IMG/VR virus record: IMGVR_UViG_3300029587_000019 | Location: 1 to 40,932 of that record | Direction: 5' to 3' (one strand) | Length of the DNA: 40,932 nucleotides | Origin: a virus | Part shown: positions 1 through 40,932 of the stretch, piece after piece | Position numbering within the stretch: the stretch's first letter is position 1 | Layout of the letters: every line of letters begins with the position of its first letter | Position numbers and translations under genes: made by a program | Notes under the pieces: model-generated | The model's input: the letters and a program-made list of their open reading frames with translations, nothing else | The model's database searches: none | What the model was told of the DNA's origin: nothing

Positions 1-99
1 CAGATTCTATGATTTGTTTGTACTGGCTCAAATGGTCCGCTGCAGATGGCTTTAGGTATGGTTGGGCACGTTGCCCATGCGTAAGGTGAAATTGTCCCT
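1..99. repeat. Terminal direct repeat, identical to 40834-40932. It marks an assembly overlap of a circular or terminally redundant genome.
   Basis: Read directly: both copies run cagattctatgatttgtttg...gtgaaattgtccct. Confidence 0.95.
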
Positions 100-393
100 T
101 TGCATCTTGATATACCCAAGGATTCGGCCTGCCACCCGGATAATACTTTCCTGTGCCAAGTTCCGCTTGTGTATCACATAGGCCCCATACTCGCTGTTGG
201 TGCCTATGTAAACCGCATCACCACCTTCGTCTACCACATGGGTAATGCTGTTGCGCAGATTGCCGGTGTCAACGGGGCACAGCTTTTTCGCATATCCCTC
301 TGCCACCAGCCCGATCTTTTCAAGGCCCCGCAGCAGTGCCGCTTTGATCTCAGCAGAAACCTCCGCGCTGTGGTCTTGGATTTCAACGCTCAT
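52..393 (-). CDS. HK97 gp10-family head-tail joining protein, N-terminal reading frame. The gene appears frame-broken (see findings).
   Basis: ATG at 393 follows AAGAGGG. Motifs PVDTGNLRNSI and IGTNSEYGAYV are present. The family-typical C-terminus lies in the -1 frame from about 169 to 1 and continues past the junction. Confidence 0.6.
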   Translation of the reverse strand: MSVEIQDHSAEVSAEIKAALLRGLEKIGLVAEGYAKKLCPVDTGNLRNSITHVVDEGGDAVYIGTNSEYGAYVIHKRNLAQESIIRVAGRILGYIKMQRDNFTLRMGNVPNHT

Positions 394-503
394 TTTCAAA
401 ACCCTCTTGACTATTTTACGGAAATTGCATATACTACCTATGAGGAAACTCATGTTTCCGTTTTATCGAGGTAATCCTCCGCCCGTTCTGGTGGGGGGTT
501 GCC

Positions 504-1982
504 TCATTTTTTATATCGCCGCGCAAAAAGGACAGACCCGTTATGCAACGCAATTATATCTGCATTAAACGATTTGCTTCTTGTTGCTCTCGCATCCAAT
601 ACATCAATTAGTTTTTGCTTATCAATCCCATCGGCGACATCAAAAATCACTCCGCCTTGGTTCCCGTGTATCTGCTTTATCGCTTTGCGCAGAGCGCTAT
701 CTGCGGCTTTTTCTGTGGAAATCGACTTTATTTCCCATTGCTTCCCTTTCCACAGCATGTCTGGCATTTTCATACCTGGCGTCTGCGATTCTTTCAGTAG
801 CACGAACTTCCCGCCGAATTGATCTCTGAGTTGGTTTGCAATTTCGATTTCGGTCTTGTGCCCCTTTATGTGATATCCGTTTTCGTATCGTACCTTACCC
901 ATGCGGGGATTAGCAGAATCTATGTATTTCTTCGTAACATCCTTTTCAGATTTTTCGCTACCCATGTGATATGTGGATAACTGTCTGCCACTGTATCCCT
1001 GCTTCGATGCTTCCCACTGTGCGTATGTCATGTCGGATATAAGCCCGTCGCGTGTTCTCCGCAGGCCGTATGATGTATCTACGCCATCCACGACTGAAAG
1101 CACCGTACAGCGGCAGTTATACACGAGGTAGCCGGGTGCGGAAGTATCGCCGGGAAACATGATCTCGTTACCATCGACTTTAAACGGCTTGTCAATGTCC
1201 ACCGTCTGGCCGTCTAACATGGCGTGGGCGTGTCGCGTTCTGCCGTCCAGCGTCGCAAGCCATTGTTTCTTGAGCTTAATGCCCATCTTCTCCGCCGCCG
1301 CGTAGCTGTCCATGCGTCCGGCGTTCTGCGCTCCGGTCACGGCAGTTCTGGCCGTGCGGATGGCGGAATCCCGGCTCATGGTGGTGATCCGCTTTTGCAA
1401 GTCATCCGCCATGCGCTTGATACTCAACCCCTGTAAGATGGAGCTGGTGACACTGGCCGTAATTTGCCTCTTGCCGTATGCGAGATCGATCCCGCGTTTC
1501 AGTGCTCTGTCCTTTGGATAGTACGGCATCAACCCCGGTTGCTCCACGATTAGGCGTTTCACCGTCTGCTCGTCCCACAGGTCAAAGCCCACGTCCCCAG
1601 CCACACTCTCGATGGTATACGCCGCATAGTTGCGGTTGAGGGAATAGATACCAGGAGTAGCATCATTGGTGTAAGACACCGCCACAGCGTTTGCATCGGT
1701 CACGCGGTGCGCCACCCTGTCACGCATGGCCTGATAGCGTTCCCCACGCCCGATCTGGTTCAGCCGCCATTGCTTATAGTCGGCCTCCGTCCATTCCTTA
1801 CCGTTTTGCACGGTGCCGATCAGAGCTTTCATTTCCTCGTCGCGCTTTTTGAATTGCTCAAAATACGCGTCGATGGTAGCTTGCAGCTCTTTCCCAGCCT
1901 CACGGTACAGCTTCGCAATGCGCCGTTCCAACTTCGCAAGTTCCTTGTCGGTCAGTTGATGCCCAAGATCACTGGTCGCCAT
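504..1982 (-). CDS. Head morphogenesis protein (SPP1 gp7 / Mu F family) fused to a ~150-aa C-terminal PD-(D/E)xK-like domain
   Basis: 492 aa. The MuF-like core ends at YLVYNCRCT. The C-terminal part contains EIEIANQL...MPDMLWKGKQWEIKS (E...PD...ExK). It sits immediately after the portal gene. Confidence 0.8.
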   Translation of the reverse strand: MATSDLGHQLTDKELAKLERRIAKLYREAGKELQATIDAYFEQFKKRDEEMKALIGTVQNGKEWTEADYKQWRLNQIGRGERYQAMRDRVAHRVTDANAVAVSYTNDATPGIYSLNRNYAAYTIESVAGDVGFDLWDEQTVKRLIVEQPGLMPYYPKDRALKRGIDLAYGKRQITASVTSSILQGLSIKRMADDLQKRITTMSRDSAIRTARTAVTGAQNAGRMDSYAAAEKMGIKLKKQWLATLDGRTRHAHAMLDGQTVDIDKPFKVDGNEIMFPGDTSAPGYLVYNCRCTVLSVVDGVDTSYGLRRTRDGLISDMTYAQWEASKQGYSGRQLSTYHMGSEKSEKDVTKKYIDSANPRMGKVRYENGYHIKGHKTEIEIANQLRDQFGGKFVLLKESQTPGMKMPDMLWKGKQWEIKSISTEKAADSALRKAIKQIHGNQGGVIFDVADGIDKQKLIDVLDARATRSKSFNADIIALHNGSVLFARRYKK

Positions 1983-3324
1983 CGCCGCTCACCCCCGGCG
2001 CGTCCGGATCTTCAATGCTCCGGTCAAGTTCTTCTGCCGCCTTCCGCTTTGCCATGTCCTCGTACTGGTCAATGTCGCCGTTGATGGTCAGCAGCTTCTT
2101 TGTGATGTATTCGTCATCGTAATACGCCGCGCCCAGAAGGATGTTCTGTGTTTCCTCGCTCTTGTTGATAATCTGGTTGCGCGTGTAACTCGGCTGGTCC
2201 TCAATGCCTGCCAAACGCAGAATCTCAACAATAAACCGCGTTACCTCGGATTCAAACTTGTCCGTCTTCAAATCCAACGGCACATAGCTGGCCTTGATCG
2301 CGGTCGCCGTCTGGTTCCCTGCGGATACCGCCGCCGCGTCAAAGCACTGGAAATCTTCGTACAGCTTTTTCTTGAGCATATCAATGGTGCTGCTGGTGCC
2401 CTCATAGGGAGCCTCGATGGTCTTACTTTCCACCTTTGCGCCATCATCGCCGTTGGCGTGGGCTACATGGGTGGTTTTCAGCCGTTCAACAAACTTTGCA
2501 TCGTCCAGATCCGTCATGCCCTCACAATTGGAAATCACCCAATAGATCAGATTGCCCTCGTCCACGTTGTTTACCATGTTGGAGGACGCCAAATCCAGCG
2601 CGTCAATGGTATTGCGCTTGCCGACAATCTCGGATAGGCACCGCTTGTTGTTTTTCAGCGGCACGATGGGGAAACTCGGATAATTCCCACCGTCATAGAT
2701 TTCGGTTTCGCCAACTTCGGCCTTGCGCTCGATCAGCTTATAACTGCGCTTCGGCTGCATGACGTCCATATTTTCGCCGCTGGGCTGGAAATACTCGGTA
2801 AAGCCGTCAATCTCATACAGCGTCGCTCTCAACGGCTTATCCTGTGCCACCTGCCAGAACCGGATACCAGCTTTCATTGCACCGTCTTCCTCATCGTAGA
2901 GAGGGACAAACTCAAGCAAGGAGAACACCCGCAAATGCGTCAGATCCCAGAAGCCGAAAGACACGCCTGCGATTTTCGCCTCACGCGCCGCATCCATGAC
3001 TTCCTGGTCAAAGTCCGGGCATAGCTTGTTTGGTGTTTCCTTCTCCGCGAAGGTCACGCCGTTGCCCAGAAGATACGATACCTCCTGATCCACCGCCAGA
3101 CCGAAGAATCGGCTGGCCAGCTTGTGGTTTGCCGTCCACATATCCGCGTGGGCGCGGCCCTGCATATCATAGATGATCTTTTCATAGCGGTTGATTGTCG
3201 GATTCAGCCCGTTGTAATATTCCTCAGCATCCGCCGCCGTCTTATATGCGTGGGATTCACGGTGCTCGTTGATCGCGCTGCGGATAAACTCCATCCGCGC
3301 CTTTTCGTCCTCGCCCACCGCCAC
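1969..3324 (-). CDS. Portal protein (SPP1 gp6-like)
   Basis: 451 aa between terL and the MuF gene, with a portal-like N-terminal pattern (YYNGLNPTINRYEKII). The start is uncertain: GTG at 3324 or ATG 30 nt downstream. Confidence 0.85.
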   Translation of the reverse strand: MAVGEDEKARMEFIRSAINEHRESHAYKTAADAEEYYNGLNPTINRYEKIIYDMQGRAHADMWTANHKLASRFFGLAVDQEVSYLLGNGVTFAEKETPNKLCPDFDQEVMDAAREAKIAGVSFGFWDLTHLRVFSLLEFVPLYDEEDGAMKAGIRFWQVAQDKPLRATLYEIDGFTEYFQPSGENMDVMQPKRSYKLIERKAEVGETEIYDGGNYPSFPIVPLKNNKRCLSEIVGKRNTIDALDLASSNMVNNVDEGNLIYWVISNCEGMTDLDDAKFVERLKTTHVAHANGDDGAKVESKTIEAPYEGTSSTIDMLKKKLYEDFQCFDAAAVSAGNQTATAIKASYVPLDLKTDKFESEVTRFIVEILRLAGIEDQPSYTRNQIINKSEETQNILLGAAYYDDEYITKKLLTINGDIDQYEDMAKRKAAEELDRSIEDPDAPGVSGDGDQ

Positions 3325-3340
3325 AAGGTCATTATATGTC

Positions 3341-4624
3341 TTAATCTCCGCTCACCCCTTGTCTCAGAATGGAAACATAATCAGAGCTGTCGCGTTTGTT
3401 CCACAACCGCTTTACGATGCTGGCCGCGCTGTCCGGCGCGTCATCATGCTCCACGTTCTCGTTGTAATCGCAAATCTGGTCGATATACGCATCATCCGTC
3501 CCGGCCACAAAAACCACATTGCGCCATTCCGCCTTGAGATAGCTTGTGATTTTAAGGGATTTGTTCATGCTTTCGTGATAGGTAACGGCCCGTTCCCCCT
3601 TCGCGCGCAACGCCTTTGCCAGATAGCCCTTGTCGGCGTTGGTCTCGCAGTAAATCACCCCAGCATTGAAAGACTTCCGAAGCCGGATGATCTCATCCAT
3701 GCAATCGTCCACATGCTTGTGCCAAAGCCGCCCATAGAGGTAATATGTCGTTCCCTTCTTCCGGGCGACCGTAAACGCCGTGTAGTCATCGCCGCCGTAT
3801 GCCGCGTCGATGTGGCAAATGCCCTGCTCTGCAAGGCAAGGCTCCGCGCCCATTTGCGGCGTGTCAAAGATCACATCATCACTGGCAATGTGCCGCAGCT
3901 CGTAGTTTGCTGCAAACAGGGATGACGTCATAGACGATTTAATGGTTTGCAACTCATCCCCGGAGATCAACCCAGTTGAATAGCAATCGTACTTTTCGAT
4001 ATTCGGCATCATGGAAAACGCGTCTTCCTTGTGCCAGGGCGTTCCGGTGTTAAAAATGCGCCCGCCACGATTGCGGATATTCTGTAACTCCTGATAGATC
4101 GTTTTTGTATGGTCTCGCTCTGCGCGGGAAATGCGATCCTGCACGTTTACAATATCGTCCGTAAATATGCGGTCAAAATGCTTGCCGGTCAAGGACCCGT
4201 TCACGCCGCACGCCACAAGCTGGCTCGTGCCCTTGTTGTCCGCTGCCAGATTCGTGGAAATCTCCGTCGCGGATACCGTTGTCAGGATCAGCGGTTTTCC
4301 GTGGATCTTCTCGCACAGTGCCTCCATGTATGGCGATAGCAGCAGATTTCGCACCTGCCGCACAACCTCTTTCACGTCCGCATCCGTTTTTCGCATAAAC
4401 AGCGTTTTGAGATTCGGCAGAAGGACGATGATCTCCGCCAGCGCAATCGAAACGCACGTTGTTTTGTAGCTGCCACGATGCGCCTGCAAGGTTTTGTCCT
4501 CACTACCGCGCACCATATCCTGTATCCATGCGTTGTGCAGCGCGCCCAGCTTATCAAACCCAACGGCATGACCGAACGCAATGGGATTATGTATCAGCAG
4601 TTCCGCCGCTTGTATCCGCGTCAT
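3341..4624 (-). CDS. terL: Terminase large subunit
   Basis: 427 aa. It has a Walker-A-like HRGSYKTT, overlaps the end of terS, and is followed by the portal gene. Confidence 0.9.
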   Translation of the reverse strand: MTRIQAAELLIHNPIAFGHAVGFDKLGALHNAWIQDMVRGSEDKTLQAHRGSYKTTCVSIALAEIIVLLPNLKTLFMRKTDADVKEVVRQVRNLLLSPYMEALCEKIHGKPLILTTVSATEISTNLAADNKGTSQLVACGVNGSLTGKHFDRIFTDDIVNVQDRISRAERDHTKTIYQELQNIRNRGGRIFNTGTPWHKEDAFSMMPNIEKYDCYSTGLISGDELQTIKSSMTSSLFAANYELRHIASDDVIFDTPQMGAEPCLAEQGICHIDAAYGGDDYTAFTVARKKGTTYYLYGRLWHKHVDDCMDEIIRLRKSFNAGVIYCETNADKGYLAKALRAKGERAVTYHESMNKSLKITSYLKAEWRNVVFVAGTDDAYIDQICDYNENVEHDDAPDSAASIVKRLWNKRDSSDYVSILRQGVSGD

Positions 4625-4967
4625 TCTGCATCACCATCTTCTCCAACTCGTCCAATGCAATGCCCTTCGCGTCCGTCACCGCCACGTCCACGCTGTCACG
4701 CTGCCCCAAAAATTGTTTACCGAGGAAGATCGCCATTGTAGCGTTCTTTTCAGCCAATCGCCATTGGCTCCGACGCAGTGAAATTTTCCCCGCGCCGCGC
4801 TTTTGTTTAAATACCTCGGAGAAACTGGCATGATAGGTGCGTTTACACCAACCATCCAGTGTTTTATCAGTTACATCAAACCAACCGCAGATTTCCTCAA
4901 GCGTGCATTGCAGGCCGCAGAGGTTCTCGAACTGCTTCTGATCTATTTCCTTTCTTGGCCTTGCCAT
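4587..4967 (-). CDS. terS: Terminase small subunit (HTH type)
   Basis: 126 aa with N-terminal MARPRKEIDQKQFENLCGLQCTLEEICGWF. RBS AAAGGAGGG. Directly upstream of terL. Confidence 0.75.
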   Translation of the reverse strand: MARPRKEIDQKQFENLCGLQCTLEEICGWFDVTDKTLDGWCKRTYHASFSEVFKQKRGAGKISLRRSQWRLAEKNATMAIFLGKQFLGQRDSVDVAVTDAKGIALDELEKMVMQNDADTSGGTADT

Positions 4968-5073
4968 ACGCGCCCTCCTTTCTCTGCTGGCGTTTAATAA
5001 ACTTCTCCATGTCCCGCTTTAGATATGGGCTATTTGTTTTGGCAATAATTGCCTGTGCTTCTTCAATCGTCAT
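4897..5073 (-). CDS. Hypothetical small protein (58 aa), uncertain
   Basis: ATGA-type overlap with the stop of the upstream gene. The 3' 71 nt overlap terS in another frame. Confidence 0.25.
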   Translation of the reverse strand: MTIEEAQAIIAKTNSPYLKRDMEKFIKRQQRKEGAYGKAKKGNRSEAVREPLRPAMHA

Positions 5074-6298
5074 GCCCAAGCCCTGCCACGATTTTCTTTT
5101 CTCTGTCGGAAAGTTCCCACACGTTTGTATTACATACTCTTACTTTCTCCGCAGCAGCCTTTTCCGCAGCAGCCTTTTCCGCAGCAGCCTTTTCCGATAG
5201 CAAAAAGCCGGAGCCGAACAAGCCTTTCCCCGACGCTTTCTGTGCGTCAAGCGCGCGGATAAAATGTGCATCTCTTTCTCTAATTTCAAGGCTTACGCCG
5301 TGAGCTGCCATATAACACAGCATCGTTGCTGTCAAAACCTCATCTGGATATGAGTATTTCGGCAGTTCTCTGTGCAACTTTTTGAGATTCTTTTTGTTCT
5401 CGTCATCCAGTATTTCTCTTAAATCAGCGGCAGCGACAATCTTATTGCCCCCCATGTTGGTAACAAACGACGTATTGACAGACGCGCCGTTTTCATACAC
5501 AACTCCGCACCCGCACGCCACATAGTTTGCCGAGCCGCGCATAATTCCGAGGAGTGTAAGCGTTGGAGCGAACAGAAAGAAGTTGATTCTCTTGCTTGTG
5601 TACCACTCGCAGATTTCTGAAATAATGGAAAAAGGCGGATTGTCTATCACAACACACCCAGAAGGGTATTTCTCGCTTTTATAATCTCCGCCCGGATAAA
5701 ACGGGCGCACAATTGCGGCATTGCCAATTTCGTACTTCTCAGCCGCCCAATCTCTTACTGCTTCGTAGATGTTATCCGGCGTGTAGCAATCGTCCGTTGT
5801 TTTCTTCGCCTCGAACTTTTCAAGGAAAGCTTGGTAGTCCTCATCATCGTCTGAAAGCTCTCCACGCTCCATCCTTTCCCGAAACTCCTGCTCTCTTTGC
5901 TCGTTGGTCATTTCTTCAATTTCGGATTCGTCCAGCTCCGGAAAAGAAAAGTCAAAATCAAACGCCGATAAATCCAACTCCGGCAGTTCGCCTTTCAGCA
6001 GGTCAAAGTCCCAATCGCTCTCGTTGCTCTTGTTGTCCACCAACCGCAGGGCGTTCACTTGCTCCGGTGTCAGATCGTCCACGCAGACACAGGGCACTTC
6101 TTCCATGCCCAGCTTTTTTGCCGCCAGAGCGCGGCAGTGGCCGATTACAATCACGCCGTCACGGTCAATCACAATCGGCTGTACAAAGCCGTACTGCTTG
6201 ATGCTCTCCGCAACGTTGTTGATTTGCCGCTTATCATGCTTTTTTGCGTTTGCGGCATACGGCACAATATCCGCAAGCCGCCGTTTTGTGATTTCCAT
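5063..6298 (-). CDS. ParB/Srx-like N-terminal domain fused to a putative N6-adenine DNA methyltransferase
   Basis: 411 aa. The N-terminus has ParB-like ...VIVIGHCRALAAKKLG. The C-terminal half has VVIDNPPFS (NPPF motif IV-like). An (EKAAA)x3 repeat lies near the C-terminus. Confidence 0.7.
   Translation of the reverse strand: MEITKRRLADIVPYAANAKKHDKRQINNVAESIKQYGFVQPIVIDRDGVIVIGHCRALAAKKLGMEEVPCVCVDDLTPEQVNALRLVDNKSNESDWDFDLLKGELPELDLSAFDFDFSFPELDESEIEEMTNEQREQEFRERMERGELSDDDEDYQAFLEKFEAKKTTDDCYTPDNIYEAVRDWAAEKYEIGNAAIVRPFYPGGDYKSEKYPSGCVVIDNPPFSIISEICEWYTSKRINFFLFAPTLTLLGIMRGSANYVACGCGVVYENGASVNTSFVTNMGGNKIVAAADLREILDDENKKNLKKLHRELPKYSYPDEVLTATMLCYMAAHGVSLEIRERDAHFIRALDAQKASGKGLFGSGFLLSEKAAAEKAAAEKAAAEKVRVCNTNVWELSDREKKIVAGLGHDD
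5151..5195. repeat. Exact 15-bp tandem repeat x3 (gcagcagccttttcc), in frame
   Basis: Read directly. It encodes EKAAA x3 in the ParB-MTase C-terminus. Confidence 0.95.
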
Positions 6299-6310
6299 GC
6301 CATCCTCCTG

Positions 6311-6322
6311 TTTTGCTACCGG
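6311..6322 (-). repeat. Third, short copy of the GGTAGCAAAA motif, abutting the RBS of the ParB-MTase gene
   Basis: Minus strand reads ccggtagcaaaacaggaggatggcATG. Confidence 0.6.
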
Positions 6323-6329
6323 TAATAAT

Positions 6330-6782
6330 TTACTCCACGATCATCCAGTCATCGGCAAGCATATCCGCCTGCGATGCCAGCCAGCCGAGCTGCACGCCGG
6401 ATGTGCCGACAAAAGCAAGCGCTTTGTTACCGATAGCTTCGTGAATGGCGTTGATCACCTCATGCGCAGCATTCTCATAGCTGATGCGCTCCGCAAGCTC
6501 GACATGCTGATTCTTGCCATTCCAACCACGACGGGCAATTCTCTTCCCTTTCTTTGCCGCTTCAATAGCCAAGCCAAAGCTCATGCCGTCGGTGGGGCGG
6601 TACGCTTCCTCGAACACGTCCTTAGGGCTAAAACTCTCGTAGCCGTCCTGGTAACGAACCTTGTACCCCTCTTCCGCAGGCTCCATGCTTCTGGGGATCA
6701 GCTCGTTCGCATCGTAGACCTTGCCACCCTTGCGAATAGCAGGGGCCGCTTCAATGATTTTCGTGCCAATATACTTTTTCAT
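6330..6782 (-). CDS. DUF2829-family protein (Tad2-like candidate anti-Thoeris sponge) with an N-terminal extension
   Basis: 150 aa with MSFGLAIEAAKKGKRIARRGWNGK ... GWLASQADMLADDWMIVE. This is the DUF2829 signature as I recall it. Confidence 0.7.
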   Translation of the reverse strand: MKKYIGTKIIEAAPAIRKGGKVYDANELIPRSMEPAEEGYKVRYQDGYESFSPKDVFEEAYRPTDGMSFGLAIEAAKKGKRIARRGWNGKNQHVELAERISYENAAHEVINAIHEAIGNKALAFVGTSGVQLGWLASQADMLADDWMIVE

Positions 6783-6988
6783 TTCGCATAACCTCTTAAC
6801 ATTATTTTGCTACCGGCCCCTGCTCCTTGGTTTTCTCGCCGCTTTACTTGCTTATTGTCAAAATCAGGGATATGCAACCGCGCCTTACCCATCAATCTTT
6901 CACACGCCGTTGACTTCTCTGATTGTTGTAAAAACTTTTTTACGCTTGAAGCAGTCACAATAAAAGACGCGTTTCCCCCTTTTGCCAT
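6779..6988 (-). CDS. Hypothetical 69-aa protein, uncertain
   Basis: Strong RBS (AACAGGAGGAAGTC-ATG) and an ATGA overlap with the next gene. However, it contains one copy of the 26-nt repeat. Confidence 0.35.
   Translation of the reverse strand: MAKGGNASFIVTASSVKKFLQQSEKSTACERLMGKARLHIPDFDNKQVKRRENQGAGAGSKIMLRGYAK
6805..6830 (-). repeat. 26-nt direct repeat, copy 2 (minus strand CCAAGGAGCAGGGGCCGGTAGCAAAA)
   Basis: 22 of 26 positions match the copy at 7001-7026 by hand alignment. Confidence 0.8.
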
Positions 6989-7615
6989 GACTTCCTCCTG
7001 TTTTGCTACCAGCCCCCACCCCTTGGCCTTACATAGCAGACTTTACCCGCCCCGCAGTCTCTACCATTACCCCACGCATAAGCGCAAGCCTTCGATTTTG
7101 AGGGGCATACACGCTGTCTCTTCCAGCCGTCAAGATTGGTTTGCATAACCTCCGTGCTCAAAGACACGAGCCGCTATCTGGCACGGCATTGCAGTCCTGC
7201 CCTGCTTTAGCGCTTCAGGGAAAGTCCCCGTCACTCGCTGTGGTCTCCCCTTACGGGGCACCTATGCCGCATATCTCCGCAGTGAGCCGGTCGGCGCTCC
7301 GGCATCTCCAACAATGCGAGTATTTGCGGTCTCGCCTCCGGGCGGCAGATTGCCTTTCTGCCCTCCACTGCGGTACTGCCGTCTAAAACTGCTGCCACCG
7401 TGCGCAATCACAGTGACCTGCTGGAACTTCGGCAGCGTAGTTTGTCCAAATGTCCCCTCTGGGACACATCGTTGAGAGGTGCGAGGGGTCCTATACCCAA
7501 CCGGAATTGCACCGGGGCATCAAGGGCAAGTACCAGTTGCCGGAGATGAGCTGCTTTTACAGGCCGCAGCTTATATATTCTTGGAGCGAGGACGCATCAC
7601 CCGAAACGCTCCCCG
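6989..7615 (-). ncRNA. Candidate large structured non-coding RNA. The class is unverified; the context resembles ROOL/GOLLD. Strand is inferred.
   Basis: No ORF of 60 aa or more on the gene-bearing strand. Many GC-rich hairpins, e.g. GGAGCG...CGCTCC, TGTCCC-agag-GGGACA, CCCC-gtaa-GGGG, GCTGCC...GGCAGC, CCGTGC...GCACGG. Directly 3' of a tRNA-like element. Confidence 0.45.
7001..7026 (-). repeat. 26-nt direct repeat, copy 1 (minus strand CCAAGGGGTGGGGGCTGGTAGCAAAA)
   Basis: Read directly. Followed by CAGGAGG-ATG of ORF 6988. Confidence 0.8.
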
Positions 7616-7618
7616 CCA

Positions 7619-7690
7619 TGGTGCAGACGGCAGGATTTGAACCTGCGCATACCTCCTGGTGCGGTGCTCTGCCTACTGAGCTACGTCTGC
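7619..7690 (-). tRNA. tRNA-like element or pseudo-tRNA with encoded CCA. Acceptor, D and T arms are canonical, but there is no canonical anticodon arm.
   Basis: GCAGACG-TA-GCTC-AGTAGGCA-GAGC-A-[CCGCACCAGGAGGTATGC]-GCAGG-TTCAAAT-CCTGC-CGTCTGC-A-CCA. The central 18 nt contain no U33-type loop and are 3-4 nt too short. Confidence 0.55.
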
Positions 7691-7837
7691 ATACCCCCGG
7701 CATCCGCCGGGGTCAGGAGGAAAGAAAGGATGGATGGAAAGAATGAGGATACGGATATAACCCCGCACCCTCATTCTGACACATATTTTTCTGCGCTTGC
7801 CCCGAATTGGGGGCAAAGACCAATTTTTTTTGCGATA

Positions 7838-8068
7838 CTATAAAGGTTTACTCTCTCGTTCGCCCTCGTCCCATGCAAGCTCATCCAAGCTGACGTGGTA
7901 ATGATTTGCTATCAGCTTCAACTGGCTGAGAGCCGGTTCGTTTTCCCCGGTTTCGTACTTCCGTAGCGTATCATGCCCGATCCCAATCAGCTCCGCTTTC
8001 ACTCTCATGCTTTTAGCAGGCCGCTCAGATTCCCTTAATTTCCGCAGCCGTTCCGGGAAGGTACTCAC
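7838..8068 (-). CDS. XRE-family HTH regulator
   Basis: 76 aa with LRKLRESERPAKSMRVKAELIGIGHDTLRKYETGENEP. Confidence 0.75.
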   Translation of the reverse strand: MSTFPERLRKLRESERPAKSMRVKAELIGIGHDTLRKYETGENEPALSQLKLIANHYHVSLDELAWDEGERESKPL

Positions 8069-8271
8069 ATAACCACCTCACATAGCCGGAAATTCTCTAC
8101 CACAGGGCCTCCCGCCGTTTCTGTCCGCACACTGACAAATCGGCCCTTTGGGTGGATGTAAATTACCTCTCCGCGCCGGAACGGATACATCTGCTCATAC
8201 GTCGGGTGCTGCCGCTCCAGCTGGGACGGTATGGACTTGAATCTGGCCCGAACCACCTGTCCAAGTTTCAT
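8065..8271 (-). CDS. Hypothetical protein (68 aa)
   Basis: ATGA overlap with the upstream gene. The internal start MKLGQVV was chosen over the longer ORF. Confidence 0.5.
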   Translation of the reverse strand: MKLGQVVRARFKSIPSQLERQHPTYEQMYPFRRGEVIYIHPKGRFVSVRTETAGGPVVENFRLCEVVM

Positions 8272-8465
8272 GATTCCTCCATTTCCAGCAGCATCACCAA
8301 GTCCCAGAACTTCCGCGCATCCAGCCCGGTTTCCGACTTGATTTTGCCCAGCCGATAGATCACGCTGTTGTGATGGATGTCCATTTCCTTCGCTGTTTTC
8401 ACGCAATTCATGTCATTCTTCGCATAGATGCGCAGGAGCGATATATCTTCCTTCTGCATAGGCAC
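8268..8465 (-). CDS. Small HTH protein (PucR C-terminal-like HTH)
   Basis: 65 aa with NCVKTAKEMDIHHNSVIYRLGKIKSETGLD. Confidence 0.6.
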   Translation of the reverse strand: MPMQKEDISLLRIYAKNDMNCVKTAKEMDIHHNSVIYRLGKIKSETGLDARKFWDLVMLLEMEES

Positions 8466-8471
8466 CTCCCA

Positions 8472-8777
8472 TCAATCGCCGTTTAGCCCTCGCAGGATGT
8501 CCATTAGAAGTTCAATGCTTTGCGTGGAAATCGCATTGCAATCATTCGTAACATCTTGAGCGCAATTGCATTCAGGCATGTTCCATTCCGGCGGGTTAAG
8601 GCCAAACAGCCCACTTCGAATTTCACAGATTAGCGCACGCATTTTTTCATTACGGTCATGCAGGGCTAAAAGTGATTCTTTCATCCCAACTAATCGGGGT
8701 TCCTTCACACAATCCGGCTCATAGGCCGAGTTGCAAGTTGGTGCAACGTCCACGTTCCCATTGTTTGAATTATACAT
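8472..8777 (-). CDS. Hypothetical protein (101 aa)
   Basis: RBS GGGAGG. Co-oriented in the operon. Confidence 0.6.
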   Translation of the reverse strand: MYNSNNGNVDVAPTCNSAYEPDCVKEPRLVGMKESLLALHDRNEKMRALICEIRSGLFGLNPPEWNMPECNCAQDVTNDCNAISTQSIELLMDILRGLNGD

Positions 8778-8781
8778 TTTC

Positions 8782-9120
8782 TTACCTCCCGTATTTGATC
8801 TTTTTCGCGTTTGGATACCGATCCGGGAACCGGATCAGCTCTGCCTTTCCGCTGATGATCTCCGCAAGAACCCGATCCATGTGCTCCTGTCGGACGTCCG
8901 CCTCCGGGTTCCGGCAGTCCAGGGCCGGCTTGTACTCCCGCTGAACGGCAACCCAGTTATGGGTGATCCGCATGATCCGATCGTAGCCCCAGCCCTCCGT
9001 CTGGTGGAGGGCCATCTGGAGCGTGTCCATTGCAAACTGCATCGCCATCGCCGCCCCGGCGTTGAAGGTGGCGTCCAGCTCCGCCTCCCGCCGTTGCAAA
9101 TACCCAGACTGTTTAGCCAT
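8782..9120 (-). CDS. Hypothetical protein (112 aa)
   Basis: ORF in tight operon spacing. Confidence 0.6.
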   Translation of the reverse strand: MAKQSGYLQRREAELDATFNAGAAMAMQFAMDTLQMALHQTEGWGYDRIMRITHNWVAVQREYKPALDCRNPEADVRQEHMDRVLAEIISGKAELIRFPDRYPNAKKIKYGR

Positions 9121-9406
9121 CCCCGCCGTCCTTTCTCTTGCCGTAGCTGCAAAAACTGTCTGGATAAATGTCCATACCGCTGACAGGACAAATCAGAAAT
9201 CCTTTCTTGTTGAAGGTGGCCGAATCAGCGTGCACACAATCCTTGCACCGTGTAACAAGTTTCGCCCTTCTCCGAAACTTATTGATTGTGGATACCCAAA
9301 CCAACGCAACGGCATATATCGCCAAGCCGAGAACAACTGATACCAGCACAGCACCGCCGACGATCATAAACGCCGCGCCAATGTTCACCATCACGTTATC
9401 TACCAT
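9113..9406 (-). CDS. Membrane protein with a Cys-rich C-terminus (97 aa)
   Basis: Hydrophobic N-terminal stretch IGAAFMIVGGAVLVSVVLGLAIYAVALVWV, then CKDC...C...C. Confidence 0.6.
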   Translation of the reverse strand: MVDNVMVNIGAAFMIVGGAVLVSVVLGLAIYAVALVWVSTINKFRRRAKLVTRCKDCVHADSATFNKKGFLICPVSGMDIYPDSFCSYGKRKDGGDG

Positions 9407-9692
9407 TCACAATCCCCCCGTCCATCATCGCCCCGCAATTGGGGCAGTAATCCGACAACAATTCCAGCCCATTTACAAGCACTTGCGCCGCATCGTGGCA
9501 AACAGAGCACTCGTGCCTGTCTGGTGACGGAAAAAAATTTCCTGCTTTTTCCCACGAAATCCACCGCCCATGCACCACCGGGGCCACGTCGGCGGCTGGC
9601 AGGGCCTCAATATACTGCGACGGCTCAAGCCCTTTTGCCCACGCGTGCTTTGCGGCCTCAATCGCCGCGCTGCGCTCAATGTATTCAGCCAT
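9396..9692 (-). CDS. Hypothetical zinc-ribbon protein (98 aa)
   Basis: CSVC...CPNC pairs. Confidence 0.6.
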   Translation of the reverse strand: MAEYIERSAAIEAAKHAWAKGLEPSQYIEALPAADVAPVVHGRWISWEKAGNFFPSPDRHECSVCHDAAQVLVNGLELLSDYCPNCGAMMDGGIVNGR

Positions 9693-9801
9693 TGTCAGAA
9701 GTCCTCCTCACATACGCCACGCAGTTCTCAGGGTCATTCCCACAAAGACATGGCGCATATACGCACGAATCACAAATTGTAAACATCTCAGTTAGTGTCA
9801 T
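9685..9801 (-). CDS. Tiny Cys-rich ORF (38 aa), uncertain
   Basis: Fills the gap between flanking genes, with overlapping stop/start on both sides. Found by hand translation. Confidence 0.3.
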   Translation of the reverse strand: MTLTEMFTICDSCVYAPCLCGNDPENCVAYVRRTSDNG

Positions 9802-9803
9802 TG

Positions 9804-10028
9804 TCAGCCCTCCTGTTTCAGCTCTTGCACAGTCTGGTGGATACGCTTCGCGCAGGCAGGGCATATTTCCCCCACATCCACTATGACATTCACTATGTCC
9901 GGGTTGCTGTCGTAGATGCTTGCGTTGCTCTCCACGCAGACCCTATAAGTTTCCTGAAGATTGTGTATTTCTTTTCCGCAAAGATCACAAAAACGCTTCG
10001 TCATGTTCTTTCCTTCCTCCTGTTCCAC
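9804..10028 (-). CDS. Hypothetical zinc-ribbon protein (74 aa)
   Basis: CDLCGKE...CPAC. Confidence 0.55.
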   Translation of the reverse strand: MEQEEGKNMTKRFCDLCGKEIHNLQETYRVCVESNASIYDSNPDIVNVIVDVGEICPACAKRIHQTVQELKQEG

Positions 10029-10183
10029 TCCTTAACAGCATCTTCTTTTGTGTGGCCTCGCTTTGCACCGGCCCCACATCTCTGACACTGTGAGAAGTAC
10101 CGATAGTACAAATACTCGTTATCATCCGCAAGTATCTCTACGCCCTTATATCCACAAAACGGGCACGGTTTTAAGTCATTCAT
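10001..10183 (-). CDS. lar: Lar-family restriction alleviation-like protein
   Basis: 60 aa with LKPCPFCG...CQRCGA...EDAVKEWNRR. Confidence 0.65.
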   Translation of the reverse strand: MNDLKPCPFCGYKGVEILADDNEYLYYRYFSQCQRCGAGAKRGHTKEDAVKEWNRRKERT

Positions 10184-10679
10184 CCTTCATCGCCTCCACA
10201 TAGCACCAGCTCTGGGGCGGGCGGCGAAGCGGCAAAGCCCCATTGTTGCAGATACCGCCGTTGTTGCTGTACATGGCGCAGGTCTCACAGCATAGGTCAT
10301 TAGGACAAATCCGCCGGAAGTCCGTCAGCTCCCGCGGCTGGTCATAGATCAGCAGGTCGGAGATGTGCCAGCCGTAAAGTATCTTGTCTTTAGCATACTT
10401 TTCCGTGTCAAATCCATCCATACAGGCAGCCATGCAAAAAATCGGGTTGGTATTCCGCGGTGAGCCTATCCAAAACCCATCGCAGGTAAACTCGCCGATG
10501 ACCTTGCCCCACGACCCGCGCAGCCTGCGTGCGTCTCTGCCTTGCGTGCAATAGATATAGCACCTGAACGGATTTTTCAGCTTTTTGGGGCGGGTCTTGC
10601 GGACCTCAATCGTTTTCTCACCGTTGGCGATTTTCTCGCACCACTTCGGGCGAATGCTGATAAGTACGGCTTTACTCAT
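10176..10679 (-). CDS. ASCH (PUA-like) domain protein
   Basis: 167 aa with N-terminal AVLISIRPKWCEKIANGEKTIEVRK. Confidence 0.6.
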   Translation of the reverse strand: MSKAVLISIRPKWCEKIANGEKTIEVRKTRPKKLKNPFRCYIYCTQGRDARRLRGSWGKVIGEFTCDGFWIGSPRNTNPIFCMAACMDGFDTEKYAKDKILYGWHISDLLIYDQPRELTDFRRICPNDLCCETCAMYSNNGGICNNGALPLRRPPQSWCYVEAMKDE

Positions 10680-11173
10680 GCTTTCTTCGCCTCCGATGCT
10701 TTCTCCGCCGCCTCGCGGGTCAGGAAAACGGTCTTGCCGATGTCTGCGCCATCATTACGCAGACGATACGCGCAGAACCCGTCCGGCTTGCGATTGCACG
10801 TTGACATACACAGATTATCCTCATCCGTGCATACAGTTCTGATGTCCGGGGCTTCAAGCTTCATTTCTCGCGGCATATTGTCACGGCCAGTCACCCATAG
10901 CGTTTCGCCCACCTTGCACGGCAGCACCACCAGCCGACCGTCCTTGTCGGCCTCGACCAGTTTCTCCAACCGGTCAAGGTCACAGCCTTGGCACAGTTGG
11001 CGGAGCTGCTCTGCGGCTTCGTGATCCATGTCGATTTCTTCTGGTGTCCGCTCCGTATCTTCATAGTCGGCGAGGCGGTTTGCCGCTGAAATATAATCGT
11101 GATTCTTTACCCGCACACCATAAATTTCTTTTGGGTCTGCGCAATTTACGTCTCTTTCCGTCAATCGTTCCAT
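10676..11173 (-). CDS. Hypothetical protein (165 aa)
   Basis: Start MERLTERD follows GGAGGAGG. Confidence 0.6.
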   Translation of the reverse strand: MERLTERDVNCADPKEIYGVRVKNHDYISAANRLADYEDTERTPEEIDMDHEAAEQLRQLCQGCDLDRLEKLVEADKDGRLVVLPCKVGETLWVTGRDNMPREMKLEAPDIRTVCTDEDNLCMSTCNRKPDGFCAYRLRNDGADIGKTVFLTREAAEKASEAKKA

Positions 11174-11177
11174 CTTC

Positions 11178-11477
11178 TTACCTCCTCCACCGACATCCAT
11201 CACAGGCCCCATCATGGGCCAGCGTGTAATTTCCGCATTTCAGGCACAGTTCGTTCCGCAGTGCGTCAATCTCTTTCGCCTGCGCTTCAATCCGGTCGGC
11301 TGCGGCAAGCCCCACCGCGTCAACATCGCAGGAGGGCCACTCCGTCAAATTGACTTTTCCCGCCAGATTTTCTGGGACCGGCTCAGTCTTGTAAAACGGG
11401 CATTTCTTGCAGTCGCCCATTGGCCCGCCTGCTGTTGAAACGCATCTCAAGGCATTTACGAGTTCTTGATCTCTCAA
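11178..11477 (-). CDS. Hypothetical Cys-rich protein (99 aa)
   Basis: ORF in the operon with CKKC...CLKC...CDGC. Confidence 0.55.
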   Translation of the reverse strand: MRDQELVNALRCVSTAGGPMGDCKKCPFYKTEPVPENLAGKVNLTEWPSCDVDAVGLAAADRIEAQAKEIDALRNELCLKCGNYTLAHDGACDGCRWRR

Positions 11478-11806
11478 AATGGTAGCTCTCCTTCCTCATC
11501 CTCCGCGAGCCAGAATGCCTTTCTACACTCAGAGCAAGTTTGCGCAGCGCAGTTAATGCCTGTATCTGAGAACACTTCCATCGGGCAAGCATGGAGGAAC
11601 CCGTCTATTGTAATTTGCGCGCCGGGGTAATGCTTTAGAAACTCGCTCTGGCGGGTTTTGACGGGATGCTCTGCGGCCCACTGTTCGACTTGCCTAACGA
11701 GTGATATAGGTTCAATATGTGCAATATTAAGTTCTTCACCGTAATAATCCGGGTTGCTTTTACTTCGTTTTTTCAGTTGTTCCAAAAACTCCACAGCATC
11801 CATCAT
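11474..11806 (-). CDS. Hypothetical protein (110 aa)
   Basis: ORF with overlapping stop/start on both sides. Confidence 0.6.
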   Translation of the reverse strand: MMDAVEFLEQLKKRSKSNPDYYGEELNIAHIEPISLVRQVEQWAAEHPVKTRQSEFLKHYPGAQITIDGFLHACPMEVFSDTGINCAAQTCSECRKAFWLAEDEEGELPF

Positions 11807-12180
11807 TCTGCCTCCTCAATTTCCACGCGGATCGTATCTCCGCTCCAAAATTTGTGTTCCACGGCGCGGAACCACTCAGGGTTGTCGTCCGGCAGTATGT
11901 AGCCCTTCATCGCGTCCACAAAGGCTTTGCCCAGCGCACCGTGATTGTCGATGTCCAGATTGTCATTCCAGAAAAATGTCACCTTGACGGGGTGATCTAC
12001 CAGACGTTTTGTAACCCCTGCTTTTCGCATTGCCCAGTGGGCAAGCTCGTGCAGCTCTTCCGCGTCCTTCTTCCGCTGCGACCAATGCTTACCGGCGTAA
12101 TACGCGTTCAGGCCAAACCGCTTGTTCCACGCCGCTTTACCGCGCTTTGTTGCCGGATAAGGGATCTCAAATGCAATCAC
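11803..12180 (-). CDS. rusA: RusA-family Holliday junction resolvase
   Basis: 125 aa with NDNLDIDNHGALGKAFVDAMKGYILPDDN. Confidence 0.7.
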   Translation of the reverse strand: MIAFEIPYPATKRGKAAWNKRFGLNAYYAGKHWSQRKKDAEELHELAHWAMRKAGVTKRLVDHPVKVTFFWNDNLDIDNHGALGKAFVDAMKGYILPDDNPEWFRAVEHKFWSGDTIRVEIEEAE

Positions 12181-12890
12181 CGCTTTTCCTCCTCACAAGT
12201 AAACAAACTGATCTGCGCCGTGTGTTCCTCAAAGCGCTTTTCCTGCGCCTGAAAATAGTGAGGGTCGATCTCACACCCAACAAAATCAAAGCCAAGATCA
12301 TAGGCGGCTATGCGGCTGCTGCCGCTGCCTAAGTGGGTATCCAGTATCTTGTCCCCCGGCTTTGCGTACTTCTGCAAAATCCATGTGTATAGCGCCACCG
12401 GCTTCTGCGTCGGGTGGATGCGCTTCTCATTGAGAGCTTTGTTCCCCTGCTGGACTGTCCCCTCTGCGATACTCTTCCCCTGCATCATGCCGCGCCACAT
12501 AAACCGGAATATGTCGGTTCTCAAATTCAAAGAGTTAAACGCAATCTCAGCCCCAGACTGATCGGCTCCGTCATTGCACTTGTCCCAGACGATTGCTCCG
12601 CTGCGAGGAAGAACAAAATAGTTTGCCCCCCAGATGATCTGATTCTTGCTGACCCGGAAAAGCTCCGCAAAGTACCGCTCATCCGCAGGGAAACGGTCAA
12701 AGCCGGTCTTTTCGTAGCCGCCATCCTTGACGTAAATCCGTGATCCATTCTTCTGTGTTACATAGCGGCTCCGGTCCTTACCGCCATCTTCTCCGATTCC
12801 ATAAGGCGGGTCTACCACAGCCAGATCAAACGCCTTGTCGGACAGCGTCCGCATATACTCCATGCAGTCCATGTTATAGGCTACGTTCAC
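12177..12890 (-). CDS. DNA methyltransferase (N4/N6, beta-class)
   Basis: 237 aa with VVDPPYGI, HPTQKP and DTHLGSGSS. Confidence 0.85.
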   Translation of the reverse strand: MNVAYNMDCMEYMRTLSDKAFDLAVVDPPYGIGEDGGKDRSRYVTQKNGSRIYVKDGGYEKTGFDRFPADERYFAELFRVSKNQIIWGANYFVLPRSGAIVWDKCNDGADQSGAEIAFNSLNLRTDIFRFMWRGMMQGKSIAEGTVQQGNKALNEKRIHPTQKPVALYTWILQKYAKPGDKILDTHLGSGSSRIAAYDLGFDFVGCEIDPHYFQAQEKRFEEHTAQISLFTCEEEKR

Positions 12891-13021
12891 CGCTTTTCCT
12901 CCTTGCCGTTGATGATGACGCTGACCACGCGGACGCGGCCCAGAGGCTCCAGCAGCATCGCCACCGCCTCCTTCGTTCCCTGCGTATCCTCGCCGTAAAT
13001 ATCAACCACGATCCGCATCAT
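12887..13021 (-). CDS. Tiny ORF (44 aa), uncertain
   Basis: Internal start MMRIVVDIYGED. Overlaps neighbours. Confidence 0.3.
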   Translation of the reverse strand: MMRIVVDIYGEDTQGTKEAVAMLLEPLGRVRVVSVIINGKEEKR

Positions 13022-13253
13022 TTCCCAGATCACCATCCAATTCCAGGTACGGCTGGAAGGAGCGCATTTTTTTACCGCACCTTGCGCACTTGTAGTTATA
13101 CATGGCATCGCAGCAGCCTGCTCCATCGTAGCTGTAATCAACGCCGGTGCGTTTCCAGTCATGCTGCTCGCATGGGCAAAGCCGTTCTTCCAGCTCTGCC
13201 ACTCGGTAACTAAGCCGGACTATTTCTGCTTTCAAGCGCTTATTTCCAAACAT
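13002..13253 (-). CDS. Hypothetical Cys-rich protein (83 aa)
   Basis: Coiled N-terminus followed by CPC...CARCG. Confidence 0.5.
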   Translation of the reverse strand: MFGNKRLKAEIVRLSYRVAELEERLCPCEQHDWKRTGVDYSYDGAGCCDAMYNYKCARCGKKMRSFQPYLELDGDLGNDADRG

Positions 13254-13260
13254 TTTTCAA

Positions 13261-13515
13261 TCATCCCCTCCTGAATTTGGGGCAGGCACGGACGCTGAAA
13301 GATTTCTCTACAAACTTCCCGCCGACCGTCCGTGTTGTGGCTATCGCATCCCATCCGGGAACCGGCTCAAACCGCGCCGACCACTCGCAGCCGCCGTATA
13401 CATTGGCGCAATTCCAACAAAGCTGTTGAGACTGGTACGTCACATCCGGCGTCCTTGCCGCCTTCCATCTCCGGCATGGGCGCACCAGCTCGGCCAGCTT
13501 AAAATCTCCCGCCAT
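13261..13515 (-). CDS. Hypothetical Cys-rich protein (84 aa)
   Basis: Start MAGDFKLAEL overlaps the upstream stop. Contains CWNC...GGCEWS. Confidence 0.55.
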   Translation of the reverse strand: MAGDFKLAELVRPCRRWKAARTPDVTYQSQQLCWNCANVYGGCEWSARFEPVPGWDAIATTRTVGGKFVEKSFSVRACPKFRRG

Positions 13516-14255
13516 CACACATACCCCCAAGCGTCCTCGCATTTTATGCCGGGGCCTTTTGCGCCCTTACGGCCACCGCGATCCTGTTCTTTCGCCAGCC
13601 AGCGGGTAATGAATCCGCGCACACCACGCGCCGTTTTCCGCTTCGCCGGGTTATTCAGGCACCATTCCCGCATTTCCCGCAACTGCTGCATCACGTCTAC
13701 AGCAGGGTACACGCCCGCCCATTCCTGGCATTGCTCCTGCGACACCGGATATTCAGTACCGTCATTGAGGGGGATGGAAACCACCGGCGGGGATGCCGTT
13801 TGCGGCTCGCCGCCTACTTCTTCTGGATTCTGGATTCTGGATTCTGGATTCTGGATTGGATTACGGGCGCATTTGCTTTCACCTGCTTGCAATTGATTGC
13901 AATTGATTTCAGATGTAATCAATCCGTCAGCAGGTGCCGGGAATTTGCTTACTTTGTTCCTCACCGTCTGGTGCTCGCTCCAGTTTGGAAAACATAGGTA
14001 CGGTTCTCCGTCAACTTCATAGAGGATCACAGAGCCTATGGTCGCCAATTCTGCAAGCGTCTTACTGATCGTTCCCTCAGTCACACCTTTTCTGCGGGGG
14101 AATACAAAGCCTTTGAGCAATTCCGGGTCTGCGCTGCCGCGCCCATAATCATCAACGTAGGTGATCAGGTACGCCCACAATCGGAACTGAAAGTCCGACA
14201 TTGCGTTGATGCTTTTGCTCGTCCTGATGCTATCCTTGATGATTCTATTCGGCAT
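13515..14255 (-). CDS. Phage replisome organizer / replication initiator (N-terminal DnaD-like winged helix)
   Basis: 246 aa with FQFRLWAYLITYVDDYGRGSADPELLKGFVFP. Internal iterons. Adjacent to SSB. Confidence 0.7.
   Translation of the reverse strand: MPNRIIKDSIRTSKSINAMSDFQFRLWAYLITYVDDYGRGSADPELLKGFVFPRRKGVTEGTISKTLAELATIGSVILYEVDGEPYLCFPNWSEHQTVRNKVSKFPAPADGLITSEINCNQLQAGESKCARNPIQNPESRIQNPEEVGGEPQTASPPVVSIPLNDGTEYPVSQEQCQEWAGVYPAVDVMQQLREMREWCLNNPAKRKTARGVRGFITRWLAKEQDRGGRKGAKGPGIKCEDAWGYV
13821..13855. repeat. Exact 7-bp tandem repeat x5 (ttctgga) inside the organizer gene. Iteron candidate.
   Basis: Read directly. It encodes NPIQNPESRIQNPEE. Confidence 0.9.
13888..13923. repeat. 10-bp direct repeat x2 (tgcaattgat) plus an inverted aatcaat copy. 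Origin-like.
   Basis: Read directly, about 30 bp from the 7-bp iterons. Confidence 0.8.
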
Positions 14256-14267
14256 TCGCCCACCGCC

Positions 14268-14672
14268 TTAGAACGGGAGATCCCAATCATCCTCGATCTC
14301 GCTGAAACTGCCCTGCGGTTCGCTCTGCGCCGTGTCCCCGCCGTCCCGCTTGGAATCGCCAAAGTACACGCTGTCGGCCACGATCTCGGCGCTGCGGCGT
14401 TTATTGCCGTCCTTGTCCGTCCAGTCACGCAGCTGCAAGCGGCCCTCCACAACGGCCATACGGCCCTTAGAGAAGTACTTGCTTACAAATTCGGCGGTGT
14501 TGCGCCAAGCCACCACGTCAATGAAATCCGTTTCCTTCTCGCCGGACTGGGACTTAAAGTCCCGATCAACCGCCACGGTGAAGGAGGTTACAGCGTTGCC
14601 GCTGTTGGTGCGGCGCAATTCAGGGTCGCGGGTCATCCGGCCCATCACAATAATTCTGTTCAGCATATTCAT
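14268..14672 (-). CDS. ssb: Single-stranded DNA-binding protein
   Basis: 134 aa with an OB-fold SSB pattern and the acidic tail DDWDLPF. Confidence 0.9.
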   Translation of the reverse strand: MNMLNRIIVMGRMTRDPELRRTNSGNAVTSFTVAVDRDFKSQSGEKETDFIDVVAWRNTAEFVSKYFSKGRMAVVEGRLQLRDWTDKDGNKRRSAEIVADSVYFGDSKRDGGDTAQSEPQGSFSEIEDDWDLPF

Positions 14673-14959
14673 TCCCCCAAATAATTTTTTTTGAAAACTT
14701 CCATGAATTTCTCATGGCCATACAGTTCTTCAAACCGCTGCTGGCACTCGCGCTTCAAGCGCAAGTCCAGATCGTGGCCATTCTTGCCGTGAACGCCGTA
14801 ATCGGCCATGTTATGCCAGTCGGCACGGAGATACACCCAGCAACCCCATTTCTCGGATAGCTGCCGCCTGCCGCCGCCATAGACGTGGTGCTTTGCCAAC
14901 CGCTCTGTAAAGCTGGTCAGGTAGCACTCCCGGCGGTCTTGCATGATGCTCTTGCTCAT
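14669..14959 (-). CDS. Hypothetical protein, degenerate HNH-like (HHV..GG....SEKWG)
   Basis: 96 aa. ATGA overlap with the upstream gene. Confidence 0.5.
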   Translation of the reverse strand: MSKSIMQDRRECYLTSFTERLAKHHVYGGGRRQLSEKWGCWVYLRADWHNMADYGVHGKNGHDLDLRLKRECQQRFEELYGHEKFMEVFKKNYLGE

Positions 14960-15483
14960 CGGCCCCATTCCTCCATCATCCCCGCCAGCTTGTCCGGAGG
15001 CAGGGTCTCAATACCTTGCTCCTGGCAGTCCTGCACCGCCATATCGATCAGCCGTGACATTTGCGCGGTATCGTAGGTGCTGGACCCGTAGTAAAGTACA
15101 ACGTTCGTGCAGCCCGGAAGCTTGCTGGGCATGGTATCCGTCTGCCAGCCCCGCCCGTTATGCTCCCAACCGCTCCGCAGCTTGTCTACGCCTTTGGCCG
15201 GAATGCACACCGTCTCATTGTTTCCGCCGATTTCCCGGATGTAGCTCCGGTAAATATCCGTCTTGGGTATCTGGGTCTTTTCAGCCAGTCGGTCAGCCAA
15301 AACCCAGAAGTACGCATTCGCGTCGAGGCTTCGCTTCTCCCGGTGTTCCTTGATCTCCACGTCATATGGCTTGCCCTCTTTCAGACTGTCAAGCACCTGT
15401 CGTGCCTTGTTGGTCTGGATGCACAACCAGTCTCCAGCGGCATCCATCGTCCAGCGGAACGATGTGGCTTTAACCTGCTGCAT
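14956..15483 (-). CDS. NinB/Orf-like recombination mediator (putative)
   Basis: 175 aa. EKRSLDANAYFWVLADRL resembles lambda NinB RSLDQNRKLWACLGDV. Confidence 0.5.
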   Translation of the reverse strand: MQQVKATSFRWTMDAAGDWLCIQTNKARQVLDSLKEGKPYDVEIKEHREKRSLDANAYFWVLADRLAEKTQIPKTDIYRSYIREIGGNNETVCIPAKGVDKLRSGWEHNGRGWQTDTMPSKLPGCTNVVLYYGSSTYDTAQMSRLIDMAVQDCQEQGIETLPPDKLAGMMEEWGR

Positions 15484-16159
15484 CGTTGGCCTCCTTGGCC
15501 TCGGCTACGCACTTTTCGCACAGCGCATAGCCGTATAGCTGCTTCGCTCTTGCCGCCAGACGCGCCGCCTTCACCGTTGCCCTGCCGTCAAAGTAGTCCA
15601 TCACCTGACCGCCGCAACGCTCACAGATAACGGTAGCATCGCCCTGCGGGGGCAATCTGTACCCCGGCTTCTGCTGGGGCGGAATGGCCGCTTTCTGTGT
15701 CCGCTGCTGGGGTTCTGTTCCACGGTCATACTTGGTGCTGTCCTTATCCCAGTACACATCCGCGCCAAAGCCCAGTGCCTTGCAGGCCACGGAAATTGCG
15801 TCCGTGAGGGCCATCTTAAAGCATTCGTCCGAGGTATACAGCCCGTTCCGCTCGCTTGCTACAAAGGCGCTGCCGCCGGTGCCGGGGATAGCTTCCGACC
15901 ACGCCCCGTCTACCTTGACAAACAGGTCGATGTCCAGAAATGCGGCGACCTCGTTGTTGGCCCCCTGCTCCAACCGCTTGTCCGTGATAACATACTTCCA
16001 GCCGATTCCGCAGGGGCCGAACTGCTCCGTCAGCGCCTTGATGCGCCACATGGGGTTGATATCGGTCTTACCCTTCAACCGCCCCGCCTGAATGGACCGC
16101 TTGGCGGCCTCCGGCACCTGCCGAACCCGCTCATAAATCCCCAGATTCTCCATGTTCAT
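15470..16159 (-). CDS. Rad52-like single-strand annealing protein with a C-terminal zinc ribbon (putative)
   Basis: 229 aa with INPMWRIKALTEQFGPCGIGWKY, then CERCG...CEKC. Confidence 0.55.
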   Translation of the reverse strand: MNMENLGIYERVRQVPEAAKRSIQAGRLKGKTDINPMWRIKALTEQFGPCGIGWKYVITDKRLEQGANNEVAAFLDIDLFVKVDGAWSEAIPGTGGSAFVASERNGLYTSDECFKMALTDAISVACKALGFGADVYWDKDSTKYDRGTEPQQRTQKAAIPPQQKPGYRLPPQGDATVICERCGGQVMDYFDGRATVKAARLAARAKQLYGYALCEKCVAEAKEANDAAG

Positions 16160-16361
16160 CCTCCAAATTCAGCGGGCAATACATCCCGCGCCCTTTTGAA
16201 TCGAGCAGGTACTCGCCCGTTCTCCGGCATTGGAGCCGGGAATAGGTTTCCAGTAGAGGGCACAGTGCGCAGCACACATGCCCCTCCGGGAAATTGATAT
16301 CCACGGTCGCCCGTGTGTAGAATAAACAGCTATTGCCCATTTGCCCTCCTGTAAACTCCAT
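16131..16361 (-). CDS. Hypothetical Cys-rich protein. Start uncertain.
   Basis: 76-aa ORF in the operon. Confidence 0.4.
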   Translation of the reverse strand: MEFTGGQMGNSCLFYTRATVDINFPEGHVCCALCPLLETYSRLQCRRTGEYLLDSKGRGMYCPLNLEDEHGESGDL

Positions 16362-16545
16362 AGGCGTTTGTCTCGCCGTCTTTGTTCTTCTTGATGACCG
16401 TTTCCTTCGTCAGCTCAACGCCAGCCTTCCGCAGGTCGGAAATCCGCGCTGTAAAGTTGGCGATGCGCAGTTTGCTCATACCCTCCATCGTGGTAATGCT
16501 CCCGTGCTTATCCAAATAAGCCAGAATCTTTTCGCACTGCGTCAT
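16330..16545 (-). CDS. Small winged-helix DNA-binding protein (putative)
   Basis: 71 aa from MTQCEKILAYLDKHGSITTMEGM. Confidence 0.5.
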   Translation of the reverse strand: MTQCEKILAYLDKHGSITTMEGMSKLRIANFTARISDLRKAGVELTKETVIKKNKDGETNAYGVYRRANGQ

Positions 16546-16546
16546 A

Positions 16547-16777
16547 TCAGTCCTCCGGGATGTCGATGACCATAACGCCCATCGCTTCTGCAACCGCCTC
16601 CGGGTCTTTATCAAGCTCTTTCAGGAACCATTCCAGTTGCTCCTGCATATCATCCTTGAAGCATCGAGCGCAGTAGACTTCACGGTTGACCACGAATCCC
16701 GGAGCCACGTCCACATGCAATTTCGGATTTATAACGGTTGAACATTTTTCACACACCGGGTAAACCTTTCTTTTCAT
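16547..16777 (-). CDS. Hypothetical zinc-ribbon protein (76 aa)
   Basis: Start MKRKVYPVCEKC...CARC. Confidence 0.5.
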   Translation of the reverse strand: MKRKVYPVCEKCSTVINPKLHVDVAPGFVVNREVYCARCFKDDMQEQLEWFLKELDKDPEAVAEAMGVMVIDIPED

Positions 16778-16974
16778 TTCCACGCATCTCCTCTCTTCCA
16801 CGCTTTCGTGGCGTTGGATTGCTGGGCGTAACCCGCTGTGATGGCGCCGCAGGTGGAACACCGTACATAGTGCTTAAACGGTGCGTCCGTGGACTGCACC
16901 CGCTCACCGCTGTCCATGCCGCATACCTGGCAGAGATCCAGCGGATAGCGCTCATGCCGGTTCTTTCTGTTCAT
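16774..16974 (-). CDS. Hypothetical zinc-ribbon protein, weakly Lar-like (66 aa)
   Basis: CQVCG...CSTCG...ATKAWKRG. Confidence 0.45.
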   Translation of the reverse strand: MNRKNRHERYPLDLCQVCGMDSGERVQSTDAPFKHYVRCSTCGAITAGYAQQSNATKAWKRGDAWK

Positions 16975-17096
16975 CGCGCGCTCACCACCATGTACGCAAT
17001 GGTGATCAGCAGCAGGGCCAGAAAACTCATAAAGCCCATCCATGCGGAGGCGTCCGCCTTCCGCTGCTCTCTGGTGCGCCGTTCATGCTTTCTCAT
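16971..17096 (-). CDS. Tiny membrane ORF (41 aa), uncertain
   Basis: Hand translation gives MRKHERRTREQRKADASAWMGFMSFLALLLITIAYMVVSAR. Confidence 0.3.
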   Translation of the reverse strand: MRKHERRTREQRKADASAWMGFMSFLALLLITIAYMVVSAR

Positions 17097-17190
17097 GCGG
17101 ATTCCCTCCTTCAATCAGGTCAACGATTTTGAATACCCAAGTGGCCGCATACGCCACGCCCAGGATCATAAAAAACAGGTTCCAGCTCAT
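17083..17190 (-). CDS. Tiny membrane ORF (35 aa), uncertain
   Basis: Hand translation gives MSWNLFFMILGVAYAATWVFKIV... Confidence 0.3.
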   Translation of the reverse strand: MSWNLFFMILGVAYAATWVFKIVDLIEGGNPHEKA

Positions 17191-17339
17191 TGCTTGATAT
17201 CCCCCTCTTTGGTGTAAACACCATCAAACTCAAGGCCGTGCTCCCTCGACCAGATCTTGCCGAACTCCGTCATAATCTTCACCGGGTCAGGCGGAGATAC
17301 CCAGATTATCCGGTATTCGATTTTCCGTTTCTTCGCCAT
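17187..17339 (-). CDS. Hypothetical small protein (50 aa), uncertain
   Basis: Hand translation gives MAKKRKIEYRIIWVSPPDPVKIM... ATGA overlap with the next ORF. Confidence 0.35.
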   Translation of the reverse strand: MAKKRKIEYRIIWVSPPDPVKIMTEFGKIWSREHGLEFDGVYTKEGDIKQ

Positions 17340-17407
17340 TGCCTTTTCCTTTCCCCTGTGCTAAAATAGCCACAGGATACATATCTGAGCCTAAGATTTG
17401 TTCCGCC

Positions 17408-17448
17408 GCCCTGCCCGGTCTGCAACACCGGACGGGGCATTTTTTATT
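17408..17448. terminator. GC-rich hairpin with a T-run on the plus strand. Its loop carries TGTTGCAGA when read on the minus strand.
   Basis: gccctgcccgg-tctgcaaca-ccggacggggc-attttttatt. The stem is imperfect. Confidence 0.4.
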
Positions 17449-17605
17449 CCACACGCCAGATTTCGTAGATGGTAACGCCATGCGACGCCATCTCTGCCGC
17501 AAATTTTACGGCCTGCGCCTCGGAAGTGAAACCATCGCTTGCGCCGCGCTGTCCCACGATACCGTTGTCATGGCAAATTGCCCAGTTCTCATTCATGTGC
17601 TTCAC
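17444..17605 (-). CDS. Hypothetical small protein (53 aa), uncertain
   Basis: GTG start 8 nt after AGGAGG. Sequence ...MNENWAICHDNGIVGQRGASDGF... Confidence 0.35.
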   Translation of the reverse strand: MKHMNENWAICHDNGIVGQRGASDGFTSEAQAVKFAAEMASHGVTIYEIWRVE

Positions 17606-17609
17606 CTTT

Positions 17610-18028
17610 TTATCCTCCTGTTATTAAACATTTCCTCTGCTATCCATGGCAGATCTGTGACGCCGCACTGCCGAGCTTATCTATTCCATTCCTTTGCTGC
17701 TCTTAGCGATACGTAACTTCGCTATTCCCTCGCCATTCTCATCTAAGCATTTCCTACGCTTTTCTTTGCGTTTCTCTACGGTTCTCTGCGGTTCTCTTCC
17801 TTGGCTTTGCGGTGAGTTGCTCCTCTGTGCGTTGCCTTTGCATAGCAAATCACTGCATTTCCGTTGCTACGTCGAGCATTGCTGTGCTACGCCATTCCGC
17901 TGCGATTCTGTACCGTTCTGAACCATTCCATTGCATTGCCTTGCGCATCTGTGCATTGCCTTTGCTATGTTGTTCTCCGCTTTGCCGTTGCATTGCTGAA
18001 CGATTCGCGGCCCTGCCATTCCGTCGCG
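17610..18028. repeat. About 420-bp ORF-poor, strand-asymmetric degenerate repeat array
   Basis: Plus-strand words: CCATTCC at 17686, 17893, 17923, 18016; CATTTCC at 17629, 17748, 17856; GCATTGC at 17876, 17933, 17953, 17990. 10-bp tandem GTTCTCTNCG x3 at 17771-17800. tgcattgcctt occurs twice. Confidence 0.85.
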
Positions 18029-18622
18029 TTACTGGATCTCATCCCAGACAAATCGGCCTTTTCCACTGTTGCGCCACTGACCGATGCCTGAGAACCGGCC
18101 ATAATCCAGCCATTCCCGGACGGCTTTCTCGTGATCGTCGCAGAGGCAGATCACCCGGAACTCGCAAGTAGCGCCTGCGGGGATTTCCTCACTCATGGCA
18201 AGGCTGACGCGCTCGCCCTGCGCCGTCTGCGCTCTCAGGGGGCGCTGGCACTCACCAACGGGGCCGTCAAACTCCAGCGGGATCACGCGAGGCTCCGGGA
18301 AGATCAGCTTATCGATTTCCTTCTTGTAGGCCTTGATCTTCTCACTGGCCGTGCCCTTGACCTTGCGGAGACCGCCGCAGGTGTCCTTGAAAAAGCCCTT
18401 GATCTGGTAGTCATACAGGAACGGGGTGCCGTCCTCCATCCGGGGGAACACCGTCATGGCCTTTTCCGCCACGGCATCAGCTCCCAGCGCGGCAACTTCG
18501 TCCTCAACGCTTAAAGCATCCGGGGATTTGGAACCGATAAACTCCCGATATACGTCTGGGTTTGCAGGGCTTGTGCCAAGAATGGGTTCCGTAAATGTGA
18601 TCCGTACCTTAATTTCCTTCAT
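18029..18622 (-). CDS. Unassigned early protein (197 aa) with a glycine-rich C-terminal motif GIGQWRNSGKGRF
   Basis: First gene after the Cro-like repressor. No family recognised. Confidence 0.7.
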   Translation of the reverse strand: MKEIKVRITFTEPILGTSPANPDVYREFIGSKSPDALSVEDEVAALGADAVAEKAMTVFPRMEDGTPFLYDYQIKGFFKDTCGGLRKVKGTASEKIKAYKKEIDKLIFPEPRVIPLEFDGPVGECQRPLRAQTAQGERVSLAMSEEIPAGATCEFRVICLCDDHEKAVREWLDYGRFSGIGQWRNSGKGRFVWDEIQ

Positions 18623-18640
18623 TCCTTTTTCCTCCTGTTA

Positions 18641-18865
18641 TTACTCACTGCTGGATTCGAACAGTTCGTCCACCGTCACGCCGTACATCCTCGCCAGCTT
18701 CTTGTGGTACTTCCGTGCCGGTCGCCAGTCGCCCAGCTCCCAATGCGTCACACAGGACAAGTCCACATTCAGTTTCTTTGCTACCTGTGCACGGGTCAGG
18801 TTGGAACGTTCTCGAAGTTCCTTCAATGCCAAGTCATGTGCCCTCCTTTCGGTGTGAGAATTCAT
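18641..18865 (-). CDS. Cro-like XRE-family HTH repressor
   Basis: 74 aa with LKELRERSNLTRAQVAKKLNVDLSCVTHWELG. Divergent from the CI-like gene. Confidence 0.8.
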   Translation of the reverse strand: MNSHTERRAHDLALKELRERSNLTRAQVAKKLNVDLSCVTHWELGDWRPARKYHKKLARMYGVTVDELFESSSE

Positions 18866-18878
18866 TGACTGCGGCAGA
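18864..18878. repeat. Left arm of a perfect 15-bp inverted repeat (ATTGACTGCGGCAGA)
   Basis: Its reverse complement is found at 19020-19034. Confidence 0.9.
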
Positions 18879-18893
18879 AATATGTGGTATGGT
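18865..18893 (+). promoter_or_regulatory. Putative sigma-70-type promoter (TTGACT-17-TATGGT) abutting the Cro-like start codon
   Basis: Hexamers and 17-nt spacer counted by hand. Confidence 0.45.
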
Positions 18894-18899
18894 AAGCAT

Positions 18900-19016
18900 G
18901 GGAGTTAAACTACGCGCCAAATGGCGTACTCTGTTGCAGAGGGGTATTCCATTTAGCAAACGAGTTCGCTTCCAACCGCCCCGAAGTTTGTTGCAGAGAC
19001 TTCGGGGCGGTTTTTT
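18900..19016 (+). ncRNA. Putative ~115-nt small RNA, antisense to the leader of the Cro-like operon
   Basis: Bounded by the promoter at 18865-18893 and the intrinsic terminator at 18976-19016. No ORF. Confidence 0.4.
18976..19016 (+). terminator. Rho-independent terminator
   Basis: ccgccccgaag-tttgttgcagaga-cttcggggcgg-tttttt. The stem is 11 bp and perfect. Confidence 0.8.
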
Positions 19017-19019
19017 ATC

Positions 19020-19034
19020 TCTGCCGCAGTCAAT
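19020..19034. repeat. Right arm of the 15-bp inverted repeat (tctgccgcagtcaat)
   Basis: Exact reverse complement of 18864-18878. Confidence 0.9.
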
Positions 19035-19069
19035 ACCCGCCGAAACCTCATGAATGTGAGAAATCACGC

Positions 19070-19098
19070 TTGACACGACCCGGAAAGCGTATTACAAT
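19070..19098 (+). promoter_or_regulatory. Promoter for the CI-like operon (TTGACA-17-TACAAT)
   Basis: Hexamers and spacer counted by hand. Confidence 0.65.
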
Positions 19099-19172
19099 GA
19101 AATCGCCAAAAGACATTGCAAAAGCCGCTTTTATGGGGGCTGGTTTTCGTGTACCCTTTTCCGGTGGGCTTA

Positions 19173-19223
19173 GGTATATGATACCTCACAAAATTCGGTT
19201 TGTCAATTAGCTTAACCGAATTT
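19173..19223 (-). promoter_or_regulatory. Leftward promoter (TTGACA-17-TATCAT on the minus strand, 19206..19178) with two overlapping palindromic operator candidates
   Basis: GGTATatgATACC (19173-19185) covers the -10. AAATTCGGTT/AACCGAATTT (19191-19200 / 19214-19223) brackets the -35. Confidence 0.6.
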
Positions 19224-19265
19224 CATCGGTTTTGGATAAGTGCACAATTTCGGGGGTTGTTTATT

Positions 19266-19643
19266 ATGGATGTTGTACTTGAGCGAATTCTGTCTTTGCT
19301 TCCTTGCGGTGAAAACGGGAAAATAATGCGAGGGGCAAAAAAAGATTTTGCTCAAAGCATCGGGTATGACAGTGGAGATATTGTTTCAATGTGGATAAAA
19401 GGAACAAGTTTCTCTTACAAAAACAAACTTCATGAAATTGCCGCAAAATATCACGTATCCGTTGAATGGCTCCAGGGCAAAACGGAAGATAAGAGCATAA
19501 AAGAAACCCCCGATCCGAAGATCGAGGGTGTGAGCGCGGAAGCGCAGGAAATATTAGATTATATCCGGGATGCGACACCCGCCGAACTGGCGGAAGTCTG
19601 CCGGTATATCGGGTATCTGAAAAGCAAGAGGGGCACGGAATGA
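19266..19643 (+). CDS. CI-like repressor (phage CI HTH type)
   Basis: 125 aa with FAQSIGYDSGDIVSMWIKG...IAAKYHVSVEWLQGK. Confidence 0.75.
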   Translation: MDVVLERILSLLPCGENGKIMRGAKKDFAQSIGYDSGDIVSMWIKGTSFSYKNKLHEIAAKYHVSVEWLQGKTEDKSIKETPDPKIEGVSAEAQEILDYIRDATPAELAEVCRYIGYLKSKRGTE

Positions 19644-20083
19644 AACTGAACCCAGATTGCTTGCGGGATATTATGCTTTTGGTCGAAGATCGTATTTCCG
19701 TTGAAACTGCGGTTGAAAATCCAAATGGGCTAAGAAAATTTAGCTATGTCAGCATTCCCTGTTTGGTGCGCTTGCTTCCTGACAGCTATTCAAAAGAGGA
19801 GATCATATATCATGTTGTACAGCTTTCAGAAAGCGGATACTTAAAAACAGATTTTTCCTTTGCAACAAGCGAAATGTTTGGATACTTTTACTTGAATACA
19901 ATTTATCACATCACGCCAAAAGGCCATGACTTTATCGCAAACATCGGGGGAAAAGAAAGCTGGGCAAAAACAAACGCTGTTTTAAAATCCTTGAAGTCAA
20001 TATCTCTATCGGTAATTGAAACGGTGGCAAAGGGTATCACTTCGGCCATAGTAGATCAATACATTGCAGGCTTTCAGGCATAA
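19640..20083 (+). CDS. DUF2513-like winged-helix protein
   Basis: 147 aa with LRDIMLLVEDRIS...EEIIYHVVQLSESGYLK. Confidence 0.6.
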   Translation: MKLNPDCLRDIMLLVEDRISVETAVENPNGLRKFSYVSIPCLVRLLPDSYSKEEIIYHVVQLSESGYLKTDFSFATSEMFGYFYLNTIYHITPKGHDFIANIGGKESWAKTNAVLKSLKSISLSVIETVAKGITSAIVDQYIAGFQA

Positions 20084-20306
20084 TACTGTACCCGCCGTCA
20101 TTATTGGCGGTTACAGAAATGGGAGCGCTCTTGAATGCTCCTTGCTTTAGCGTTTCATAATTGCTGCATTTAATAGCCTCCGCCAAACAGCCCGGAACAA
20201 GCGTAGCGCATTCCGCCGAAATGCCAGACGCTTCTAATACGTTGAGACACGCGTTTACAGCTTTAAGGACGTTGGGATTTTCATACCACAATTGATTATA
20301 CACCAT
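20037..20306 (-). CDS. Hypothetical Cys-containing protein (89 aa)
   Basis: Lower-GC region by eye (not counted). Convergent overlap with the DUF2513 gene. Confidence 0.5.
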   Translation of the reverse strand: MVYNQLWYENPNVLKAVNACLNVLEASGISAECATLVPGCLAEAIKCSNYETLKQGAFKSAPISVTANNDGGYSIMPESLQCIDLLWPK

Positions 20307-20415
20307 CGTTTCCTCCTTTAATCATTCGCAGCAATTCTACCTGTTCCTCTTGCGGCAAAAGCAGTACGGCATGCATCAGTTTGTTGCGAATTTCTTCAAG
20401 CTGTTCTGTTGCCAT
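20296..20415 (-). CDS. Tiny ORF (39 aa), uncertain
   Basis: Hand translation gives MATEQLEEIRNKLMHAVLLLPQEEQVELLRMIKG. Overlaps the next ORF. Confidence 0.3.
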   Translation of the reverse strand: MATEQLEEIRNKLMHAVLLLPQEEQVELLRMIKGGNDGV

Positions 20416-20604
20416 TATATCACAGTTTGCCGGTAAATCCAACATCTATGTATCCTCCGTTCATCATTTGCGAATAGAACGTCTGTTCGATTATTATAGC
20501 ACACCACCATGATTTTGCAACCGAAAGATATGGGGGCATGACGGTTGCCCGCGCATATTGAATATTTACATATACGCATATAAAAGAATGAAAGGAGCTT
20601 TACT

Positions 20605-20853
20605 ATGGTTTGCCCTAATTGCGGAAGCGAAAATGTAACAATCTCTATGGAGCAAGTGTCAAGTAAAACCAAAAAGCACGGGAACGGCATCGGAGGCCAT
20701 ATCAACAATGCTGCTCGCGGCTTGATGGCGGTATCAACCCTTGGCATGTCTAATCTCGTGTGGAAGAAAAGCAAAGGTGGCGAAAAGACCGTTGTAAAAA
20801 ATCAAAAGATTTGCCTTTGCCAGAATTGCGGAACCTCTTGGGAAATAAAGTAA
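20605..20853 (+). CDS. Zinc-ribbon protein (82 aa)
   Basis: CPNCGSE...CQNCG. RBS AAAGGAG. Confidence 0.65.
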   Translation: MVCPNCGSENVTISMEQVSSKTKKHGNGIGGHINNAARGLMAVSTLGMSNLVWKKSKGGEKTVVKNQKICLCQNCGTSWEIK

Positions 20854-20862
20854 GTGAAAAAC

Positions 20863-20899
20863 CCGGCCCCGCCGCCTCTGCAACAAACGGCGGAGCCGG
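20863..20899. terminator. GC-rich hairpin whose loop reads GTTTGTTGCAGA on the minus strand. The T-run is on the minus strand.
   Basis: ccggccccgccgcc-tctgcaacaaac-ggcggagccgg, preceded by gtgaaaaa on the plus strand. Confidence 0.4.
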
Positions 20900-21057
20900 A
20901 AGCAAGCCGGGGGACGTCGGCTTGCCGTAATCAAAGCGTAGCAAAAACAGGGTTGGGTGGGCAAGTCCCAAAGCTTGGTTTTTGGCATTTTCAGCCGTTT
21001 AAAAGTTTGTGCCGCCTTTACCCATATTTTGATTTTGGGGGTAAGGAGGCACTTTTT

Positions 21058-21492
21058 ATGACAATTCAGGAAGTTTGTAAGGCGAAACGTAACGCTTTGG
21101 GTATGACCATTCAGGACATAGCTGAAGCATCGGGAATTCCGCCGTCTACCGTCAACAATTTCTTTACCCATGCTTCCAAGGCCCCCTATATCTCCACGGT
21201 TGGGCCAATATGCGCCGTCCTTGGCGTGTCGCTGGATGAATTTTACGGCATCGGAGATCATCTGACGGCCAGTGAGGAAACGTTGCAAGCGGAAAAGGAC
21301 GGACTAGAACACCGCCTTGAGAATAAGCGGCAGACCATCGGCCTGATGGACACAGAACTGTGCAATCTTTGGCACTCCGTGAAGCTATACAGGTGGATCA
21401 TACTCGGTTTGTCACTATTGATCATCGGGCTTTTTGCCTGGTGCGTTTGGGTTGACATCCATTGTGCTAACTATGGATTTTGGAGGGGATAA
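21058..21492 (+). CDS. Membrane-anchored XRE-family HTH protein
   Basis: 144 aa. N-terminal HTH (LGMTIQDIAEASGIPPSTVNNF), C-terminal TM (WIILGLSLLIIGLFAWCVWV). RBS AAGGAGG. Confidence 0.7.
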   Translation: MTIQEVCKAKRNALGMTIQDIAEASGIPPSTVNNFFTHASKAPYISTVGPICAVLGVSLDEFYGIGDHLTASEETLQAEKDGLEHRLENKRQTIGLMDTELCNLWHSVKLYRWIILGLSLLIIGLFAWCVWVDIHCANYGFWRG

Positions 21493-21493
21493 C

Positions 21494-22834
21494 ATGTGCC
21501 AAAAAATAGTGGTCACTCTACCAAATAATCTACGCATCCGTGTAGCACTGTACATCAGGGTATCGACCGAAGAACAGGCGAAGCACGGCCTGTCCCTGGC
21601 AGACCAGCGGGAGGCTCTGATTGCATATGCCGCCGCACACGGCATGGAGGTTGTGGGCATTTACGAGGACGCCGGAATCAGCGCCAGAAAGCCGTATAAA
21701 AAGCGTCCGGCCTTGATGCGCCTGCTTGATGATTGCCGCGCCGGGAAAATCGACACCATCCTTTTTGTCAAGCTGGATAGGTGGTTTCGGAATGTGGCGG
21801 GGTACTACGCCGTGCAAGAGGTTCTCGACAAAAATCATGTGGATTGGCAGGCCATCAGAGAGGACTACGAAACGCGGACTGCATCAGGGCGATTGAAGGT
21901 CAATATTATGTTGTCGGTAGCGCAGGACGAAGCTGACCGCACATCGGAGCGCATTAAGGCCATCAACGAGGGCAAGAGGGCAAAGGGCCAGCCCACCAAC
22001 GGGAAAACTCCTATCGGAATCTGCGTGAAGAACCGGCGCTACGCCATTGATGAAGAAACCGCAGATGCGGCGCGAGATATGTTCCCAGCCTTTATACGGC
22101 TGCAAAGCATCCTTGCGCTAAGGCGGTATATGGCAACGGAGTGGGGGATCAAACGCTCGTACAACAAATACAAGGATGCGTTGAAAAGCCGCCTGTACTT
22201 AGGTGAGGCGTTCGGCGTGGAAAACGCATTGCCTGCACTTGTCGATCAAGAAACCTTTGACCTTGCTGGGAAAATCTTGGAACGGCGAAGCCAGCGGAAC
22301 GCCAGTGCGGATCGAATATATTTGTTTACCGGAATTCTCCGTTGCCGGGAGTGCGGTAGAAATATGCAGCCGGAGACTGTAAAGCAGGTGTACAAGTACT
22401 ACCGATGCAGAACGCACACACTTGATCCAGCCGACTGCCCGCACATCCTCAGAATCCGAGAAGATGTGCTTGAGGATTACCTTCTGCGGGAATTTGAGGG
22501 GATCGCAAAAAAGTATTACTCCAAATCAAAAACCGCAGAAAAAAAGCAGCCCAAAACGGCGGAGCAAATCAAGCGGAAAATGCAAAAACTGAAAGACCTG
22601 TATCTGTCGGATTTGATTGAAATCGAAGAATACAAAAAAGACTATACGGAATTGAAACAGCAGCTCGCGGCAATAAACCCGGAGCCTATAAAAGAATTTG
22701 ACCTTGAAACATTACGGCGAGAGTTGAAGGAATATCCTGATTTAGACCGGCAGGCAAAAAAGGAATTTTGGGTACGCACAATCCAGCGCATCGACGCAGA
22801 CAATGACGGTGCGTTTTTTGTAACGCCAAGTTAG
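21494..22834 (+). CDS. int: Large serine recombinase (integrase)
   Basis: 446 aa with RVALYIRVSTEEQ (catalytic Ser motif), recombinase and zinc-ribbon parts (CRECG...C...C), and a C-terminal coiled coil. Confidence 0.9.
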   Translation: MCQKIVVTLPNNLRIRVALYIRVSTEEQAKHGLSLADQREALIAYAAAHGMEVVGIYEDAGISARKPYKKRPALMRLLDDCRAGKIDTILFVKLDRWFRNVAGYYAVQEVLDKNHVDWQAIREDYETRTASGRLKVNIMLSVAQDEADRTSERIKAINEGKRAKGQPTNGKTPIGICVKNRRYAIDEETADAARDMFPAFIRLQSILALRRYMATEWGIKRSYNKYKDALKSRLYLGEAFGVENALPALVDQETFDLAGKILERRSQRNASADRIYLFTGILRCRECGRNMQPETVKQVYKYYRCRTHTLDPADCPHILRIREDVLEDYLLREFEGIAKKYYSKSKTAEKKQPKTAEQIKRKMQKLKDLYLSDLIEIEEYKKDYTELKQQLAAINPEPIKEFDLETLRRELKEYPDLDRQAKKEFWVRTIQRIDADNDGAFFVTPS

Positions 22835-22874
22835 TCTTATTTTCATGTCGCAACGCTAACATTAAAATATAACT

Positions 22875-22900
22875 AACCCCTCGGCATTTGCCGAGGGGTT
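22875..22900. terminator. Bidirectional hairpin between convergent genes
   Basis: aacccctcggc-attt-gccgaggggtt. Confidence 0.7.
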
Positions 22901-22904
22901 AAAT

Positions 22905-23207
22905 TTAGCTTTCCAATTTCCGCATGACGCTATTGTAAACCCGCTCGTTGACCACTTTCAAGCTGTCCATCAGCTCGTCCATGACCTCCCACGCACGGGC
23001 TGGGTCAACGTTAGACACCGCCCGGAGGAAATCGCTGTCCGGTGCGGGAACCGCAGAATACGCCTCAACCATACGGTTTTCCCTCACCGGCTCTCGGTTC
23101 TGGTTTTGGATGGTATACAGCGCCGCCAGCTTTTCATAGTTTGCCCAGCTGGATTCTTCCGTCTCTAACCGCTTGATCCATAGCGCCACTTCTCGCTCGT
23201 CAATCAT
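22905..23207 (-). CDS. Hypothetical protein (100 aa), accessory island
   Basis: RBS AAGGGGG. No family recognised. Confidence 0.6.
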   Translation of the reverse strand: MIDEREVALWIKRLETEESSWANYEKLAALYTIQNQNREPVRENRMVEAYSAVPAPDSDFLRAVSNVDPARAWEVMDELMDSLKVVNERVYNSVMRKLES

Positions 23208-23222
23208 TGGGGCCTACCCCCT

Positions 23223-23588
23223 TTAGTCCTCCATCATGTCCATTGCACGGCGCAGGGCGTCCTTGATGCGATCATCGTCGGTTTCCCGCATCATATCGTT
23301 GATCTGATCGCGCAGATGCTCAGTTGCGTCCGTGCGGCTGTAATGACCACGGACATAATGCCGACGGGCATAGGAGTTGCCACGGCTGTAGCCGCGTAGA
23401 TCATCGTCCAGATAGCGGCCAGAATAGCCGCGCTCGTCCATCGCATCGATCTTGTCGATGTTCTTGATGGTATCGGTCAGCTTGTGGGCAATGTCCAGAT
23501 CCCCGGCGCCCAGCTCGCCCTTGCGGATCAGCTCGTCAAGTTCCTTGCAGAGCATATCCCGCAGTTCATACATAGATTTCATTCCCAT
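23223..23588 (-). CDS. Hypothetical charged, Arg/Tyr-rich protein (121 aa), accessory island
   Basis: Start MGMKSMYELRD follows AAAGGAGAA. Confidence 0.6.
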   Translation of the reverse strand: MGMKSMYELRDMLCKELDELIRKGELGAGDLDIAHKLTDTIKNIDKIDAMDERGYSGRYLDDDLRGYSRGNSYARRHYVRGHYSRTDATEHLRDQINDMMRETDDDRIKDALRRAMDMMED

Positions 23589-23602
23589 TGTGTTCTCCTT
23601 TC

Positions 23603-24028
23603 TCAGCAAACTCTGGTAATGATAAGGTTCGCGTTGCTCACGTCAATGTCCTCGCCACTAACGTTGCGGATGGACAGCGACGCGCAGCAGCCCTTTGTAA
23701 CGTCAACGTACTCGGACGCCGCCACGTTGAAAAATGCCCCCGCAACCGTGGGCGTCACCGTCGCAACGGAGGACGGGAGCGGCTCACCGTCAACCGCAAT
23801 GGCAACGGAGATGGGGCCGGGGGTCCCGCCGGTGCTTACGGCAATATTGCCGATAAAGTCCACCTTATAGCGGACGCGGCACTGGGAGCAGTTACCACGG
23901 AGGTTAAACAGACCGGAGCCTGCGCGGTGCGCCACAAGGCCCTTGGTGCAGGGGATCGGTGCCTCGGTAAAAAGCACGTTCTGGTTTGCCGCTACAGTTT
24001 GCGCGGCAACAGCAGTGTATTCAGGCAT
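23603..24028 (-). CDS. Beta-rich 141-aa protein. A jelly-roll fold (TNF/C1q/BclA-C-terminal-like) is suspected.
   Basis: Pattern RYKVDFIGNIAVSTGGTPGPISVAIAVDGEPL...SLSIRNVSGEDIDVSNANLIITRV. The fold call is a guess from the sequence pattern. Confidence 0.6.
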   Translation of the reverse strand: MPEYTAVAAQTVAANQNVLFTEAPIPCTKGLVAHRAGSGLFNLRGNCSQCRVRYKVDFIGNIAVSTGGTPGPISVAIAVDGEPLPSSVATVTPTVAGAFFNVAASEYVDVTKGCCASLSIRNVSGEDIDVSNANLIITRVC

Positions 24029-24144
24029 AAAAAACTCCTTTCATAAAATCAGCGGCAGGGCTACTGCCCCGCCGCTTTGTCATCAGTATCGACACGGGGC
24101 CGATCATTTCCCCAGCATGGGGGAAAAGCTACGCTATGCAGTTG

Positions 24145-24861
24145 TCAGCAACCGCATCCGGCAAACTGGTTGCAGCAATAGGGGTTCTGCACCGTGTAGG
24201 CCGGAATGGGAGAAGGGCGCAGCTGGGACACCAGATAGCTGTTCTGCGCCGCCTGAGATGCGGCCAGCTTCAAGCCCTGATTCTCGCTCTGGAGATCCTG
24301 CAGCTTGCTCTGGGTCAGGAAGTCCAGGATCGCGCGGCTGTTGCTGTTGGCATTGTCGATAATGTCCCGGGTGGCGTTCTGCACCGTGTTCCGGGTATCG
24401 CAAGCCTGAGCGGCCATGTCATAGCGCACGCCCTCAATGCTGCGCTGGGTGTTGCAGCAGCACTCAGCGGCCTGCATCTGCATGGCAGTCAACTGCTGCA
24501 TGAGAGCCGCCTGCTGGTTACTGCGGGAAAGCTCAGCCTGCCCAAAGCCGTTTGCCATCGCCATGTTGGTGCCGTTGATAAGCTGCGCCTGCTGGTAAAA
24601 TCCGTCGCAAAGACCCTGATTTACACTGTCGATCTTGCGCTCGACATTGGCAAAATCAGAGGTCAGGACATAACCGTCCATCACGCCGTTGCCGCCGCCA
24701 CCGAAACCGAAGCCGTTACCCCAGCCGCCGAACGCAGCGAAAATGAGGAACAGCACGATCCACCATGCGCCATCGCCGCCCCAGCCGAAGCCGTTACCGT
24801 TTCCGGTGTTGGCAGGAGCCACAGGCATAGTCAGCATGGTGCCGTCAGAGGAAAGAGACAT
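24145..24861 (-). CDS. Gly/aromatic-rich membrane protein with a Q/N-rich helical region and Cys clusters (238 aa)
   Basis: GNGNGFGWGGDGAWWIVLFLIFAAFGGWGNGFGFGGGGNG; ...AAECCCNT...; C-terminal NPYCCNQFAGCGC. Confidence 0.65.
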   Translation of the reverse strand: MSLSSDGTMLTMPVAPANTGNGNGFGWGGDGAWWIVLFLIFAAFGGWGNGFGFGGGGNGVMDGYVLTSDFANVERKIDSVNQGLCDGFYQQAQLINGTNMAMANGFGQAELSRSNQQAALMQQLTAMQMQAAECCCNTQRSIEGVRYDMAAQACDTRNTVQNATRDIIDNANSNSRAILDFLTQSKLQDLQSENQGLKLAASQAAQNSYLVSQLRPSPIPAYTVQNPYCCNQFAGCGC

Positions 24862-24914
24862 AGTATCACTCCTTTTGAAAAAATATTTATATCAAACCGT
24901 GGCCACGATTTTGA

Positions 24915-25136
24915 TTACTTGAAAAGCCCCTGAAATTGGTTTGCCATTGACTGTATCTTGTTCAACTGATCTTGTGAGATTTTGCCGCTTTGCAGCATCT
25001 TCTCCACTTCCGCTTTTGGGTCGCCTTTAAAACTTGCCTTGAACTGCTTGAACTGCTGTAAAAGCTGAGGAAAGCCGCTCATCGACCCCGGCATCTGTCC
25101 GCCACCTAACGCATTGAAAAACGGATTGTTACTCAT
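24915..25136 (-). CDS. Hypothetical small protein (73 aa)
   Basis: RBS AGGAGG. Sequence MSNNPFFNALGGGQMPG... Confidence 0.6.
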   Translation of the reverse strand: MSNNPFFNALGGGQMPGSMSGFPQLLQQFKQFKASFKGDPKAEVEKMLQSGKISQDQLNKIQSMANQFQGLFK

Positions 25137-25196
25137 CGTCCTCTTCCTCCTCTACCTTGCGCTTCTTCTTGCCCTTCAATTCGCCCACAAGCGCCG

Positions 25197-25565
25197 CTAG
25201 TGCGTCGAATTCTTTTCTGGTGACACAAACTCCACGCCCTTTTCCTGCGTGGCTGTACGGGGCGTTTCTGTGCGTTCTACGAGGTCATAAATCGTGAGGG
25301 ACGGTTTACCGCTGGCATCCGCCTTCTTGAGGTACACCGTAGGCGCGGAGCTGTCCCACAAAGCCACGGCGGCATTGGGTGCAATCATCCAGTTCCGGGC
25401 CTCCTGTTCGCCGCTGACCCACTGCACACCGCTCTGCGCCACCGGATTCTGAGGGGGCTGTGGTGCCATCATTGGAGGCATCTGCTGTTGACGGAGTTGT
25501 GCCAGATTATCCGGCATGGGCTGTGCATAATAAGGGTTTTGCCATCCGTAAGGTGTGTAAGCCAT
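25197..25565 (-). CDS. Hypothetical protein with a P/Q-rich N-terminus (122 aa). A possible frameshifted C-terminal extension runs to 25129.
   Basis: Start MAYTPYGW lies 9 nt after GGAGG. The alternative frame is described in findings. Confidence 0.6.
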   Translation of the reverse strand: MAYTPYGWQNPYYAQPMPDNLAQLRQQQMPPMMAPQPPQNPVAQSGVQWVSGEQEARNWMIAPNAAVALWDSSAPTVYLKKADASGKPSLTIYDLVERTETPRTATQEKGVEFVSPEKNSTH

Positions 25566-25566
25566 T

Positions 25567-25977
25567 TTAGTCATCCTCCTTGACCCAGTAATACAAGATG
25601 TTCTCGTTGCTGCTGTCCCAGCTGTCCCAGATCATGCCGTCGCAGACGCAGACCACATGGCCGGACAGAGCCAGAATATAGGTGCCTTTTGGGTGATCCT
25701 CCGCAAATTGGCCCACCGTGTAGCAGTCTGGGCAGGTGTCCGGCACGATGTACCGCCGATATCCGATGCTGCGGAGATACCGCCCCCAACAGGCGTTTGC
25801 CGACGGCATATCCCCGTCCAGATACCCTTGGATACAGAGCCGCAAATAAATTTCGCCCCAATCCATCCCGGTAGCCTTGACGATTGCCCGCACGGTGCAG
25901 TCCCCTACATTTTTCCCGCAGGGGTTGGGGTTGAAATGGTTATACATACTCCCTCCGGTCATCGTATAAAAGCTCAA
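25567..25977 (-). CDS. Hypothetical protein, possible papain-like Cys/His fold. Start uncertain (25947-25977).
   Basis: GDCTVRAI ... GHVVCVCDGMIWDSWD. Assignment is speculative. Confidence 0.55.
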   Translation of the reverse strand: MSFYTMTGGSMYNHFNPNPCGKNVGDCTVRAIVKATGMDWGEIYLRLCIQGYLDGDMPSANACWGRYLRSIGYRRYIVPDTCPDCYTVGQFAEDHPKGTYILALSGHVVCVCDGMIWDSWDSSNENILYYWVKEDD

Positions 25978-26077
25978 TCATGCGCACACAGCGTTCCAGC
26001 TCCGCTGGATCGGTCTGCGCTATGATCTCTCGCGCCAACTCCGCCGGATACCCGCAGGCCAAAAGCCGCTCGTACAT
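25940..26077 (-). CDS. Tiny ORF (45 aa), first gene of the island, uncertain
   Basis: RBS AAAGGAGG 8 nt upstream. Sequence MYERLLACGYPAELAREIIAQTDPAELERCVRMIELLY. Confidence 0.35.
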   Translation of the reverse strand: MYERLLACGYPAELAREIIAQTDPAELERCVRMIELLYDDRREYV

Positions 26078-26125
26078 TGTGTGCGCCTCCTTTACACGTA
26101 TATGATACAAAAAATCCGGACAGCC

Positions 26126-26169
26126 AAACTGCCCGGAAACTGCCTGTATTCTGCCCTCAAACTGCCATA
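26126..26169. repeat. Four tandem 11-bp units (AAACTGCCnnn; the third unit is ATTCTGCC) in the divergent control region
   Basis: Units start at 26126, 26137, 26148 and 26159. Read directly. Confidence 0.9.
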
Positions 26170-26195
26170 AAAATATTTTGAGAAATTCGGTTTAA

Positions 26196-26233
26196 CCTAT
26201 TGACAATAGGTTAAACCTATTGTATATTATAGG
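26196..26233 (+). promoter_or_regulatory. Promoter (TTGACA 26200-26205, 17-nt spacer, TATATT 26223-26228) overlapped by two CCTAT..ATAGG inverted repeats
   Basis: CCTATTGACAATAGG (26196-26210) and CCTATtgtatattATAGG (26216-26233). Confidence 0.65.
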
Positions 26234-26260
26234 TACAGTAAAGGAAAGGGGTACGCGAAA

Positions 26261-26491
26261 ATGTGGAAGGAAGGTAGCATCAAGGTCAACGGCGAGAGTT
26301 TTCACTACTGGATGAAGCAATACGATGAAGGTTCTAAATGGGGAATTGATGGAGGTCGCATTTCCAAGCTGATGCTCAAGCGGAACGGCGAAATTGTTTG
26401 CAACTATGACAGAGGTTGGGACATAGAACCCGCCGACGAGAACACCCGTATTGCCACGGAGCATCTGATCCGCAGCGACAAAGGAGAATGA
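26261..26491 (+). CDS. Hypothetical protein (76 aa)
   Basis: First gene of the plus-strand cassette. Contains WGIDGGRISKLMLKRNGEIVCNYDRGWDIEP. Confidence 0.65.
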   Translation: MWKEGSIKVNGESFHYWMKQYDEGSKWGIDGGRISKLMLKRNGEIVCNYDRGWDIEPADENTRIATEHLIRSDKGE

Positions 26492-26493
26492 AA

Positions 26494-26739
26494 ATGAAAA
26501 CCATCTACATCAAGATTTCCGGCTATGATACTTTTTACAAGGCCGTTTTTTCCGTGCGTAAATCCAACAAGGGAAACCGCATCGCCCATCTGGAAGAAAA
26601 AACCGAGATTTCCAAAGCCGCATATTACAAGATCCCTGCCGAAAATCGCGCGATTTTTAGCGGTGACATTAACCGGGACATCCACGAAATCGGGAACACT
26701 GCGCTGCTGGATCTGATCGAAGCACAGGAGGGGGCCTGA
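26494..26739 (+). CDS. Hypothetical protein (81 aa)
   Basis: ATG 6 nt after GGAGA. Confidence 0.55.
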   Translation: MKTIYIKISGYDTFYKAVFSVRKSNKGNRIAHLEEKTEISKAAYYKIPAENRAIFSGDINRDIHEIGNTALLDLIEAQEGA

Positions 26740-26916
26740 ATGCCGGATAGCGAAGCGAAACGCCAGTGGATGTCGCAAAACACCACCTTCATCGGGCTAA
26801 AGCTCAACAACAACACCGATGCCGACATCCTCGCCGCGCTGGAAGGCAAGGCCCGCCAGACGGAGATCAAGCGGCTCATCAGAAAAGGTCTGGAGGTGGA
26901 GCGGAATGACGCGTGA
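26740..26916 (+). CDS. Small putative ribbon-helix-helix-like protein (58 aa)
   Basis: Hand translation gives MPDSEAKRQWMSQNTTFIGLKLNNNTDADILAALEGKARQTEIKRLIRKGLE. Below the ORF-track cutoff. Confidence 0.45.
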   Translation: MPDSEAKRQWMSQNTTFIGLKLNNNTDADILAALEGKARQTEIKRLIRKGLEVERNDA

Positions 26917-27145
26917 GCGAACAAAGCGGATGCCTGACGGGAAGATCTATCACTATATCATGTCAGATGCCGCCGTTGAGAAAGAGGACCAGGCGAAAAA
27001 GCGGTGGCGTGCTGAGAACTATACCAGACTAACGGCTGACATCCCTAAAGAAATGATGCAGCAGATCTCCGATGCCGCCGCCAGCAGAAGAATTTCTAAG
27101 CGTCAATTCATTATCGAAGCGCTCGAAAATGAGCTGGAAAGATAG
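26906..27145 (+). CDS. Small putative ribbon-helix-helix-like protein (79 aa)
   Basis: KKRWRAENYTRLTADIPKEMMQQISDAAASRRISKRQFIIEALENELE. Confidence 0.5.
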   Translation: MTRERTKRMPDGKIYHYIMSDAAVEKEDQAKKRWRAENYTRLTADIPKEMMQQISDAAASRRISKRQFIIEALENELER

Positions 27146-27181
27146 AGGAAAGCCGTGTCCGAATCGGACACGGCTTTCCTC
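27145..27181. terminator. Perfect 18-bp-stem palindromic hairpin between convergent genes
   Basis: gaggaaagccgtgtccga-a-tcggacacggctttcctc. No clear T-run. Confidence 0.55.
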
Positions 27182-27416
27182 ATCCCTGCATATCATCCGC
27201 GATCTTGGCGTAGGCACGCCGCCGGATCTTGGCAAGGCCGTCCACGCTGACGTGGAGCAACGCCGCCGCCTGTAGACAGCTCTGGCCGTGGACGTCCACC
27301 GCCAGCACCGCCGTCTCCTCGTCAGGCGGCAAGCCTACCAGCCGGACGGCCTGCGCCGCCCGGGCCGGGGCCATGGATGACAACAGCGCCCGGATCTCTC
27401 GGTTTGTTTTTTCCAT
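27180..27416 (-). CDS. Small HTH protein resembling sigma-70 region 4. The true start may be ATG 27462 in another frame.
   Basis: LQAAALLHVSVDGLAKIRRRAYAKI. ATG 27416 has no RBS, whereas ATG 27462 follows AAAGGAGGG. Confidence 0.5.
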   Translation of the reverse strand: MEKTNREIRALLSSMAPARAAQAVRLVGLPPDEETAVLAVDVHGQSCLQAAALLHVSVDGLAKIRRRAYAKIADDMQG

Positions 27417-27485
27417 GGGTTTTCCAGACTTGCAGAGCGCGTTCCCGCGTGGATGTTGCCATCTTCTGGCCCTCCTTTCAGATGT

Positions 27486-27887
27486 TTAGCTCGTCCAGTC
27501 GGAGCGTTTCTCCCGCACGTCGATGTGGGTAAAGCCCTTCTTGGCGTAGATGCCTACGCCGCCCCAGTCCGGCATCAGCTGTCGGGCGAAGGTCGCCACC
27601 GTCTCCGGTTTCTGGCCGCTGACGGAAATATCCGCCGCCATGCCATAGCAGTGCTGGCTGTGGGCCACGCCGCCGACCTTGGCATTGTACTGCGGTGTGC
27701 GGTACCCGCTGTGGATGACCACCGGAGCGCCGAAGTGGGTGCGGATGCTCTCCAGCACCATCACCAGCCGGGGAGCCACCAAAACAGCGTCAGACCCGTC
27801 TCCACACGCAAACTCCCGCACCTTGAAATGCGCGGAGAGCTGCTTCCCCCCGGAGGCGGCTTTGCTGTAAGCGTTGATCTCAACCAT
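27486..27887 (-). CDS. Peptidase M15-family cell-wall hydrolase (endolysin)
   Basis: 133 aa with HFKVREFACGDGS...SGYRTPQYN...HSQHCYGMAADI. Confidence 0.8.
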   Translation of the reverse strand: MVEINAYSKAASGGKQLSAHFKVREFACGDGSDAVLVAPRLVMVLESIRTHFGAPVVIHSGYRTPQYNAKVGGVAHSQHCYGMAADISVSGQKPETVATFARQLMPDWGGVGIYAKKGFTHIDVREKRSDWTS

Positions 27888-28560
27888 GGTTATTCCCCCT
27901 GATCTGATACAGCGCCCGGACCATGTCGGCGCGGGTCACCGTGTCGCCGGCGTTGGCGTCTGTCAGCAGGCCGTGAGCCTTGCCCCATACGAGGGCTTGA
28001 TCTTCCGCCTTGGCAGACCGTTCCCAGAACAGCAGCATGGTAGGCACCTTCCGGGTGCTGACCACCTTCCCACCGGGAAAGATGCCCTGGGTAGAGCCGC
28101 CGCCGTCCAGCATGAGGGCGTCCACCACGCCCAGCCCCAGCAGCTTATTCTGGAGCTGCTCACGGGTCAAACTGGACTTGTCGCACCACAACACCACCTT
28201 GCCGTTTGCCAGCCAGCCTACCGCCGTCCGGGCCGCAGACCGGGCCACGTCTGGCGTCAGATTCCGGTACAGCTTGGAGCCGCCCTTGAGGATGGGCACG
28301 CCAGAAAGGAAGCTGCCGCCCCGGTCCGTCAGCATCTTAGGTTTACCGTCATTGCCAATGGCCACGCCCCAGTCCTGGTATTTGTCCCGGCTGATGATCT
28401 TACCGTCAATCACCGTCCAGCCCACCGGCTGAAACTTGCCGTTAAACAGGTAGCCGTTGATGATGTGGGTGCAGCCGGTCTTGGCCTTGATCTGCGCCGG
28501 GGTCAGCTTGCCGGTGTTGTGGTAGATCTGCGCACGGGCGCAGTCAAACGTATCAACCAT
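27880..28560 (-). CDS. Phosphodiester glycosidase (NAGPA-like) family protein, putative second lysin
   Basis: INGYLFNG...TAVGWLANGKVVLWC...ALMLDGGGSTQ. Confidence 0.6.
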   Translation of the reverse strand: MVDTFDCARAQIYHNTGKLTPAQIKAKTGCTHIINGYLFNGKFQPVGWTVIDGKIISRDKYQDWGVAIGNDGKPKMLTDRGGSFLSGVPILKGGSKLYRNLTPDVARSAARTAVGWLANGKVVLWCDKSSLTREQLQNKLLGLGVVDALMLDGGGSTQGIFPGGKVVSTRKVPTMLLFWERSAKAEDQALVWGKAHGLLTDANAGDTVTRADMVRALYQIRGNNHG

Positions 28561-28879
28561 GGCGCACACGGGAAGCCTTGAGGAAGTAGCCGTCCTCGTC
28601 ATAAGTCACCTCATAGGTGGCTCCGACGATCCGCTGGATCTGGACGGTGCCCGCCAGATCCTCCCGGCGACGGGTATCCAGCGTCTGAGGGAGCGCCTCC
28701 GGCTCGGTCTCAGCCGGGATAAAGCCCTCCCGCATTTCGTCCTCGGTCCAACCGGCCACGCCGCCGTCAGGATTCAGGTGGAAGTTGGCCCCCGCCGCTT
28801 TCAGTTTGGCATTGATAGCCTCGATTGTCTTGCCGGCGGCCTTTCCCTCGTTGATGATGTTCTCGTAGATCTTTTCCAT
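28553..28879 (-). CDS. Hypothetical protein (108 aa)
   Basis: Start MEKIYENI follows AAAGGGG. Confidence 0.55.
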   Translation of the reverse strand: MEKIYENIINEGKAAGKTIEAINAKLKAAGANFHLNPDGGVAGWTEDEMREGFIPAETEPEALPQTLDTRRREDLAGTVQIQRIVGATYEVTYDEDGYFLKASRVRHG

Positions 28880-28914
28880 GGTATGTACCCCTTTCAAAAT
28901 TTTCGGTTGAGTCT

Positions 28915-29106
28915 TCAACCGTTTTTGTCCTCGGCTACCCGCTGGGTGCCGAAATAAAACGCGATGACCGTGGTGAAGATAGTCAGGAACTCCGTCCCGG
29001 AAATGTCACCCCGCAGAGCCAGCACCGCGAAGATCACCGTCAGGGTGATGGTCACGAGGCTTTTCACCGCCAGCAGATTGCCCAGCCGTTTCTTGATGTT
29101 CTCCAT
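28915..29106 (-). CDS. Putative holin (63 aa, two hydrophobic segments)
   Basis: LAVKSLVTITLTVIFAVLAL and FLTIFTTVIAFYFG. Upstream of the lysins. Confidence 0.6.
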   Translation of the reverse strand: MENIKKRLGNLLAVKSLVTITLTVIFAVLALRGDISGTEFLTIFTTVIAFYFGTQRVAEDKNG

Positions 29107-29118
29107 GTTTTTCTCCTT

Positions 29119-29424
29119 TCACTCTTTTCGGATCGGCAGCTCGCCGACCTCGGACATAATGATTTTCAGGTGTCCGTTGCCGCCAAGGGATTTGTACGCC
29201 TGGTGCATCTCGTCAAGCGTTTCCCTGTCCGACAGGCTTACGCTGCCGTCAGAGATGTACTTCTGGCCCAGATAGCGCACCCGGTCGATCAGCAGCACTT
29301 TCAGCGCGTCCACGATGGCGTCCCGCTTGTCATCTTTGGCCCACTTCCGCTGGAGCAGGGCCAAAACAATGGCCGTGACCCCGGAGCCGGTGGCGGCAGT
29401 TAATACAATTTGTAAAATTTCCAT
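29119..29424 (-). CDS. Membrane-anchored protein of the lysis region (101 aa), possible holin or accessory protein
   Basis: N-terminal TM ILQIVLTAATGSGVTAIVLALL. RBS AAGGGGG. Confidence 0.5.
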   Translation of the reverse strand: MEILQIVLTAATGSGVTAIVLALLQRKWAKDDKRDAIVDALKVLLIDRVRYLGQKYISDGSVSLSDRETLDEMHQAYKSLGGNGHLKIIMSEVGELPIRKE

Positions 29425-29482
29425 TTCACACCCCCTTAAAAAGTTGCAGTTTTTAGGGTAGTTCCGACTTGCTTTCGTGCAG

Positions 29483-29569
29483 TTAAAATTCCGGCCATTG
29501 TCTCTCGCACAAAGGGCAAACCCACCGCCCCTCCGGCACAATGGCTCCGCATATCACGCAATAGTCCAT
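29483..29569 (-). CDS. Tiny zinc-ribbon ORF (28 aa), uncertain
   Basis: MDYCVICGAIVPEGRWVCPLCERQWPEF. Overlaps the fibre stop codon. Confidence 0.35.
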   Translation of the reverse strand: MDYCVICGAIVPEGRWVCPLCERQWPEF

Positions 29570-29571
29570 GG

Positions 29572-31026
29572 TCAGTCGGTGGTCTTGGTGTATTTAAGCG
29601 TCGCATCAACACCATTTGTGTATTCTTTGATTCGAGCTAAGGCGTTAGAGCCAAGCTCAAATTTTATAACAGACGAATTTAACATATACTGAGCCGACCA
29701 TGCAGTTGAATCAAAGTACGACCACGGGAGTATCCTGATCCAATCAGCTCTGCAATACACGCGTGCATCTACTAGGCGGTCCAGATGATCGATTCCATGG
29801 CTATACGATGGAAGCTGATTTTCAAAAGCGGATACTGGAATATTAAAGGTCTTTGTGTACACCGGCTTTCCGAGATACCGCTCCGTGGTGCGGTACTCAG
29901 TGCCAAGCGTCATGGGCGGGTTGATCCATTCGACGGGCTGCCAATTCCCGTTATCCTTCAGCATTCGCCACAATCCGTTGGTAGTGCCTCTCGGGTCGGG
30001 CGAAAGGCCGATCAGTGATGCGCTCGTCCCCAATATTTTTGATAGAACGGCAACGATATTCCCGGCCCCAGAATATTGGCCCGTTGAAACTGGGCCACGT
30101 GTATAAATAAGTTGCGATGTTCCGTCGGGCATATCGGCAAGCAACATATCAAGCTTGCCACAGTATGTTTCATAGGTGTCTTTGGCATCGGATGCAAGCA
30201 CATCTTTCATCGCTTCACCCCACCCAAACCCGCCGGGGACGGAGTTGATATTTTTCCGCACCTGCGCCTTCTGTGCATCGCTGAGCGTCTGCGGCGTGTA
30301 GAGCACCGCACCCTGTACGGTGTCCGCGCCGATGTTCGTCCGGGCCTGCGCCTTCTGCTCGTCTGTGAGGTTCTGGGGCGCGTCGTAGCGGACGAAGTTG
30401 CTGGAGCCGCCCACAGGGCCTTCCGGGCCTTGCTTCCCCTCCGGCCCCTGCTTTCCTTCGGGGCCTTGGATGCCCTGCTTGCCCTGCGGGCCTTGCAGGT
30501 TGCCGTTGGGTACCCACTTGCCGTGGACGGAATCCCAGATGTAGATGTTGTACGGAGGCGCAGTGCCCACGCCATACACGTCACCGGCCTTGGGATTGGG
30601 GACGGCTGCCTTGAGGGCGTCCAGCGTATCAAAGTAACCCAAAATGACGAAGCTGGAACCGGCCTCGCCGGGATCGCCCTTGTCGCCCTTTTTACCGGGA
30701 GGGCCGATGGGGCCTTTAATGGACGTCAGCGTGGTCAACGTAAAGGCATACACCCAGTTGGCCGTGCCCTTGAGGTACACCTTGCCATAGTCCGCAGAGG
30801 CCGTGCTGTCCGGCAGAATCAAAACGAACTGGCCGCGCTGGACGTCCGCACCGGTGAAGTCCTGGTTCATCTCGGTTACGCTCTTGTACTCCTTGGTGAT
30901 GCCGATAGGCACACCGGCGGAGGCCAGCCGCGCGTCGATCTCCTCGCCGGAGTAGGCGGATGTGTAATAGTCTTGCAGCTTGGCGAAGATCTCCTCCAAA
31001 ACTGCGATTCTCTGTTCAAGCGTCAT
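29572..31026 (-). CDS. Tail fibre with collagen-like (G-X-Y) repeats
   Basis: GPIGPPGKKGDKGDPGEAG and GPQGKQGIQGPEGKQGPEGKQGPEGPVG. The 3' ~600 nt look lower in GC by eye (not counted). Confidence 0.8.
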   Translation of the reverse strand: MTLEQRIAVLEEIFAKLQDYYTSAYSGEEIDARLASAGVPIGITKEYKSVTEMNQDFTGADVQRGQFVLILPDSTASADYGKVYLKGTANWVYAFTLTTLTSIKGPIGPPGKKGDKGDPGEAGSSFVILGYFDTLDALKAAVPNPKAGDVYGVGTAPPYNIYIWDSVHGKWVPNGNLQGPQGKQGIQGPEGKQGPEGKQGPEGPVGGSSNFVRYDAPQNLTDEQKAQARTNIGADTVQGAVLYTPQTLSDAQKAQVRKNINSVPGGFGWGEAMKDVLASDAKDTYETYCGKLDMLLADMPDGTSQLIYTRGPVSTGQYSGAGNIVAVLSKILGTSASLIGLSPDPRGTTNGLWRMLKDNGNWQPVEWINPPMTLGTEYRTTERYLGKPVYTKTFNIPVSAFENQLPSYSHGIDHLDRLVDARVYCRADWIRILPWSYFDSTAWSAQYMLNSSVIKFELGSNALARIKEYTNGVDATLKYTKTTD

Positions 31027-31036
31027 TGGAATCACC

Positions 31037-33256
31037 TCACACGATGAAAAGTTTGTTCAGACGGTCGAAAAACAATCCGCCGCCACGCTGGACCAACGGC
31101 CCGGCTTTTGCTTGCCCGAATTTGCGGTAGTACAAAATAACACAGCCGTCCGCGCTTGGGCCGCCTGGGCCGCCTAAACCGCCGGACCCGGGTGTGCCGG
31201 GGGTAATGGTGCCGTTTCCGTTCTTCACGGCAATGCCGCCGGATCCGGCGCCGCCGCCTCCGTAGCCGCCACGTCCGCCCCTGCCGTACCGCTTCGGCTT
31301 GGAGGGGATAAGCGTGGCCGTCATGCCGTCCGCACCGGGGCCGCCGGTCACATCAACGGTTGTCTCGCCCGGCAGGCCGCGTCCGGAGGATCCGGCTTTT
31401 CCGTTGGCTCCCGCCGCCGGGCCGCCGCCCAGACCGGAGCTGTACCAGCCGAAACTGCGCGGGGTGCTTGTTGATGCGATTCTGGTCATGCTGACTTTTC
31501 CCTCGCTGCCAGCCACAGGGCCGGGGGTAAAAGCGTTCCCGTCCTCGTCATAAGCAATCGTGCCATTGACATATTGCTGGACGCTATCATCTGTGTACTC
31601 ACTCACAGACGGATCACGTCCGGCGCCGTCGCCGCCGGGGAGGCCGTCCTCACCGACGCCGCCGAACTGCTCCCCGGTGATGGGATCCGTGAAGCCCCAA
31701 TCGGGGGCAGACGCGCCCGCCGTAGTCATGCCGTGGAACACCGTATCCGTGCCGTCCGTGCCGGGGAGATCGTCCGGGCTAAATTCGGCGCCCTTGCCGC
31801 TTTTTCCGCAAGCATAGGCAAGGCTTTTCAACTGGGACACGTCGAGATCGCCCTCGACGATCCTGCCGCCCATGCCGCCCTTGCCGCCGAGACCGCCCTT
31901 GCCACCCAGCGCCAATGCGTAGCCGTCTACCCGATCCTCAAAAACCGGGTTTGTCCACGAGAACTTAGGCCCCGATTGGGTATCTTCGCCCTTTTCGCCG
32001 CAGCGCCCGCCCTGTCCGGCGGAGATCATCACATAGTGGATCGTTGTGGTGCCTTCCGGGATCTGGAACTCGCCGGAGCCGGTGAGGACTACCCGCTCGT
32101 CCAGATACTCCGCCGCCTCCGGCTGCGCCGGGGTGAAGCCGACCAATGCATCCATGCTGCTTTTAAGTGTCGCGCTCATGGTGGTGTCGAGGGACTGGAT
32201 ACACGCAGAAACCATCTTCTTATCGTAAGGGTGATACACGCTTACCACGTGGCCCGGTTTCTCATGTCCACTCACAATGTCATTGGTGATAGTTTCGCGG
32301 CATCGGTAATAGTCCGCAAGGCGCTTCGCCACGGCGTAGGAATTCACCAGAGATACCAGTGTGGCATCTGTAACTGATTTGATGTTTTCCACAGCGCCAG
32401 CCGTCACAGGCTGCGTGATTAGGCGGGTGTTGTGGATATACGCCTTGCCGGTCAGTGCGCCAGTGCCAGCGGAAATCTTGGCGTAGTTCGCGCCGCTTTC
32501 CAAGATTGTGAAGCCAGTCGCAGAGAGGGAGTGCATCGGCTCGGAGAATGTGATGATATCGCCATTCTGCGCCGTGCCGGAGTATAGCTCCTTTACTTCC
32601 GTTCCCGCAACGTATTGATGCTCCGTTACCGTCACAGCAGAAATGGGGTCGCTATACCCAACCTTTCCACCGCTCAAATACATTCTGTTACCTTGAATCA
32701 CAGACGCCGTTCCATCCCACAGGGAATCAATGTGCAAAACGCCGTTTAGGTCGGTTGTCAAATATGCGCCAATTGCAAAAAGCACTTGCGCCAGGTTGTC
32801 CCTTGCGCTTTTGCCTTGCCCGTTTGTTTTCGGCTGGCAATACGGGAGCCAGCCGTATAGTTTAACGTTTGCAAAAACGCTCTTGACCACAACCGGAACC
32901 GCACCGCAAATATCGGAAATTACCTCAGAAACGGTTTGCCCTGTATAAATGCCGCCTTTATGCGGGATCGTTGCCAATAAACCGACCGCAGACCACGCTA
33001 CAATTTTATATGCGGTTGCGCCCGTCCGCTCAATCGACCGTAAATAGTAAGTCTGCATTGATGCGTTAGAATCGTTTTCCCAGAAACGAATAGCGTCATT
33101 CTTCTGAAATGACATAATCGAAGGATCGTCGCATCGCACAACAACTGTCAGCGTATCGGCAGAAATACTCTCACAGCTTAATGACTGCTCTCGTGTGGGC
33201 GCAGCTTTTTCTGTTCGGGAAGAATCAAACATCCAATTTTTGTAGGTGATCTTCAT
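31037..33256 (-). CDS. Tail-associated protein (Tal / baseplate hub-like) with a glycine-rich C-terminal half
   Basis: 739 aa after Dit. Contains GGKGGLGGKGGMGG and GRGGRGGYGGGGAGSGG. Confidence 0.7.
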   Translation of the reverse strand: MKITYKNWMFDSSRTEKAAPTREQSLSCESISADTLTVVVRCDDPSIMSFQKNDAIRFWENDSNASMQTYYLRSIERTGATAYKIVAWSAVGLLATIPHKGGIYTGQTVSEVISDICGAVPVVVKSVFANVKLYGWLPYCQPKTNGQGKSARDNLAQVLFAIGAYLTTDLNGVLHIDSLWDGTASVIQGNRMYLSGGKVGYSDPISAVTVTEHQYVAGTEVKELYSGTAQNGDIITFSEPMHSLSATGFTILESGANYAKISAGTGALTGKAYIHNTRLITQPVTAGAVENIKSVTDATLVSLVNSYAVAKRLADYYRCRETITNDIVSGHEKPGHVVSVYHPYDKKMVSACIQSLDTTMSATLKSSMDALVGFTPAQPEAAEYLDERVVLTGSGEFQIPEGTTTIHYVMISAGQGGRCGEKGEDTQSGPKFSWTNPVFEDRVDGYALALGGKGGLGGKGGMGGRIVEGDLDVSQLKSLAYACGKSGKGAEFSPDDLPGTDGTDTVFHGMTTAGASAPDWGFTDPITGEQFGGVGEDGLPGGDGAGRDPSVSEYTDDSVQQYVNGTIAYDEDGNAFTPGPVAGSEGKVSMTRIASTSTPRSFGWYSSGLGGGPAAGANGKAGSSGRGLPGETTVDVTGGPGADGMTATLIPSKPKRYGRGGRGGYGGGGAGSGGIAVKNGNGTITPGTPGSGGLGGPGGPSADGCVILYYRKFGQAKAGPLVQRGGGLFFDRLNKLFIV

Positions 33257-33257
33257 A

Positions 33258-33629
33258 TCATTTCTCCGTAAACGCAAGCACCATGCCCGTCCAATATTCT
33301 ACAGCGTTCGTTCCGGTTCCTCTGTCAACGCCTTCTGGAGGATCGCACGTCATGTTTGCCGTGCGATATCCTCCGCTTTGGGTGTCGAAAAAATATACGC
33401 TCAGATTTCCACTGTACAGTTGCTCGAGTAACGTGTTCAGCTGTGTTTCCGTTAGAGGCATACACGTACAGGTAATAACTGCCTTGATTGCAAGCACATC
33501 TTCCGTAAAACTGCCGTCCAGCATATACCCCTCGTTTGGCCCTTTGATTTTTTTGTGTCCCACCTTGTAGCCGACCGGCGTAAAGTAGGATGTAAAATCA
33601 ATACCGTTGATCTTGATCGTTTTACTCAT
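33258..33629 (-). CDS. Distal tail protein (Dit-like, short)
   Basis: 123 aa, located between the tape measure and Tal. Confidence 0.55.
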   Translation of the reverse strand: MSKTIKINGIDFTSYFTPVGYKVGHKKIKGPNEGYMLDGSFTEDVLAIKAVITCTCMPLTETQLNTLLEQLYSGNLSVYFFDTQSGGYRTANMTCDPPEGVDRGTGTNAVEYWTGMVLAFTEK

Positions 33630-35419
33630 GCGCCGCTCCTTAATGTCTCCGCTGCGTTGTACGGCACCATTTTTCGCGCCAATACCGCGCCGTCAAGTTC
33701 GGTTGTCAAATTGATTACAATACTTCCCACACCGCCGGTCGCCAATGCACCAACACCGGACGCAATAGAGTTGCCGATCGCCGCGACGCCGGATGCTCCA
33801 AAATCGACTGATGCCGTTCCAAAGTCCATGCCAGATGCAATGCTGCGCTTGATATTGCCGTATTCGTTATCCCAGCCCTCGCCCAAGCCAAGCACCATGT
33901 TTTCGCCGATCCCGGCGAAGACGCGGGACGGTGAGTGAATACCGAGAACGCCTTTTACGCCATCCACAATGCCGTCGAAAAAGCCCTTTACCATGTTTGT
34001 TAGCCAATCGCCCATTCTCTTGATGCCTTCCCAGATTCCTTTAACAAGGGCTATTCCGATTTCGATGGCGGCTTCGCCGATATAGCCTATGGACTGGATA
34101 AACGCGGATGCAAGGTTTTTGATAATCTCAGGGGCTGCATCCAAAAGCTTTGGCAGATTATCAATTAGGCCTTCTGCAAGCGCAACAATAAACATTGTGC
34201 TTGCTTCAATAAGGGCAACAAGTGTGTCTGGCTGAGTCAATATTTCCGCAATCTGTACCACGCAATCAACCAACTGCGGTGCAATTTCCGGCATGGCCGA
34301 CGCGATGCCTTGTACCAGAGCAATTAGCATTTGCACTCCTGCGTCTAATAATTGCGGAATAACCGACAAAATTGCTCCCGTAATTTCAGGGGCTATATCC
34401 GCAAGTGCCGCAACAATTCCGGGAGCTGCGTCTACAACTCCCTGCACTAAAGCAGTGGCAGCACTCACAAGCGACGGCAAAACAGAGCTAACAAGCGATG
34501 GCAACTGCTCGGAAATAACCGGGGCAAGCCGTGTAATTAAATCCCCAAACCCGGTAAAAATCTTTTCAATGCGCGGAAGAATATTTTCGGCCGCTTTGCC
34601 GACCGAATAGGTGAAGTTTTCAATCAGCTGGTCAAGGTCTGCGTTATCGTCTGCAATTCCGGTTACAAGGTTTGACCAAGCGGATTTCATCATGTTAACG
34701 CTGCCTTCGATAGTGCTTGCCGCTTCCTCCGCCGTTGTCCCGGTGATCCCCATTTGATCTTGGATCACATGGATTGCTTCAATCATCTTGTCGAAAGAAA
34801 CGCTATTGACTGTGTCCGCTGTGACCTCGACGGTATCGCCCAACACCCCTGAATCGTTGATAAGCCGCGCCATTTCTGTCGCCGTGCCACCATAACCGAG
34901 TTTGAGGTTATCCAGCATGGTATAGTTTTGCTTTGCGAAACCTTGATAGGCGTTTTGGATCATTTCCATACTTGTGCCCATCTTGTTCGCGTTATCCGCC
35001 ATGTCAATGACAGCCTGGTTTGCTACCTCCGCCGCCTTTTCTGTGTCACCGCCAAGCCCCTGCAACAGCGACGCCGAAAATGACGTAACTGTGTCCATAT
35101 ACTCATTAGCGGAAAGCCCTGCGGTTTCATACGCACGGTTCGCATATTCTATGACTTTATCGGCAGAGTTTTTGAACAGTGTCTCTACGCCTCCGACAAG
35201 CTGCTCGTATTCCGCGTATCCGTCAATGGATTTTTTTGTCAATATGGAGATGCCGGTTGCAGCTGCCGTTAAAGCAGCCGCACCAGCCTTCGCCGCCGTT
35301 GCAAGCCCGCCTTTCAGTTTGCTTGCCAACGCATCCGCTTTTTGTCCTGTCTCGGAAAACCCACTGTCCACGCCGCTGTCGTCCACAGTTACCTTGATAA
35401 ACAGGTCCATTAAATTCAT
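33626..35419 (-). CDS. Tape measure protein
   Basis: 597 aa, Ala/Gly/Ile-rich helical, positioned after the chaperones. Confidence 0.85.
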   Translation of the reverse strand: MNLMDLFIKVTVDDSGVDSGFSETGQKADALASKLKGGLATAAKAGAAALTAAATGISILTKKSIDGYAEYEQLVGGVETLFKNSADKVIEYANRAYETAGLSANEYMDTVTSFSASLLQGLGGDTEKAAEVANQAVIDMADNANKMGTSMEMIQNAYQGFAKQNYTMLDNLKLGYGGTATEMARLINDSGVLGDTVEVTADTVNSVSFDKMIEAIHVIQDQMGITGTTAEEAASTIEGSVNMMKSAWSNLVTGIADDNADLDQLIENFTYSVGKAAENILPRIEKIFTGFGDLITRLAPVISEQLPSLVSSVLPSLVSAATALVQGVVDAAPGIVAALADIAPEITGAILSVIPQLLDAGVQMLIALVQGIASAMPEIAPQLVDCVVQIAEILTQPDTLVALIEASTMFIVALAEGLIDNLPKLLDAAPEIIKNLASAFIQSIGYIGEAAIEIGIALVKGIWEGIKRMGDWLTNMVKGFFDGIVDGVKGVLGIHSPSRVFAGIGENMVLGLGEGWDNEYGNIKRSIASGMDFGTASVDFGASGVAAIGNSIASGVGALATGGVGSIVINLTTELDGAVLARKMVPYNAAETLRSGA

Positions 35420-35634
35420 GCTTTCACCACCAATCCGCACCGCGCGACCACATCGGCGGTGATCTCTTCACATGTCCTGTTGTCCTGCTTCTTCGGCTCA
35501 ATAATGTCCGCGTATCGCGCCTTGATGTAGTTCCCGCCCGCGTATCGTGCCGTGTTTTCGGCCACAATTCGCAGCGCGTCGGTCACATAGATGCGATATG
35601 CCTCGGTTTTCGCTCTCTCTTTGGCCCGCGCCAC
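35416..35634 (-). CDS. Tail assembly chaperone T-segment (-1 frame relative to 35655..36050)
   Basis: The frame stays open across the upstream stop codon. No RBS for independent initiation. Confidence 0.5.
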   Translation of the reverse strand: MARAKERAKTEAYRIYVTDALRIVAENTARYAGGNYIKARYADIIEPKKQDNRTCEEITADVVARCGLVVKA

Positions 35635-35654
35635 ACAGTACCACAGGAAAGGCT

Positions 35655-36050
35655 TTACTTGTTTTCGCCCTCGGTATTCTCCTGCGCAGAGCCAGAGGAT
35701 TTCCCGCTCTGCGCTGAGATAAAAAGTTCTCCAAACGCCTCATCCGTCAGAAGTTCTGTTGCGTCCCGCATCAGTTTTGCGAGATTCAGCGTCCCCTTGT
35801 AGGCTTCTGCGCTTACGCCTTCGATAGCAGAAAGGATATCGATGATATCCCCCTTATGCTGCTTGAGCAGTGCAGGGAGCGCTTTACGCGCCCGCTGCAT
35901 TGCAAACTCCTTCACCGTCATTCCCTCGGGGATCTTTTCACGCCGAAACATGGCGGATGCCTTTTCGTCCTCTGCAATGTTGGCAATGGGGTCAATGATA
36001 TCTGCGATAACATCAAACACCCGCTCGCCATGAATGTCGGAAAGTTTCAT
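35655..36050 (-). CDS. Tail assembly chaperone (G-like)
   Basis: 131 aa, acidic, between the major tail and tape measure genes. Start MKLSDIHGE. Confidence 0.65.
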   Translation of the reverse strand: MKLSDIHGERVFDVIADIIDPIANIAEDEKASAMFRREKIPEGMTVKEFAMQRARKALPALLKQHKGDIIDILSAIEGVSAEAYKGTLNLAKLMRDATELLTDEAFGELFISAQSGKSSGSAQENTEGENK

Positions 36051-36051
36051 A

Positions 36052-36636
36052 TCAGCCCTCCGCCGTACCGGCCTTAATGTAGATCTCAAAGGGGACCGTG
36101 TCCTGTGCTGCCATGGAGTAGTGGGCGGTATACTCAAATGTAAACTGCCCCTTTGCCTTGTCGCTGGTCTGCAGCTGGAAGCCGCCGGTGGACAGTGCAT
36201 TCATCAGGTGAATGGCGATGAAGCCGCCATTTTTATCGCCGTTCTTGTCGGAGTAGTCGCCCACCAGCCAGATGTCGGCAAAGTCAGCGTCCGCCAGATC
36301 GTTCCGAGGCGTGACCTTTCCATCGCTGGTACCCACATCGGCAGCACCGCAAAGGCTCTTTGCGATCTTGGTGTCTGCGTTGATAAACGTACCCGTCATC
36401 TTCGCCTCCCAGGAATCCAGCCGTTTCAGCTCCTTCATGTTCTTGGGGCAGTTGTCAATGTCCTCGCCAAAGTCCGAATAGGTCGGCGTTGCGGTAAAAT
36501 TCACGCCGCCGGTAGTCGCGCCGATCTGTCCCGCCTCTCCGATGGTTCCGGTGGCCGGGGTGAAATCGGTGGTCAGAATACCGGCGTTGATCTGTAATTT
36601 CTGAAATGCGTCGGAAGGGATTTTTGTAAATTTCAT
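36052..36636 (-). CDS. Major tail protein
   Basis: 194 aa. Position and a TP901-1/phi13-like pattern support the call. Confidence 0.75.
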   Translation of the reverse strand: MKFTKIPSDAFQKLQINAGILTTDFTPATGTIGEAGQIGATTGGVNFTATPTYSDFGEDIDNCPKNMKELKRLDSWEAKMTGTFINADTKIAKSLCGAADVGTSDGKVTPRNDLADADFADIWLVGDYSDKNGDKNGGFIAIHLMNALSTGGFQLQTSDKAKGQFTFEYTAHYSMAAQDTVPFEIYIKAGTAEG

Positions 36637-36651
36637 ATCGTCGTCCTTTCA

Positions 36652-37020
36652 TCAGTTTTGCGACAGGTATTCCACAGTGATGTTGAGATACCGCCGCTTG
36701 ATGTTTTTATCGCTTTCGTCCGCGATGTTCTGGCACCACGGGGAGCCGCGCTTGATCCACATTGCCCCGTCGTCGTACGGCACCATGCAGCCGCCCATGC
36801 CGATGGCGTCAGAGATTTCCTGTGCCTTGGCGTTGGGAATTGCCTCGCTTTCCGTGTAATACCAGAGGTTTACCGTCAGAGCGATTCCCCCGCTCTCCCA
36901 TGACCCGGTAATCAGTTCATAGGTCAGCCACGGGAACGTCGCGTCCTCCGGCACATTGGATGTTGGAAATGCCGGGAGGAATTGAGAAAACCACGCATGG
37001 AGCGCCTTATCCTTCGTCAT
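36652..37020 (-). CDS. Tail completion / neck protein (putative)
   Basis: 122 aa immediately upstream of the major tail gene. Confidence 0.45.
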   Translation of the reverse strand: MTKDKALHAWFSQFLPAFPTSNVPEDATFPWLTYELITGSWESGGIALTVNLWYYTESEAIPNAKAQEISDAIGMGGCMVPYDDGAMWIKRGSPWCQNIADESDKNIKRRYLNITVEYLSQN

Positions 37021-37376
37021 TTTGGCAGCTCCTTTCGCTCCGCAGTGAAGAATTTCAGCGCCCGGATTGCCGGTCCGGCAGATTTCGGAGCCGCCTTCTC
37101 CTCCGGGTTAGACGTCACCCGGTAGGTCAGCCCCGTTTCCCCATCCCGGAAATAATCGTTGTACTCAATGGGCACGTCCCGGTTGACCAGTGCGGAATAC
37201 ACCGAGGTCACGCCCTCCTGTTCCGCCCTCCGGGCCTCCATGGATGTATCAAGCGCCTGATAGTTGAGGAATTCCGCGCCCTCGGCCCACGCAACGATGT
37301 AGCCGCCCGCGCCGTCCGGCGTTCTCTTTTTTTCCATCAGCACACAGGTGCGGGCAAAATCATCCAAAAGGCTCAT
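37017..37376 (-). CDS. Head closure / head-tail adaptor (putative)
   Basis: 119 aa in the neck module. Confidence 0.5.
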   Translation of the reverse strand: MSLLDDFARTCVLMEKKRTPDGAGGYIVAWAEGAEFLNYQALDTSMEARRAEQEGVTSVYSALVNRDVPIEYNDYFRDGETGLTYRVTSNPEEKAAPKSAGPAIRALKFFTAERKELPK

Positions 37377-37737
37377 ATGATGCCTCCTTTTGATACCACG
37401 GCTTAAAGGTTTTTATTTTGCTCAAAAGACTTTTTGTATCTCCATCAAAGCAAATTGCTCTATCATCTATATAGACAATTGCTGGTGGCTTTTCCTTGCA
37501 TACTTTATCAACATATTGAGCGAGGCCGTTATGATAGAGCCATTTTTGAATAGCCTCGATTCCCTCATAAGTCGAGCATCGTGTTGAGACTATTACAATC
37601 TCAAATTCTTCGTGGAGCCCTGCAAGTGCGTTTTTAATACCGGGGACAGGAGGATCGGGAATGCAGGTTTCACCTTTCCAGCCACTTGTATAAGAATGGA
37701 TAACTCCATCAAAATCGAATACAACTGTTTTTTTCAC
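37360..37737 (-). CDS. HAD-superfamily phosphatase-like protein, a lower-GC insertion in the neck module
   Basis: VVFDFDGVIH (DxDG motif I), ...VSTR..., ...YIDDRA. Confidence 0.6.
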   Translation of the reverse strand: MKKTVVFDFDGVIHSYTSGWKGETCIPDPPVPGIKNALAGLHEEFEIVIVSTRCSTYEGIEAIQKWLYHNGLAQYVDKVCKEKPPAIVYIDDRAICFDGDTKSLLSKIKTFKPWYQKEASYEPFG

Positions 37738-38169
37738 TTAAATCCCTCCTATCCTCCGCCAGTCATTCAGCCGCCCTCTAAAAGCGTCCTGCCAGCCTGT
37801 TATGGCTGATGTGCCTCCAGTTCCGCCGCTTGCCTTGGTATAGCTGTAGCCGCCGAAGCTCTCGCTTGTATAAGGGCTTAAAACGGCTTCGCCGTTCTTT
37901 TCCTGCCATGCGTCAATGTCTTCCGAGAGAGAAACTACCGCCTTTGGCACCGCCAGCGCCCACACTGTCCCGGTGAACACCTCGTCCGTCAGGTCAACCG
38001 CTGGATACAGGTGCAGCCCATCGTTGAACACGGAGCCGCAGATGCGGAAATATTGATTGGTTTGGAGAAAAGGCAGCGCAATGCTGCCATTCTCCACGGT
38101 GAATGTGCCCTCGTGAATGTCCACAAGGAACCAGTTGTTCAAGTGCCGTAAGACCTGTTCAAGCATCAC
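37738..38169 (-). CDS. Head-tail connector protein (putative)
   Basis: 143 aa directly after the major capsid gene. Confidence 0.45.
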   Translation of the reverse strand: MMLEQVLRHLNNWFLVDIHEGTFTVENGSIALPFLQTNQYFRICGSVFNDGLHLYPAVDLTDEVFTGTVWALAVPKAVVSLSEDIDAWQEKNGEAVLSPYTSESFGGYSYTKASGGTGGTSAITGWQDAFRGRLNDWRRIGGI

Positions 38170-38182
38170 GCTGCCCCCTTAT

Positions 38183-39085
38183 TTAGCCCGCAGCAGCCGC
38201 AGCAACGGTAGCCACGGCAATGCCGTCCAGATACTCAGCCCACAGCTTCATGCCCATGATGGCGTACATATCGCCGGTGGCGCGGCTGTAATCGCCGTCG
38301 ACGTGAACGCCGATCAGGTTTGTTTCGCCCTTCACGGTGTAGTTCAGGCCCAGCTTGGCAAAGTCGCTGTCGCTGGGGTCCACATAGTACAGGTCGATGT
38401 TTTCCACGGGCAGAGCAATCACCTTCTTGGAGGCAATGTACTTCTCGGGCAGCAGGAACAGGGTGCGGTAGCCCATGAAGTTCTCCACGTAGTTGATGCC
38501 GAACATCGTCTGCACGGTGATCTCCTTGTCGCCCAGGTAATCGTAAGCGTCGATGATGTTGGCAAAGCCCACCACCTCGGTCACGTCCTTGTCGAGACCG
38601 GCAAACTTGTCCAGCACCTTGCCCTTAGCCATAGCCAGAGCACGCTGCCACGTCTTCTCGGTCACCTTCAAAGTGCCGGTACCGAGGAAGGTATAGAAGT
38701 CGGTCAGGACCTTGTTCTGCAGGGCAACGAGGAAAGCCTCGTCGGTCTTCTCCACGGCAACGTCAGCGCCGTACTTTGCCACGCTCTCGATCGTCACGCT
38801 CTTGGCATACTTGGAAATGTCGATGTCGCCGTAGGCAACAGGCTCCACCTTCATCTTGGTGAAGGGGATCTCGTCACCCTCAGCCACAGTGCCGCCCTTG
38901 AGACCGCCGTCCACGCTGGCCTTGTAGGAAACCAGCTTCGTGCCGGGGGCCTTGCGGATGGGACGCATAATGCCCATGATGTTGCGCAGTGCGTCCCAGT
39001 TATCAGCGAAGCGGGACACGAAATCCACCTCACGGGCAGAAGTGGTAAACTGGGCAGAAGTTGTTACGTTAGTTTTCGCAGCCAT
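38183..39085 (-). CDS. Major capsid protein
   Basis: 300 aa after the scaffold gene, with a capsid-like sequence pattern. Confidence 0.85.
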   Translation of the reverse strand: MAAKTNVTTSAQFTTSAREVDFVSRFADNWDALRNIMGIMRPIRKAPGTKLVSYKASVDGGLKGGTVAEGDEIPFTKMKVEPVAYGDIDISKYAKSVTIESVAKYGADVAVEKTDEAFLVALQNKVLTDFYTFLGTGTLKVTEKTWQRALAMAKGKVLDKFAGLDKDVTEVVGFANIIDAYDYLGDKEITVQTMFGINYVENFMGYRTLFLLPEKYIASKKVIALPVENIDLYYVDPSDSDFAKLGLNYTVKGETNLIGVHVDGDYSRATGDMYAIMGMKLWAEYLDGIAVATVAAAAAG

Positions 39086-39105
39086 AAATAGCTCCTTTCA
39101 AAAAA

Positions 39106-39729
39106 TCAGTTGTTTTCGCTTGCCATCAGATCGGCAAGCGCTTTCTGGCGCTCCGCCGTAGACATCACATAGCGGCCCTTATCGTCCTTCTTATAGATGT
39201 CCTCGCGGGTCTTCGCGCCACCGGTGTTCGCCGGGGGATTGGCAGGATTCGCACCGTGCGTCTGCGTGGTGGAGACAAGCCCCTTGTAGGTGCCGTTTAC
39301 GAGTGCATCAAGGCTCTTAGTGTCCTTGATCTTCTCGCCGTCCAGCTCCAATGCGGCCATTTCTTCGCCGCAGCCACGCATGGCAAGGTCCAAATTTGCG
39401 CCGGTGATGTTTTTGCTCTCAAAGTAAGCGCGCACGGCCTTTTCCTTTGCCGCCTTGCTTTCCTTTGCCGTGACGTCGGATTTGTAAGTTTCAAAGGCCG
39501 AGTGTTCCTTCTCGTACTTTTCCTTATAGCCGCCGTCACCCGCTGCCTTGAGGTCGTCCAATTCCTTCTGGACGCTGGGCAGCTTCTCCGCGTCCGCCTT
39601 GTACTTCGTGAGATCGTCCTTGAGGGGGTCAACCACGCCCAGATGCAGCGCAACCAAGCGATTTTCGATCTCTTCGGTGCAAGCTTCGCCGAGAATATTT
39701 CTAATTTCCGCTCTCGTAAATTTCGCCAT
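39106..39729 (-). CDS. Scaffolding protein
   Basis: 207 aa, charged helical (KDDLTKYKADAEKLPSVQKELDDLKAAG). RBS AAGGAAAAGGAG. Confidence 0.75.
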   Translation of the reverse strand: MAKFTRAEIRNILGEACTEEIENRLVALHLGVVDPLKDDLTKYKADAEKLPSVQKELDDLKAAGDGGYKEKYEKEHSAFETYKSDVTAKESKAAKEKAVRAYFESKNITGANLDLAMRGCGEEMAALELDGEKIKDTKSLDALVNGTYKGLVSTTQTHGANPANPPANTGGAKTREDIYKKDDKGRYVMSTAERQKALADLMASENN

Positions 39730-39812
39730 GTTATTCGTTCTCCTTTTCCTTGGCCCCAATTCTTCGGGGGCGAACGTTGTATAAAAACCGCTGTACCTCG
39801 CGGGTTTTACCT

Positions 39813-39856
39813 AAAACAAAAGAGCCAACCACCGAGAAAAACTCGGTAGCTGGCTC
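39813..39856 (-). terminator. Strong rho-independent terminator
   Basis: Minus strand: GAGCCAGCTACCGAG-ttttt-CTCGGTGGTTGGCTC-TTTTGTTTT (15-bp stem including 2 G-U pairs). Confidence 0.8.
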
Positions 39857-39879
39857 CTATTGCCCTTTTCCGCGCCCTA

Positions 39880-40011
39880 TTACGCGGAAGTTGAATATTT
39901 GATTGTCTTTTTTACCTCTAACACGATATACCCGTCGCCCTTGCGCCGGATCTCCGCGTCATTGCCGCGCCGTATAATGGCCTCGATGGCCTTGATGGTC
40001 TCGTTATCCAT
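39880..40011 (-). CDS. Tiny ORF (43 aa), uncertain
   Basis: MDNETIKAIEAIIRRGNDAEIRRKGDGYIVLEVKK. Confidence 0.35.
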   Translation of the reverse strand: MDNETIKAIEAIIRRGNDAEIRRKGDGYIVLEVKKTIKYSTSA

Positions 40012-40105
40012 TTTTTAGCTCGCTTTCCAAAATGTCCCGATACTGTGCGGCATGATCGGCGGCAGCAGGTTTCAGAAACGGCTGCGGTTTATTACCGTGG
40101 ATCAT
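40004..40105 (-). CDS. Tiny ORF (33 aa), uncertain
   Basis: Hand translation only. Weak signals. Confidence 0.2.
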   Translation of the reverse strand: MIHGNKPQPFLKPAAADHAAQYRDILESELKNG

Positions 40106-40116
40106 GTGCCAGTTGC

Positions 40117-40785
40117 CTACGGGTTGAATAAATCATCTATGCTGATAAACTCATGCAATTTGTATCGAGAATGTATCTTTATAGGGTCGAGTTGGAATAT
40201 CTCACACCACTCCGTAAGGGTCTTTGTAGCGTTCCCGATTTTGATATTGACGTTTGTACTCCGGTTATTGCACTGTTCTTTAACCGTGGACCACCGGCAA
40301 TTATCAGGGCAATAGTCACCATCGTTGTCAATGCGGTCAATGGTCAAATCATCCTGATATCCGTGGGACATGGCCCAATCATGGAACGCAATAAAATCAG
40401 AACGCCATTCCTCGCATACCTTTATGCCACGTCCGCCGTATCTGTCGTATCGTGCATCATGTTCATTATAACACCTTGCTTTCATGTTTTGCCAGATGTT
40501 GTAAATCCTTGTTCCCCCAACCTTAAATCCGGTCTCTGCAAACTTCCTGCGCCCATCGCCCAAGATAAGGTTTTTCTTATCCTGTTCCTTTTTCAAGCAA
40601 CCACAAGAGCGAATTGCGCCGCATTGCAGGCTATCAGAACGAACAATTTTCACATTTCCACAGTCACACTGACAGACCCAATAGGTTTTTCGCGTTTCCG
40701 TTGGATGCAGACCGACTACAACCAATCTGCCAAATCTCTGCCCAGTTAAATCCTTGATGTTTTTGTTGTTTTTCATCGTTCCCAC
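40117..40785 (-). CDS. HNH-type endonuclease-like protein with an N-terminal Cys-rich module. Lower GC by eye.
   Basis: LTGQRFGRLVVV...WVCQCDCGN...SCGC; YGGRGIKVCEEW; TIDRIDNDGDYCPDNCRWSTVKEQCNNR. Confidence 0.7.
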   Translation of the reverse strand: MGTMKNNKNIKDLTGQRFGRLVVVGLHPTETRKTYWVCQCDCGNVKIVRSDSLQCGAIRSCGCLKKEQDKKNLILGDGRRKFAETGFKVGGTRIYNIWQNMKARCYNEHDARYDRYGGRGIKVCEEWRSDFIAFHDWAMSHGYQDDLTIDRIDNDGDYCPDNCRWSTVKEQCNNRSTNVNIKIGNATKTLTEWCEIFQLDPIKIHSRYKLHEFISIDDLFNP

Positions 40786-40794
40786 CTCGAATAT

Positions 40795-40823
40795 ATTGTA
40801 CCATATTCGGGCAGAAATGTCAA
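40795..40823 (-). promoter_or_regulatory. Consensus-like promoter (TTGACA-17-TACAAT on the minus strand) directly upstream of the HNH-type gene
   Basis: -35 is the reverse complement of 40818-40823 and -10 of 40795-40800. The -35 overlaps the stop codon of the gp10-like gene. Confidence 0.6.
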
Positions 40824-40932
40824 CGTTTTAACTCAGATTCTATGATTTGTTTGTACTGGCTCAAATGGTCCGCTGCAGATGGCTTTAGGTATGGTTGGGC
40901 ACGTTGCCCATGCGTAAGGTGAAATTGTCCCT
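40820..40932 (-). pseudogene. 3' end of the HK97 gp10-like gene in its second frame (...KPSAADHLSQYKQIIESELKR*), crossing the circular junction
   Basis: Hand translation of the -1 frame. Stop TGA at 40822..40820. Confidence 0.55.
40834..40932. repeat. Second copy of the 99-bp terminal repeat
   Basis: Identical to 1-99. Confidence 0.95.

What the first reader, a model, noticed from the sequence alone, without database searches (positions are those of the whole stretch)
6989..7837. About 850 bp without a credible ORF, dense in GC-rich hairpins, containing a tRNA-like element: candidate large structured phage RNA
Genes in this genome are otherwise tightly packed, often with overlapping stop and start codons. 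Between the XRE gene (stop at 7838) and ORF 6988, the gene-bearing minus strand has no ORF of 60 aa or more. The plus-strand ORFs listed there have no RBS or family signal. On the minus strand I can draw many local helices: GGAGCG(18 nt)CGCTCC, AGCTGC..GCAGCT, TGTCCC-agag-GGGACA, GCTGCC(34 nt)GGCAGC, GGCAG-aaaggcaat-CTGCC, GCCGG-agcgccga-CCGGC, CCCC-gtaa-GGGG (a GNRA loop) and CCGTGC..GCACGG. A tRNA-like element sits immediately 5' of them. From the literature, large ornate RNAs of prophages (the GOLLD and ROOL classes) are typically several hundred nt long and frequently lie next to tRNA genes. I cannot confirm class membership from memory of their consensus. It could equally be an undescribed RNA. 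One caveat on strand: a weak terminator-like hairpin with a T8 run (7797-7831) is oriented for the plus strand.
Basis: partly seen in the sequence, partly recalled or inferred. Interest (0 to 1): 0.8.

Follow-up and report, generated by a model that had tools for sequence, protein, structure and literature searches.

The report
Phage array of small structured RNAs
The 850-base gene-free stretch is not one big RNA but a shuffled string of small RNA genes in a gut phage: two tRNA look-alikes, a known "skipping-rope" RNA, and a stand-alone copy of the RNA that bacteria use to switch off their AbiF suicide toxin, which the phage may use to disarm that defence.

Summary
Window 6989-7837 has no minus-strand ORF of 60 aa or more. 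It folds better than shuffles on the gene strand and starts with a tRNA-like element.

The single-large-RNA reading (GOLLD/ROOL) does not hold. Rfam gives no such hit. In 74 sibling phages with the same flanking XRE gene, the gap varies from 344 to 1403 nt because discrete cassettes are swapped.

The window carries, on the minus strand:
- a constant leader;
- an anticodon-less tRNA-like RNA ending in CCA;
- a hairpin cassette;
- a solitary abiF-motif hairpin;
- a spacer plus a skipping-rope RNA (RF02924, above threshold);
- a 92-nt cloverleaf ending in CCA, absent from Rfam and supported by covariation;
- a poorly supported last cassette.

Siblings carry ordinary tRNA genes in the same slot.

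The 24-nt core of the abiF-like hairpin occurs in 66 bacterial species genomes. It lay directly upstream of Abi_2 toxin genes in 25 of 28 loci tested. In 103 of 106 phage contexts no terminator-like U-run follows it; a tRNA or tRNA-like 5' end usually does.

Best reading: a tRNA-punctuated array of small RNAs, at least one a candidate antitoxin mimic. Expression and function are untested.

The parts
7691..7837 (-). Leader A. Constant in all siblings. Three strong hairpins at 7797-7816, 7740-7777 and 7695-7712. The second is followed by a U/C-rich tract.
   Evidence: Present at full length in nearly all of the 74 sibling arrays. MFE -59.8 kcal/mol, z -5.55. Its CCUCCUG tract is complementary to the CAGGAGG loop of B but does not covary with it.
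7619..7690 (-). Cassette B: anticodon-less tRNA-like RNA. It has a 7-bp acceptor stem, D and T arms, discriminator A and an encoded CCA. The anticodon arm is replaced by the 13-nt CCGCACCAGGAGG.
   Evidence: Rfam RF00005 53.5 bits (threshold 29). ARAGORN finds none. The T stem covaries, GCAGG/CCUGC versus GCUGG/CCAGC. The middle segment is swapped among siblings: 13-nt, 17-nt 'Ile-AAU' with C33, or a different body.
7499..7618 (-). Cassette C: four local hairpins. Function unknown. It travels with D in this lineage and is replaced by other cassettes in siblings.
   Evidence: The first hairpin shows G-C/G-U/A-U exchanges at 3 pairs in 27 distinct copies. Fold z is only -0.81.
7449..7498 (-). 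Cassette D: solitary abiF-motif hairpin (core 7453-7488). AGGAC-CCCCUC-G-CAC-CUCUCAACGAU-GUG-UCCCA-GAGGGG-ACAUU.
   Evidence: Rfam RF03085 gives only 21 bits (threshold 37), but both helices and the 11-nt loop match the consensus. The same 24-nt core is in 66 bacterial species genomes; in 25 of 28 loci tested it lies directly upstream of Abi_2 genes, and in 2 upstream of DUF3800 genes. The outer stem is 92.4% paired against 56-64% in slid controls, with many different complementary stems. No Abi_2 gene in the window.
7373..7448 (-). Cassette E: spacer and hairpin that always accompanies the skipping-rope RNA.
   Evidence: E and F are gained or lost together. E-type sequence after D is followed by a skipping-rope hit in other phages. 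Two pairs show compensatory changes.
7278..7372 (-). Cassette F: skipping-rope RNA. An outer stem encloses three hairpins.
   Evidence: Rfam RF02924 45.3 bits (threshold 36.7), E 1e-7. Compensatory changes occur in the outer stem (G-C/A-U, U-A/C-G) and in the central hairpin. Relatives score 45-51 bits.
7179..7270 (-). Cassette G: 92-nt cloverleaf RNA not in Rfam. 7-bp acceptor GCGGCAU/AUGCCGU, discriminator and CCA. D-like arm with a GUAA loop. A long arm in the anticodon position with a conserved internal loop AGUGA/AAG and a variable tip. T-like arm GCAG-GGCAGGA-CUGC.
   Evidence: The MFE fold is the cloverleaf, z -2.42. In 45 distinct copies 96.7% of cells are paired, 13 of 28 pairs change on both sides, and slid controls give 35-42%. 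L122 has an entirely different complementary acceptor stem. At least 117 copies in IMG/VR. No Rfam match at E<=10.
7058..7175 (-). Cassette H: weakly supported last cassette. Its 3' part, together with the junction (7046-7109), resembles DUF3800-VIII.
   Evidence: Rfam RF03075 36.0 bits (threshold 40.2), with many non-canonical pairs. Only 3 distinct copies and no covariation; fold z 0.0. Replaced by X7, X4 or X1 in most siblings, and a tested X7-type sibling (L011) lacks this hit.
7001..7057 (-). Junction I: constant block before the next gene. It contains a 16-mer repeated before the following gene.
   Evidence: Present in nearly all siblings. TTTTGCTACCRGCCCC occurs at 7001-7016 and 6805-6820.

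Best explanation
The region is a modular array of independent small-RNA genes. It sits in the tRNA slot of a temperate siphovirus-like gut phage, probably of Oscillospiraceae. The slot lies between an XRE-type gene and accessory genes (a Tad2-like protein and a ParB-domain protein) that precede the terminase.

Shown:
- Cassettes are exchanged between sibling phages, with junctions right after the CCA ends.
- Two cassettes (B and G) are tRNA-shaped RNAs with an acceptor stem and encoded CCA but no anticodon loop.
- One cassette (F) is a skipping-rope RNA.
- One cassette (D) carries the same hairpin core that precedes Abi_2 (AbiF) toxin genes in many bacteria, yet has no toxin gene here.

Inferred mechanism:
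- The array is transcribed with or after the XRE gene as one precursor.
- RNase P and the tRNA 3'-end enzymes cut at the tRNA-like units, as in a tRNA operon, and release the interspersed RNAs with defined ends.
- The tRNA-like 5' end replaces the terminator that ends the hairpin RNA in bacterial abiF loci.
- The freed abiF-type hairpin binds host AbiF and keeps it inhibited during infection, as an antitoxin mimic.
- By analogy, the skipping-rope RNA and the cargo hairpin of G may be partners or decoys of other host RNA-binding effectors. This last step is the weakest.
For: Mosaic structure. In 74 siblings the gap is 344-1403 nt. Architecture strings show independent cassettes, and siblings carry canonical tRNAs (Trp, Ser, Gly, Thr) in the same slot.

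Family matches, all on the minus strand. tRNA scores 53.5 bits and skipping-rope 45.3 bits.

Cloverleaf G. Covariation supports the fold: 13 of 28 pairs change on both sides. G-U pairs are valid only on this strand. In L106, G is followed by an intrinsic terminator in this orientation.

acceptor+NCCA scan. It finds only B and G, plus an overlapping alternative 5' stem for B; shuffles average 0.5 hits.

Hairpin D in bacteria. The core occurs in 66 bacterial species. A U-run and an ORF follow; 25 of 28 ORFs tested are Abi_2 and 2 are DUF3800.

Hairpin D in phages. Of 106 distinct phage contexts only 3 have a U-run. At least 67 are followed within a few nt by a tRNA, G or a B-type unit, and 10 by E plus skipping-rope.

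No toxin gene. No Abi_2 or DUF3800 gene is in the window or in 199 viral loci.

Published biology. The abiF-motif RNA RCd22 binds and neutralises AbiF, also in trans; the stem structure matters and its sequence does not (PMC12373285). A hairpin in the phage sk1 cos site inhibits AbiF (PMC13064643). Phage pseudo-ToxI is a precedent for RNA antitoxin mimicry (PMC3475682).

Neighbourhood. The genes just downstream include a Tad2-like protein (anti-Thoeris family) and a ParB-domain protein.
Against: - No expression data. Promoter, transcript ends and processing are all inferred, and the promoter scan found nothing.
- D scores 21 bits against an Rfam threshold of 37. It is a single motif, whereas RCd22 has two.
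- In this window D is followed by E, not directly by a tRNA-like unit, so the RNase P 3'-end argument applies here only indirectly.
- Whether the host of this phage has an AbiF with this RNA subtype is unknown.
- C and H have no statistical or comparative support as functional RNAs.
- The viral samples are dominated by one metagenome and one phage supergroup, so the counts are not independent events.
- The T arm of G was part of the search pattern, so its invariance is uninformative.
- A solitary antitoxin-like RNA could serve other ends than counter-defence.
Confidence: 0.6

Rival explanations
1. One large ornate structured RNA of several hundred nucleotides (GOLLD/ROOL-like or a new class), with the tRNA-like element as part of it or next to it.
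For: The whole minus strand folds better than shuffles, z -3.97.
Against: No GOLLD or ROOL hit at E<=10. Cassettes are independently present, absent or replaced in 74 siblings with identical flanks; the shortest sibling array is 344 nt. In the global MFE the modules fold locally as they do in isolation. No long-range helix is conserved.
Confidence: 0.03
2. A decaying tRNA gene cluster. The tRNA-like units and hairpins are pseudogene debris kept only as recombination substrate, with no RNA function.
For: B has lost its anticodon arm. ARAGORN rejects it and some siblings have still other deletions. H and C show no support. Siblings have intact tRNAs in the slot.
Against: G keeps non-tRNA features invariant: the AGUGA/AAG internal loop and the GGCAGGA loop. 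Its helices covary in 45 distinct copies. D keeps a 24-nt core identical to bacterial abiF loci across phyla. The skipping-rope RNA is a curated family with covariation. B keeps its acceptor, D and T arms and its CCA, with compensatory T-stem changes.
Confidence: 0.1
3. A real small-RNA array whose role is not counter-defence. Examples: sRNAs regulating phage or host genes, RNAs acting in translation, or D controlling an AbiF carried by a co-resident prophage (superinfection or addiction logic).
For: Skipping-rope function is unknown (PMC5737381). AbiF systems are themselves prophage-borne in C. difficile (PMC12373285). tRNA genes in the same slot suggest a translation-related island.
Against: RCd22 did not act on mRNAs in gel shifts, and its main partner was the AbiF protein (PMC12373285). 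The adjacent genes include a Tad2-like protein and a ParB-domain protein. Bacterial copies have a toxin gene and phage copies are solitary.
Confidence: 0.22
4. The region encodes small proteins, on either strand.
For: Plus-strand ORFs of 81, 98 and 68 aa and minus-strand ORFs up to 58 aa exist.
Against: No Pfam match for the two tested. The ORFs cross cassette junctions that differ among siblings. Substitutions preserve base pairs rather than frames.
Confidence: 0.02

Closest known systems
abiF RNA motif (Rfam RF03085; RCd22 of C. difficile, AbiFr of Prevotellaceae), the RNA antitoxin of the AbiF/Abi_2 HEPN toxin
   Same: Same two-helix hairpin with the loop CUCUCAACGAU. The same 24-nt core and the ACAGGA / ACAU flanks are found directly upstream of Abi_2 genes in bacteria.
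   Different: - No toxin gene and no terminator after it.
- One motif rather than two.
- Embedded in a phage tRNA-like array.
- Below the Rfam threshold (21 against 37 bits).
Phage RNA mimics of defence RNAs: pseudo-ToxI of phage PhiTE (PMC3475682), the AbiF-inhibiting hairpin in the phage sk1 cos site (PMC13064643), and RNA anti-CRISPRs made of solitary repeats (Racr; from my own knowledge, mentioned in PMC12737573)
   Same: A phage carries a stand-alone copy or look-alike of the RNA partner of a host toxin or effector.
   Different: - Here it is only inferred; no assay was done.
- The sk1 hairpin does not resemble the AbiF RNA, whereas D does.
- Delivery inside a tRNA-like cassette array was not described in the papers read here.
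skipping-rope RNA (Rfam RF02924; Weinberg et al. 2017, PMC5737381)
   Same: Full-length match above threshold, with the same outer stem and hairpins.
   Different: - The published examples are followed by terminators and associate with particular nearby protein genes.
- Here G follows directly, and no DUF3800 or PBECR gene was detected in the phage.
Phage tRNA gene clusters that co-encode small stable RNAs (for example the T4 tRNA region; from my own knowledge), and tRNA-like 3'-end processing signals (MALAT1-mascRNA; PMC6152437 describes a plant case)
   Same: tRNA-shaped units with acceptor stems and CCA, interleaved with other small RNAs in one orientation. The tRNA-like 5' end lies 1-3 nt after the upstream hairpin in most phage copies of D.
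   Different: - The window has no decoding tRNA at all.
- Processing is inferred, not shown.
GOLLD and ROOL large prophage RNAs
   Same: Prophage location near tRNA-type genes.
   Different: - No covariance-model match.
- Not a single conserved unit but a mosaic of units of 50-170 nt.

Membership tests
GOLLD / ROOL | Match to the family covariance model | tested here: not met
   No hit at the gathering threshold on the whole window, nor at E<=10 on 6700-8100.
GOLLD / ROOL | One conserved structured unit of several hundred nt | tested here: not met
   Cassettes are gained, lost and swapped independently; the gap is 344-1403 nt in siblings.
tRNA (RF00005) | Covariance-model score at or above the gathering score | tested here: met
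   53.5 bits against 29 at 7622-7690 (-).
tRNA (RF00005) | 5-bp anticodon stem with a 7-nt loop and U33, giving a readable anticodon | tested here: not met
   A 13-nt segment replaces the 17-nt arm, and ARAGORN finds no gene. The longer sibling variants have C33 and A34.
tRNA (RF00005) | 7-bp acceptor stem, discriminator and 3' CCA | tested here: met
   GCAGACG/CGUCUGC + A + CCA.
skipping-rope (RF02924) | Covariance-model score at or above the gathering score | tested here: met
   45.3 bits against 36.7, full length 1-80.
skipping-rope (RF02924) | Helices kept by compensatory change | tested here: met
   Outer-stem pairs switch G-C/A-U and U-A/C-G, and a central-hairpin pair switches C-G/U-A, in 12 distinct copies.
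skipping-rope (RF02924) | Rho-independent terminator at the 3' end (PMC5737381) | tested here: not met
   Seven nt after the outer stem, cloverleaf G begins. There is no U-run.
skipping-rope (RF02924) | Association with a particular nearby protein gene (PMC5737381; gene family given only in a supplement not held) | tested here: inconclusive
   No DUF3800 or PBECR domain in the ORFs scanned, which cover most ORFs of 90 aa or more. One unrelated metagenome match lies next to a PBECR3 gene.
abiF RNA motif (RF03085) | Covariance-model score at or above the gathering score | tested here: not met
   21.0 bits against 37 in the window; 22.4 in sibling L011.
abiF RNA motif (RF03085) | The same RNA element located directly upstream of Abi_2 (AbiD/F) genes | tested here: met
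   The exact 24-nt core is in 66 bacterial species genomes. 25 of 28 downstream ORFs are PF07751, with E down to 6e-57.
abiF RNA motif (RF03085) | Outer stem kept by structure rather than sequence | tested here: met
   92.4% paired against 56-64% in slid controls over 103 distinct copies, with many different complementary stems.
AbiF type III toxin-antitoxin system | Cognate Abi_2 toxin gene next to the RNA | tested here: not met
   No Abi_2 by Pfam or tblastn in the window or in 199 viral loci.
AbiF type III toxin-antitoxin system | The RNA binds and neutralises the toxin | not testable with these tools
   Needs co-expression or binding assays.
DUF3800-VIII (RF03075) | Covariance-model score at or above the gathering score | tested here: not met
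   36.0 bits against 40.2, with many non-canonical pairs. Absent from a tested sibling (L011) that has another last cassette.

The most novel reading that the evidence does not exclude
Phages of this gut lineage keep an exchangeable RNA anti-defence island in their tRNA slot. Each cassette would be a stand-alone copy or scaffolded mimic of the RNA partner of a different host RNA-controlled toxin: AbiF for D, and DUF3800- or PBECR-linked effectors for skipping-rope. Cloverleaf G would be a natural tRNA scaffold presenting a decoy hairpin. All would be matured by the host's own tRNA-processing enzymes. On this reading skipping-rope and related orphan RNA motifs are antitoxin-type RNAs.
Probability: 0.25. 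Interest if true: 0.85.

Novelty: new variant of a known kind. Interest (0 to 1): 0.66.

Why it matters
RNA-based counter-defence by phages is known from only a few cases: pseudo-ToxI, RNA anti-CRISPRs and the sk1 hairpin. AbiF is the proposed ancestor of Cas13, and its antitoxin RNA was characterised only in 2025.

A clear split emerged here. Bacterial copies of the hairpin have a terminator and a toxin gene; phage copies are solitary and usually abut a tRNA-like unit. This gives a directly testable candidate for a natural anti-AbiF RNA.

It also suggests how phages mature such RNAs without a terminator.

The work adds a widespread cloverleaf RNA (G) that is not in Rfam. It also gives the long-orphan skipping-rope motif a recurrent genomic context: phage tRNA-like arrays, in the order abiF hairpin, E, skipping-rope, G.

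For annotation, such gene-free gaps before the terminase genes should be read as RNA cassette arrays, not as one RNA.

Tried and rejected
- GOLLD/ROOL membership: no Rfam hit.
- Pairing between the leader tract CCUCCUG and the loop CAGGAGG of B: the leader is invariant while the loop changes, so there is no covariation.
- DUF3800-VIII reading of 7046-7109: below threshold, spans a cassette junction, and is absent from a tested sibling (L011) with another last cassette. Kept only as a weak lead.
- First bacterial-genome scan for G with a 27-nt pattern: 0 hits. The pattern included the variable acceptor strand, so absence from bacteria is not established.
- Metagenome scan with a degenerate skipping-rope pattern: only 12 hits, 11 from the same phage lineage. 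It was uninformative on protein association apart from one PBECR3 neighbour.
- Search of the annotated phage collection: two unannotated partial matches only.
- The supplement of Weinberg 2017, which names the skipping-rope-associated gene, is not held.
- Literature searches on phage tRNA-like RNAs gave nothing specific.
- Protein-neighbour clustering around G showed only the usual phage genes: terminase small and large subunits, ParB-methylase and the Tad2-like protein.
Full report
OBSERVATION

The stretch 6989-7837 lies between a 69-aa ORF (6779-6988, minus strand, no family) and an XRE-type HTH gene (7838-8068, minus strand; PF01381). On the gene strand the longest ORF inside it is 58 aa. 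The plus-strand ORFs of 81 and 98 aa have no Pfam match. The minus strand folds to -347.6 kcal/mol (z -3.97) and the plus strand to -309.2 (z -2.54), each against only 20 shuffles. A tRNA-like element is present at 7622-7690 on the minus strand. It scores 53.5 bits on the Rfam tRNA model, but ARAGORN finds no tRNA in the whole window.

WHAT RFAM SEES

All matches lie on the minus strand:
- tRNA, 7622-7690, above threshold.
- skipping-rope RNA RF02924, 7278-7372, 45.3 bits against a threshold of 36.7.
- DUF3800-VIII, 7046-7109, 36.0 against 40.2, below threshold.
- abiF RF03085, 7453-7488, 21.0 against 37, below threshold.

There is no GOLLD or ROOL match even at E<=10.

THE REGION IS A MOSAIC, NOT ONE RNA

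A scan of IMG/VR with the XRE protein returned 80 loci with 96-100% identical XRE. In 74 of them I could delimit the gap between XRE and a constant junction block before the next gene. Its length ranges from 344 to 1403 nt.

Decomposing these gaps into blocks gives a combinatorial architecture:
- A constant 147-nt leader (A).
- The tRNA-like unit (B).
- C+D, or X5+D, or other blocks.
- Optionally E+F. F is the skipping-rope RNA, and E and F always travel together.
- G.
- H, or X7, X4 or X1.
- The constant junction (I).

ARAGORN finds ordinary tRNA genes in the alternative blocks of siblings: Trp-CCA, Ser-AGA, Ser-GCU, Gly-CCC and Thr-CGU. Block boundaries fall right after the CCA of B and of G. 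A single large RNA is not compatible with this.

THE TWO tRNA-SHAPED UNITS

B (7619-7690)
- It keeps a 7-bp acceptor stem, the D arm, a T arm with a compensatory A-U/U-A switch, discriminator A and an encoded CCA.
- The anticodon arm is a 13-nt segment in most siblings, including the window.
- Others have a 17-nt arm with C33 and A34, or an unrelated body between the same acceptor strands.
- It cannot decode.

G (7179-7270)
- It folds by itself into a cloverleaf: acceptor GCGGCAU/AUGCCGU, discriminator and CCA.
- It has a D-like arm closed by GUAA.
- A long arm sits in the anticodon position, with a conserved internal loop (AGUGA/AAG) and a variable tip.
- Its T-like arm has the loop GGCAGGA.
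- A pattern scan found at least 117 copies in IMG/VR.
- On 45 distinct copies, 96.7% of cells pair and 13 of 28 pairs change on both sides. Slid controls give 35-42%.
- One copy (L122) has a wholly different complementary acceptor stem.
- The frequent G-U pairs fix the strand.
- The T arm was part of the search pattern, so its invariance says nothing.
- G has no Rfam match.
- In L106 it ends an array and is followed by an intrinsic terminator.

A scan for a 7-bp stem followed by NCCA finds only B and G, plus an overlapping alternative 5' stem for B. Shuffled sequence averages 0.5 hits.

THE abiF-TYPE HAIRPIN D (7449-7498)

The Rfam score is low. Even so, both helices and the 11-nt loop CUCUCAACGAU match the consensus.

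In the phage loci D behaves as an independent cassette, and its outer stem covaries: CCCCUC/GAGGGG, CCCUCC/GGAGGG, CCCCGC/GCGGGG and CUCCCC/GGGGAG.

I scanned one genome per bacterial species with the 24-nt core. It matched in 66 species of Clostridia, Negativicutes, Treponema, Synergistaceae, Bacteroidales and Actinomycetota. In most of these the hairpin is followed by a U-run and, 15-57 nt later, by an ORF. Of 28 such ORFs, 25 are Abi_2 (PF07751, E down to 6e-57) and 2 are DUF3800. The flanks ACAGGA and ACAU were not in the pattern and are conserved in both bacteria and phages. D is therefore the same element as the RNA that precedes abiF genes.

Published work shows what this RNA does. It (RCd22, AbiFr) binds the AbiF HEPN toxin and neutralises it, also in trans. 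The stem structure is needed but its sequence is not (PMC12373285; summaries of Zilberzwige-Tal 2025 in PMC12737573 and PMC13064643).

In phage contigs the picture is reversed. Of 106 distinct contexts only 3 have a U-run. The rest break down as follows:
- 27 are followed within a few nt by G.
- 23 by a canonical tRNA.
- 17 by a B-type unit.
- 6 by another stem-closed unit.
- 10 by E and then a skipping-rope RNA.
- 20 by other sequences, several of which look like tRNA 5' halves.

Neither the window nor 199 viral loci encode Abi_2 or DUF3800.

CONTEXT

The window is a nearly complete temperate siphovirus-like genome. It encodes:
- a serine integrase (21434-22834);
- a CI-like repressor;
- SSB and methylases;
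- terminase small subunit 4587-4967, large subunit 3341-4624, portal 1969-3324, and tail genes.

Directly downstream of the array are a Tad2-like protein (PF11195, an anti-Thoeris family) and a ParB-domain protein. A Dysosmobacter MAG carries a related Tad2-like gene and a B unit, which points to Oscillospiraceae hosts. The order D, E, skipping-rope, G recurs in other phages.

HOW IT MOST LIKELY WORKS

Shown:
- An exchangeable array of small RNA genes in one orientation.
- tRNA-shaped units with CCA.
- A solitary abiF-type hairpin.

Inferred:
- The array is made as a precursor and cut by RNase P and the tRNA 3'-end enzymes at the tRNA-like units.
- In phages the tRNA-like 5' end sits where the terminator sits in bacterial abiF loci, so it would define the 3' end of the hairpin RNA.
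- The hairpin then acts as an antitoxin mimic that keeps host AbiF inhibited.

Precedents are pseudo-ToxI (PMC3475682) and the AbiF-inhibiting sk1 hairpin (PMC13064643).

Weaker inference: the skipping-rope RNA, and the cargo hairpin that G presents on a tRNA-like frame, have analogous protein targets. Weinberg et al. linked skipping-rope to DUF3800-related genes (PMC5737381). I found the abiF-type hairpin in front of DUF3800 genes in two genomes, and one skipping-rope-pattern match next to a PBECR3 nuclease gene.

LIMITS

- There are no expression data, and no promoter was found.
- In this window D is followed by E rather than by a tRNA-like unit.
- C and H lack support.
- The phage samples are phylogenetically narrow.
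- Whether this phage's host carries an AbiF with this RNA subtype is unknown.

VERDICT

The interpretation as a large ornate RNA is not.

What is there is a cassette array containing:
- one known RNA family (skipping-rope);
- a tRNA-derived unit;
- a new cloverleaf RNA;
- a solitary copy of the AbiF antitoxin RNA.

The last is a concrete, testable candidate for RNA-based counter-defence.

Noticed in passing
L208 5683-6420 and L246 474-1211 (bacterial genome loci): The same abiF-type hairpin core sits 33 nt upstream of a DUF3800 gene (PF12686, E 3e-12) instead of an Abi_2 gene. This suggests DUF3800 proteins can be paired with this RNA.
   Followed up: partly
L358 7-460 (metagenome contig Ga0302173_10032720): An AT-rich match to the skipping-rope pattern lies 30 nt downstream of a PBECR3 nuclease gene (PF18812, E 1e-25), beside yicC- and remA-like genes as judged from their N-terminal sequences (not scanned). 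It is a single case and was not scored with the Rfam model.
   Followed up: partly
window 6805-6820 and 7001-7016: The exact 16-mer TTTTGCTACCRGCCCC (plus strand) precedes, on the gene strand, the ribosome-binding sites of two consecutive accessory genes. In many siblings ORF 6779-6988 is missing and the Tad2-like gene follows the first copy directly. It looks like a gene-cassette junction.
   Followed up: partly
window 6330-6782 (-) and 5063-6298 (-): A Tad2-like (anti-Thoeris family) protein with an N-terminal extension, and a ParB_N-domain protein, lie right after the RNA array. Sibling phages carry a variant of the latter with a different C-terminal part.
   Followed up: no
L056 4711-4834 (sibling array, right after G): A 124-nt unit is closed by a 7-bp stem ACCACAC/GTGTGGU followed by A and CCA. 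It is a further non-tRNA-length RNA with a tRNA-like end, and its 5' sequence is common after G in other phages.
   Followed up: no
L041, L049, L050 (position of B): A variant of B has the same acceptor strands (GCAGACG/CGUCUGC) but an unrelated interior. This indicates recombination inside the tRNA-like frame.
   Followed up: no
L115 and L139 (copies of D): Some abiF-type hairpins carry an extra small hairpin inserted in the conserved loop, between CUCUC and the rest.
   Followed up: no
window 7797-7831: The hairpin plus T8 run is oriented for the plus strand and lies in the constant leader. It would stop transcription running antisense to the array. It was not called by the terminator scan because 7 nt separate the stem from the T run.
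   Followed up: no
window 7740-7777 (-): A 16-bp hairpin in the leader is followed by a U/C-rich tract (UUUCCAUCCAUCCUUUCUUUCC). It may be a leaky terminator or attenuator between the XRE gene and the array.
   Followed up: no

What the first reader, a model, noticed from the sequence alone, without database searches (positions are those of the whole stretch)
7619..7690. tRNA-like element with perfect acceptor, D and T arms and encoded CCA, but no canonical anticodon arm
The minus strand reads GCAGACG TA GCTC AGTAGGCA GAGC A [CCGCACCAGGAGGTATGC] GCAGG TTCAAAT CCTGC CGTCTGC A CCA. The 7-bp acceptor stem, the D arm (with GG) and the T arm (TTCAAAT) are textbook. The 18 central nt are 3-4 nt shorter than an anticodon arm plus variable loop. 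They contain no U at the U33 position, and at best form a 4-bp CGCA/TGCG stem with a 10-nt loop. That loop contains AGGAGGT-ATG. The element therefore looks like a scaffold recognisable by RNase P, RNase Z or the CCA-adding enzyme rather than a decoding tRNA. It may be a processing signal that defines the 5' end of the downstream structured RNA, as with tRNA-like punctuation. It may also be a decayed tRNA, or a decoy for tRNA-targeting defences (anticodon nucleases).
Basis: seen in the sequence. Interest (0 to 1): 0.65.

Follow-up and report, generated by a model that had tools for sequence, protein, structure and literature searches.

The report
Phage tRNA mimic lacking anticodon arm
A gut-bacterial virus carries a conserved gene for an RNA that has the shape of a transfer RNA but an "anticodon arm" too short to read codons, so it is probably a tRNA look-alike used for something other than translation, possibly against host defences that attack tRNAs.

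Summary
Window 7619-7690 (minus strand) is a 72-nt tRNA-shaped gene with perfect acceptor, D and T arms and encoded CCA. Its anticodon arm has 13 nt instead of 17. Rfam's tRNA model scores it at 53.5 bits; ARAGORN calls nothing.

It is not a decayed tRNA. I found 118 distinct relatives ("type A") in gut phage, metagenome and Oscillospiraceae contigs. All three arms and the tertiary 15:48 pair covary, and the universal tRNA core bases are invariant. The 13-nt mini-arm (CCG-CNCCNGG-AGG) is the least variable segment. It persists on 15 acceptor-stem variants.

In near-identical phages (upstream HTH protein at least 96 % identical), 76 of 77 carry exactly one family member about 150 nt after that gene. 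The central domain differs between them (types A, B, C, H and others), like a swappable cassette.

The slot lies in a structured non-coding leader between early and late genes. Sister phages keep ordinary tRNAs there.

Best reading: a non-decoding tRNA mimic, cut out by tRNA-processing enzymes, that acts through its mini-arm on an unknown partner. A tRNA-targeting defence nuclease is the leading guess and is unproven. Simple RNase P "punctuation" is the main rival.

The parts
7619..7690 (-). tRNA-like RNA gene ('type A'). Acceptor 7684-7690/7623-7629; D arm 7666-7681; A26 at 7665; 13-nt mini-arm 7652-7664; variable loop 7647-7651; T arm 7630-7646; discriminator 7622; encoded CCA 7619-7621.
   Evidence: Sequence; Rfam tRNA 53.5 bits; ARAGORN negative; covariation over 75 relatives; 118 distinct relatives.
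7652..7664 (-). Mini 'anticodon arm' CCG-CACCAGG-AGG. At most 3 stem layers, a 7-nt loop with A at position 33, and the triplet CCA where an anticodon would be. It contains a GGAGG run.
   Evidence: Least diverse segment: pi = 0.076 against 0.15-0.21 for the other loops and stems. Identical or nearly identical on 15 acceptor variants. U28-A38 compensatory change in L358 and L395.
7695..7712 (-). GC-rich leader hairpin CCCCGGC-GGAT-GCCGGGG ending 4 nt (GTAT) before the 5' end of the tRNA-like. Probably protects the 3' end of the upstream RNA once RNase P has cut (inferred).
   Evidence: Sequence. The stem is constant and the loop varies (GGAT, AAAT, ATCC, GGAAT, AGAT) across loci. Other leader modules also end in a hairpin.
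7741..7776 (-). Hairpin GAATGAGG...CCTCATTC followed by a T-rich tract (7721-7740). Possibly a leaky terminator of the early operon.
   Evidence: Read from the sequence. The terminator scan did not call it. This is an inference only.
7838..8068 (-). 76-aa XRE-type HTH_3 protein, the last gene of the early block and the conserved upstream neighbour of the tRNA-like.
   Evidence: Pfam HTH_3 E = 4.7e-9. Directly upstream in 39 loci. 76 of 77 HTH-anchored loci have one family member 145-163 nt downstream. A 45 %-identical homologue sits upstream of the L395 element.
7448..7618 (-). Conserved 171-nt module of five hairpins directly 3' of the CCA. Its last hairpin ('U2', about 7451-7470) directly precedes a tRNA-like or a tRNA in other phages.
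   Evidence: RNAalifold on 14 homologues: 43 pairs, 4 with compensatory changes. The single-sequence fold is not significant, z = -0.35. Module arrangement.
7278..7372 (-). Skipping-rope RNA (Rfam RF02924), an orphan structured RNA in the same non-coding leader.
   Evidence: 45.3 bits against a gathering score of 36.7. Also found next to family members in L001, L004, L077, L349 and L541.
7046..7109 (-). Sub-threshold match to DUF3800-VIII RNA, another orphan motif of the same Weinberg 2017 group.
   Evidence: 36.0 bits against a gathering score of 40.2, E = 1.2e-4.

Best explanation
SHOWN: 7619-7690(-) is a functional, conserved gene for an L-shaped, tRNA-derived RNA that cannot decode. It belongs to a family that fills one fixed slot in temperate siphoviruses of gut Oscillospiraceae. 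The slot lies about 150 nt after a small XRE-type HTH gene, in the non-coding tRNA/ncRNA cluster between the early genes and the packaging genes. The acceptor-T 'top half', the D/T elbow and usually an encoded CCA are kept. The anticodon arm is reduced to 13 nt, and its sequence is the most conserved part of the RNA.

INFERRED: The host's tRNA-maturation enzymes recognise the top half and elbow. RNase P cuts at the 5' end, and the 3' end is trimmed to the encoded CCA or has CCA added. This excises a stable RNA of about 72 nt from the long leader and at the same time makes the ends of the neighbouring RNAs. The mature RNA does not enter translation. It acts in trans as a tRNA mimic, and its mini-arm is the specificity determinant for a partner that normally binds tRNA.

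MOST SPECULATIVE STEP: The partner is a tRNA-directed host defence nuclease, or its sensor, which the mimic titrates or blocks. The alternative central cassettes (types A to H and more) seen in otherwise near-identical phages would then reflect an arms race.
For: Real and under selection:
- 118 distinct type A sequences.
- 99.9 % of helix cells are paired. 7 pairs show changes on both sides. 0 of 500 shuffles reach the observed values.
- The Levitt 15:48 pair covaries: G:C in 63, A:U in 9.
- The equivalents of U8, A14, G18, G19, A21, G53, T54, T55, C56, A58 and C61 are invariant.
- CCA is encoded in 105 of 118, and the -1 base is T in about 80 %.
- After a tRNA-Asn/type A recombination (the broken chimera L162), four phages carry a fully re-paired acceptor stem.

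The mini-arm matters:
- It has the lowest diversity of any segment in a set collected without constraining it: pi = 0.076 against 0.15-0.21.
- It is unchanged in L163/L166, L349, L358 and L395, where the acceptor and T stems are replaced and the neighbouring HTH protein is only 45 % identical.

One slot with alternative alleles:
- 76 of 77 HTH-anchored loci (HTH at least 96 % identical) have exactly one member. About 57 are type A, 12 type B, 5 type H, 2 type C and 2 a long form of A.
- A second lineage shows type A, D or E, a canonical tRNA-Gln, an empty slot, or a form that keeps only the acceptor, T arm and CCA.

Context:
- The element lies in a phage tRNA cluster beside canonical tRNAs.
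- A Tad2-like anti-defence gene lies 0.9 kb downstream in the window.

Literature:
- Phage tRNAs counter PARIS, retron-Eco7 and P2-OLD, and the anticodon arm is the determinant of OLD resistance (PMC11464382, PMC11555353, PMC12445682).
Against: - There are no expression, processing or binding data. Everything after 'conserved L-shaped non-decoding RNA gene' is inference.
- A decoy would be expected to resemble its target's anticodon arm, and this arm resembles no canonical one.
- In the one tested case, resistance of phage tRNA-Thr to OLD was not by competitive inhibition (PMC12445682, section 40).
- Some family members (types D and H) have degenerate T or D loops, so not all keep the elbow.
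- Most loci come from one IMG dataset (3300045988) and are closely related. Covariation counts are therefore not independent events, and part of the arm's conservation could reflect recent ancestry.
- Two of the search patterns fixed arm positions.
- The Tad2-like neighbour is specific to the window's subgroup. In most relatives the packaging genes follow directly.
Confidence: 0.55

Rival explanations
1. Pure processing punctuation. The element is only an RNase P (and 3'-end) cleavage signal that separates the early mRNA, the structured ncRNAs and the late mRNA, like plant mitochondrial t-elements or MALAT1/mascRNA. The excised RNA itself has no function.
For: - It lies exactly at the early/late junction inside a structured leader.
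- Hairpins end 3-12 nt before the 5' end, and the -1 base is mostly T.
- Everything RNase P needs is conserved (acceptor, T arm, elbow, RCCA), while the arm it does not need is shrunken.
- Unrelated phages also carry mini-arm tRNA-likes inside tRNA arrays.
- L558 keeps only the acceptor, T arm and CCA.
Against: - The dispensable arm is the most conserved segment, and it persists across 15 acceptor variants and at 45 % HTH identity.
- The family member is retained even where canonical tRNAs, which could do the same job, sit beside it.
- There is exactly one per phage, with discrete alternative cassettes.
Confidence: 0.2
2. An unusual but functional decoding tRNA (anticodon CCN, reading NGG codons). 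Its shortened anticodon stem would make it resistant to defence nucleases that cut the anticodon arm.
For: - In one register the arm has a 7-nt loop with CCN in the anticodon position.
- ARAGORN calls the L087 variant tRNA-Gly(UCC).
- Phage tRNA-Thr resists P2-OLD partly through a shorter anticodon stem and still decodes (PMC12445682).
Against: - Here 4 nucleotides are missing (13 nt against 17). In the OLD case only one pair is lost within a 17-nt arm.
- U33 is present in 3 of 118.
- Position 36 takes all four bases among near-identical phages that share the same acceptor.
- Decoding tRNAs are described as having anticodon stems of 5 bp, or 6 bp in Sec, Pyl and mt-Ser (PMC7609411).
- ARAGORN rejects it.
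Confidence: 0.06
3. An RNase-P-processed antisense regulator, like the C4 RNA of phages P1 and P7. The mini-arm would base-pair with a phage or host RNA, and the cassette types would define specificity groups.
For: - One gene per phage in a regulatory position after an HTH gene, with discrete alleles.
- tRNA-like ends suited to RNase P.
- The arm's GGAGG run is complementary to CCUCC-type sequences such as the 16S rRNA 3' end (own knowledge).
Against: - No type-specific complementary site lies within -400 to +1500 nt. Observed longest matches equal those of shuffled sequences and have no consistent position.
- The only match to the arm's complement in the whole window is the element's own opposite strand.
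- The leader's CCTCCTG also occurs upstream of types B and H, which lack GGAGG.
Confidence: 0.06
4. A decaying tRNA pseudogene or a DNA-level element (an attP remnant or a recombination linker between mosaic modules) with no RNA function.
For: - Flank modules recombine freely around it, and chimeras with the neighbouring tRNA-Asn exist.
- A 17-nt 'long A' form (L313, L314) suggests a 4-nt deletion origin.
- One relative has lost the element (L289).
Against: - Compensatory changes occur in the acceptor, T stem and Levitt pair, and acceptor pairing was restored after recombination.
- The tertiary core is invariant.
- The integrase is a serine recombinase 14 kb away, and the element is full length, not a 3' fragment.
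Confidence: 0.05

Closest known systems
Phage-encoded counter-defence tRNAs (T5 tRNA-Lys against PARIS, PMC11464382; phage tRNA-Tyr against retron-Eco7, PMC11555353; phage tRNA-Thr against P2-OLD, PMC12445682; anticodon-loop variants in mycobacteriophage tRNAs, PMC10264068)
   Same: It is encoded in a phage tRNA cluster. The anticodon arm is the part that diversifies while the rest of the cloverleaf is kept. In the OLD case a shortened anticodon stem contributes to resistance.
   Different: Those tRNAs keep a 17-nt arm with a normal 7-nt loop and replace the cleaved host tRNA in decoding. This RNA lacks 4 nt of the arm and lacks U33, so it cannot replace anything in translation. If it counters defence at all, it must do so as a mimic or inhibitor, which has not been described.
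mascRNA/menRNA (PMC11693755) and, from my own knowledge, the MHV68 TMER viral tRNA-like RNAs
   Same: They are non-aminoacylated tRNA look-alikes with an acceptor, T arm and elbow. RNase P and the 3' machinery excise them from a longer transcript, they carry CCA, and their excision also makes the end of the neighbouring RNA.
   Different: Those are eukaryotic or herpesviral. mascRNA has a reduced D arm and a longer anticodon-equivalent stem with a compact loop. There is no sequence or model homology: no Rfam match other than tRNA at E up to 1. Here the D arm and tertiary core are fully canonical, and the arm is a conserved 13-mer.
Plant mitochondrial t-elements (PMC1920247) and RNase P 'punctuation' in general
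   Same: tRNA-like structures between genes whose cleavage defines mRNA 5' and 3' ends. The position at a transcript junction, with hairpins just upstream, fits.
   Different: t-elements have no conserved non-scaffold sequence. Here the part irrelevant to cleavage is the most conserved, and it exists as alternative cassettes.
C4 antisense RNA of phages P1 and P7 (own knowledge: Hartmann et al., PNAS 1995)
   Same: A small regulatory RNA of a temperate phage, matured by RNase P from a longer transcript. Its loops carry the specificity that differs between related phages.
   Different: C4 is not a cloverleaf and pairs with nearby targets in its own operon. No complementary target was found here.
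Bacterial Y RNA YrlA tRNA-like domain (bioRxiv 10.1101/312249)
   Same: A bacterial or phage non-coding RNA that mimics the tRNA D/T elbow.
   Different: YrlA's mimic is embedded in a Y RNA with a Ro60-binding stem and is encoded next to rsr. Here the RNA is a free-standing cloverleaf with CCA, no Y-RNA model matches, and no Ro60-like gene was seen among the genes annotated.
Irregular allo-tRNA-like polycistrons (reviewed in PMC7609411)
   Same: Clusters of tRNA-shaped genes with aberrant arms that were inactive in translation. The review suggests they are linked to mobile elements or toxin-antitoxin systems.
   Different: Those have 8/4 or 9/3 acceptor-T geometry and long variable arms. This family has the canonical 7/5 geometry and a shortened anticodon arm.

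Membership tests
Canonical decoding tRNA (Rfam RF00005) | 7-bp acceptor stem, discriminator and 3' CCA | tested here: met
   7 of 7 pairs, A73 and encoded CCA. The acceptor is paired in 100 % of cells across 75 relatives, with 5 pairs changed on both sides.
Canonical decoding tRNA (Rfam RF00005) | D arm with G18 G19, T arm with a T-Psi-C-R-A loop, and tertiary core including the R15:Y48 Levitt pair | tested here: met
   The core bases are invariant. The Levitt pair is G:C in 63, A:U in 9 and other in 3.
Canonical decoding tRNA (Rfam RF00005) | Score at or above the family's gathering threshold | tested here: met
   53.5 bits against 29.
Canonical decoding tRNA (Rfam RF00005) | 5-bp (rarely 6-bp) anticodon stem with a 7-nt loop, U33 and a purine at 37 | tested here: not met
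   The arm is 13 nt with at most 3 stem layers. Position 33 is A in the window and U in only 3 of 118 relatives. ARAGORN gives no call. The reference rule for stem length is from PMC7609411.
Canonical decoding tRNA (Rfam RF00005) | Aminoacylation and codon reading | not testable with these tools
   Needs acid-gel or periodate tRNA-seq and a translation assay.
tRNA-like ncRNAs excised by tRNA-processing enzymes (mascRNA/menRNA, TMER vtRNA, t-elements) | Acceptor-T minihelix and D/T elbow, which RNase P and the 3'-end enzymes recognise | tested here: met
   The structural features are present and conserved. The -1 base is T in about 80 % and RCCA is present in 89 %.
tRNA-like ncRNAs excised by tRNA-processing enzymes (mascRNA/menRNA, TMER vtRNA, t-elements) | Actual cleavage by RNase P, and a stable product that is not aminoacylated | not testable with these tools
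   No transcript data are available.
tRNA-like ncRNAs excised by tRNA-processing enzymes (mascRNA/menRNA, TMER vtRNA, t-elements) | Homology to the curated mascRNA-menRNA or another tRNA-like Rfam family | tested here: not met
   At E up to 1, only tRNA matches the element on its own (minus) strand. The resemblance is therefore an analogy, not shared family membership.
Phage counter-defence tRNAs | Encoded by a phage among its tRNA genes, with a variant anticodon arm | tested here: met
   Sister phages have canonical tRNAs in the same cluster. The arm is the variable cassette.
Phage counter-defence tRNAs | Able to decode, so as to replace the cleaved host tRNA | tested here: not met
   The arm geometry and lack of U33 are incompatible with decoding (see above). 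This is inferred from the sequence, not assayed.
attP / partial tRNA gene left by integration | A 3' fragment of a host tRNA next to a tyrosine integrase | tested here: not met
   The cloverleaf is full length. The only integrase is a large serine recombinase at 21434-22834(+), 14 kb away.
Bacterial Y RNA (YrlA) | Y-RNA model match and an adjacent Ro60 (rsr) gene | tested here: not met
   There is no Y-RNA hit at gathering or at E up to 1. No Ro60-like product was seen among the genes annotated.

The most novel reading that the evidence does not exclude
Gut Oscillospiraceae phages carry a dedicated single-copy locus for anticodon-less tRNA mimics. Their miniature, interchangeable central cassettes (types A to H and more) would be RNA anti-defence determinants. 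Each cassette would inhibit or decoy a different tRNA-directed immune nuclease or sensor, of the PARIS/OLD Toprim, PrrC/RloC, Schlafen, Cas12a3 or PBECR-like kinds. That would be an RNA-based counterpart of protein anti-defence genes. The wider occurrence of mini-arm tRNA-likes in unrelated phage tRNA arrays would then reflect the same strategy.
Probability: 0.22. Interest if true: 0.85.

Novelty: new variant of a known kind. Interest (0 to 1): 0.62.

Why it matters
tRNAs have recently emerged as a main battlefield between phages and bacterial immunity, and phage tRNA genes are now read as counter-measures. This family would add a different solution: an RNA that keeps the tRNA body but gives up decoding. 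Its short conserved arm is swapped between otherwise identical phages.

If it is a mimic acting on a host factor, it defines a new class of phage non-coding effectors. It would also be a simple, abundant handle (a 72-nt RNA in more than 100 gut phage genomes) for finding tRNA-targeting systems in Oscillospiraceae that are hard to culture.

Even on the modest reading (RNase P punctuation), it shows how phage early and late transcripts and orphan RNAs such as skipping-rope are matured.

It also matters for annotation. ARAGORN misses these genes, while the Rfam tRNA model calls them plain tRNA.

Tried and rejected
- **SD plus ATG small ORF inside the element.** Rejected. The spacing is 1 nt, the ATG lies in the variable loop, it is absent in some variants and the frame shifts between variants.
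- **Antisense 38-aa ORF at 7727-7843(+), with AGGAGG and a T8 terminator-like hairpin.** Rejected. It is truncated to 8 aa in about 19 loci, and its changes are mostly non-synonymous.
- **attP remnant.** Rejected. The integrase is a serine recombinase 14 kb away.
- **Pairing of the arm with the upstream CCTCCTG leader.** Rejected. The same leader precedes types B and H, and it does not covary with the arm.
- **Cis or nearby antisense target.** None found beyond chance.
- **Isolated-phage database (INPHARED).** There is no homologue of the element itself. The only matches (MT835513, MT836871, MT835520) are unannotated records from human faecal samples that cover flanks or a T-arm fragment.
- **Single-sequence fold of the 3' flank.** Not significant, z = -0.35. 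Only the alignment revealed conserved hairpins.
- **Supplement of Weinberg 2017, which names the protein partner of skipping-rope.** Not held in the library.
- **Profile search with two HTH proteins.** It returned only the same close relatives, so that scan was wasted. A query with the L395 protein alone worked.
- **Promoter scan.** No sigma-70-like promoter lies between 6500 and 8500, so the transcription start remains unknown.
- **Deciding the arm's pairing register.** Unresolved.
- **Literature.** Searches found no earlier description of phage tRNA-likes with a truncated anticodon arm.
Full report
**1. Observation**

The minus strand of 7619-7690 reads GCAGACG TA GCTC AGTAGGCA GAGC A CCGCACCAGGAGGTATGC GCAGG TTCAAAT CCTGC CGTCTGC A CCA, exactly as reported. 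ARAGORN finds no tRNA in the whole 40.9-kb window. The Rfam tRNA model matches end to end at 53.5 bits (gathering score 29, E = 7e-9). It can align only 2 bp plus 9 nt where the anticodon arm should be. The sequence folds better than all 200 shuffles, z = -3.3. The acceptor, D and T arms are perfect, CCA is encoded, and the 18 central nucleotides are 3-4 short of an anticodon arm plus variable loop.

**2. Context**

The window is a complete, circularly permuted temperate siphovirus genome.
- A large serine integrase (21434-22834) and a repressor-like gene lie on the + strand.
- Early genes run on the minus strand from about 18.6 kb to 8 kb: exonuclease, NinB, replication initiator, DNA methyltransferase and others. 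The block ends with a 76-aa XRE-type HTH_3 gene (7838-8068).
- A gap of about 850 nt without genes follows (7840-6990).
- Then come a 69-aa ORF, a Tad2-like gene, a ParB/methyltransferase-like gene, the small and large terminase, portal and head genes. The order wraps around to HNH endonuclease, major head, major tail, tape measure and tail fibre.

The tRNA-like lies in that gap. The gap also holds a skipping-rope RNA (7278-7372, 45.3 bits) and a sub-threshold DUF3800-VIII RNA match (7046-7109). No sigma-70-type promoter is predicted there. The hosts are gut Oscillospiraceae: the same element occurs in Dysosmobacter, Oscillospiraceae and Clostridia MAG contigs.

**3. A large family under selection**

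Pattern scans of viral contigs, genomes and metagenomes and protein-anchored fetches yielded 118 distinct sequences with the window's core, which I call type A. On an alignment of 75 of them:
- 99.9 % of helix cells are paired.
- Seven pairs changed on both sides. T-stem positions 2 and 3 switch C-G/U-A and U-A/A-U in 14 and 30 sequences.
- No shuffle out of 500 reaches the observed values, and shifting the 3' partners by one to three columns lowers pairing to between 32 % and 45 %.
- The tertiary Levitt pair covaries: G15:C48 in 63, A15:U48 in 9 and 3 exceptions.
- The universal tRNA core positions are invariant.
- CCA is encoded in 105 of 118. The base before the 5' end is T in about 80 % of loci.

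In L049 a canonical tRNA-Asn lies just upstream of type A. L162 is a fusion of the two with a broken acceptor. L164, L168, L169 and L209 are fusions in which both acceptor strands are Asn-like and pair perfectly. Selection therefore acts on the RNA's shape. This rules out a decaying pseudogene.

Caveats: most loci come from one IMG dataset and are close relatives, so the counts are not independent events. The three GGTTTCG acceptors reflect recombination rather than point substitutions.

**4. The mini-arm**

The Levitt covariation fixes the last central nucleotide as position 48. This leaves a 5-nt variable loop and 13 nt for the arm: C27 C28 G29 | C N C C N G G | A G G.

Two registers are possible, and each has at most 3 pairs.
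- The tRNA-like register is C27-G39, Y28-R38 and G29.A37. It is favoured by U28-A38 in L358 and L395, with U28.G38 in L116 as an intermediate.
- ViennaRNA and RNAalifold prefer R31-U40, C32-G39 and C33-G38 with an AGGA loop.
- The pair counts do not decide between them.

Under either register the arm is 4 nt shorter than any anticodon arm. U33 is present in only 3 of 118 sequences, and "position 36" takes all four bases. Decoding tRNAs are described as having anticodon stems of 5 bp, or 6 bp in Sec, Pyl and mt-Ser (PMC7609411). I therefore infer that the RNA does not decode.

The arm is nevertheless the most conserved segment. In the set found through the acceptor sequence alone, its diversity is 0.076. 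The T stem, T loop, D loop and variable loop range from 0.15 to 0.21, and the flanks reach 0.30. The arm also persists on 15 acceptor-stem variants, including GCAAGCG, GGGTCCA, GCTTGTG and GCCACGG, in phages whose neighbouring HTH protein is only 45 % identical.

**5. One slot, many cassettes**

The 14-mer shared by the acceptor and D arm retrieved about 80 phage tRNA-likes with the same acceptor stem but at least eight unrelated central domains (types A to H). Only three hits were ordinary tRNAs.

I then anchored on the upstream HTH protein (at least 96 % identical). Of 77 loci with enough downstream DNA, 76 carry exactly one family member 145-163 nt after the HTH stop. About 57 are type A, 12 type B, 5 type H, 2 type C and 2 a 17-nt "long A" form. 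One locus has a deletion.

In a second lineage the same slot holds one of: type A, type D, type E, a new 33-nt insert type, a canonical tRNA-Gln, nothing, or an RNA that keeps only the acceptor, T arm and CCA.

Flanks are modular as well. About six kinds of 5' leader, most ending in a hairpin, combine with about ten kinds of 3' flank. The downstream genes are alternative packaging modules. Sister phages have canonical tRNAs (Asn, Gly, Gln, Thr, Met, Ser, Trp) and other aberrant tRNA-likes in the same cluster. Unrelated large phages also carry mini-arm tRNA-likes inside tRNA arrays.

**6. What it is not**

- It is not a start site for a peptide. The SD-like run is 1 nt from an ATG that is not conserved and whose reading frame shifts between variants.
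- The region is not the shadow of an antisense gene. That ORF is broken in about 19 loci.
- It is not an attP remnant. The integrase is a serine recombinase 14 kb away.
- It is not a cis-antisense RNA. No complementary target exceeds chance nearby or anywhere in the window.

**7. How it most likely works**

*Shown:* this is a conserved, L-shaped, non-decoding RNA gene at the early/late junction, embedded in a structured leader. A conserved hairpin ends 4 nt upstream of it. A conserved five-hairpin module lies directly downstream.

*Inferred from established knowledge of bacterial tRNA maturation:* RNase P recognises the acceptor-T helix, the elbow and RCCA, and it prefers U at -1. The RNA is therefore probably excised from the leader by RNase P and 3' trimming. 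This would also create a hairpin-protected 3' end on the early transcript and free the downstream RNAs.

The arm is dispensable for processing, yet it is the most conserved and most cassette-like part. I therefore think the mature RNA acts in trans through the arm on a partner that binds tRNA.

The leading candidate, with no direct evidence, is a tRNA-directed defence nuclease or its sensor. Phage tRNAs are known to counter PARIS, retron-Eco7 and P2-OLD. For OLD the anticodon arm decides sensitivity (PMC11464382, PMC11555353, PMC12445682). Cas12a3 attacks the CCA tail (PMC12851939). A Tad2-like anti-defence gene lies 0.9 kb away in the window.

Against this idea, the arm resembles no real anticodon arm, and OLD resistance was not competitive (PMC12445682). 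Pure punctuation remains the main rival.

**8. Comparison and novelty**

The closest functional analogues are these:
- mascRNA/menRNA and herpesviral TMER tRNA-likes, which are excised by tRNA enzymes, carry CCA and are not charged;
- plant mitochondrial t-elements;
- the RNase-P-matured C4 RNA of phages P1 and P7.

The closest biological relatives are phage counter-defence tRNAs. The element passes the Rfam tRNA threshold but fails the defining anticodon-arm feature, so I do not file it as a tRNA. It matches no other curated RNA family on its own strand. I found no earlier description of phage tRNA-likes with a truncated, conserved, exchangeable anticodon arm. I rate it a new variant of a known kind, the tRNA-like non-coding RNAs.

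**9. Limits**

- There are no expression or biochemical data.
- The relatives are closely related and come mainly from one dataset.
- Two scans fixed arm positions.
- The pairing register of the arm is unresolved.
- The partner is unknown.

Noticed in passing
window 7278-7372 (-); also L001 2510-2604, L004 11104-11198, L077 1982-2076, L349 4477-4545, L541 1603-1697: Skipping-rope RNA (RF02924), an orphan motif, recurs in the same non-coding leader as the tRNA-like in several lineages. In L349 it lies directly after a PBECR3 nuclease gene (4063-4431; the Barnase/EndoU/colicin E5-D/RelE-like family) and before a Peptidase_M78 gene. That hints at an RNA-nuclease pairing.
   Followed up: partly
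window 7046-7109 (-): Sub-threshold match to DUF3800-VIII RNA (36.0 bits, gathering score 40.2, E = 1.2e-4). Weinberg 2017 links the DUF3800 motifs and skipping-rope through their associated genes (PMC5737381).
   Followed up: no
window 6330-6782 (-): 150-aa protein with a C-terminal Tad2-like (Thoeris anti-defence 2, PF11195) domain, E = 3.5e-20, just downstream of the ncRNA leader. It is present in 11 of the 72 related loci whose neighbouring ORFs were clustered.
   Followed up: partly
L403 (contig ERZ826242.296, 76.8 kb), L415, L424: Large CRISPR arrays with 50 to more than 100 repeats (GTCGCCCCCCTCGCGGGGGGCGTGGATTGAAAT). One spacer, TAGTCGGTAGAGCACCGCGCCGGGAGGTATGTCGTTG, matches the type A tRNA-like from the D loop to the T stem. 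Hosts therefore target this conserved element.
   Followed up: partly
L349 2951-3171 (+): Strong FuFi-1 RNA match (129.8 bits), about 1 kb from the L349 type A element. It is another 'motif with a 3' terminator' from the same 2017 survey.
   Followed up: no
L583, L596 and L599 at 913-979 (-); L590 at 475-541 (-): Type II hammerhead ribozymes (44.6 bits) upstream of distant homologues of the HTH gene (49 % identity to the L395 protein). These phages have no tRNA-like after the HTH gene.
   Followed up: no
L030 4065-4147; L035 3332-3406; L048 2068-2144 (the same sequence is in L054 and L030); L007, L008, L013, L015, L020 (coordinates): Other aberrant tRNA-likes in phage tRNA arrays. In some, the anticodon arm is replaced by an 8-bp stem with a 6-nt loop, by a 6-bp stem with a UAAG tetraloop, or reduced to 7-12 nt. 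There is also a 77-nt 'Gly-UCC' with an odd D-arm and acceptor geometry. Mini-arm or odd-arm tRNA-likes appear widespread in phages.
   Followed up: partly
L006 (minus strand) about 7258-7338 and 7008-7079: The only phage seen with two family members. A type H element comes first, then the same five-hairpin module as in the window, then a type A element.
   Followed up: yes
window 7796-7818, with an A8 run at 7824-7831 (minus-strand reading): The hairpin CTTTGCCCC-AATT-CGGGGCAAG just after the HTH stop is followed by T8 only when read on the + strand. It looks like a terminator for antisense (+ strand) transcription running into the HTH gene.
   Followed up: no
L162 1-25: The contig begins with a Nextera transposase adapter (…AGATGTGTATAAGAGACAG), so this public viral contig carries untrimmed adapter sequence. 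The chimeric tRNA-Asn/type A junction is internal and is also seen in L391.
   Followed up: no
L313 and L314 at 2875-2947: A 'long A' variant with a 17-nt arm (CCGCA-CCAGATG-GGCGG) that still lacks U33. It is either the ancestor of type A before a 4-nt deletion or an insertion derivative.
   Followed up: no

What the first reader, a model, noticed from the sequence alone, without database searches (positions are those of the whole stretch)
17610..18028. About 420-bp strand-asymmetric, degenerate short-repeat array just downstream of the first early gene
The segment between the 197-aa early gene (stop at 18029) and the next small ORF (17605) is pyrimidine-rich and A-poor on the plus strand. In one 60-nt sample I counted about 65% C+T and 15% A. 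It is built from a small vocabulary of words. On the minus strand these read GGAAUGG (exact copies at 17686, 17893, 17923 and 18016, plus one variant at 17733), GGAAAUG (17629, 17748, 17856) and GCAAUGC (17876, 17933, 17953, 17990). There is also a 10-bp tandem GTTCTCTNCG x3 (17771-17800) and an 11-mer duplicated 20 bp apart (17932/17952). Three consecutive 57-nt segments show weak periodicity. Every frame is fairly open, but only because of the composition. The only RBS is at the far 3' end (17618-17623), where it serves ORF 17444..17605. Possible roles are: (a) a GGA-rich RNA acting as a protein sponge or decoy, analogous in design to GGA-repeat sponges such as CsrB; (b) a DNA-binding array (iterons or a centromere-like site); (c) a substrate for the adjacent unassigned protein, whose C-terminus (GIGQWRNSGKGRF) resembles glycine-rich loops of RNA-binding RAMP-type proteins. 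All three are speculation. The repeat architecture itself is directly visible.
Basis: partly seen in the sequence, partly recalled or inferred. Interest (0 to 1): 0.7.

Follow-up and report, generated by a model that had tools for sequence, protein, structure and literature searches.

The report
Phage guide-RNA array beside RAMP gene
The 420-bp "word array" is a run of about 80 five-base repeats that sits directly behind a small Cas7-like (RAMP) gene in a gut phage, and it matches the recently described VIPR systems, in which such repeat RNAs guide the protein to the DNA of competing phages.

Summary
On the minus strand, 17629-18028 is about 78 tandem pentanucleotide units with consensus M-A-N-N-G. 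G is present in 97% of units, and the two bases before it carry almost no information. A conserved hexamer, CAANGG, interrupts the run every 5-7 units and gives cassettes of 26, 31 or 36 nt. The periodicity is far beyond chance (z = 11). There is no 3-base coding signal and no significant RNA fold.

The adjacent 197-aa protein is a single-domain RAMP. Its predicted structure matches Csm3 and type VII Cas7. Its profile aligns over the full length with the Vipr protein of phage SUSP1, and the two share the G-x-G-(D/Q)-W-R...G-R-F loop.

Nearly every relative examined, down to 55% protein identity (about 130 loci), has the same kind of array directly after the stop codon. The arrays are 110-1030 nt long, and cassettes are gained, lost and shuffled much faster than the protein changes.

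This fits the VIPR systems described in two 2026 bioRxiv preprints: a Vipr RAMP plus pentanucleotide-repeat vrRNAs. It uses the alternative single-G consensus and has an uninterrupted array. I found no targets, so the DNA-silencing function is inferred from the SUSP1 work. The locus is a new member of a very recently described kind.

The parts
19178..19206 (-). Promoter-like site (TTGACA-17-TATCAT, 11 of 12 matches). It is the likely start of the early transcript that runs through the cro-like gene, the RAMP gene and the array.
   Evidence: Consensus scan. A divergent promoter-like site on the plus strand lies at 19070-19098, in front of the cI-like gene. Function is inferred, not shown.
18641..18865 (-). 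74-aa Cro/C1-type helix-turn-helix gene immediately upstream of the RAMP gene. It could be the phage cro or a DNA-binding accessory (vap-like) gene.
   Evidence: Pfam HTH_31 (E 6.7e-11) and HTH_3 (E 3.6e-9). A homologous HTH ORF is the upstream neighbour in only 47 of 164 related loci.
18029..18622 (-). 197-aa single-domain RAMP protein (Vipr-like, Cas7-like fold) with the C-terminal G-loop GIGQWRNSGKGRF.
   Evidence: - No Pfam, PHROG, NCBIfam or PADLOC hit.
- Family profile against PDB sequences: type VII Cas7 at E 3.4e-6 and Csm4 at E 1.2e-3.
- AlphaFold2 model with pLDDT 88.5 and pTM 0.82.
- Foldseek top hits are Csm3, type VII Cas7 and Cas7-11, E 1e-7 to 1e-5.
- hhalign against SUSP1 Vipr: probability 88.7%, E 2.6e-6, 170 aligned columns.
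17629..18028 (-). Array of about 78 units (62 pentamers, 13 hexamers; 76 end in G). Consensus M-A-N-N-G, punctuated by CAANGG. Proposed to be an uninterrupted vrRNA (guide RNA) array transcribed together with the RAMP gene.
   Evidence: The array starts at the first base after the TAA stop and ends 4 nt... before the TTTAATAACAGGAGG ribosome-binding region of the next ORF.
17903..17933 (-). Example cassette of 31 nt: CAAUGG AAUGG UUCAG AACGG UACAG AAUCG. It is shared by 14 of the 59 non-redundant arrays.
   Evidence: An exact-pattern scan of IMG/VR found this cassette only inside arrays downstream of RAMP genes.
17759..17804 (-). Longest cassette without an internal hexamer (46 nt, 9 units).
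17444..17605 (-). 53-aa ORF with an AGGAGG ribosome-binding site. It is an optional passenger gene between the array and the hairpin.
   Evidence: It is present in a subset of relatives (for example L009 and L013). In most relatives the array runs directly to the hairpin.
17407..17439 (-). G+C-rich hairpin that bounds the locus on its downstream side in many relatives. On the plus strand it is followed by a T-run.
   Evidence: Its role is not established: it could be a terminator for the opposite strand or a 3' cap of the array transcript.

Best explanation
The segment is the guide-RNA array of a VIPR-type system (Viral Interference Programmable Repeat).

**Proposed mechanism.** The phage early promoter transcribes the cro-like gene, the 197-aa RAMP gene (a Vipr homologue) and the array as one RNA. 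Vipr protomers bind the array one per pentanucleotide unit. Each holds the conserved G, and less strictly the following C/A, in the G-loop/thumb pocket and exposes the variable bases. The CAANGG hexamers divide the RNA into cassettes of 5-7 units. These are probably the individual guides, or one-turn segments of the protein filament. The exposed variable dinucleotides read double-stranded DNA of a competing phage or prophage in a gapped register and silence it.

**Shown here:**
- the repeat grammar;
- its statistical significance;
- the RAMP fold;
- the similarity to SUSP1 Vipr;
- the strict gene-array linkage;
- the cassette-wise hypervariability.

**Inferred from the SUSP1 and P. fulva experiments in the preprints:**
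- transcription and processing of the array;
- formation of a protein-RNA filament;
- DNA targeting;
- inter-phage function.
For: **Protein**
- RAMP G-loop and Cas7/Csm3 fold.
- A BFVD relative at 65% identity is already named 'Cas system-associated RAMP superfamily protein'.
- Full-length profile matches to SUSP1 Vipr: probability 88.7%, E 2.6e-6. Against the SUSP1-family profile: probability 75%, E 2.4e-5.
- SUSP1's G-loop residues W178 and R179, which contact the vrRNA, are conserved here as W183 and R184. W183 is invariant and R184 nearly invariant.

**RNA**
- Pentanucleotide tandem repeat with z = 11.
- Across 2,439 unique units: G 97%, position 1 C/A 84%, positions 3-4 carry 0.05 and 0.03 bits. 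This is the conserved/variable alternation that defines vrRNAs.
- The consensus falls within the YNNNG/NNNNG alternatives the preprint lists.
- Substitutions between cassette variants avoid the G (2.7%) and concentrate at positions 2-4 (8-15%).
- The RNA is unstructured.

**Linkage**
- All 59 non-redundant close loci carry an array on the gene's strand starting at the stop codon.
- So do most of 80 genome loci at 55-93% identity.
- No comparable sequence occurs elsewhere within 3 kb either side of the RAMP gene in the related loci, and no other 400-nt bin of the window approaches the array's word density.

**Dynamics**
- 356 cassette clusters occur in 59 arrays, and 228 are seen only once.
- Phages with 92-94% identical protein share only 8% of cassettes.

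**Context**
- The locus is in a phage, has no CRISPR array, and sits next to the cI/cro switch.
- This is the setting the preprint describes for VIPR.
Against: - The canonical GGY motif is absent. Only one G per unit is conserved, and GG occurs only at the hexamers.
- SUSP1's G1-binding residues H17 and D177 are T17 and Q182 here.
- No conserved structured 3' tail follows each guide, unlike SUSP1.
- The profile-profile probability to the SUSP1 family is only 75-89%.
- No universal accessory (vap) gene is present.
- No natural target was found under NN readings at positions 3-4, 2-3 or 1-2 with 0-3 skipped bases. The searches covered 2.3 Mb (both strands) of related phage and prophage sequence, the window itself, and six exact-pattern scans of IMG/VR.
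- I could not check whether this exact family is among the preprint's 2,664 Vipr sequences, because no supplementary files are held.
- Both VIPR papers are unreviewed preprints from one laboratory.
Confidence: 0.85

Rival explanations
1. The RAMP protein and repeat RNA do form a ribonucleoprotein, but its job is not to silence the DNA of competing phages. It could target RNA, regulate the phage's own genes in time, or act as a decoy that soaks up host type III CRISPR components.
For: - The fold is closest to the RNA-targeting Csm3, type VII Cas7 and Cas7-11.
- No DNA target was found.
- The cassettes have only 5-7 units, shorter than the 9-16 units of the characterised vrRNAs.
- The residues that read G1 in SUSP1 differ here.
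Against: - No self-match above permuted controls was found in the 41-kb window.
- Extreme cassette turnover between near-identical phages fits an arms race with external targets better than self-regulation does.
- The only experimental data for the protein family show binding to double-stranded DNA.
Confidence: 0.08
2. The array is a GGA-rich sponge or decoy RNA for a host RNA-binding protein such as CsrA.
For: - GGA occurs many times on the transcribed strand.
- The RNA is purine-rich and single-stranded.
Against: - GGA is a by-product of the CAANGG hexamer followed by an A-rich unit.
- The invariant feature is one G every 5 nt.
- No hairpins are available to present GGA (fold z = -0.72).
- A sponge for a conserved host protein would not need hypervariable cassettes.
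- The array is strictly linked to a RAMP gene.
Confidence: 0.03
3. The segment works as DNA: iterons, a replication origin, or a centromere-like site bound by a protein.
For: - It is a non-coding repeat region in the early/replication part of a temperate phage.
- It has strong strand asymmetry.
Against: - The repeat unit is 5 nt with only one fixed base, too little for a DNA-binding site.
- Cassettes differ almost completely between phages with 92-94% identical flanking genes.
- The orientation is always that of the RAMP gene, and the array begins at its stop codon.
- There is no AT-rich unwinding element; G+C is 48-55% across the segment.
Confidence: 0.02
4. The segment is functionless repeat DNA produced by slippage and recombination, or a decayed coding region.
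For: Array length is highly variable, from 110 to 1030 nt.
Against: - The periodic G and the hexamer C/GG are under purifying selection: 0-2.7% variable against 8-15% at neighbouring positions.
- Cassette lengths are quantised at 26, 31 and 36 nt.
- The same grammar holds across relatives down to 55% protein identity and in several bacterial phyla.
- There is no period-3 signal.
Confidence: 0.02

Closest known systems
VIPR systems: Vipr protein plus vrRNA. Described in bioRxiv 10.64898/2026.04.26.720920 and 10.64898/2026.04.26.720927, with Escherichia phage SUSP1 and a Pseudomonas fulva prophage as the studied examples.
   Same: - A phage-encoded RAMP of about 20 kDa with a single RRM, a thumb and a G-loop.
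- A shared G-x-G-(D/Q)-W-R...G-R-F motif.
- An adjacent non-coding tandem pentanucleotide repeat with fixed G-containing positions alternating with variable bases.
- No cas genes and no CRISPR array.
- Hypervariable guides between close relatives.
- A location in a temperate phage near the lysis-lysogeny switch.
- The preprint mentions alternative consensus units (NNNGG, YNNNG, NNNNG) and 'staggered' arrays in which guides abut.
   Different: - The unit is M-A-N-N-G with a single conserved G, not YNNGG.
- There is no leader or structured 3' tail between guides. In SUSP1 each guide of about 100 nt has a tail.
- A conserved CAANGG hexamer punctuates the array every 5-7 units, giving 26/31/36-nt cassettes, against 9-16 units per SUSP1 guide.
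- Arrays reach 200 units.
- H17 and D177 of SUSP1 are T17 and Q182 here.
- No vap gene is consistently linked.
- Targets are unknown.
Cas7 backbone subunits of class 1 CRISPR effectors: Csm3 of type III-A, Cas7 of type VII, and the Cas7 domains of Cas7-11.
   Same: - Fold: Foldseek E about 1e-7, TM 0.5-0.58.
- The C-terminal glycine-rich loop: profile hit at E 3.4e-6 to type VII Cas7.
- The expected one-protomer-per-repeat-unit binding along an RNA, with a periodically flipped base.
   Different: - Sequence identity is only 10-15%.
- There is no Cas10, Cas5, Cas6, Cas11, Cas1 or Cas2 partner.
- There is no repeat-spacer CRISPR array.
- The period is 5 nt rather than 6 nt.
- The periodic base is encoded in the RNA sequence, whereas crRNA spacers are arbitrary.
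CRISPR arrays and phage-borne mini-arrays or solitary repeat units.
   Same: - A short conserved element (CAANGG) alternates with variable segments of quantised length.
- Cassettes are gained, lost and shuffled between close relatives, as spacers are.
   Different: - The 'repeat' is 6 nt, not 24-40 nt, and has no hairpin.
- The 'spacers' themselves carry a 5-nt G period.
- Turnover shows no polarity towards one end.
- No adaptation genes are present.
CsrB/RsmZ-type GGA-repeat sponge RNAs.
   Same: A non-coding RNA that carries many GGA triplets.
   Different: - No stem-loops present the GGA.
- The period and grammar differ.
- The array is linked to a RAMP gene, not to the Csr regulon.

Membership tests
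VIPR system | A small (about 20 kDa) stand-alone RAMP with one RRM core, a thumb hairpin and a glycine-rich loop. | tested here: met
   - 197 aa.
- AlphaFold2 pLDDT 88.5. The model shows a beta-alpha-beta-beta-alpha-beta core, a beta-hairpin at residues 123-147 and a loop at 175-190.
- Foldseek hits to Csm3 and type VII Cas7 at E about 1e-7.
- Profile hit to the Cas7/Csm4 G-loop.
VIPR system | Sequence homology to an experimentally characterised Vipr (SUSP1 gp at NC_028808 28474..29061). | tested here: inconclusive
   - hhalign of the family profile against SUSP1 Vipr: probability 88.7%, E 2.6e-6, 170 columns.
- Against a 31-sequence SUSP1-family profile: probability 75%, E 2.4e-5, 179 columns.
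- The match is full-length and collinear but below the usual 95% level.
- tblastn does not link the two proteins directly.
VIPR system | G-loop residues that grip the conserved guanine(s). In SUSP1 these are D177, W178 and R179, plus H17 and the thumb residue R138. | tested here: inconclusive
   - W183 is invariant and R184 nearly invariant. They align with W178 and R179.
- D177 aligns with Q182, and H17 aligns with T17.
- Invariant arginines R127 and R130 lie in the thumb, but their equivalence to R138 is not resolved by the alignment.
VIPR system | An adjacent non-coding tandem pentanucleotide repeat of at least 4 units, in which conserved G-containing positions alternate with hypervariable bases. 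| tested here: met
   - 78 units in the window.
- Segmentation z = 11 against shuffles.
- G in 97% of units, with 0.03-0.05 bits at the two preceding positions.
- Position-dependent substitution.
- Present in 59 of 59 close loci and in most distant loci.
VIPR system | The canonical YNNGG (GGY/NN) unit. | tested here: not met
   The unit is M-A-N-N-G, and GG occurs only in the CAANGG hexamers. The preprint allows 'a related consensus' (NNNGG, YNNNG, NNNNG). This therefore excludes the type II pattern, not the VIPR class.
VIPR system | Each vrRNA ends in a conserved, structured 3' tail (a pseudoknot in the SUSP1 clade). | tested here: not met
   The array is continuous and no conserved inter-guide sequence is present. 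The fold z-score is -0.72. A single hairpin follows the whole locus. The preprint's 'staggered arrays' also lack spacers between guides, but the figure is not available to compare.
VIPR system | Encoded by a phage or provirus, outside any CRISPR-cas locus. | tested here: met
   - The locus sits between a cI/cro-type switch and recombination genes.
- At least 595 relatives are found in IMG/VR viral contigs.
- No long direct repeats occur around the locus.
- Rfam finds only a tRNA and a skipping-rope RNA in the window.
VIPR system | A linked accessory gene (vap). | tested here: inconclusive
   An HTH gene lies directly upstream in the window and in 47 of 164 loci. The other loci have unrelated neighbours or none.
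VIPR system | The variable dinucleotides match natural DNA targets with one skipped base per unit. | tested here: inconclusive
   There was no excess over permuted guides for reading positions 3-4, 2-3 or 1-2 with 0-3 skipped bases. The searches covered 2.3 Mb (both strands) of related sequence and the window itself. Exact IMG/VR scans gave only chance hits that did not extend into flanking units. Mismatch-tolerant searches of large gut phage collections could not be run.
VIPR system | vrRNAs are expressed and co-purify with Vipr, and the complex binds or represses target DNA. | not testable with these tools
   This needs small-RNA sequencing, a pull-down and reporter assays.
CRISPR-Cas class 1 (type III / type VII) | A CRISPR repeat-spacer array plus the other effector subunits (Cas10 or Cas14, Cas5, Cas11) and usually Cas6 and Cas1-Cas2. 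| tested here: not met
   No 24-40-nt repeats are present. The neighbouring ORFs are HTH regulators and small phage proteins.
CsrB/RsmZ-type sponge RNA | Multiple GGA motifs displayed in the loops of short hairpins. | tested here: not met
   The minimum free energy is not different from shuffles (z = -0.72). GGA is a by-product of the hexamer junction.
Iteron or centromere DNA repeats | Several near-identical copies of a 15-25-bp protein-binding repeat, conserved among relatives that share the binding protein. | tested here: not met
   The longest internal repeats are 10-11 bp. Cassette content is only 8% shared at 92-94% identity of the neighbouring protein.

The most novel reading that the evidence does not exclude
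The CAANGG-punctuated cassettes of 26, 31 or 36 nt (5-7 units, about one helical turn of a Vipr filament) are a distinct array grammar. In this reading each cassette is a self-contained mini-guide with operator-like specificity of 10-14 bp, released at the GG junction without tails or ribozymes, possibly by the RAMP itself. A single phage then carries 10-30 or more such guides as a fast-evolving library expressed from its early lytic promoter. This would be a compact, CRISPR-array-like way of storing many guides, and it may not be covered by the preprints' seven types.
Probability: 0.3. Interest if true: 0.7.

Novelty: new member of a known kind. Interest (0 to 1): 0.45.

Why it matters
VIPR was first described only in 2026 preprints, and experiments exist for two Proteobacterial examples. 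The family found here is very large and comes mainly from phages of human and animal gut Clostridia.
- At least 8,000 protein clusters at 90% identity.
- 1,779 representatives at 50% identity.
- At least 595 IMG/VR loci.

It shows a cleaner and longer form of the repeat code: uninterrupted arrays of up to about 200 units, a single anchoring G, and a regular hexamer punctuation. This gives three things:
- An independent sequence-level confirmation that the link between RAMP genes and pentanucleotide arrays is general.
- Natural variation that separates the essential positions of the unit from the free ones.
- A concrete set of several hundred cassettes whose targets, once found, would map phage-phage conflicts in the gut.

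If the short cassettes are separate guides, this is also the most compact natural multi-guide format yet seen for this class.

Tried and rejected
**Target searches (all negative)**
- I tested reading positions 3-4, 2-3, 1-2, 2-4, 1-4 and 1-5 of each unit, with 0-3 skipped bases.
- Guides were taken as 9-unit windows or as whole cassettes.
- The database was the fetched loci with arrays masked (1.1 Mb, then 2.3 Mb counting both strands), and separately the 41-kb window.
- There was never an excess over order-permuted guides.
- An apparent signal for period-5 collinear matches came entirely from array remnants that I had failed to mask.

**IMG/VR exact scans**
- An 18-base pattern gave 0 hits.
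- A 14-base cassette pattern gave more than 120 scattered chance hits.
- A 16-base pattern gave 39 hits whose flanks matched at chance level.
- Two patterns using positions 2-3 gave 2 and 9 hits in contigs from samples other than the human-gut compendium sample (3300045988) that yielded most relatives.
- A 24-base collinear cassette pattern hit only arrays downstream of RAMP genes.

**Other ideas tested and dropped**
- Global Fourier analysis at period 5 shows nothing, because the phase slips by +1 at each hexamer. Autocorrelation and segmentation were needed instead.
- An early impression that the gene-proximal end of the array turns over faster was not borne out: sharing is 0.27 for both the first three and the last three cassettes.
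- I asked whether each hexamer belongs to the cassette before it or after it. The test did not discriminate (48/61 against 48/57).
- Rfam finds no known RNA family in the segment at gathering thresholds.
- Pfam, PHROGs, NCBIfam and PADLOC have no model for the protein.
- A coding region is rejected: no period-3 signal, and cassette lengths do not preserve frame.
Full report
**1. The observation**

The segment lies on the transcribed (minus) strand between the stop codon of a 197-aa gene (18029..18622) and the ribosome-binding site of a 53-aa ORF (17444..17605).

Composition and words:
- Plus-strand composition is T 36.5%, C 30.3%, G 19.6%, A 13.6%.
- AT skew is -0.47, the extreme of the 14-22 kb region profiled.
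- Their density is unique in the window: 22 vocabulary words in the bin 17600-17999, against 4 or fewer in any other 400-nt bin.
- The 10-bp tandem, the 11-mer pair and the 57-nt periodicity (lag-57 identity 0.46) are all present.

**2. What the words really are**

The identity autocorrelation is 0.46-0.47 at lag 5, against a baseline of about 0.23. Further peaks fall at 10/11, 15/16 and 20/21, then at 26, 31 and 36, then at 57, 62 and 67. This is a 5-nt repeat whose phase slips by +1 at intervals.

Segmentation:
- Splitting the sequence into units that end in G gives 83 units over 425 nt. Of these, 79 end in G; 65 are pentamers and 14 are hexamers.
- The segmentation score is 11 standard deviations above dinucleotide-preserving shuffles. 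Anchoring on A, C or T gives z = 3.2, 2.7 and 0.9.
- G-G co-occurrence has z = 8.6 at lag 5, -4.0 at lag 4 and 7.9 at lag 26.

Other properties:
- There is no period-3 signal (0.29, against 6.14 in the neighbouring gene).
- The RNA does not fold better than shuffles (z = -0.72).

The 10-bp tandem is two pentamers repeated. The 57-nt period is two cassettes (26 + 31).

**3. The grammar, from related loci**

I collected three GenBank gut-phage records, 80 IMG/VR loci and 80 loci from bacterial genomes and MAGs.

Arrays in relatives:
- All 59 non-redundant close loci have an array that starts at the first base after the stop codon, on the gene's strand. Arrays are 110-595 nt (21-116 units), and at least 93% of units end in G.
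- Most relatives at 55-93% protein identity also have one, up to 1030 nt and 201 units.
- No similar sequence occurs elsewhere within 3 kb either side.

Unit consensus, over 2,439 unique pentamers:

| Position | Main bases | Information |
|---|---|---|
| 1 | C 50%, A 34% | 0.43 bits |
| 2 | A 51% | 0.27 bits |
| 3 | no preference | 0.05 bits |
| 4 | no preference | 0.03 bits |
| 5 | G 97% | 1.79 bits |

Hexamers:
- The hexamers are a separate, strongly conserved element, C-A-A-N-G-G (C 92%, A 63%, A 77%, G 92%, G 100%).
- They recur every 5, 6 or 7 units (172, 181 and 147 cases).
- The array is therefore built from cassettes of 26, 31 or 36 nt (108, 136 and 109 unique cassettes).
- The junction logo G|CAANGG|MA holds in distant relatives too.

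**4. Evolutionary behaviour**

- The 59 arrays contain 356 cassette clusters, 228 of them seen only once.
- Closely related phages differ by gain, loss and reshuffling of whole cassettes.
- Phages whose RAMP protein is at least 96% identical to the window's share 45% of cassettes. Those at 92-94% share 8%.
- Neither end of the array is favoured.
- Among variants of the same cassette, the periodic G varies in 2.7% of columns and the hexamer C/G/G in 0-1.4%. Positions 1-4 vary in 6.2, 8.1, 8.9 and 14.9%.

This is purifying selection with a 5-nt period, not a coding pattern.

**5. The adjacent protein**

- It has no hit in Pfam, PHROGs, NCBIfam or PADLOC.
- The family is very large: 8,000 or more clusters at 90% identity and 1,779 representatives at 50% identity.
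- A 46-sequence profile hits the type VII Cas7 (E 3.4e-6) and Csm4 (E 1.2e-3) through the C-terminal loop.
- The AlphaFold2 model (pLDDT 88.5, pTM 0.82) matches Csm3, type VII Cas7 and Cas7-11 (E 1e-7 to 1e-5, TM 0.5-0.58).
- In BFVD the best hit is a 65%-identical gut-virome protein already labelled 'Cas system-associated RAMP superfamily protein'. Weaker hits are archaeal virus proteins.

**6. Comparison with what is known**

A literature search found two 2026 bioRxiv preprints that describe VIPR systems.

From the discovery preprint:
- The systems are phage-encoded. They pair a stand-alone RAMP of about 20 kDa (Vipr) with vrRNAs.
- vrRNAs are 9-16 YNNGG pentanucleotide repeats, with GGY conserved and NN hypervariable, followed by a structured tail.
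- Alternative consensus units NNNGG, YNNNG and NNNNG are mentioned.
- 'Staggered' arrays with abutting guides are mentioned.
- Seven types are defined.
- Competing phages are repressed by binding to double-stranded DNA, in which each NN pairs and every third target base is skipped.

From the structural preprint:
- One protomer binds per repeat.
- G1 is read by H17 and D177. G2 is read by the thumb residue R138 and by W178. Y3 is held in a pocket that includes R179.

I located the SUSP1 locus (NC_028808 27500-29510) and compared it with this one.
- Our family profile aligns with SUSP1 Vipr over its full length: probability 88.7%, E 2.6e-6.
- Against a 31-sequence SUSP1-family profile: probability 75%, E 2.4e-5.
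- The motif G-V-G-D-W-R-P-R-F-G-R-F aligns with G-I-G-Q-W-R-N-S-G-K-G-R-F.
- W and R are conserved. D177 and H17, the G1 readers, are Q182 and T17 here.
- That fits the loss of one of the two conserved guanines in our unit.
- Run on SUSP1, my segmentation recovers its pentamers, interrupted by leaders and tails. Our array has neither.

**7. Mechanism proposed**

*Shown:* the grammar, its significance, the RAMP fold, the gene-array linkage and the cassette turnover.

*Inferred:*
- The early promoter-like site at 19206..19178 (TTGACA-17-TATCAT) drives one transcript through the cro-like gene, the RAMP gene and the array.
- Protomers bind one per unit, anchoring the periodic G and exposing the variable bases.
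- The CAANGG hexamers mark guide boundaries, or add one nucleotide per filament turn.
- The exposed bases read the DNA of a competing phage in a gapped register.

Which two bases are read is open. Positions 3-4 have the least information. Alternatively, the conserved G may correspond to SUSP1's G2. The G1 readers are replaced here, and position 4 drifts fastest. In that case positions 2-3 would be the guide.

**8. Targets**

I tested both registers and others, with 0-3 skipped bases. The guides were 9-unit windows or whole cassettes. The databases were 2.3 Mb (both strands) of related phage and prophage sequence, and the window itself.
- There was no excess over permuted guides.
- Apparent collinear hits were unmasked arrays.
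- Six exact-pattern scans of IMG/VR gave nothing, or chance hits that did not extend, or only arrays.
- The absence of self-targets agrees with the preprint.
- The absence of external targets is uninformative. Exact matching is too strict, and 10-14 specified bases per cassette are too few for such scans.

**9. Host and context**

- The closest genomic copies (92-93% identity) are in Ruminococcaceae and Dysosmobacter MAGs.
- The family is spread through gut Clostridia. Copies also occur in Eggerthella and other Coriobacteriia, and in some bins labelled Bacteroidota that may be mis-binned.
- The upstream HTH gene is shared by only 47 of 164 loci. The RAMP gene and its array therefore move as a two-part module.

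**10. Verdict**

The locus is best filed as a VIPR-type system with the single-G unit and an uninterrupted, hexamer-punctuated array.

Because the class was described in 2026, this is a new member of a known kind. I could not check whether the hexamer punctuation and the short cassettes are already covered by the preprints' 'staggered arrays', because the figures and supplements are not held.

Noticed in passing
L008 3001-4234 and L028 (IMG/VR relatives of the window): A 207-aa ORF with weak NUMOD1 and I-TevI DNA-binding-domain hits is inserted into the 3' end of the RAMP gene, just after the G-loop codons. The displaced C-terminal codons (KGRFTWEEIQ, then stop) are repeated at the end of the inserted ORF, and the array follows. 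This looks like a homing endonuclease that targets the conserved G-loop coding sequence. The 214-215-aa variants in the homologue list are probably the same event.
   Followed up: partly
window 7278-7372 (-) and 7622-7690 (-): A skipping-rope RNA (Rfam RF02924, 45.3 bits against a gathering score of 36.7) lies about 250 nt from a tRNA gene. Both are on the minus strand of this phage.
   Followed up: no
window 18974-19012 and 17407-17439: Two G+C-rich hairpins, each followed by a T-run on the plus strand, bracket the block of cro-like gene, RAMP gene, array and ORF53. All genes in that block are on the minus strand. Their loops share GTTGCAGA in opposite orientations. They could be terminators for antisense transcription, bidirectional terminators, or protein-binding sites.
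   Followed up: partly
window 17444-17605 (-): A 53-aa ORF with a strong AGGAGG ribosome-binding site sits between the array and the hairpin. It is found in only a subset of relatives (for example L009 and L013). In most relatives the array runs straight to the hairpin. It has no family hit.
   Followed up: partly
L346 and L351 (IMG/VR contig 3300045988_041897, 66.9 kb): One viral contig carries two RAMP-plus-array loci, 97.5% and 93.4% identical to the window protein. Both contain the same 31-nt cassette. This could be two co-resident systems or a chimeric assembly.
   Followed up: no
L142 and L150 (genome loci, 57-59% identical protein): Some distant relatives have U/G-rich units (for example GGTGT TAGGT GTTGT AGGGT TTAGT) instead of the A-rich units of the window. 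These are closer in look to the SUSP1 vrRNAs, which suggests that unit composition differs between sub-families.
   Followed up: no
L094, L099, L117, L119, L131, L140, L147, L153: A minority of relatives show no array directly downstream of the RAMP gene. I did not check whether their arrays lie upstream or elsewhere, or are absent.
   Followed up: no

Follow-up and report, generated by a model that had tools for sequence, protein, structure and literature searches.

Our data indicate that the leader of the lytic, Cro-like operon of this phage probably harbors an accessory 'moron', in which an antisense small RNA gene is enclosed by an inverted repeat that would act both as the boundary of the cassette and as a helix in the leader; we assign this reading a probability of roughly 60%. 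The window (i.e., the whole 40,932-nt stretch of viral DNA analyzed here) supports a self-contained rightward promoter-RNA-terminator unit, predicted to be antisense to the Cro-like operon leader, and this unit looks like a small-RNA gene of the lysogeny side. Compared with its relatives, the cassette also looks like a moron that is present or absent together with its own expression signals. Furthermore, judged from sequence comparison, the inverted repeat marks the conserved limits of interchangeable cassettes that form a family at one site, and is not an inversion site.

The leftward early operon opens with a gene (18641 to 18832, minus strand) that encodes a 63-aa Cro-like HTH protein with matches to HTH_3 and HTH_31. 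The initial annotation had this gene start at 18865, whereas most of the 87 Cro-like homologues begin at the position of TTG 18832, which is residue 12 of the window ORF. We therefore take TTG 18832, preceded by the SD sequence GGAGG at 18846-18842, as the start, so that the left arm of the inverted repeat falls within the 5' UTR, approximately 32 nt ahead of the start codon and not on it. The leftward (lytic) promoter is found upstream of the leader, as had been proposed, at 19206-19178 (minus strand, TTGACA-17-TATCAT) and reads through the cassette; the antisense relationship between the small RNA and the leftward leader holds from the promoter onward, with the end of the leader moved from 18865 to the new cro start. 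Facing it is a rightward promoter (19070-19098, plus strand, TTGACA-17-TACAAT) directed toward a CI-like repressor candidate of 125 aa (19266 to 19643, plus strand) with PHROG transcription-regulator matches, and the start sites of these face-to-face switch promoters lie approximately 65 bp apart. The CI-like gene is strongly mosaic among relatives (i.e., its alleles are swapped). An allele-specific inverted repeat (AAATTCGGTT/AACCGAATTT, 19191-19223) brackets the -35 of the leftward promoter and switches along with the CI-like allele; a comparable repeat around the second (CI) promoter was rejected, being weak and lost in relatives.

We found three copies of the operator-like motif TGTGAG-N3-TCA (TGTGAGNNNTCA) in the window, where 0.24 are expected, and all three are in the switch region (at 18853, 19055, and 19179). 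The first, O1 (TGTGAGAATTCAT, 18853 to 18865), adjoins the -35 of the cassette promoter with a 1-nt overlap and is centered at approximately -41; its central 3 nt differ among relatives. O2 (TGTGAGAAATCAC, 19055-19067) lies beside the rightward promoter, and the two together (19055 to 19098) are kept in relatives whether or not these carry the cassette, while O3 (19179-19190) overlaps the -10 of the leftward promoter. The motif adjoins the arms of the inverted repeat and is not found inside them. The idea that the 15-mers of the repeat are 'distal operator copies' is therefore set aside, given that the operator-like sequence that is repeated is TGTGAG-N3-TCA; what survives of the cis-antisense immunity RNA initially suggested is a putative antisense unit with its own promoter and terminator.

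The cassette promoter (18865 to 18893, plus strand) consists of TTGACT (18865-18870), supplied by the left arm, and TATGGT (18888-18893) after 17 nt, both as initially annotated, and additionally carries an extended -10 TG (18885-18886), so that it is near consensus (9/12 plus TG). The predicted small RNA of approximately 118 nt (18899 to 19018, plus strand) folds into a long imperfect hairpin (18899-18974) and a terminator hairpin with a free energy of -57.4 kcal/mol (z = -6.98), and the fold of the cassette plus strand is 6 kcal/mol more stable than that of the minus strand. The intrinsic terminator (18974 to 19018, plus strand) is formed by a 16-pair stem (18974-19012), a 7-nt loop, and T6, and is unidirectional since the minus-strand hairpin is followed by UUGGAAG. 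These predictions agree with the unit originally drawn as an RNA of approximately 115 nt ending at a terminator at 18976-19016, with its figures adjusted. GUUGCAG is present in both predicted loops of the small RNA; the same loop sequence also occurs in a conserved phage terminator hairpin at 20860-20903.

Sequence variation was compared across 74 contigs. Nucleotide diversity is 0.0036 in the small RNA versus 0.055 in cro, and that of the cassette as a whole is 5-15x below the adjacent cro gene; such very low diversity could reflect recent spread instead of selection. At terminator pair 18980-19006 we found a compensatory series for the plus strand, C-G in 56 contigs, U.G in 17, and U-A in 1. 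Wobbles that pair in the plus strand occur in 21 contigs (at 18980-19006, 18987-18999, and 18977-19009), and minus-only G.U changes amount to 3 singletons. Variation in RNAs of the window type is too sparse for co-variation at the first hairpin. An Rfam scan of 18300-19700 at E <= 10 returned no family for the small RNA; what did match in this interval was due to chance or to hairpin resemblance, as with miRNA models on the terminator. Two coding interpretations were considered and rejected. The plus-strand ORF from ATG 18898 (approximately 51 aa) lacks a ribosome-binding site, crosses the terminator to 19053, has no family match, and is not hydrophobic. A type I toxin-antitoxin arrangement was dismissed since neither of the overlapping minus-strand ORFs (32 aa and 80 aa) is hydrophobic or has a ribosome-binding site.

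The inverted repeat itself is as first described, with ATTGACTGCGGCAGA at 18864-18878 and its exact reverse complement at 19020-19034, and it grows to 19 nt when one A-C mismatch is allowed (18864-18882 / 19016-19034). This arm pair is the sole inverted repeat of at least 12 nt with a spacing of 20-500 nt in the window. First-order Markov simulations produced a perfect 15-mer inverted repeat in 4 of 300 cases, giving an expectation of 0.013 per window, which agrees with the earlier judgment that a chance origin is unlikely. The left arm (18864 to 18882) covers the -35 TTGACT plus the beginning of the spacer and has a nucleotide diversity of 0 (74 contigs). The right arm (19016 to 19034) lies directly after the T-run of the terminator, outside the small RNA, and coincides with a mosaic junction in 'class C' relatives. 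No third copy of the 15-mer was found in the window at <=2 mismatches, and the one 3-mismatch match, at 34227, is at chance level; when the 14-mer TCATTGACTGCGGC was scanned, chance matches predominated among the matches listed. A role of the right arm as a leftward promoter was rejected, given that a -35 is present with no -10 at usable spacing in any cassette type read.

Our data indicate that the cassette behaves as an all-or-none block among phages with the same flanks. The segment from 18850 to 19032 is absent from 8 distinct IMG/VR contigs (L099-L106), which have the 'empty' junction CCTCCTTTC|AATACCCGCC, and one of these (L101) shares its CI region with the window. In the empty site of the L099 type, a further 13 nt, belonging to O1 and lying outside the left arm, are missing. 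L303, compared with cassettes that carry the FuFi-1 RNA, retains O1, and what it is missing coincides exactly with the element between the repeat ends. Related phages contain, at this site, nothing, the FuFi-1 RNA, a second RNA of approximately 115 nt, or micro-protein genes. FuFi-1 (Rfam RF02986), to which no function was assigned (Weinberg et al. 2017, PMC5737381), is matched in sister cassettes at 121, 106, 92, and 71 bits. The identical promoter design is found in all sister cassettes, and a matching right arm in most. Across the family, a reversed copy of the promoter -35 and spacer follows directly upon the terminator. The arms co-vary (CAGA, CAGAAA, CGGGGA, CAGGGA, CGGGCG, and CGGGAAA) and are very different in L130 and L131/L260. 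Both sides are changed in 8 of 19 pairs, and none of 500 shuffles reached the observed score. The length of the cassette varies (166-171 and 215-426 bp); this freedom fits an RNA helix and counts against DNA looping that depends on phase.

We hypothesize that the arms act in the leftward lytic transcript, the only transcript in which they would be present together. The arms most likely pair there and loop the insert out, as we infer. The arm helix is part of the predicted MFE structure of the leftward RNA in 13 of the 13 cassette types tested, with pair probabilities of 0.80-1.00, and the predicted segments are complementary, stable, and co-varying within one transcript, as a long-range leader helix should be. 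Mismatches between the arms have no clear strand bias, since both A-C (minus-strand G.U) and G-T (plus-strand G.U) occur, and the co-variation is therefore silent on whether RNA pairing or arm identity at the DNA level is maintained. In three independent arm families the repeat starts exactly at the -35, for which an RNA helix has no requirement.

The mechanism that we propose is as follows. The strong cassette promoter (TTGACT, extended -10), with O1 at approximately -41 in the same layout as the CI promoter with O2, would produce the highly structured RNA of approximately 118 nt that stops at the strong intrinsic terminator. Because of the position of the cassette, this RNA would be perfectly antisense to the cro-bound leftward transcript and could therefore damp leaky lytic transcription, through convergent transcription and formation of an RNA duplex; additional action in trans is possible. 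In the leftward transcript, a long-range helix between the arms would loop out the antisense copy of the insert and might serve as an insulator or as a processing stalk of the RNase III type, which would let cro expression tolerate the insert.

We weighed this proposal against a role of the arms at the DNA level with no role in RNA, in which they would be either fixed docking ends for the exchange of cassettes or the terminal repeats of a mobile element, small and non-autonomous, and would serve to insert, excise, or swap cargo. Several features suit such an element: the gap in L303 is bounded exactly by the repeat ends, L309 contains a footprint-like CATT-TTG-GTCAATG, varied cargoes lie between near-identical ends with a common promoter module and a terminator module common to several, diversity is low on diverged cro backgrounds as if the element had recently spread, and the right arm is a mosaic junction. 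However, approximately 125 of approximately 125 copies occupy a single site, between cro and the CI promoter, and none is in another context. Furthermore, neither a target-site duplication nor a flanking direct repeat was found, the 20 ORFs scanned contain no transposase, and the O1 nucleotides missing from the L099-type empty site lie beyond the left arm. The type of cassette also follows the cro lineage, which argues for mostly vertical descent, and fine co-variation of the inner arm positions is unexpected if these are merely tolerated by a transposase. We consider such a DNA-level role unlikely on balance.

Less likely still is that the 15-mers bind one regulatory protein (a repressor or region 4 of the RNA polymerase sigma factor) that loops or blocks the DNA. 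The core TTGACTGCGGC is kept in both arms across most cargo types and is also compatible with recognition by a protein, and both arms adjoin operator-like sites in class C relatives. Yet the arms are asymmetric, and L131, L260, and L130 keep the architecture with entirely different arm sequences. The inner palindrome CTGCNGCAG, which we tried as an operator and rejected, has 2 copies only (one in each arm), is not above chance, and is gone in sister cassettes. The distance between the arms changes in steps of one base (166-171 bp) and follows no helical phase, identical CI and Cro alleles function in 'empty' phages that lack the arms, and TGTGAG-N3-TCA is the better operator candidate.

The initial annotation had also raised the possibility of an inverton, in which a site-specific recombinase flips 18879-19019, turning the terminator against the lytic promoter and thereby blocking cro. 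The geometry does fit, with short perfect repeats bracketing a promoter and terminator segment; the promoter would be rebuilt in either orientation because the -35 is inside the arms, and a repeat starting at the -35 would follow. Arms that are identical within lineages while their sequence shifts between lineages are likewise expected from recombination between them. Only one of the two orientations is seen, however. The inverted junction has 0 matches in the metagenome collection, where 27 of 27 contigs have the RNA in the window orientation, among them contigs of 60-77 kb that are probably prophages with host flanks. None of at least 51 IMG/VR contigs with the window cassette and approximately 45 with sister cassettes is inverted, and all 102 distinct sequences upstream of cro that contain either kind share one orientation. 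The sole recombinase, among 20 ORFs scanned that include most of the recombinase-sized ones, is a large serine integrase of 466 aa, for which arms of 15-19 bp are too short to be its type of site; no recombinase domain turned up in ten further candidate ORFs, and an enzyme of the host is conceivable. The arms of L131/L260 furthermore contain single-base bulges. With no flipped segment in approximately 125 assemblies, a source in which virion-derived contigs would favor the lytic-competent orientation, and no invertase in the ORFs scanned, we conclude that this is an accessory cassette and not an invertible switch; the tempting claim of phase variation was removed as unsupported, and inversion, including inversion too rare for assemblies to show, is given very little credence.

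The comparative picture is, in our judgment, of more interest than the single RNA, since one site accepts many swappable cargoes and the repeat stays complementary despite sequence change. We tentatively suggest, at less than even odds, a 'plug-in' switch architecture, in which the cro leader offers a fixed docking slot for swappable mini-genes of the lysogeny side and a co-varying repeat would fold the lytic transcript around the insert. As read from these sequences, such an architecture, in phages mostly of human-gut metagenomes, appears not to have been described before; our literature searches yielded no description of repeat-bounded morons and a single paper on FuFi-1. Were it true, FuFi-1 would gain a first functional context and the cargo RNAs could be suspected of tuning prophage induction, the window RNA maybe via its two GUUGCAG loops. 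If the window RNA is made, it would be a new phage regulator at the lysis-lysogeny decision point of abundant human-gut phages. It becomes testable how phages place accessory genes in essential regulatory leaders without breakage, what role FuFi-1 has, and whether the cassettes set prophage inducibility. The host of this temperate human-gut phage is probably among the Clostridia, an assignment kept tentative because annotated phage records gave distant matches only (fecal 'Bacteriophage sp.' and, at 74%, a head gene of Flavonifractor phage Chenonceau). The MAG labels of L128 and L129 (Bacteroidaceae and Mailhella) belong to short contigs that are probably mis-binned.

The cassette shares features with several known systems. 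Like the invertons of gut bacteria, it has short inverted repeats around a promoter-bearing segment in the range of 100-500 bp, but it occurs in one orientation in approximately 125 assemblies with no invertase in the ORFs scanned. RNase III cleaves inverted repeats that have paired in the RNA of Correia-type miniature elements and in rRNA processing stalks. Here too repeats flank a short promoter-carrying insert, and the predicted read-through helix has 15-20 bp, while the cassette occupies only one site in each genome and its target is not duplicated. Lambda OOP, P22 sar, and P1/P7 c4 are cis-antisense RNAs of phage immunity regions, and in coliphages 186 and P2 the lytic and lysogenic promoters are face-to-face. 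As in the former, a short terminated RNA of the lysogeny side would overlap an early lytic transcript, and as in the latter the switch promoters are convergent. The window RNA has no sequence or Rfam relationship to OOP, sar, or c4, however; it is optional among close relatives and overlaps the untranslated leader only, 53 nt from the cro ribosome-binding site. FuFi-1 in the sister cassettes fills the identical slot between arms of the same kind, uses the same promoter design, and likewise ends in a terminator, whereas the window RNA falls outside the FuFi-1 model (no match at E <= 10) and has approximately 118 nt against the 160-270 nt matched there. Phage morons, which lie between phage genes and are expressed from the prophage, are accessory genes that bring along a promoter and terminator of their own. 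The cassette resembles them in having its own promoter and terminator, in being present or absent between collinear relatives, in pointing with the lysogeny genes, and in being dispensable for the basic switch. It differs from them in that its cargo is a non-coding RNA placed antisense inside the leader of the lytic operon, and in the co-varying inverted repeat at its two ends, which is common to the whole cargo family.

The region belongs to a temperate phage and forms its switch, with a Cro-like gene (63 aa, HTH_3/HTH_31) and the early genes beyond it on the leftward side and a CI-like regulator (19266-19643, 125 aa) on the rightward side, followed by genes for a DUF2513 protein, another HTH protein and a large serine integrase of 466 aa. 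The closest annotated phage is distant (Flavonifractor phage Chenonceau, head gene, 74%), and the relatives analyzed here, gathered by pattern and protein-guided searches, come from human-gut metagenomes. A consensus scan recovered four elements, including those of the initial annotation: on the plus strand a cassette promoter (18865-18893, TTGACT-17-TATGGT, with an extended -10 TG), a terminator (18974-19012; 16 pairs, 7-nt loop, then T6) and the CI promoter (19070-19098, TTGACA-17-TACAAT), and on the minus strand the lytic promoter (19206-19178, TTGACA-17-TATCAT). The lytic and CI promoters are convergent, and ~65 bp separates their start sites. Three copies of the motif TGTGAG-N3-TCA are present in the window (0.24 expected), all of them inside the switch: O1 (18853) adjoins the cassette-promoter -35, O2 (19055) adjoins that of the CI promoter, and O3 (19179-19190, minus strand) overlaps the lytic-promoter -10. 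The Cro-like start had been placed at 18865, which we revise: since residue 12 of the window ORF is where Cro-like homologues begin, the true cro start is, by this comparison, TTG 18832, with GGAGG at 18846-18842, 9 nt before it. ATG 18865 is the mechanical ORF start, and the start of the homologues matches the position of TTG 18832.

Three further features of the surroundings were observed. A second repeat, AAATTCGGTT/AACCGAATTT, brackets the -35 of the lytic promoter (19191-19223), and among relatives it switches together with the CI-like allele (19266-19643), with Cro, O1-O3 and the cassette unchanged; sequence comparison indicates modular immunity swapping whose junctions lie either at 19190 or precisely on the right arm of the inverted repeat described below. 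Within the CI-promoter leader (19099-19170), a weak stem is followed by the motif GGGGGCTGGTTTT; relatives whose CI leaders are otherwise different have it too (GGGGGTCTGGTTTTTT, GGGGGCTTGGTTTTTT), and it may represent an attenuator or second short RNA located between the face-to-face promoters. A weak CRISPR-DR33 match (18500-18535, minus strand, E = 0.34) inside a 197-aa early ORF scored 19.9 bits, below the gathering score of 39, and was taken as chance.

The perfect 15-nt inverted repeat of the initial annotation is present, ATTGACTGCGGCAGA (18864-18878) recurring as its exact reverse complement at 19020-19034, and a repeat finder extended it to 19 nt with one mismatch (18864-18882 and 19016-19034, here referred to as the arms). 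The arms are the sole inverted repeat of at least 12 nt with 20-500 nt spacing in the whole window, and chance would give a perfect 15-mer repeat of this type 0.013 times per window, as estimated from first-order Markov simulations (4 of 300). The left arm lies within the cro 5' UTR, off the start codon. Between the arms, a predicted RNA (~18899-19018) would form a long imperfect hairpin and a terminator hairpin, with a folding energy of -57.4 kcal/mol (-32.7 +/- 3.5 for shuffles; z = -7), and matches no Rfam family at E <= 10. Folding is 6 kcal/mol more stable on the plus than on the minus strand. Across 74 related contigs the terminator pair 18980-19006 is C-G in 56, U.G in 17 and U-A in one; plus-strand wobbles (pairs 18980-19006, 18987-18999 and 18977-19009) were found in 21 of the 74, and changes that wobble solely on the minus strand comprise just three singletons. 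These changes are evidence that the plus strand is functional. Furthermore, the hairpin is followed by UUGGAAG on the minus strand, and the terminator should therefore halt rightward transcription only. A coding reading was rejected, as the ORF from ATG 18898 has no ribosome-binding site, reads through the terminator and matches nothing; no toxin-like ORF was found opposite the unit. A small-RNA gene is the best reading of the unit, and sequence and comparison support the antisense small-RNA cassette proposed initially.

By position, the RNA is perfectly antisense to 18899-19018 of the ~340-nt cro leader, and its promoter is convergent with cro-leader transcription. Because O1 lies at about -41 of the cassette promoter, as O2 does at the CI promoter, the cassette is probably co-regulated with CI. 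Most simply, the RNA would give the lysogen an additional safeguard against leaky lytic transcription; it may also act in trans. Nucleotide diversity across the 74 contigs is far lower in the cassette (0 in the left arm, 0.0036 in both the RNA hairpin and the right arm, 0.017 in the terminator) than in the neighbouring cro gene (0.055 in the coding sequence, 0.085 at third codon positions), a pattern explained either by recent spread or by strong constraint at the sequence level. Each predicted loop of the RNA reads GUUGCAG. Both are matched by the loop, UUUGUUGCAGAGG, of a minus-strand intrinsic terminator at 20900-20862 (within 20856-20903; 16 pairs and T5), which occurs whatever cassette type a phage carries and also where there is no cassette; among ~28 distinct relatives its 13-nt loop never varies, whereas compensatory changes and minus-strand G.U wobbles are found in its stem. 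Of the non-self duplex partners for the RNA in the window, the complementary plus-strand site ranks first (z about -4.5), and we regard this predicted pairing as a lead, not a finding.

We found the cassette at 98-100% identity in at least 51 IMG/VR contigs, 1 MAG contig and 27 metagenome contigs. Relatives whose Cro is 85-89% identical cleanly lack it, including one (L101) with the CI region of the window; the empty site reads CCTCCTTTC joined to AATACCCGCC, and 18850-19032 is therefore an insertion/deletion. At the same site, relatives with Cro 83-85% identical carry a 265-426-bp cargo containing the Rfam RNA FuFi-1 (RF02986; 121, 106, 92 and 71 bits), which has no known function (PMC5737381). 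Other contigs contain a second, unrelated RNA of ~115 nt (L141, L190, L194), a larger protein gene (L260) or very basic micro-proteins (L129, L130, L159, L247) of 36 aa (MACTCKPKRRS...) or 43 aa (MAKNSVRTSK...), which match no Pfam family and are each preceded by a 5' hairpin sequestering the ribosome-binding site. The promoter design is identical in all cargo types. Judging from the empty relatives, the switch can do without every one of these cargoes, and thus the unit is an accessory cassette (moron) and the slot a hot spot.

Several details of the sister cassettes were also recorded. In L107, L110, L148 and L131, the FuFi-1 model match is preceded on its 5' side by a ribosome-binding site and by a conserved short ORF (MTN/KLLTLPVP...). 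The terminator module CCGCCYCGTGTTACCGCACGGGGCGG plus a T-run is common to L129, L130, L141, L159 and L247 despite unrelated cargoes, and their stem base is also that of the window terminator, in which the insert is longer. A ~1.1-kb insert in L260 lies between two copies of the cro 5' region (CAATCGTTCTCACTTCCTTTTT), and one complete FuFi-1-like unit and the beginning of a second lie downstream.

Almost every cassette is bounded alike, by the -35 and first part of the promoter spacer and by a reversed copy right after the terminator. A core, TTGACTGCGGC, is common in the arms, and their inner positions are lineage-specific yet matched between arms (CAGA, CAGAAA, CGGGGA, CAGGGA, CGGGCG, CGGGAAA). 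The micro-protein contig L130 has TTGACGATGGCAGAAAAA opposite TTGACCTTGGCAGAAAAA. The pair in L131 and L260, GACATCCCCTCGGAAGCGG/CCGCTCTCCGAGGGGTGTC, is quite unlike the others, includes two single-base bulges and is placed as elsewhere relative to promoter and terminator. In an alignment of 19 distinct arm pairs, 90.6% of cells were pairing, 8 of the 19 pairs had changed on both sides, and none of 500 shuffles scored as high for co-variation; when the partner was shifted by one to three columns, pairing fell to 29-53%. Given these statistics, arm complementarity as such is maintained.

Our preferred reading, to which we give a probability of roughly 0.4, is that the arms act as an RNA helix in the lytic transcript. 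Both arms are present only in this leftward transcript; the small RNA contains neither, the left arm being the -35 of its promoter and the right arm lying past the terminator. In predicted minimum-energy structures of the leftward transcript the arms pair in the window and in 12 of 12 other cassette types (pair probability 0.80-1.00). Arm spacing varies from 166 to 171 bp in single-base steps and also from 215 to 426 bp, which is harmless to an RNA helix and awkward for phase-dependent DNA looping. Such a helix would seal off the antisense copy of the insert; as an insulator, or as a processing stalk of the RNase III type, it would let cro be expressed despite the insert.

Several observations count against the RNA helix, namely that arm mismatches have no strand bias, the core is conserved in sequence, the repeat begins exactly at the -35, and one related contig (L303) has a missing segment limited exactly by the repeat ends, with another (L309) resembling a footprint. 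All of these also fit arms that are DNA-level ends of a mobile or exchangeable cassette; however, we found no target duplication, no transposase among the 20 ORFs scanned and no copy at a second site, and we consider this explanation unlikely. That the arms are protein sites seems less probable still; the 15-mers had been proposed as distal operators, a reading that found no support, and by sequence O1-O3 are instead the candidates for that role.

The invertible switch of the initial annotation was not borne out. The inverted junction TTCATTGACTGCGGCAGAGATAAAA is absent from the metagenome collection, and all IMG/VR cassette copies share the window orientation, as do all 27 metagenome contigs matched by an internal 26-mer of the RNA; several of these, at 60-77 kb, are longer than the ~40-kb phage contigs and are therefore probably prophages with host flanks. 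The promoter end lies beside cro in 102 of 102 distinct cro-upstream sequences, covering every cassette type, these counts being taken from assemblies in which virion-derived contigs would be biased towards the lytic-competent orientation. No small invertase or tyrosine recombinase was found among the 20 ORFs scanned. Rare inversion below the sight of consensus assemblies is very improbable.

What is new here is that one slot of the switch hosts a family of interchangeable cassettes bounded by repeats, FuFi-1 among them. A nucleotide motif of the FuFi-1 cassettes, ACCAAMCTTTTGAC, also occurs in the unrelated cassette of contig L258 and could represent either a leader peptide or an element of the RNA beyond the Rfam model. 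The L258 cassette (about 65-270 nt upstream of cro) carries a 16-nt repeat, ATTGCATAGCCCCCAG/CAGGGGGCTATGCAAT, inside its transcript at the 5' and 3' ends, and the 5' arm is also part of a hairpin sequestering the ribosome-binding site. This transcript-end repeat recalls the 5'-3' fold-back of hok-type mRNAs.

Follow-up and report, generated by a model that had tools for sequence, protein, structure and literature searches.

What a virus gains from a run of eight genes beside its integrase gene is the question raised by the IMG/VR record IMGVR_UViG_3300029587_000019, whose 40,932 nucleotides make up the window. The minus-strand open reading frames O1 to O8, all eight of which are present in the ORF list at 22905-26077 (Table 1), had been read in the original prediction as an accessory, moron-type island, perhaps acting on the host envelope or spore. 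Our analysis indicates that O1-O8, together with the gene of a small helix-turn-helix (HTH) protein (SIG78), are one conserved, separately regulated phage module and not a moron set.

Gene content and position of the module

Because O2 to O7 match PHROG families (E 1e-23 to 1e-48 for O2-O6 and 2e-8 for O7) and homologues occur in the same order in 86 loci, O1-O8 are, as judged from their sequences, genuine coding genes and not chance ORFs. All the PHROG families matched are annotated as of unknown function, and no functional assignment was obtained for any component of O1-O8 in Pfam, NCBIfam, PADLOC or PDB. The earlier statement that the island has no recognisable phage function thus holds for function, but as proteins the products are members of phage families that are already established.

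The 86 fetched loci, which are viral or metagenome loci with an O5 homologue, encode protein-level homologues at 30-100% identity, and the order O2-O3-O4-O5-O6-O7(-O8) is unchanged in every one. M15 and NAGPA lysins were found around the module in 13 of them and an integrase in 29; these flanking genes are exchanged while the gene set and order persist throughout the loci, which speaks against an accessory island. The 80 further loci, which come from genomes (166 in total), show two orders, O2-O3-O4-O5-O6-O7-(O8) and (O3)-O5-O6-O7-O2, and their hosts are mostly Clostridia, with MAG labels also giving 'Bacilli'. What never varies is a core of O5 and a small Cys-containing beta protein encoded directly downstream: O5 is always followed by O6 (133 loci) or by O6b, a small Cys-rich beta protein of an unrelated family (30 loci, all lacking an O6 match). 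Among the 166 loci, the other genes were found in 55 (O1, by iterated HMM search), 136 (O2, either before O3 or after O7), 133 (O3), 123 (O4), 134 (O7) and 89 (O8). A reduced element of Muriventricola aceti, adjoining an ABC-transporter ATPase gene, carries only a holin, an amidase, O5, O6b, a DUF7841 protein and an integrase. Clostridium perfringens phage CPD1 has homologues of SIG78, O3 and O8 besides O5, and outside Firmicutes O5 is the only module protein recognisable by sequence. The virion contexts of the module differ, from siphovirus-like prophages with tape-measure-sized tail genes and crAss-like phages to a C. perfringens phage that bears a podovirus name and an archaeal virus.

Agreement between an integrated copy (L004) and the phage forms ends at window position ~22852, after which L004 runs on into host DNA, with host genes directly beyond O8. 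This places the attP crossover just past O8, and the module is therefore the outermost prophage block in a lysogen. Of the moron position originally proposed, the location at the prophage end, as the last block before attP, was borne out, but the lysis genes do not directly adjoin: between them and the module lie the SIG78 gene, a terminator and, as an insertion at 26261-27145, a plus-strand cassette. This cassette is the real moron-like insertion.

Table 1. Coordinates of the module genes and associated elements in the window
Feature	Position	Strand	Description	Source
attP crossover (approximate)	22845..22865		edge of integrated prophage	integrated copy L004 vs phage forms
Bidirectional terminator hairpin	22873..22902		common to O8 and convergent integrase gene	terminator scan
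O8	22905..23207	-	100-aa acidic helical protein, last module gene	ORF list
O7	23223..23588/23609	-	121 or 128 aa, helical, Arg/Tyr/Asp-rich low-complexity centre, phrog_28802	
O6	23603..24028	-	141-aa stand-alone TNF/C1q/BclA-C-type jelly roll, phrog_20016	AF2, Foldseek
O5-O6 spacer	24029..24144	-	structured: variable hairpin, conserved UCGGC...GCCGA hairpin, strong terminator hairpin	
O5	24145..24861	-	core protein, 238 aa, phrog_16490	ORF list, PHROG
O5 control region	24862..24914	-	perfect palindrome CGTGGCCACG at 24898-24907	
O4	24915..25136	-	73-aa Q/G/K-rich helical protein, phrog_22984	ORF list, PHROG
O3	25197..25565/25574	-	122 or 125 aa, P/Q/Y-rich N-terminus and small conserved beta domain, phrog_21718	
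O2	25567..25947	-	Cys-His-Asp enzyme candidate, 126 aa from ATG, phrog_3754	
O1	25940..26077	-	45-aa helical protein	ORF list, sequence
O1-O4 control region	26101..26170	-	three exact GGCAGTTT repeats and one GGCAGAAT	
Terminator-like hairpin	27145..27181	-	17 pairs, strong; closes lysis/SIG78 transcript	terminator scan
SIG78	27180..27416	-	78-aa sigma-70-region-4-like HTH protein, putative module regulator	Pfam, synteny

Proteins of the module

O5 begins with a Gly/aromatic-rich segment, a hydrophobic helix and a second Gly-rich segment, followed by a Q/N-rich coiled coil that contains an invariant CCC; the tail of the protein is Pro-rich and has Cys clusters at its end. The features named earlier (a Gly-rich, hydrophobic N-terminus, ECCCN and the C-terminal NPYCCNQFAGCGC) are all present, and the description as a membrane protein with Cys clusters agrees with the hydrophobic helix and the conservation of these clusters: the family has 1734 representatives at 50% identity, with CCC in 142 of 142 members and C236 in 97%. 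The hydrophobic 15-mer has a mean Kyte-Doolittle value of 2.17, and topology is not predictable because both its flanks are almost free of K and R. Full-length relatives occur in crAss-like phages, C. perfringens phages, Methanomassiliicoccales viruses (a host assignment taken from the virus records) and phage C3_41T2LP, which was isolated on Bacteroides uniformis.

This layout recalls the Rz/Rz1 spanins, which have an N-terminal TM helix, a coiled coil, conserved cysteines and a Pro-rich C-terminus. The module could accordingly be an additional device for lysis or egress, either spanin-like or acting as a class-III-holin-like regulator, with O5 as a membrane-anchored coiled coil that completes envelope disruption, and envelope proteases could belong to such a device. 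In those temperate Firmicutes loci whose flanks were annotated, and in cr116_1, the module follows the endolysin closely, and the Muriventricola element combines a holin and an amidase with it. However, most of the hosts are monoderm Clostridia, in which a spanin is not needed, no lipobox-bearing outer-membrane partner was seen by eye among the translated neighbours, and the O5 gene is found away from the lysis genes in C3_41T2LP and CPD1. Besides the O5 helix, no hydrophobic N-terminus or TM-like segment through which a living lysogen could export them was found in the module proteins; the soluble partners of O5 thus lack hydrophobic N-termini. Given that canonical-looking holins are already encoded by this phage, a lysis role is not required of the module, and we regard such a device as quite improbable.

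O6 (179 homologues found, with conserved C50 and C114-C115) had been likened to TNF/C1q/BclA-C jelly rolls, which is confirmed by its AF2 model (pLDDT 90.4) and by the best solved-structure matches. These are the exosporium proteins F-BclA CTD, ExsF, ExsFA, BxpB and BclA (Foldseek against PDB, E 1e-7 to 4e-6, TM 0.66-0.77). Stand-alone O6 relatives turn up in BFVD among MAGs of sipho-, podo- and myoviruses, and collagen-like and tail-fibre proteins carry this fold as their C-terminal knob.

Because viral collagen-like and tail-fibre proteins usually have such a tip, the module might build an accessory virion fibre in which O5 is a trimeric coiled-coil shaft, the distal knob is O6 or O6b, interchangeably, and the remaining proteins are assembly factors. 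Knob swapping would resemble host-range cassettes, the crAss and Bacteroides relatives of O5 carry the annotation 'spike protein/glycoprotein' or 'outer capsid protein/viral fiber', and in the Bacteroides phage the gene two past O5 (7523-8056) shares a helical segment with phrog_473, a 'virion structural protein'. These 'spike' and 'fiber' labels, however, appear to reflect coiled-coil similarity only, and a helix as strongly hydrophobic as that of O5 would be unusual for a soluble tailed-phage fibre. Moreover, the module accompanies unrelated virion types with no conserved docking partner, and it lies past the lysis genes, separated by a terminator from the structural operon. A virion fibre is thus unlikely.

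Among the remaining proteins, O2 is a candidate enzyme, clan-CA-like by motif. Its length is 126 aa from the ATG used by relatives (136 aa from an upstream TTG). The search for homologues found 1735, and the invariant residues of the family are D16, C17, H97, D108-S109-W110, C72, C75 and C100. In the AF2 model (pLDDT 94.6), C17 lies at a helix N-terminus and H97 at a strand start. Its description as papain-like is upheld by the GDCTVRAI...GHVV...D motif and the Cys...His...Asp-Ser-Trp layout, but not by structure searches, which gave no significant fold or sequence match in PDB; alternatively, CPDC and HVVC among the invariants could form a zinc site. The O1 stop overlaps the O2 start (ATGTATAA), and O1 itself has only a weak match, to DUF7674. 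O3 is truncated in this window by a 2-bp TG insertion near 25215; in near-identical relatives the intact protein has 144 aa, with a KGKKKRKVEEEEDDE tail and a stop overlapping the O4 start. O7 is 121 aa long from the ATG at 23588, and otherwise 128 aa.

Control elements and timing of expression

The SIG78 gene lies outside the coordinates given in the original prediction. It is found upstream of the module in 58 of the 86 loci, and its product matches Pfam Sigma70_r4_2 with an E of 1.3e-4, short of the cut-off, while a homologue in an Anaerotruncus prophage clears the Sigma70_r4 cut-off. SIG78 starts 69 nt past the M15 lysin, and the terminator scan found no terminator-like hairpin in this gap. 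A putative regulator placed after the endolysin with no such hairpin between points to lytic-cycle expression of the module, as far as gene layout can tell; expression in a lysogen would be allowed just as well by the promoters of the module and the terminator in front of it. The hairpin that follows SIG78 is also present in the relatives L001, L005, L012 and L014.

Six copies of GGCAGTTT occur in the window, three of them clustered upstream of O1, and none of 100 shuffles reaches six. The last repeat of the O1-O4 control region lies inside a hairpin (26115-26137) and is followed by a T-run, TATCAT (26102-26107) and a GGAGG ribosome-binding site. Other lineages keep the repeats, terminal hairpin, T-run and TAnnAT box with different repeat sequences, and variants of the C-terminal helix of SIG78 co-vary with these direct repeats. 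Upstream of O5, the palindrome, which is unique in the window, precedes an A/T-rich box (GATATAAAT) and the ribosome-binding site AAAGGAG. Nearly every one of 69 distinct sequences has at this place a GC-rich palindrome ahead of a (G/C/T)ATAAAT-like box; the elements are mostly palindromic through the centre, with arms that differ between lineages. In the O5-O6 spacer, the T-run of the terminator hairpin (24051-24076) leads straight into the O6 ribosome-binding site. RNAalifold on 35 spacer sequences gave 15 pairs, of which 10 show compensatory changes, and G-U pairs are numerous on the sense strand; no Rfam family matches the spacer. The hairpins noted earlier at 24862-24914 and ~24050-24085 are present and conserved in relatives, and they split the island into separate expression units, as had been suggested.

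A promoter of its own at the prophage end is typical of exclusion genes, as in the Sie systems HK97 gp15, T4 Imm and lactococcal Sie2009. An O5 complex seated in the cell membrane, during infection or in a lysogen, might block the DNA entry of other phages or give other membrane-level protection, for which one TM-like helix in O5 is suitable and the exchangeable partner O6/O6b could set specificity. Such a role would suit temperate as well as virulent phages. But known systems consist of one or two genes, compared to seven to nine here, PADLOC gives no matches, high conservation across differing virions fits an arms-race gene poorly, and the putative regulator SIG78 is linked to the lysis operon. 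We therefore consider superinfection exclusion improbable.

Spore reading and a putative membrane assembly

Could the module instead be expressed from the prophage to add coat- or exosporium-like blocks to the host spore or envelope? Its outermost position with own promoters and terminators, the exosporium matches of O6 (ExsF, BxpB, BclA) and the coat-like composition (Cys-rich, Gly-rich and an R/Y-rich protein) are in line with such lysogenic conversion, and the Cys-His-Asp enzyme O2 could be transglutaminase-like. The hosts from the genome scan are mostly Clostridia, and SleB-type and Germane-domain genes beside the integrated copy make its host look spore-forming. However, the O5 family is present in phages of Bacteroides and in viruses whose assigned hosts are gut methanogens, and none of the hosts of crAss-like phages, Bacteroides uniformis or the Methanomassiliicoccales is known to sporulate. 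This contradicts the proposed spore or exosporium building blocks and speaks against a role confined to spores or to lysogenic conversion alone. CrAss-like phages are generally regarded as non-temperate, and a role in prophages only would leave O5 of these and of the plaque-forming Bacteroides phage unexplained. Strict conservation of the module is unlike conversion genes, and O6 is replaceable by an unrelated protein (30 loci). O5 resembles YjcZ in composition only, and neither NCBIfam nor Pfam gave a match. Neither BclA_C nor ExsFA models matched, and no collagen repeats, exosporium-targeting N-terminus or signal-peptide-like N-termini were found; upstream sequences inspected by eye gave no clear sigmaE/K-type promoter. 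Lysogenic conversion is, in our assessment, very unlikely.

As an explanation of the whole, we tentatively favour a separately regulated module of the phage cycle whose products would assemble at the infected cell's membrane. SIG78 would be produced where the late operon ends, together with the endolysin, and would bind the direct repeats upstream of O1, thereby switching on O1-O4. O5 would have its own palindrome-controlled putative promoter and strong ribosome-binding site, and the conserved terminator behind it may pass only part of the transcription to O6-O8; such partial read-through would therefore leave O5 in excess. The glycine-flanked hydrophobic helix of O5 would enter the cytoplasmic membrane, and its coiled-coil stalk may be held by CCC and the C-terminal Cys clusters. 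The candidate enzyme O2 might process or cross-link O3, O4, O7 and O8, which are rich in Q, K, P, G, R and Y. The assembly would act on the infected-cell envelope late in the lytic cycle, in egress, lysis control or phage exclusion, and would probably not serve to equip spores. A putative O6 trimer would cap the Pro-rich tail of O5, a predicted contact that we liken to that of ExsF, which clamps the N-terminal peptide of the fibre protein F-Anchor at its trimer interface (PMC12357932).

Gene content and placement of the module

The window looks like a complete genome of a temperate, siphovirus-type phage, in which the minus strand carries the genes for head, tail and lysis, running from about 40.8 kb to 27.5 kb. 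All eight minus-strand ORFs of the original prediction were found (O1 to O8, numbered in minus-strand order); together with SIG78, the gene for a 78-aa sigma-70-region-4-like helix-turn-helix (HTH) protein and putative regulator, they are referred to here as the module. These ORFs are genuine genes, because O2 to O6 matched PHROG families at E values of 1e-23 to 1e-48 and O7 at 2e-8, and because each ORF has homologues on tens to hundreds of independent contigs. The matched PHROG families are exclusively of 'unknown function', no library model assigned a function to a module protein, and when all eight proteins were scanned against Pfam, NCBIfam and PADLOC, no match exceeded the threshold. The O2 start used by relatives is the ATG at 25947, which gives 126 aa and overlaps the O1 stop, and O7 probably starts at 23588 (121 aa). 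Compared with the near-identical phages in L001 and L004 (the latter an integrated copy), O3 carries a 2-bp TG insertion at about 25210-25220, which shifts the frame and costs about 30 residues, and which removes the charged C-terminal tail and the stop/start overlap with O4; intact O3 in these phages has 144 aa and its stop overlaps the O4 start. The insertion could be a sequencing error; if it is not, O3 is naturally knocked down. Elsewhere in the window, gathering-score Rfam matches were obtained for the skipping-rope RNA RF02924 (45.3 bits) and for a tRNA model (53.5 bits), at 7278-7372 and 7622-7690, respectively, both on the minus strand; the latter match is unconfirmed because ARAGORN called no tRNA in the whole window.

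Features of the module and its surroundings in the window
Feature	Position	Strand	Description
Large serine recombinase	21434-22834	+	
Bidirectional terminator	22873-22902		Beyond the integrase gene end
O1 to O8	22905-26077	-	Eight ORFs
O5-O6 spacer	24029-24144		Hairpins and terminator
O5 control palindrome	24898-24907		GC-rich CGTGGCCACG; unique in the window
Plus-strand cassette	26180-27145 (or 26261-27145)	+	Between SIG78 and O1; three or four small ORFs of 76 aa (DUF7678), 107 aa and 58/108 aa
Cassette promoter	26189-26217		TTGACA-17-TATATT within a 13-bp operator-like inverted repeat
SIG78	27180-27416	-	78 aa, putative module regulator
Endolysin-type gene, Peptidase_M15	27486-27887		
Endolysin-type gene, NAGPA	27880-28602		
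Holin-like ORFs			63 aa (two TM helices) and 101 aa (one TM helix); upstream of the lysins
487-aa ORF	29572-31035	-	By position, tail-fibre-like

Gene order was compared across 166 loci, comprising six contigs with a near-identical O5 and two sets of 80 contigs each that carry O5 relatives, one from IMG/VR and one from GTDB genomes, both collected with a narrow O5 alignment. Within the 86 loci of the near-identical and IMG/VR sets, O2, O3, O4 and O5 were present every time, O6 in 84, O7 in 83 and O8 in 70, and the gene order was invariant in all of them, down to an O5 identity of 52%. The M15 and NAGPA lysins of the window were found in just 13 of these loci and its integrase in 29. Retention of a block of several genes and their own regulator, against a background of changing lysins and integrases, implies an important role in the phage cycle in the anaerobic gut, and the view of O1-O8 and SIG78 as a conserved, separately regulated phage module is firmly supported. 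Iterated HMM searches of all 166 loci recovered O5 in 165, O2 in 136, O7 in 134, and O3 and O6 in 133 each, in two arrangements, O2-O3-O4-O5-O6-O7-(O8) and (O3)-O5-O6-O7-O2. The hosts named in the GTDB genome scan were mostly Oscillospiraceae and other Clostridia, with Anaerotruncus colihominis DSM 17241, Agathobaculum desmolans and Muriventricola aceti among the cultured ones.

The block had been predicted to be a moron-type accessory island. As a location, the 'moron position' is correct, because the junction between integrated and free forms falls next to O8, so that the module lies at the prophage end: in the integrated copy L004 (a 170-kb contig), O8 is the final phage gene and is followed by host genes, including those for SleB-type (Hydrolase_2) and Germane-domain proteins, and alignment of the two forms placed the junction at about 22852 in the window, just beyond the integrase gene end and the bidirectional terminator. 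As a class, the moron does not fit, since the counts and single order just described are not those of genes sporadically present among related phages. Moron-type insertions do occur beside the module, and the gap between SIG78 and O1 is a real hot spot for them. The plus-strand cassette of the window recurs in only one of the 86 related loci, different cassettes occupy the gap in other phages, and the gap measures 257-259 nt when empty and 745-1793 nt when filled. In some relatives, a gene between O5 and O6 resembles, by sequence inspection, an HNH/AP2-type homing endonuclease. A 207-218-aa gene immediately upstream of or adjoining O5 (about 10903-11559 in the comparison loci L001-L006 and 5044-5667 in L167), present in some relatives and in Clostridium perfringens phage CPD1, has a sequence that likewise suggests a homing endonuclease of the HNH/AP2 type; in that case homing elements would target the O5 region.

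The module proteins and their relatives

O5 (238 aa) has a hydrophobic 15-mer of mean Kyte-Doolittle value 2.17, whose flanks are rich in glycine and aromatic residues and almost free of K or R. The remainder consists of a Q/N-rich coiled-coil region with an invariant CCC (142 of 142 sequences), a conserved LAASQAAQN motif and a tail of the form P-x-P-x-P-A-Y-x-V-x-N-P-Y that ends in Cys clusters. Sequence and profile comparison with the PDB gave weak coiled-coil-type matches only. The proposed likeness of the O5 N-terminus to YjcZ-type sporulation peptides (NCBIfam TIGR01732-type) was not upheld: neither NCBIfam nor Pfam gave a match at E<=1, members of the YjcZ family have about 30-50 aa, and the likeness is confined to the Gly-flanked hydrophobic stretch. 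No hydrophobic N-terminus or TM-like segment is present in O1, O2, O3, O4, O6, O7 or O8.

The second constant position is the slot after O5. The prediction that O6 is a TNF/C1q/BclA-C-type jelly roll was borne out by modelling (AF2 pLDDT 90.4, Foldseek probability 1.00), the predicted fold being a ten-strand jelly roll of the TNF/C1q type. With TM scores of 0.66-0.77 to 9h38, 1wck, 2z5w and EDA-A1 (E down to 1e-7), the best PDB matches of the model were the F-BclA C-terminal domain, ExsF, ExsFA, BxpB and BclA, followed by TNF ligands. O6 had no Pfam match at E<=1 (BclA_C, PF18573, included), and phmmer against PDB sequences gave chance matches only (E>0.2). O6b, a small Cys-rich beta protein family, fills the slot in 30 loci, every one of them among the loci without an O6 match; it resembles CPD1_040 and a 143-aa ORF of the Anaerotruncus prophage, and hhalign found no similarity between O6 and O6b. 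Because O6 and O6b replace each other after O5, the constant core is O5 plus an exchangeable small beta partner, and it is firmly supported that this core pairs a coiled-coil protein of membrane type, rich in Cys, with a beta-sandwich partner that can be exchanged. In modules of the O6b type, the last gene codes for a protein of 243-262 aa whose N-terminal half is rich in R, Y and D and whose C-terminal domain is DUF7841 (11195-11926 in L118, the Anaerotruncus prophage, and 11044-11832 in L133 of Muriventricola aceti). Although it occupies the O7/O8 position, hhalign showed no homology to O7 or O8.

In a viral structure library the O6 fold is common, occurring as a stand-alone protein of 130-145 aa in sipho-, podo- and myovirus MAGs and also as the C-terminal knob of collagen-like and tail-fibre proteins. 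The latter occurrence is consistent with a rival explanation in which the module is an accessory virion fibre, as the 'spike' or 'fiber' annotations of the O5 family would also have it. These annotations are mislabels, and no GXX repeats were found in any module protein. The sole collagen-type repeats near the island (GPIGPPGKKGDKGDPGEAG; GPQGKQGIQGPEGKQGPEGKQGPEGPVGG) are the G-X-X repeats of the 487-aa ORF just upstream of the lysis genes, which have no link to O6.

O2 had been described as possibly papain-like. Its AF2 model (pLDDT 94.6) places C17 at the opening of helix 17-26, H97 before strand 98-102 and D108 at the end of strand 105-108; C17, H97 and D108-S109-W110 are all invariant. 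The Cys/His/Asp order of the model agrees with clan CA: as in papain-like peptidases and in transglutaminase-like and NlpC/P60 enzymes, Cys lies at a helix N-terminus and His at a strand start, and Asp-Ser-Trp resembles the Asn-Ser-Trp of papain. Fold and profile similarity were not significant, with a best Foldseek E value against the PDB of 0.25, papain-fold entries at TM scores of 0.2-0.4 only, profile matches to PDB sequences at E>0.4 and nothing in Pfam. Alternatively, the CPDC/HVVC residues, which are also invariant, could form a zinc or redox site. Among the remaining proteins, O3 consists of a P/Q/Y-rich N-terminus, a small conserved beta domain and a charged tail, and Pfam scans of 20 diverse O3 relatives gave no match; O4 is Q/G/K-rich, the centre of O7 is R/Y/D-rich, and O8 is acidic and helical.

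Full-length O5 relatives that share the layout of Gly-TM-Gly, CCC, LAASQQAQ and Pro/Cys tail were found by tblastn among GenBank phages. They occur in at least 12 crAss-like phages (e.g., cr116_1 gp_24157, annotated 'spike protein/glycoprotein'), in Bacteroides phage C3_41T2LP, which was isolated on B. uniformis, in six C. perfringens phages and in two viruses for which Methanomassiliicoccales are the assigned hosts. The cr116_1 genes run in the order holin, L,D-carboxypeptidase, small HTH protein, HExxH protein, O5-like gene, 136-aa Cys-containing beta protein, 168-aa protein, 74-aa R/Y-rich protein and second HExxH protein. This block follows the same logic as the window, and sequence recognises O5 alone in it, whereas in CPD1 homologues of SIG78, O3 and O8 are also recognisable. 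As no homology of O6 to the crAss 136-aa protein or of O3 to the crAss 168-aa protein was detected by hhalign, O5 is the one carrier of module-level homology outside the Firmicutes.

On the flanks of the O5 block, crAss-like and Bacteroides phages as well as the Anaerotruncus prophage carry small genes of HExxH metallopeptidase-like type (2910-3257 and 5490-5885 in L168, 8770-9234 in L169, 8103-8432 in L118). They belong to phrog_1365 with weak SprT-like matches, one being annotated 'PolyVal metallopeptidase', and the proteins might be the counterpart of the Cys-His-Asp protein O2.

The distribution of O5 bears on the original reading of the block as a lysogenic-conversion module acting on the host spore or envelope. 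Bacteroides and methanogens are not known to sporulate, and crAss-like phages are regarded as non-temperate. Spore-directed lysogenic conversion therefore cannot be the general function of the family and is contradicted by these relatives. Of the rival explanations, spore or envelope conversion is the least likely, and a prophage-end position combined with a spore-like protein composition is insufficient for calling a lysogenic-conversion island.

Regulation of the module

SIG78 starts 69 nt after the M15 lysin, with no terminator-like hairpin detected between the two in a terminator scan, and is closed by a 17-bp hairpin. Its homologues lie upstream of the module in 58 of the 86 loci. The window copy scored 22.0 bits against a Pfam Sigma70_r4-type model (cut-off 25.7), and the homologue in the Anaerotruncus prophage passed Pfam Sigma70_r4 with 33.8 bits (cut-off 24.1). 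Direct repeats (GGCAGTTT in the window) are significantly clustered upstream of O1; the terminal repeat forms part of a hairpin, after which come a T-run, a TAnnAT box and a strong ribosome-binding site. Other lineages show this arrangement with different repeat sequences, and the repeat sequence varies in step with the C-terminal-helix variant of SIG78, from which we infer that SIG78 is probably the cognate regulator of these repeats.

O5 has a control region of its own, in which the palindrome is followed by a (G/C/T)ATAAAT-like box and then AAAGGAG. This region is kept in nearly all of 69 distinct upstream sequences, and since most of the palindromes are complementary through the centre, a DNA operator is more likely than an RNA hairpin. 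Sporulation promoters of the sigmaK/sigmaE type (AC-N16-17-CATAnnnTA; CATACAnT) were sought by eye; this reading was not adopted because the (G/C)ATAAAT box upstream of O5 is only loosely similar. The O5-O6 spacer combines a variable hairpin with one of the form UCGGC...GCCGA and with a strong terminator, the T-run of which reaches directly to the O6 ribosome-binding site. These elements are conserved in homologous spacers (L007-L163), and RNAalifold showed changes on the sense strand that are compensatory or lead to G-U pairs. Neither this spacer nor the O4-O5 palindrome matched an Rfam family. The spacer element is possibly an attenuator or mRNA-stabilising element, and its terminator likely leads to high O5 output and attenuated O6-O8. 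Given the separate control regions of O1-O4 and O5 and the conserved O5-O6 terminator, the expectation of separately transcribed units was broadly right.

Proposed role and comparison with known systems

We propose that the HTH protein, co-made with the endolysin, would turn the module on late and that O5 would then form a membrane-anchored stalk. ExsF clamps the F-Anchor peptide at its trimer interface (PMC12357932); by analogy, O6 could clamp a partner peptide in this way and would cap the Pro-rich tail of O5 as ExsF does the F-Anchor peptide. The low-complexity partners would be processed or cross-linked by O2, and the target of the assembly would be the envelope of the infected cell. This proposal as a whole is tentative, and we give it somewhat less than an even chance. 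Another reading, which we consider improbable, is that the module covers the infected-cell membrane with a protein layer or fibre array held together by covalent cross-links, a phage-made analogue of the spore coat or cornified envelope. O2 would be a transglutaminase-like Cys-His-Asp cross-linker, with the Gln/Pro-rich O3, the Gln/Lys-rich O4, the Arg/Tyr-rich O7 and the glycine-loop, Cys-rich O5 as its substrates and the exchangeable jelly-roll knob as the cap. Its core protein, O5, occurs in viruses of anaerobic gut Firmicutes, Bacteroidota and methanogenic archaea alike.

The O5 family comprises 1734 clusters at 50% identity and spans three host phyla, and near-identical copies lie on hundreds of metagenome contigs, being very common in human-gut assemblies; the records all say hypothetical or 'spike'/'fiber'. 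No description of the module genes was found in the searchable literature on the module PHROG/DUF families, phage-encoded exosporium proteins, crAss lysis cassettes, C. perfringens virion proteomics, or YjcZ and phage, and the module was rated as apparently outside the known kinds of phage systems. Its function, once found, would annotate thousands of dark-matter genes in gut viromes and could reveal a new infection step, be it egress, exclusion or intracellular assembly. Tractable systems are the Anaerotruncus colihominis DSM 17241 prophage, Bacteroides phage C3_41T2LP and C. perfringens phage CPD1.

Among known systems, lambda-type spanins (Rz/Rz1) and the class III holin T of T4 invite comparison, since O5 has a single N-terminal hydrophobic helix, a long coiled coil with conserved Cys and a Pro-rich end, and usually lies directly behind the endolysin. 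These likenesses agree with the rival explanation of a spanin- or holin-like egress device. Unlike Rz/Rz1 and holin T, O5 lacks an apparent lipoprotein partner and comes with five to seven conserved companion genes and a regulator of its own. It showed no sequence or profile similarity to spanins or class III holin T, and no lipobox was seen when the module translations were inspected by eye. Two-component and unimolecular spanins are marked by an outer-membrane lipoprotein partner or lipobox and by a diderm host; Clostridia, which are most of the module hosts, are monoderm. O5 as a holin was rejected because the two holin-like ORFs already precede the lysins. An element of about 8 kb in Muriventricola aceti (L133, NZ_JAOQKF010000004.1, 5849-13296), beside an ABC-transporter ATPase gene, is limited to small ORFs and the genes for a Hol44 holin, an Amidase_2 lysin, O5, O6b, a DUF7841 protein and a tyrosine integrase. 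A decayed prophage and a mini-element that keeps only lysis genes and the module are both conceivable, and the retention of holin and amidase with O5-O6b hints at a functional link to lysis.

O6 has the fold of the TNF/C1q superfamily proteins of the Bacillus exosporium (BclA C-terminal domain, ExsF/ExsFA/BxpB, F-BclA) and, like ExsFA and BxpB, is a stand-alone domain of about 140 aa. It differs in having only 12-16% sequence identity to them and no match to BclA_C or another Pfam model. At 141 aa it is the jelly roll alone, without the collagen-like stalk and exosporium-targeting N-terminus of a BclA-type glycoprotein, and, unlike exosporium proteins, it is encoded in a phage module and can be replaced by an unrelated protein.

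SIG78 resembles phage late-gene activators (TP901-1 Alt and the RinA/ArpU family) as a small sigma-region-4-type HTH protein beside an array of 10-11-bp direct repeats that lies upstream of a promoter and co-varies with the protein. Unlike these activators, it is a predicted regulator, with the window copy under the Pfam cut-off, whose gene follows the lysis cassette, and it appears to govern the module only and not a terminase-to-lysis operon.

With morons and lysogenic-conversion cassettes the module shares its place between the lysis genes and attP and the possession of its own promoter- and terminator-like elements, both of which were found. That the module excludes other phages is a further rival explanation, with which such a placement is compatible; at E<=0.1, PADLOC defence models matched none of the nine proteins. 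Morons occur sporadically and are specific to a phage, whereas the module keeps its content and order across distant phages.
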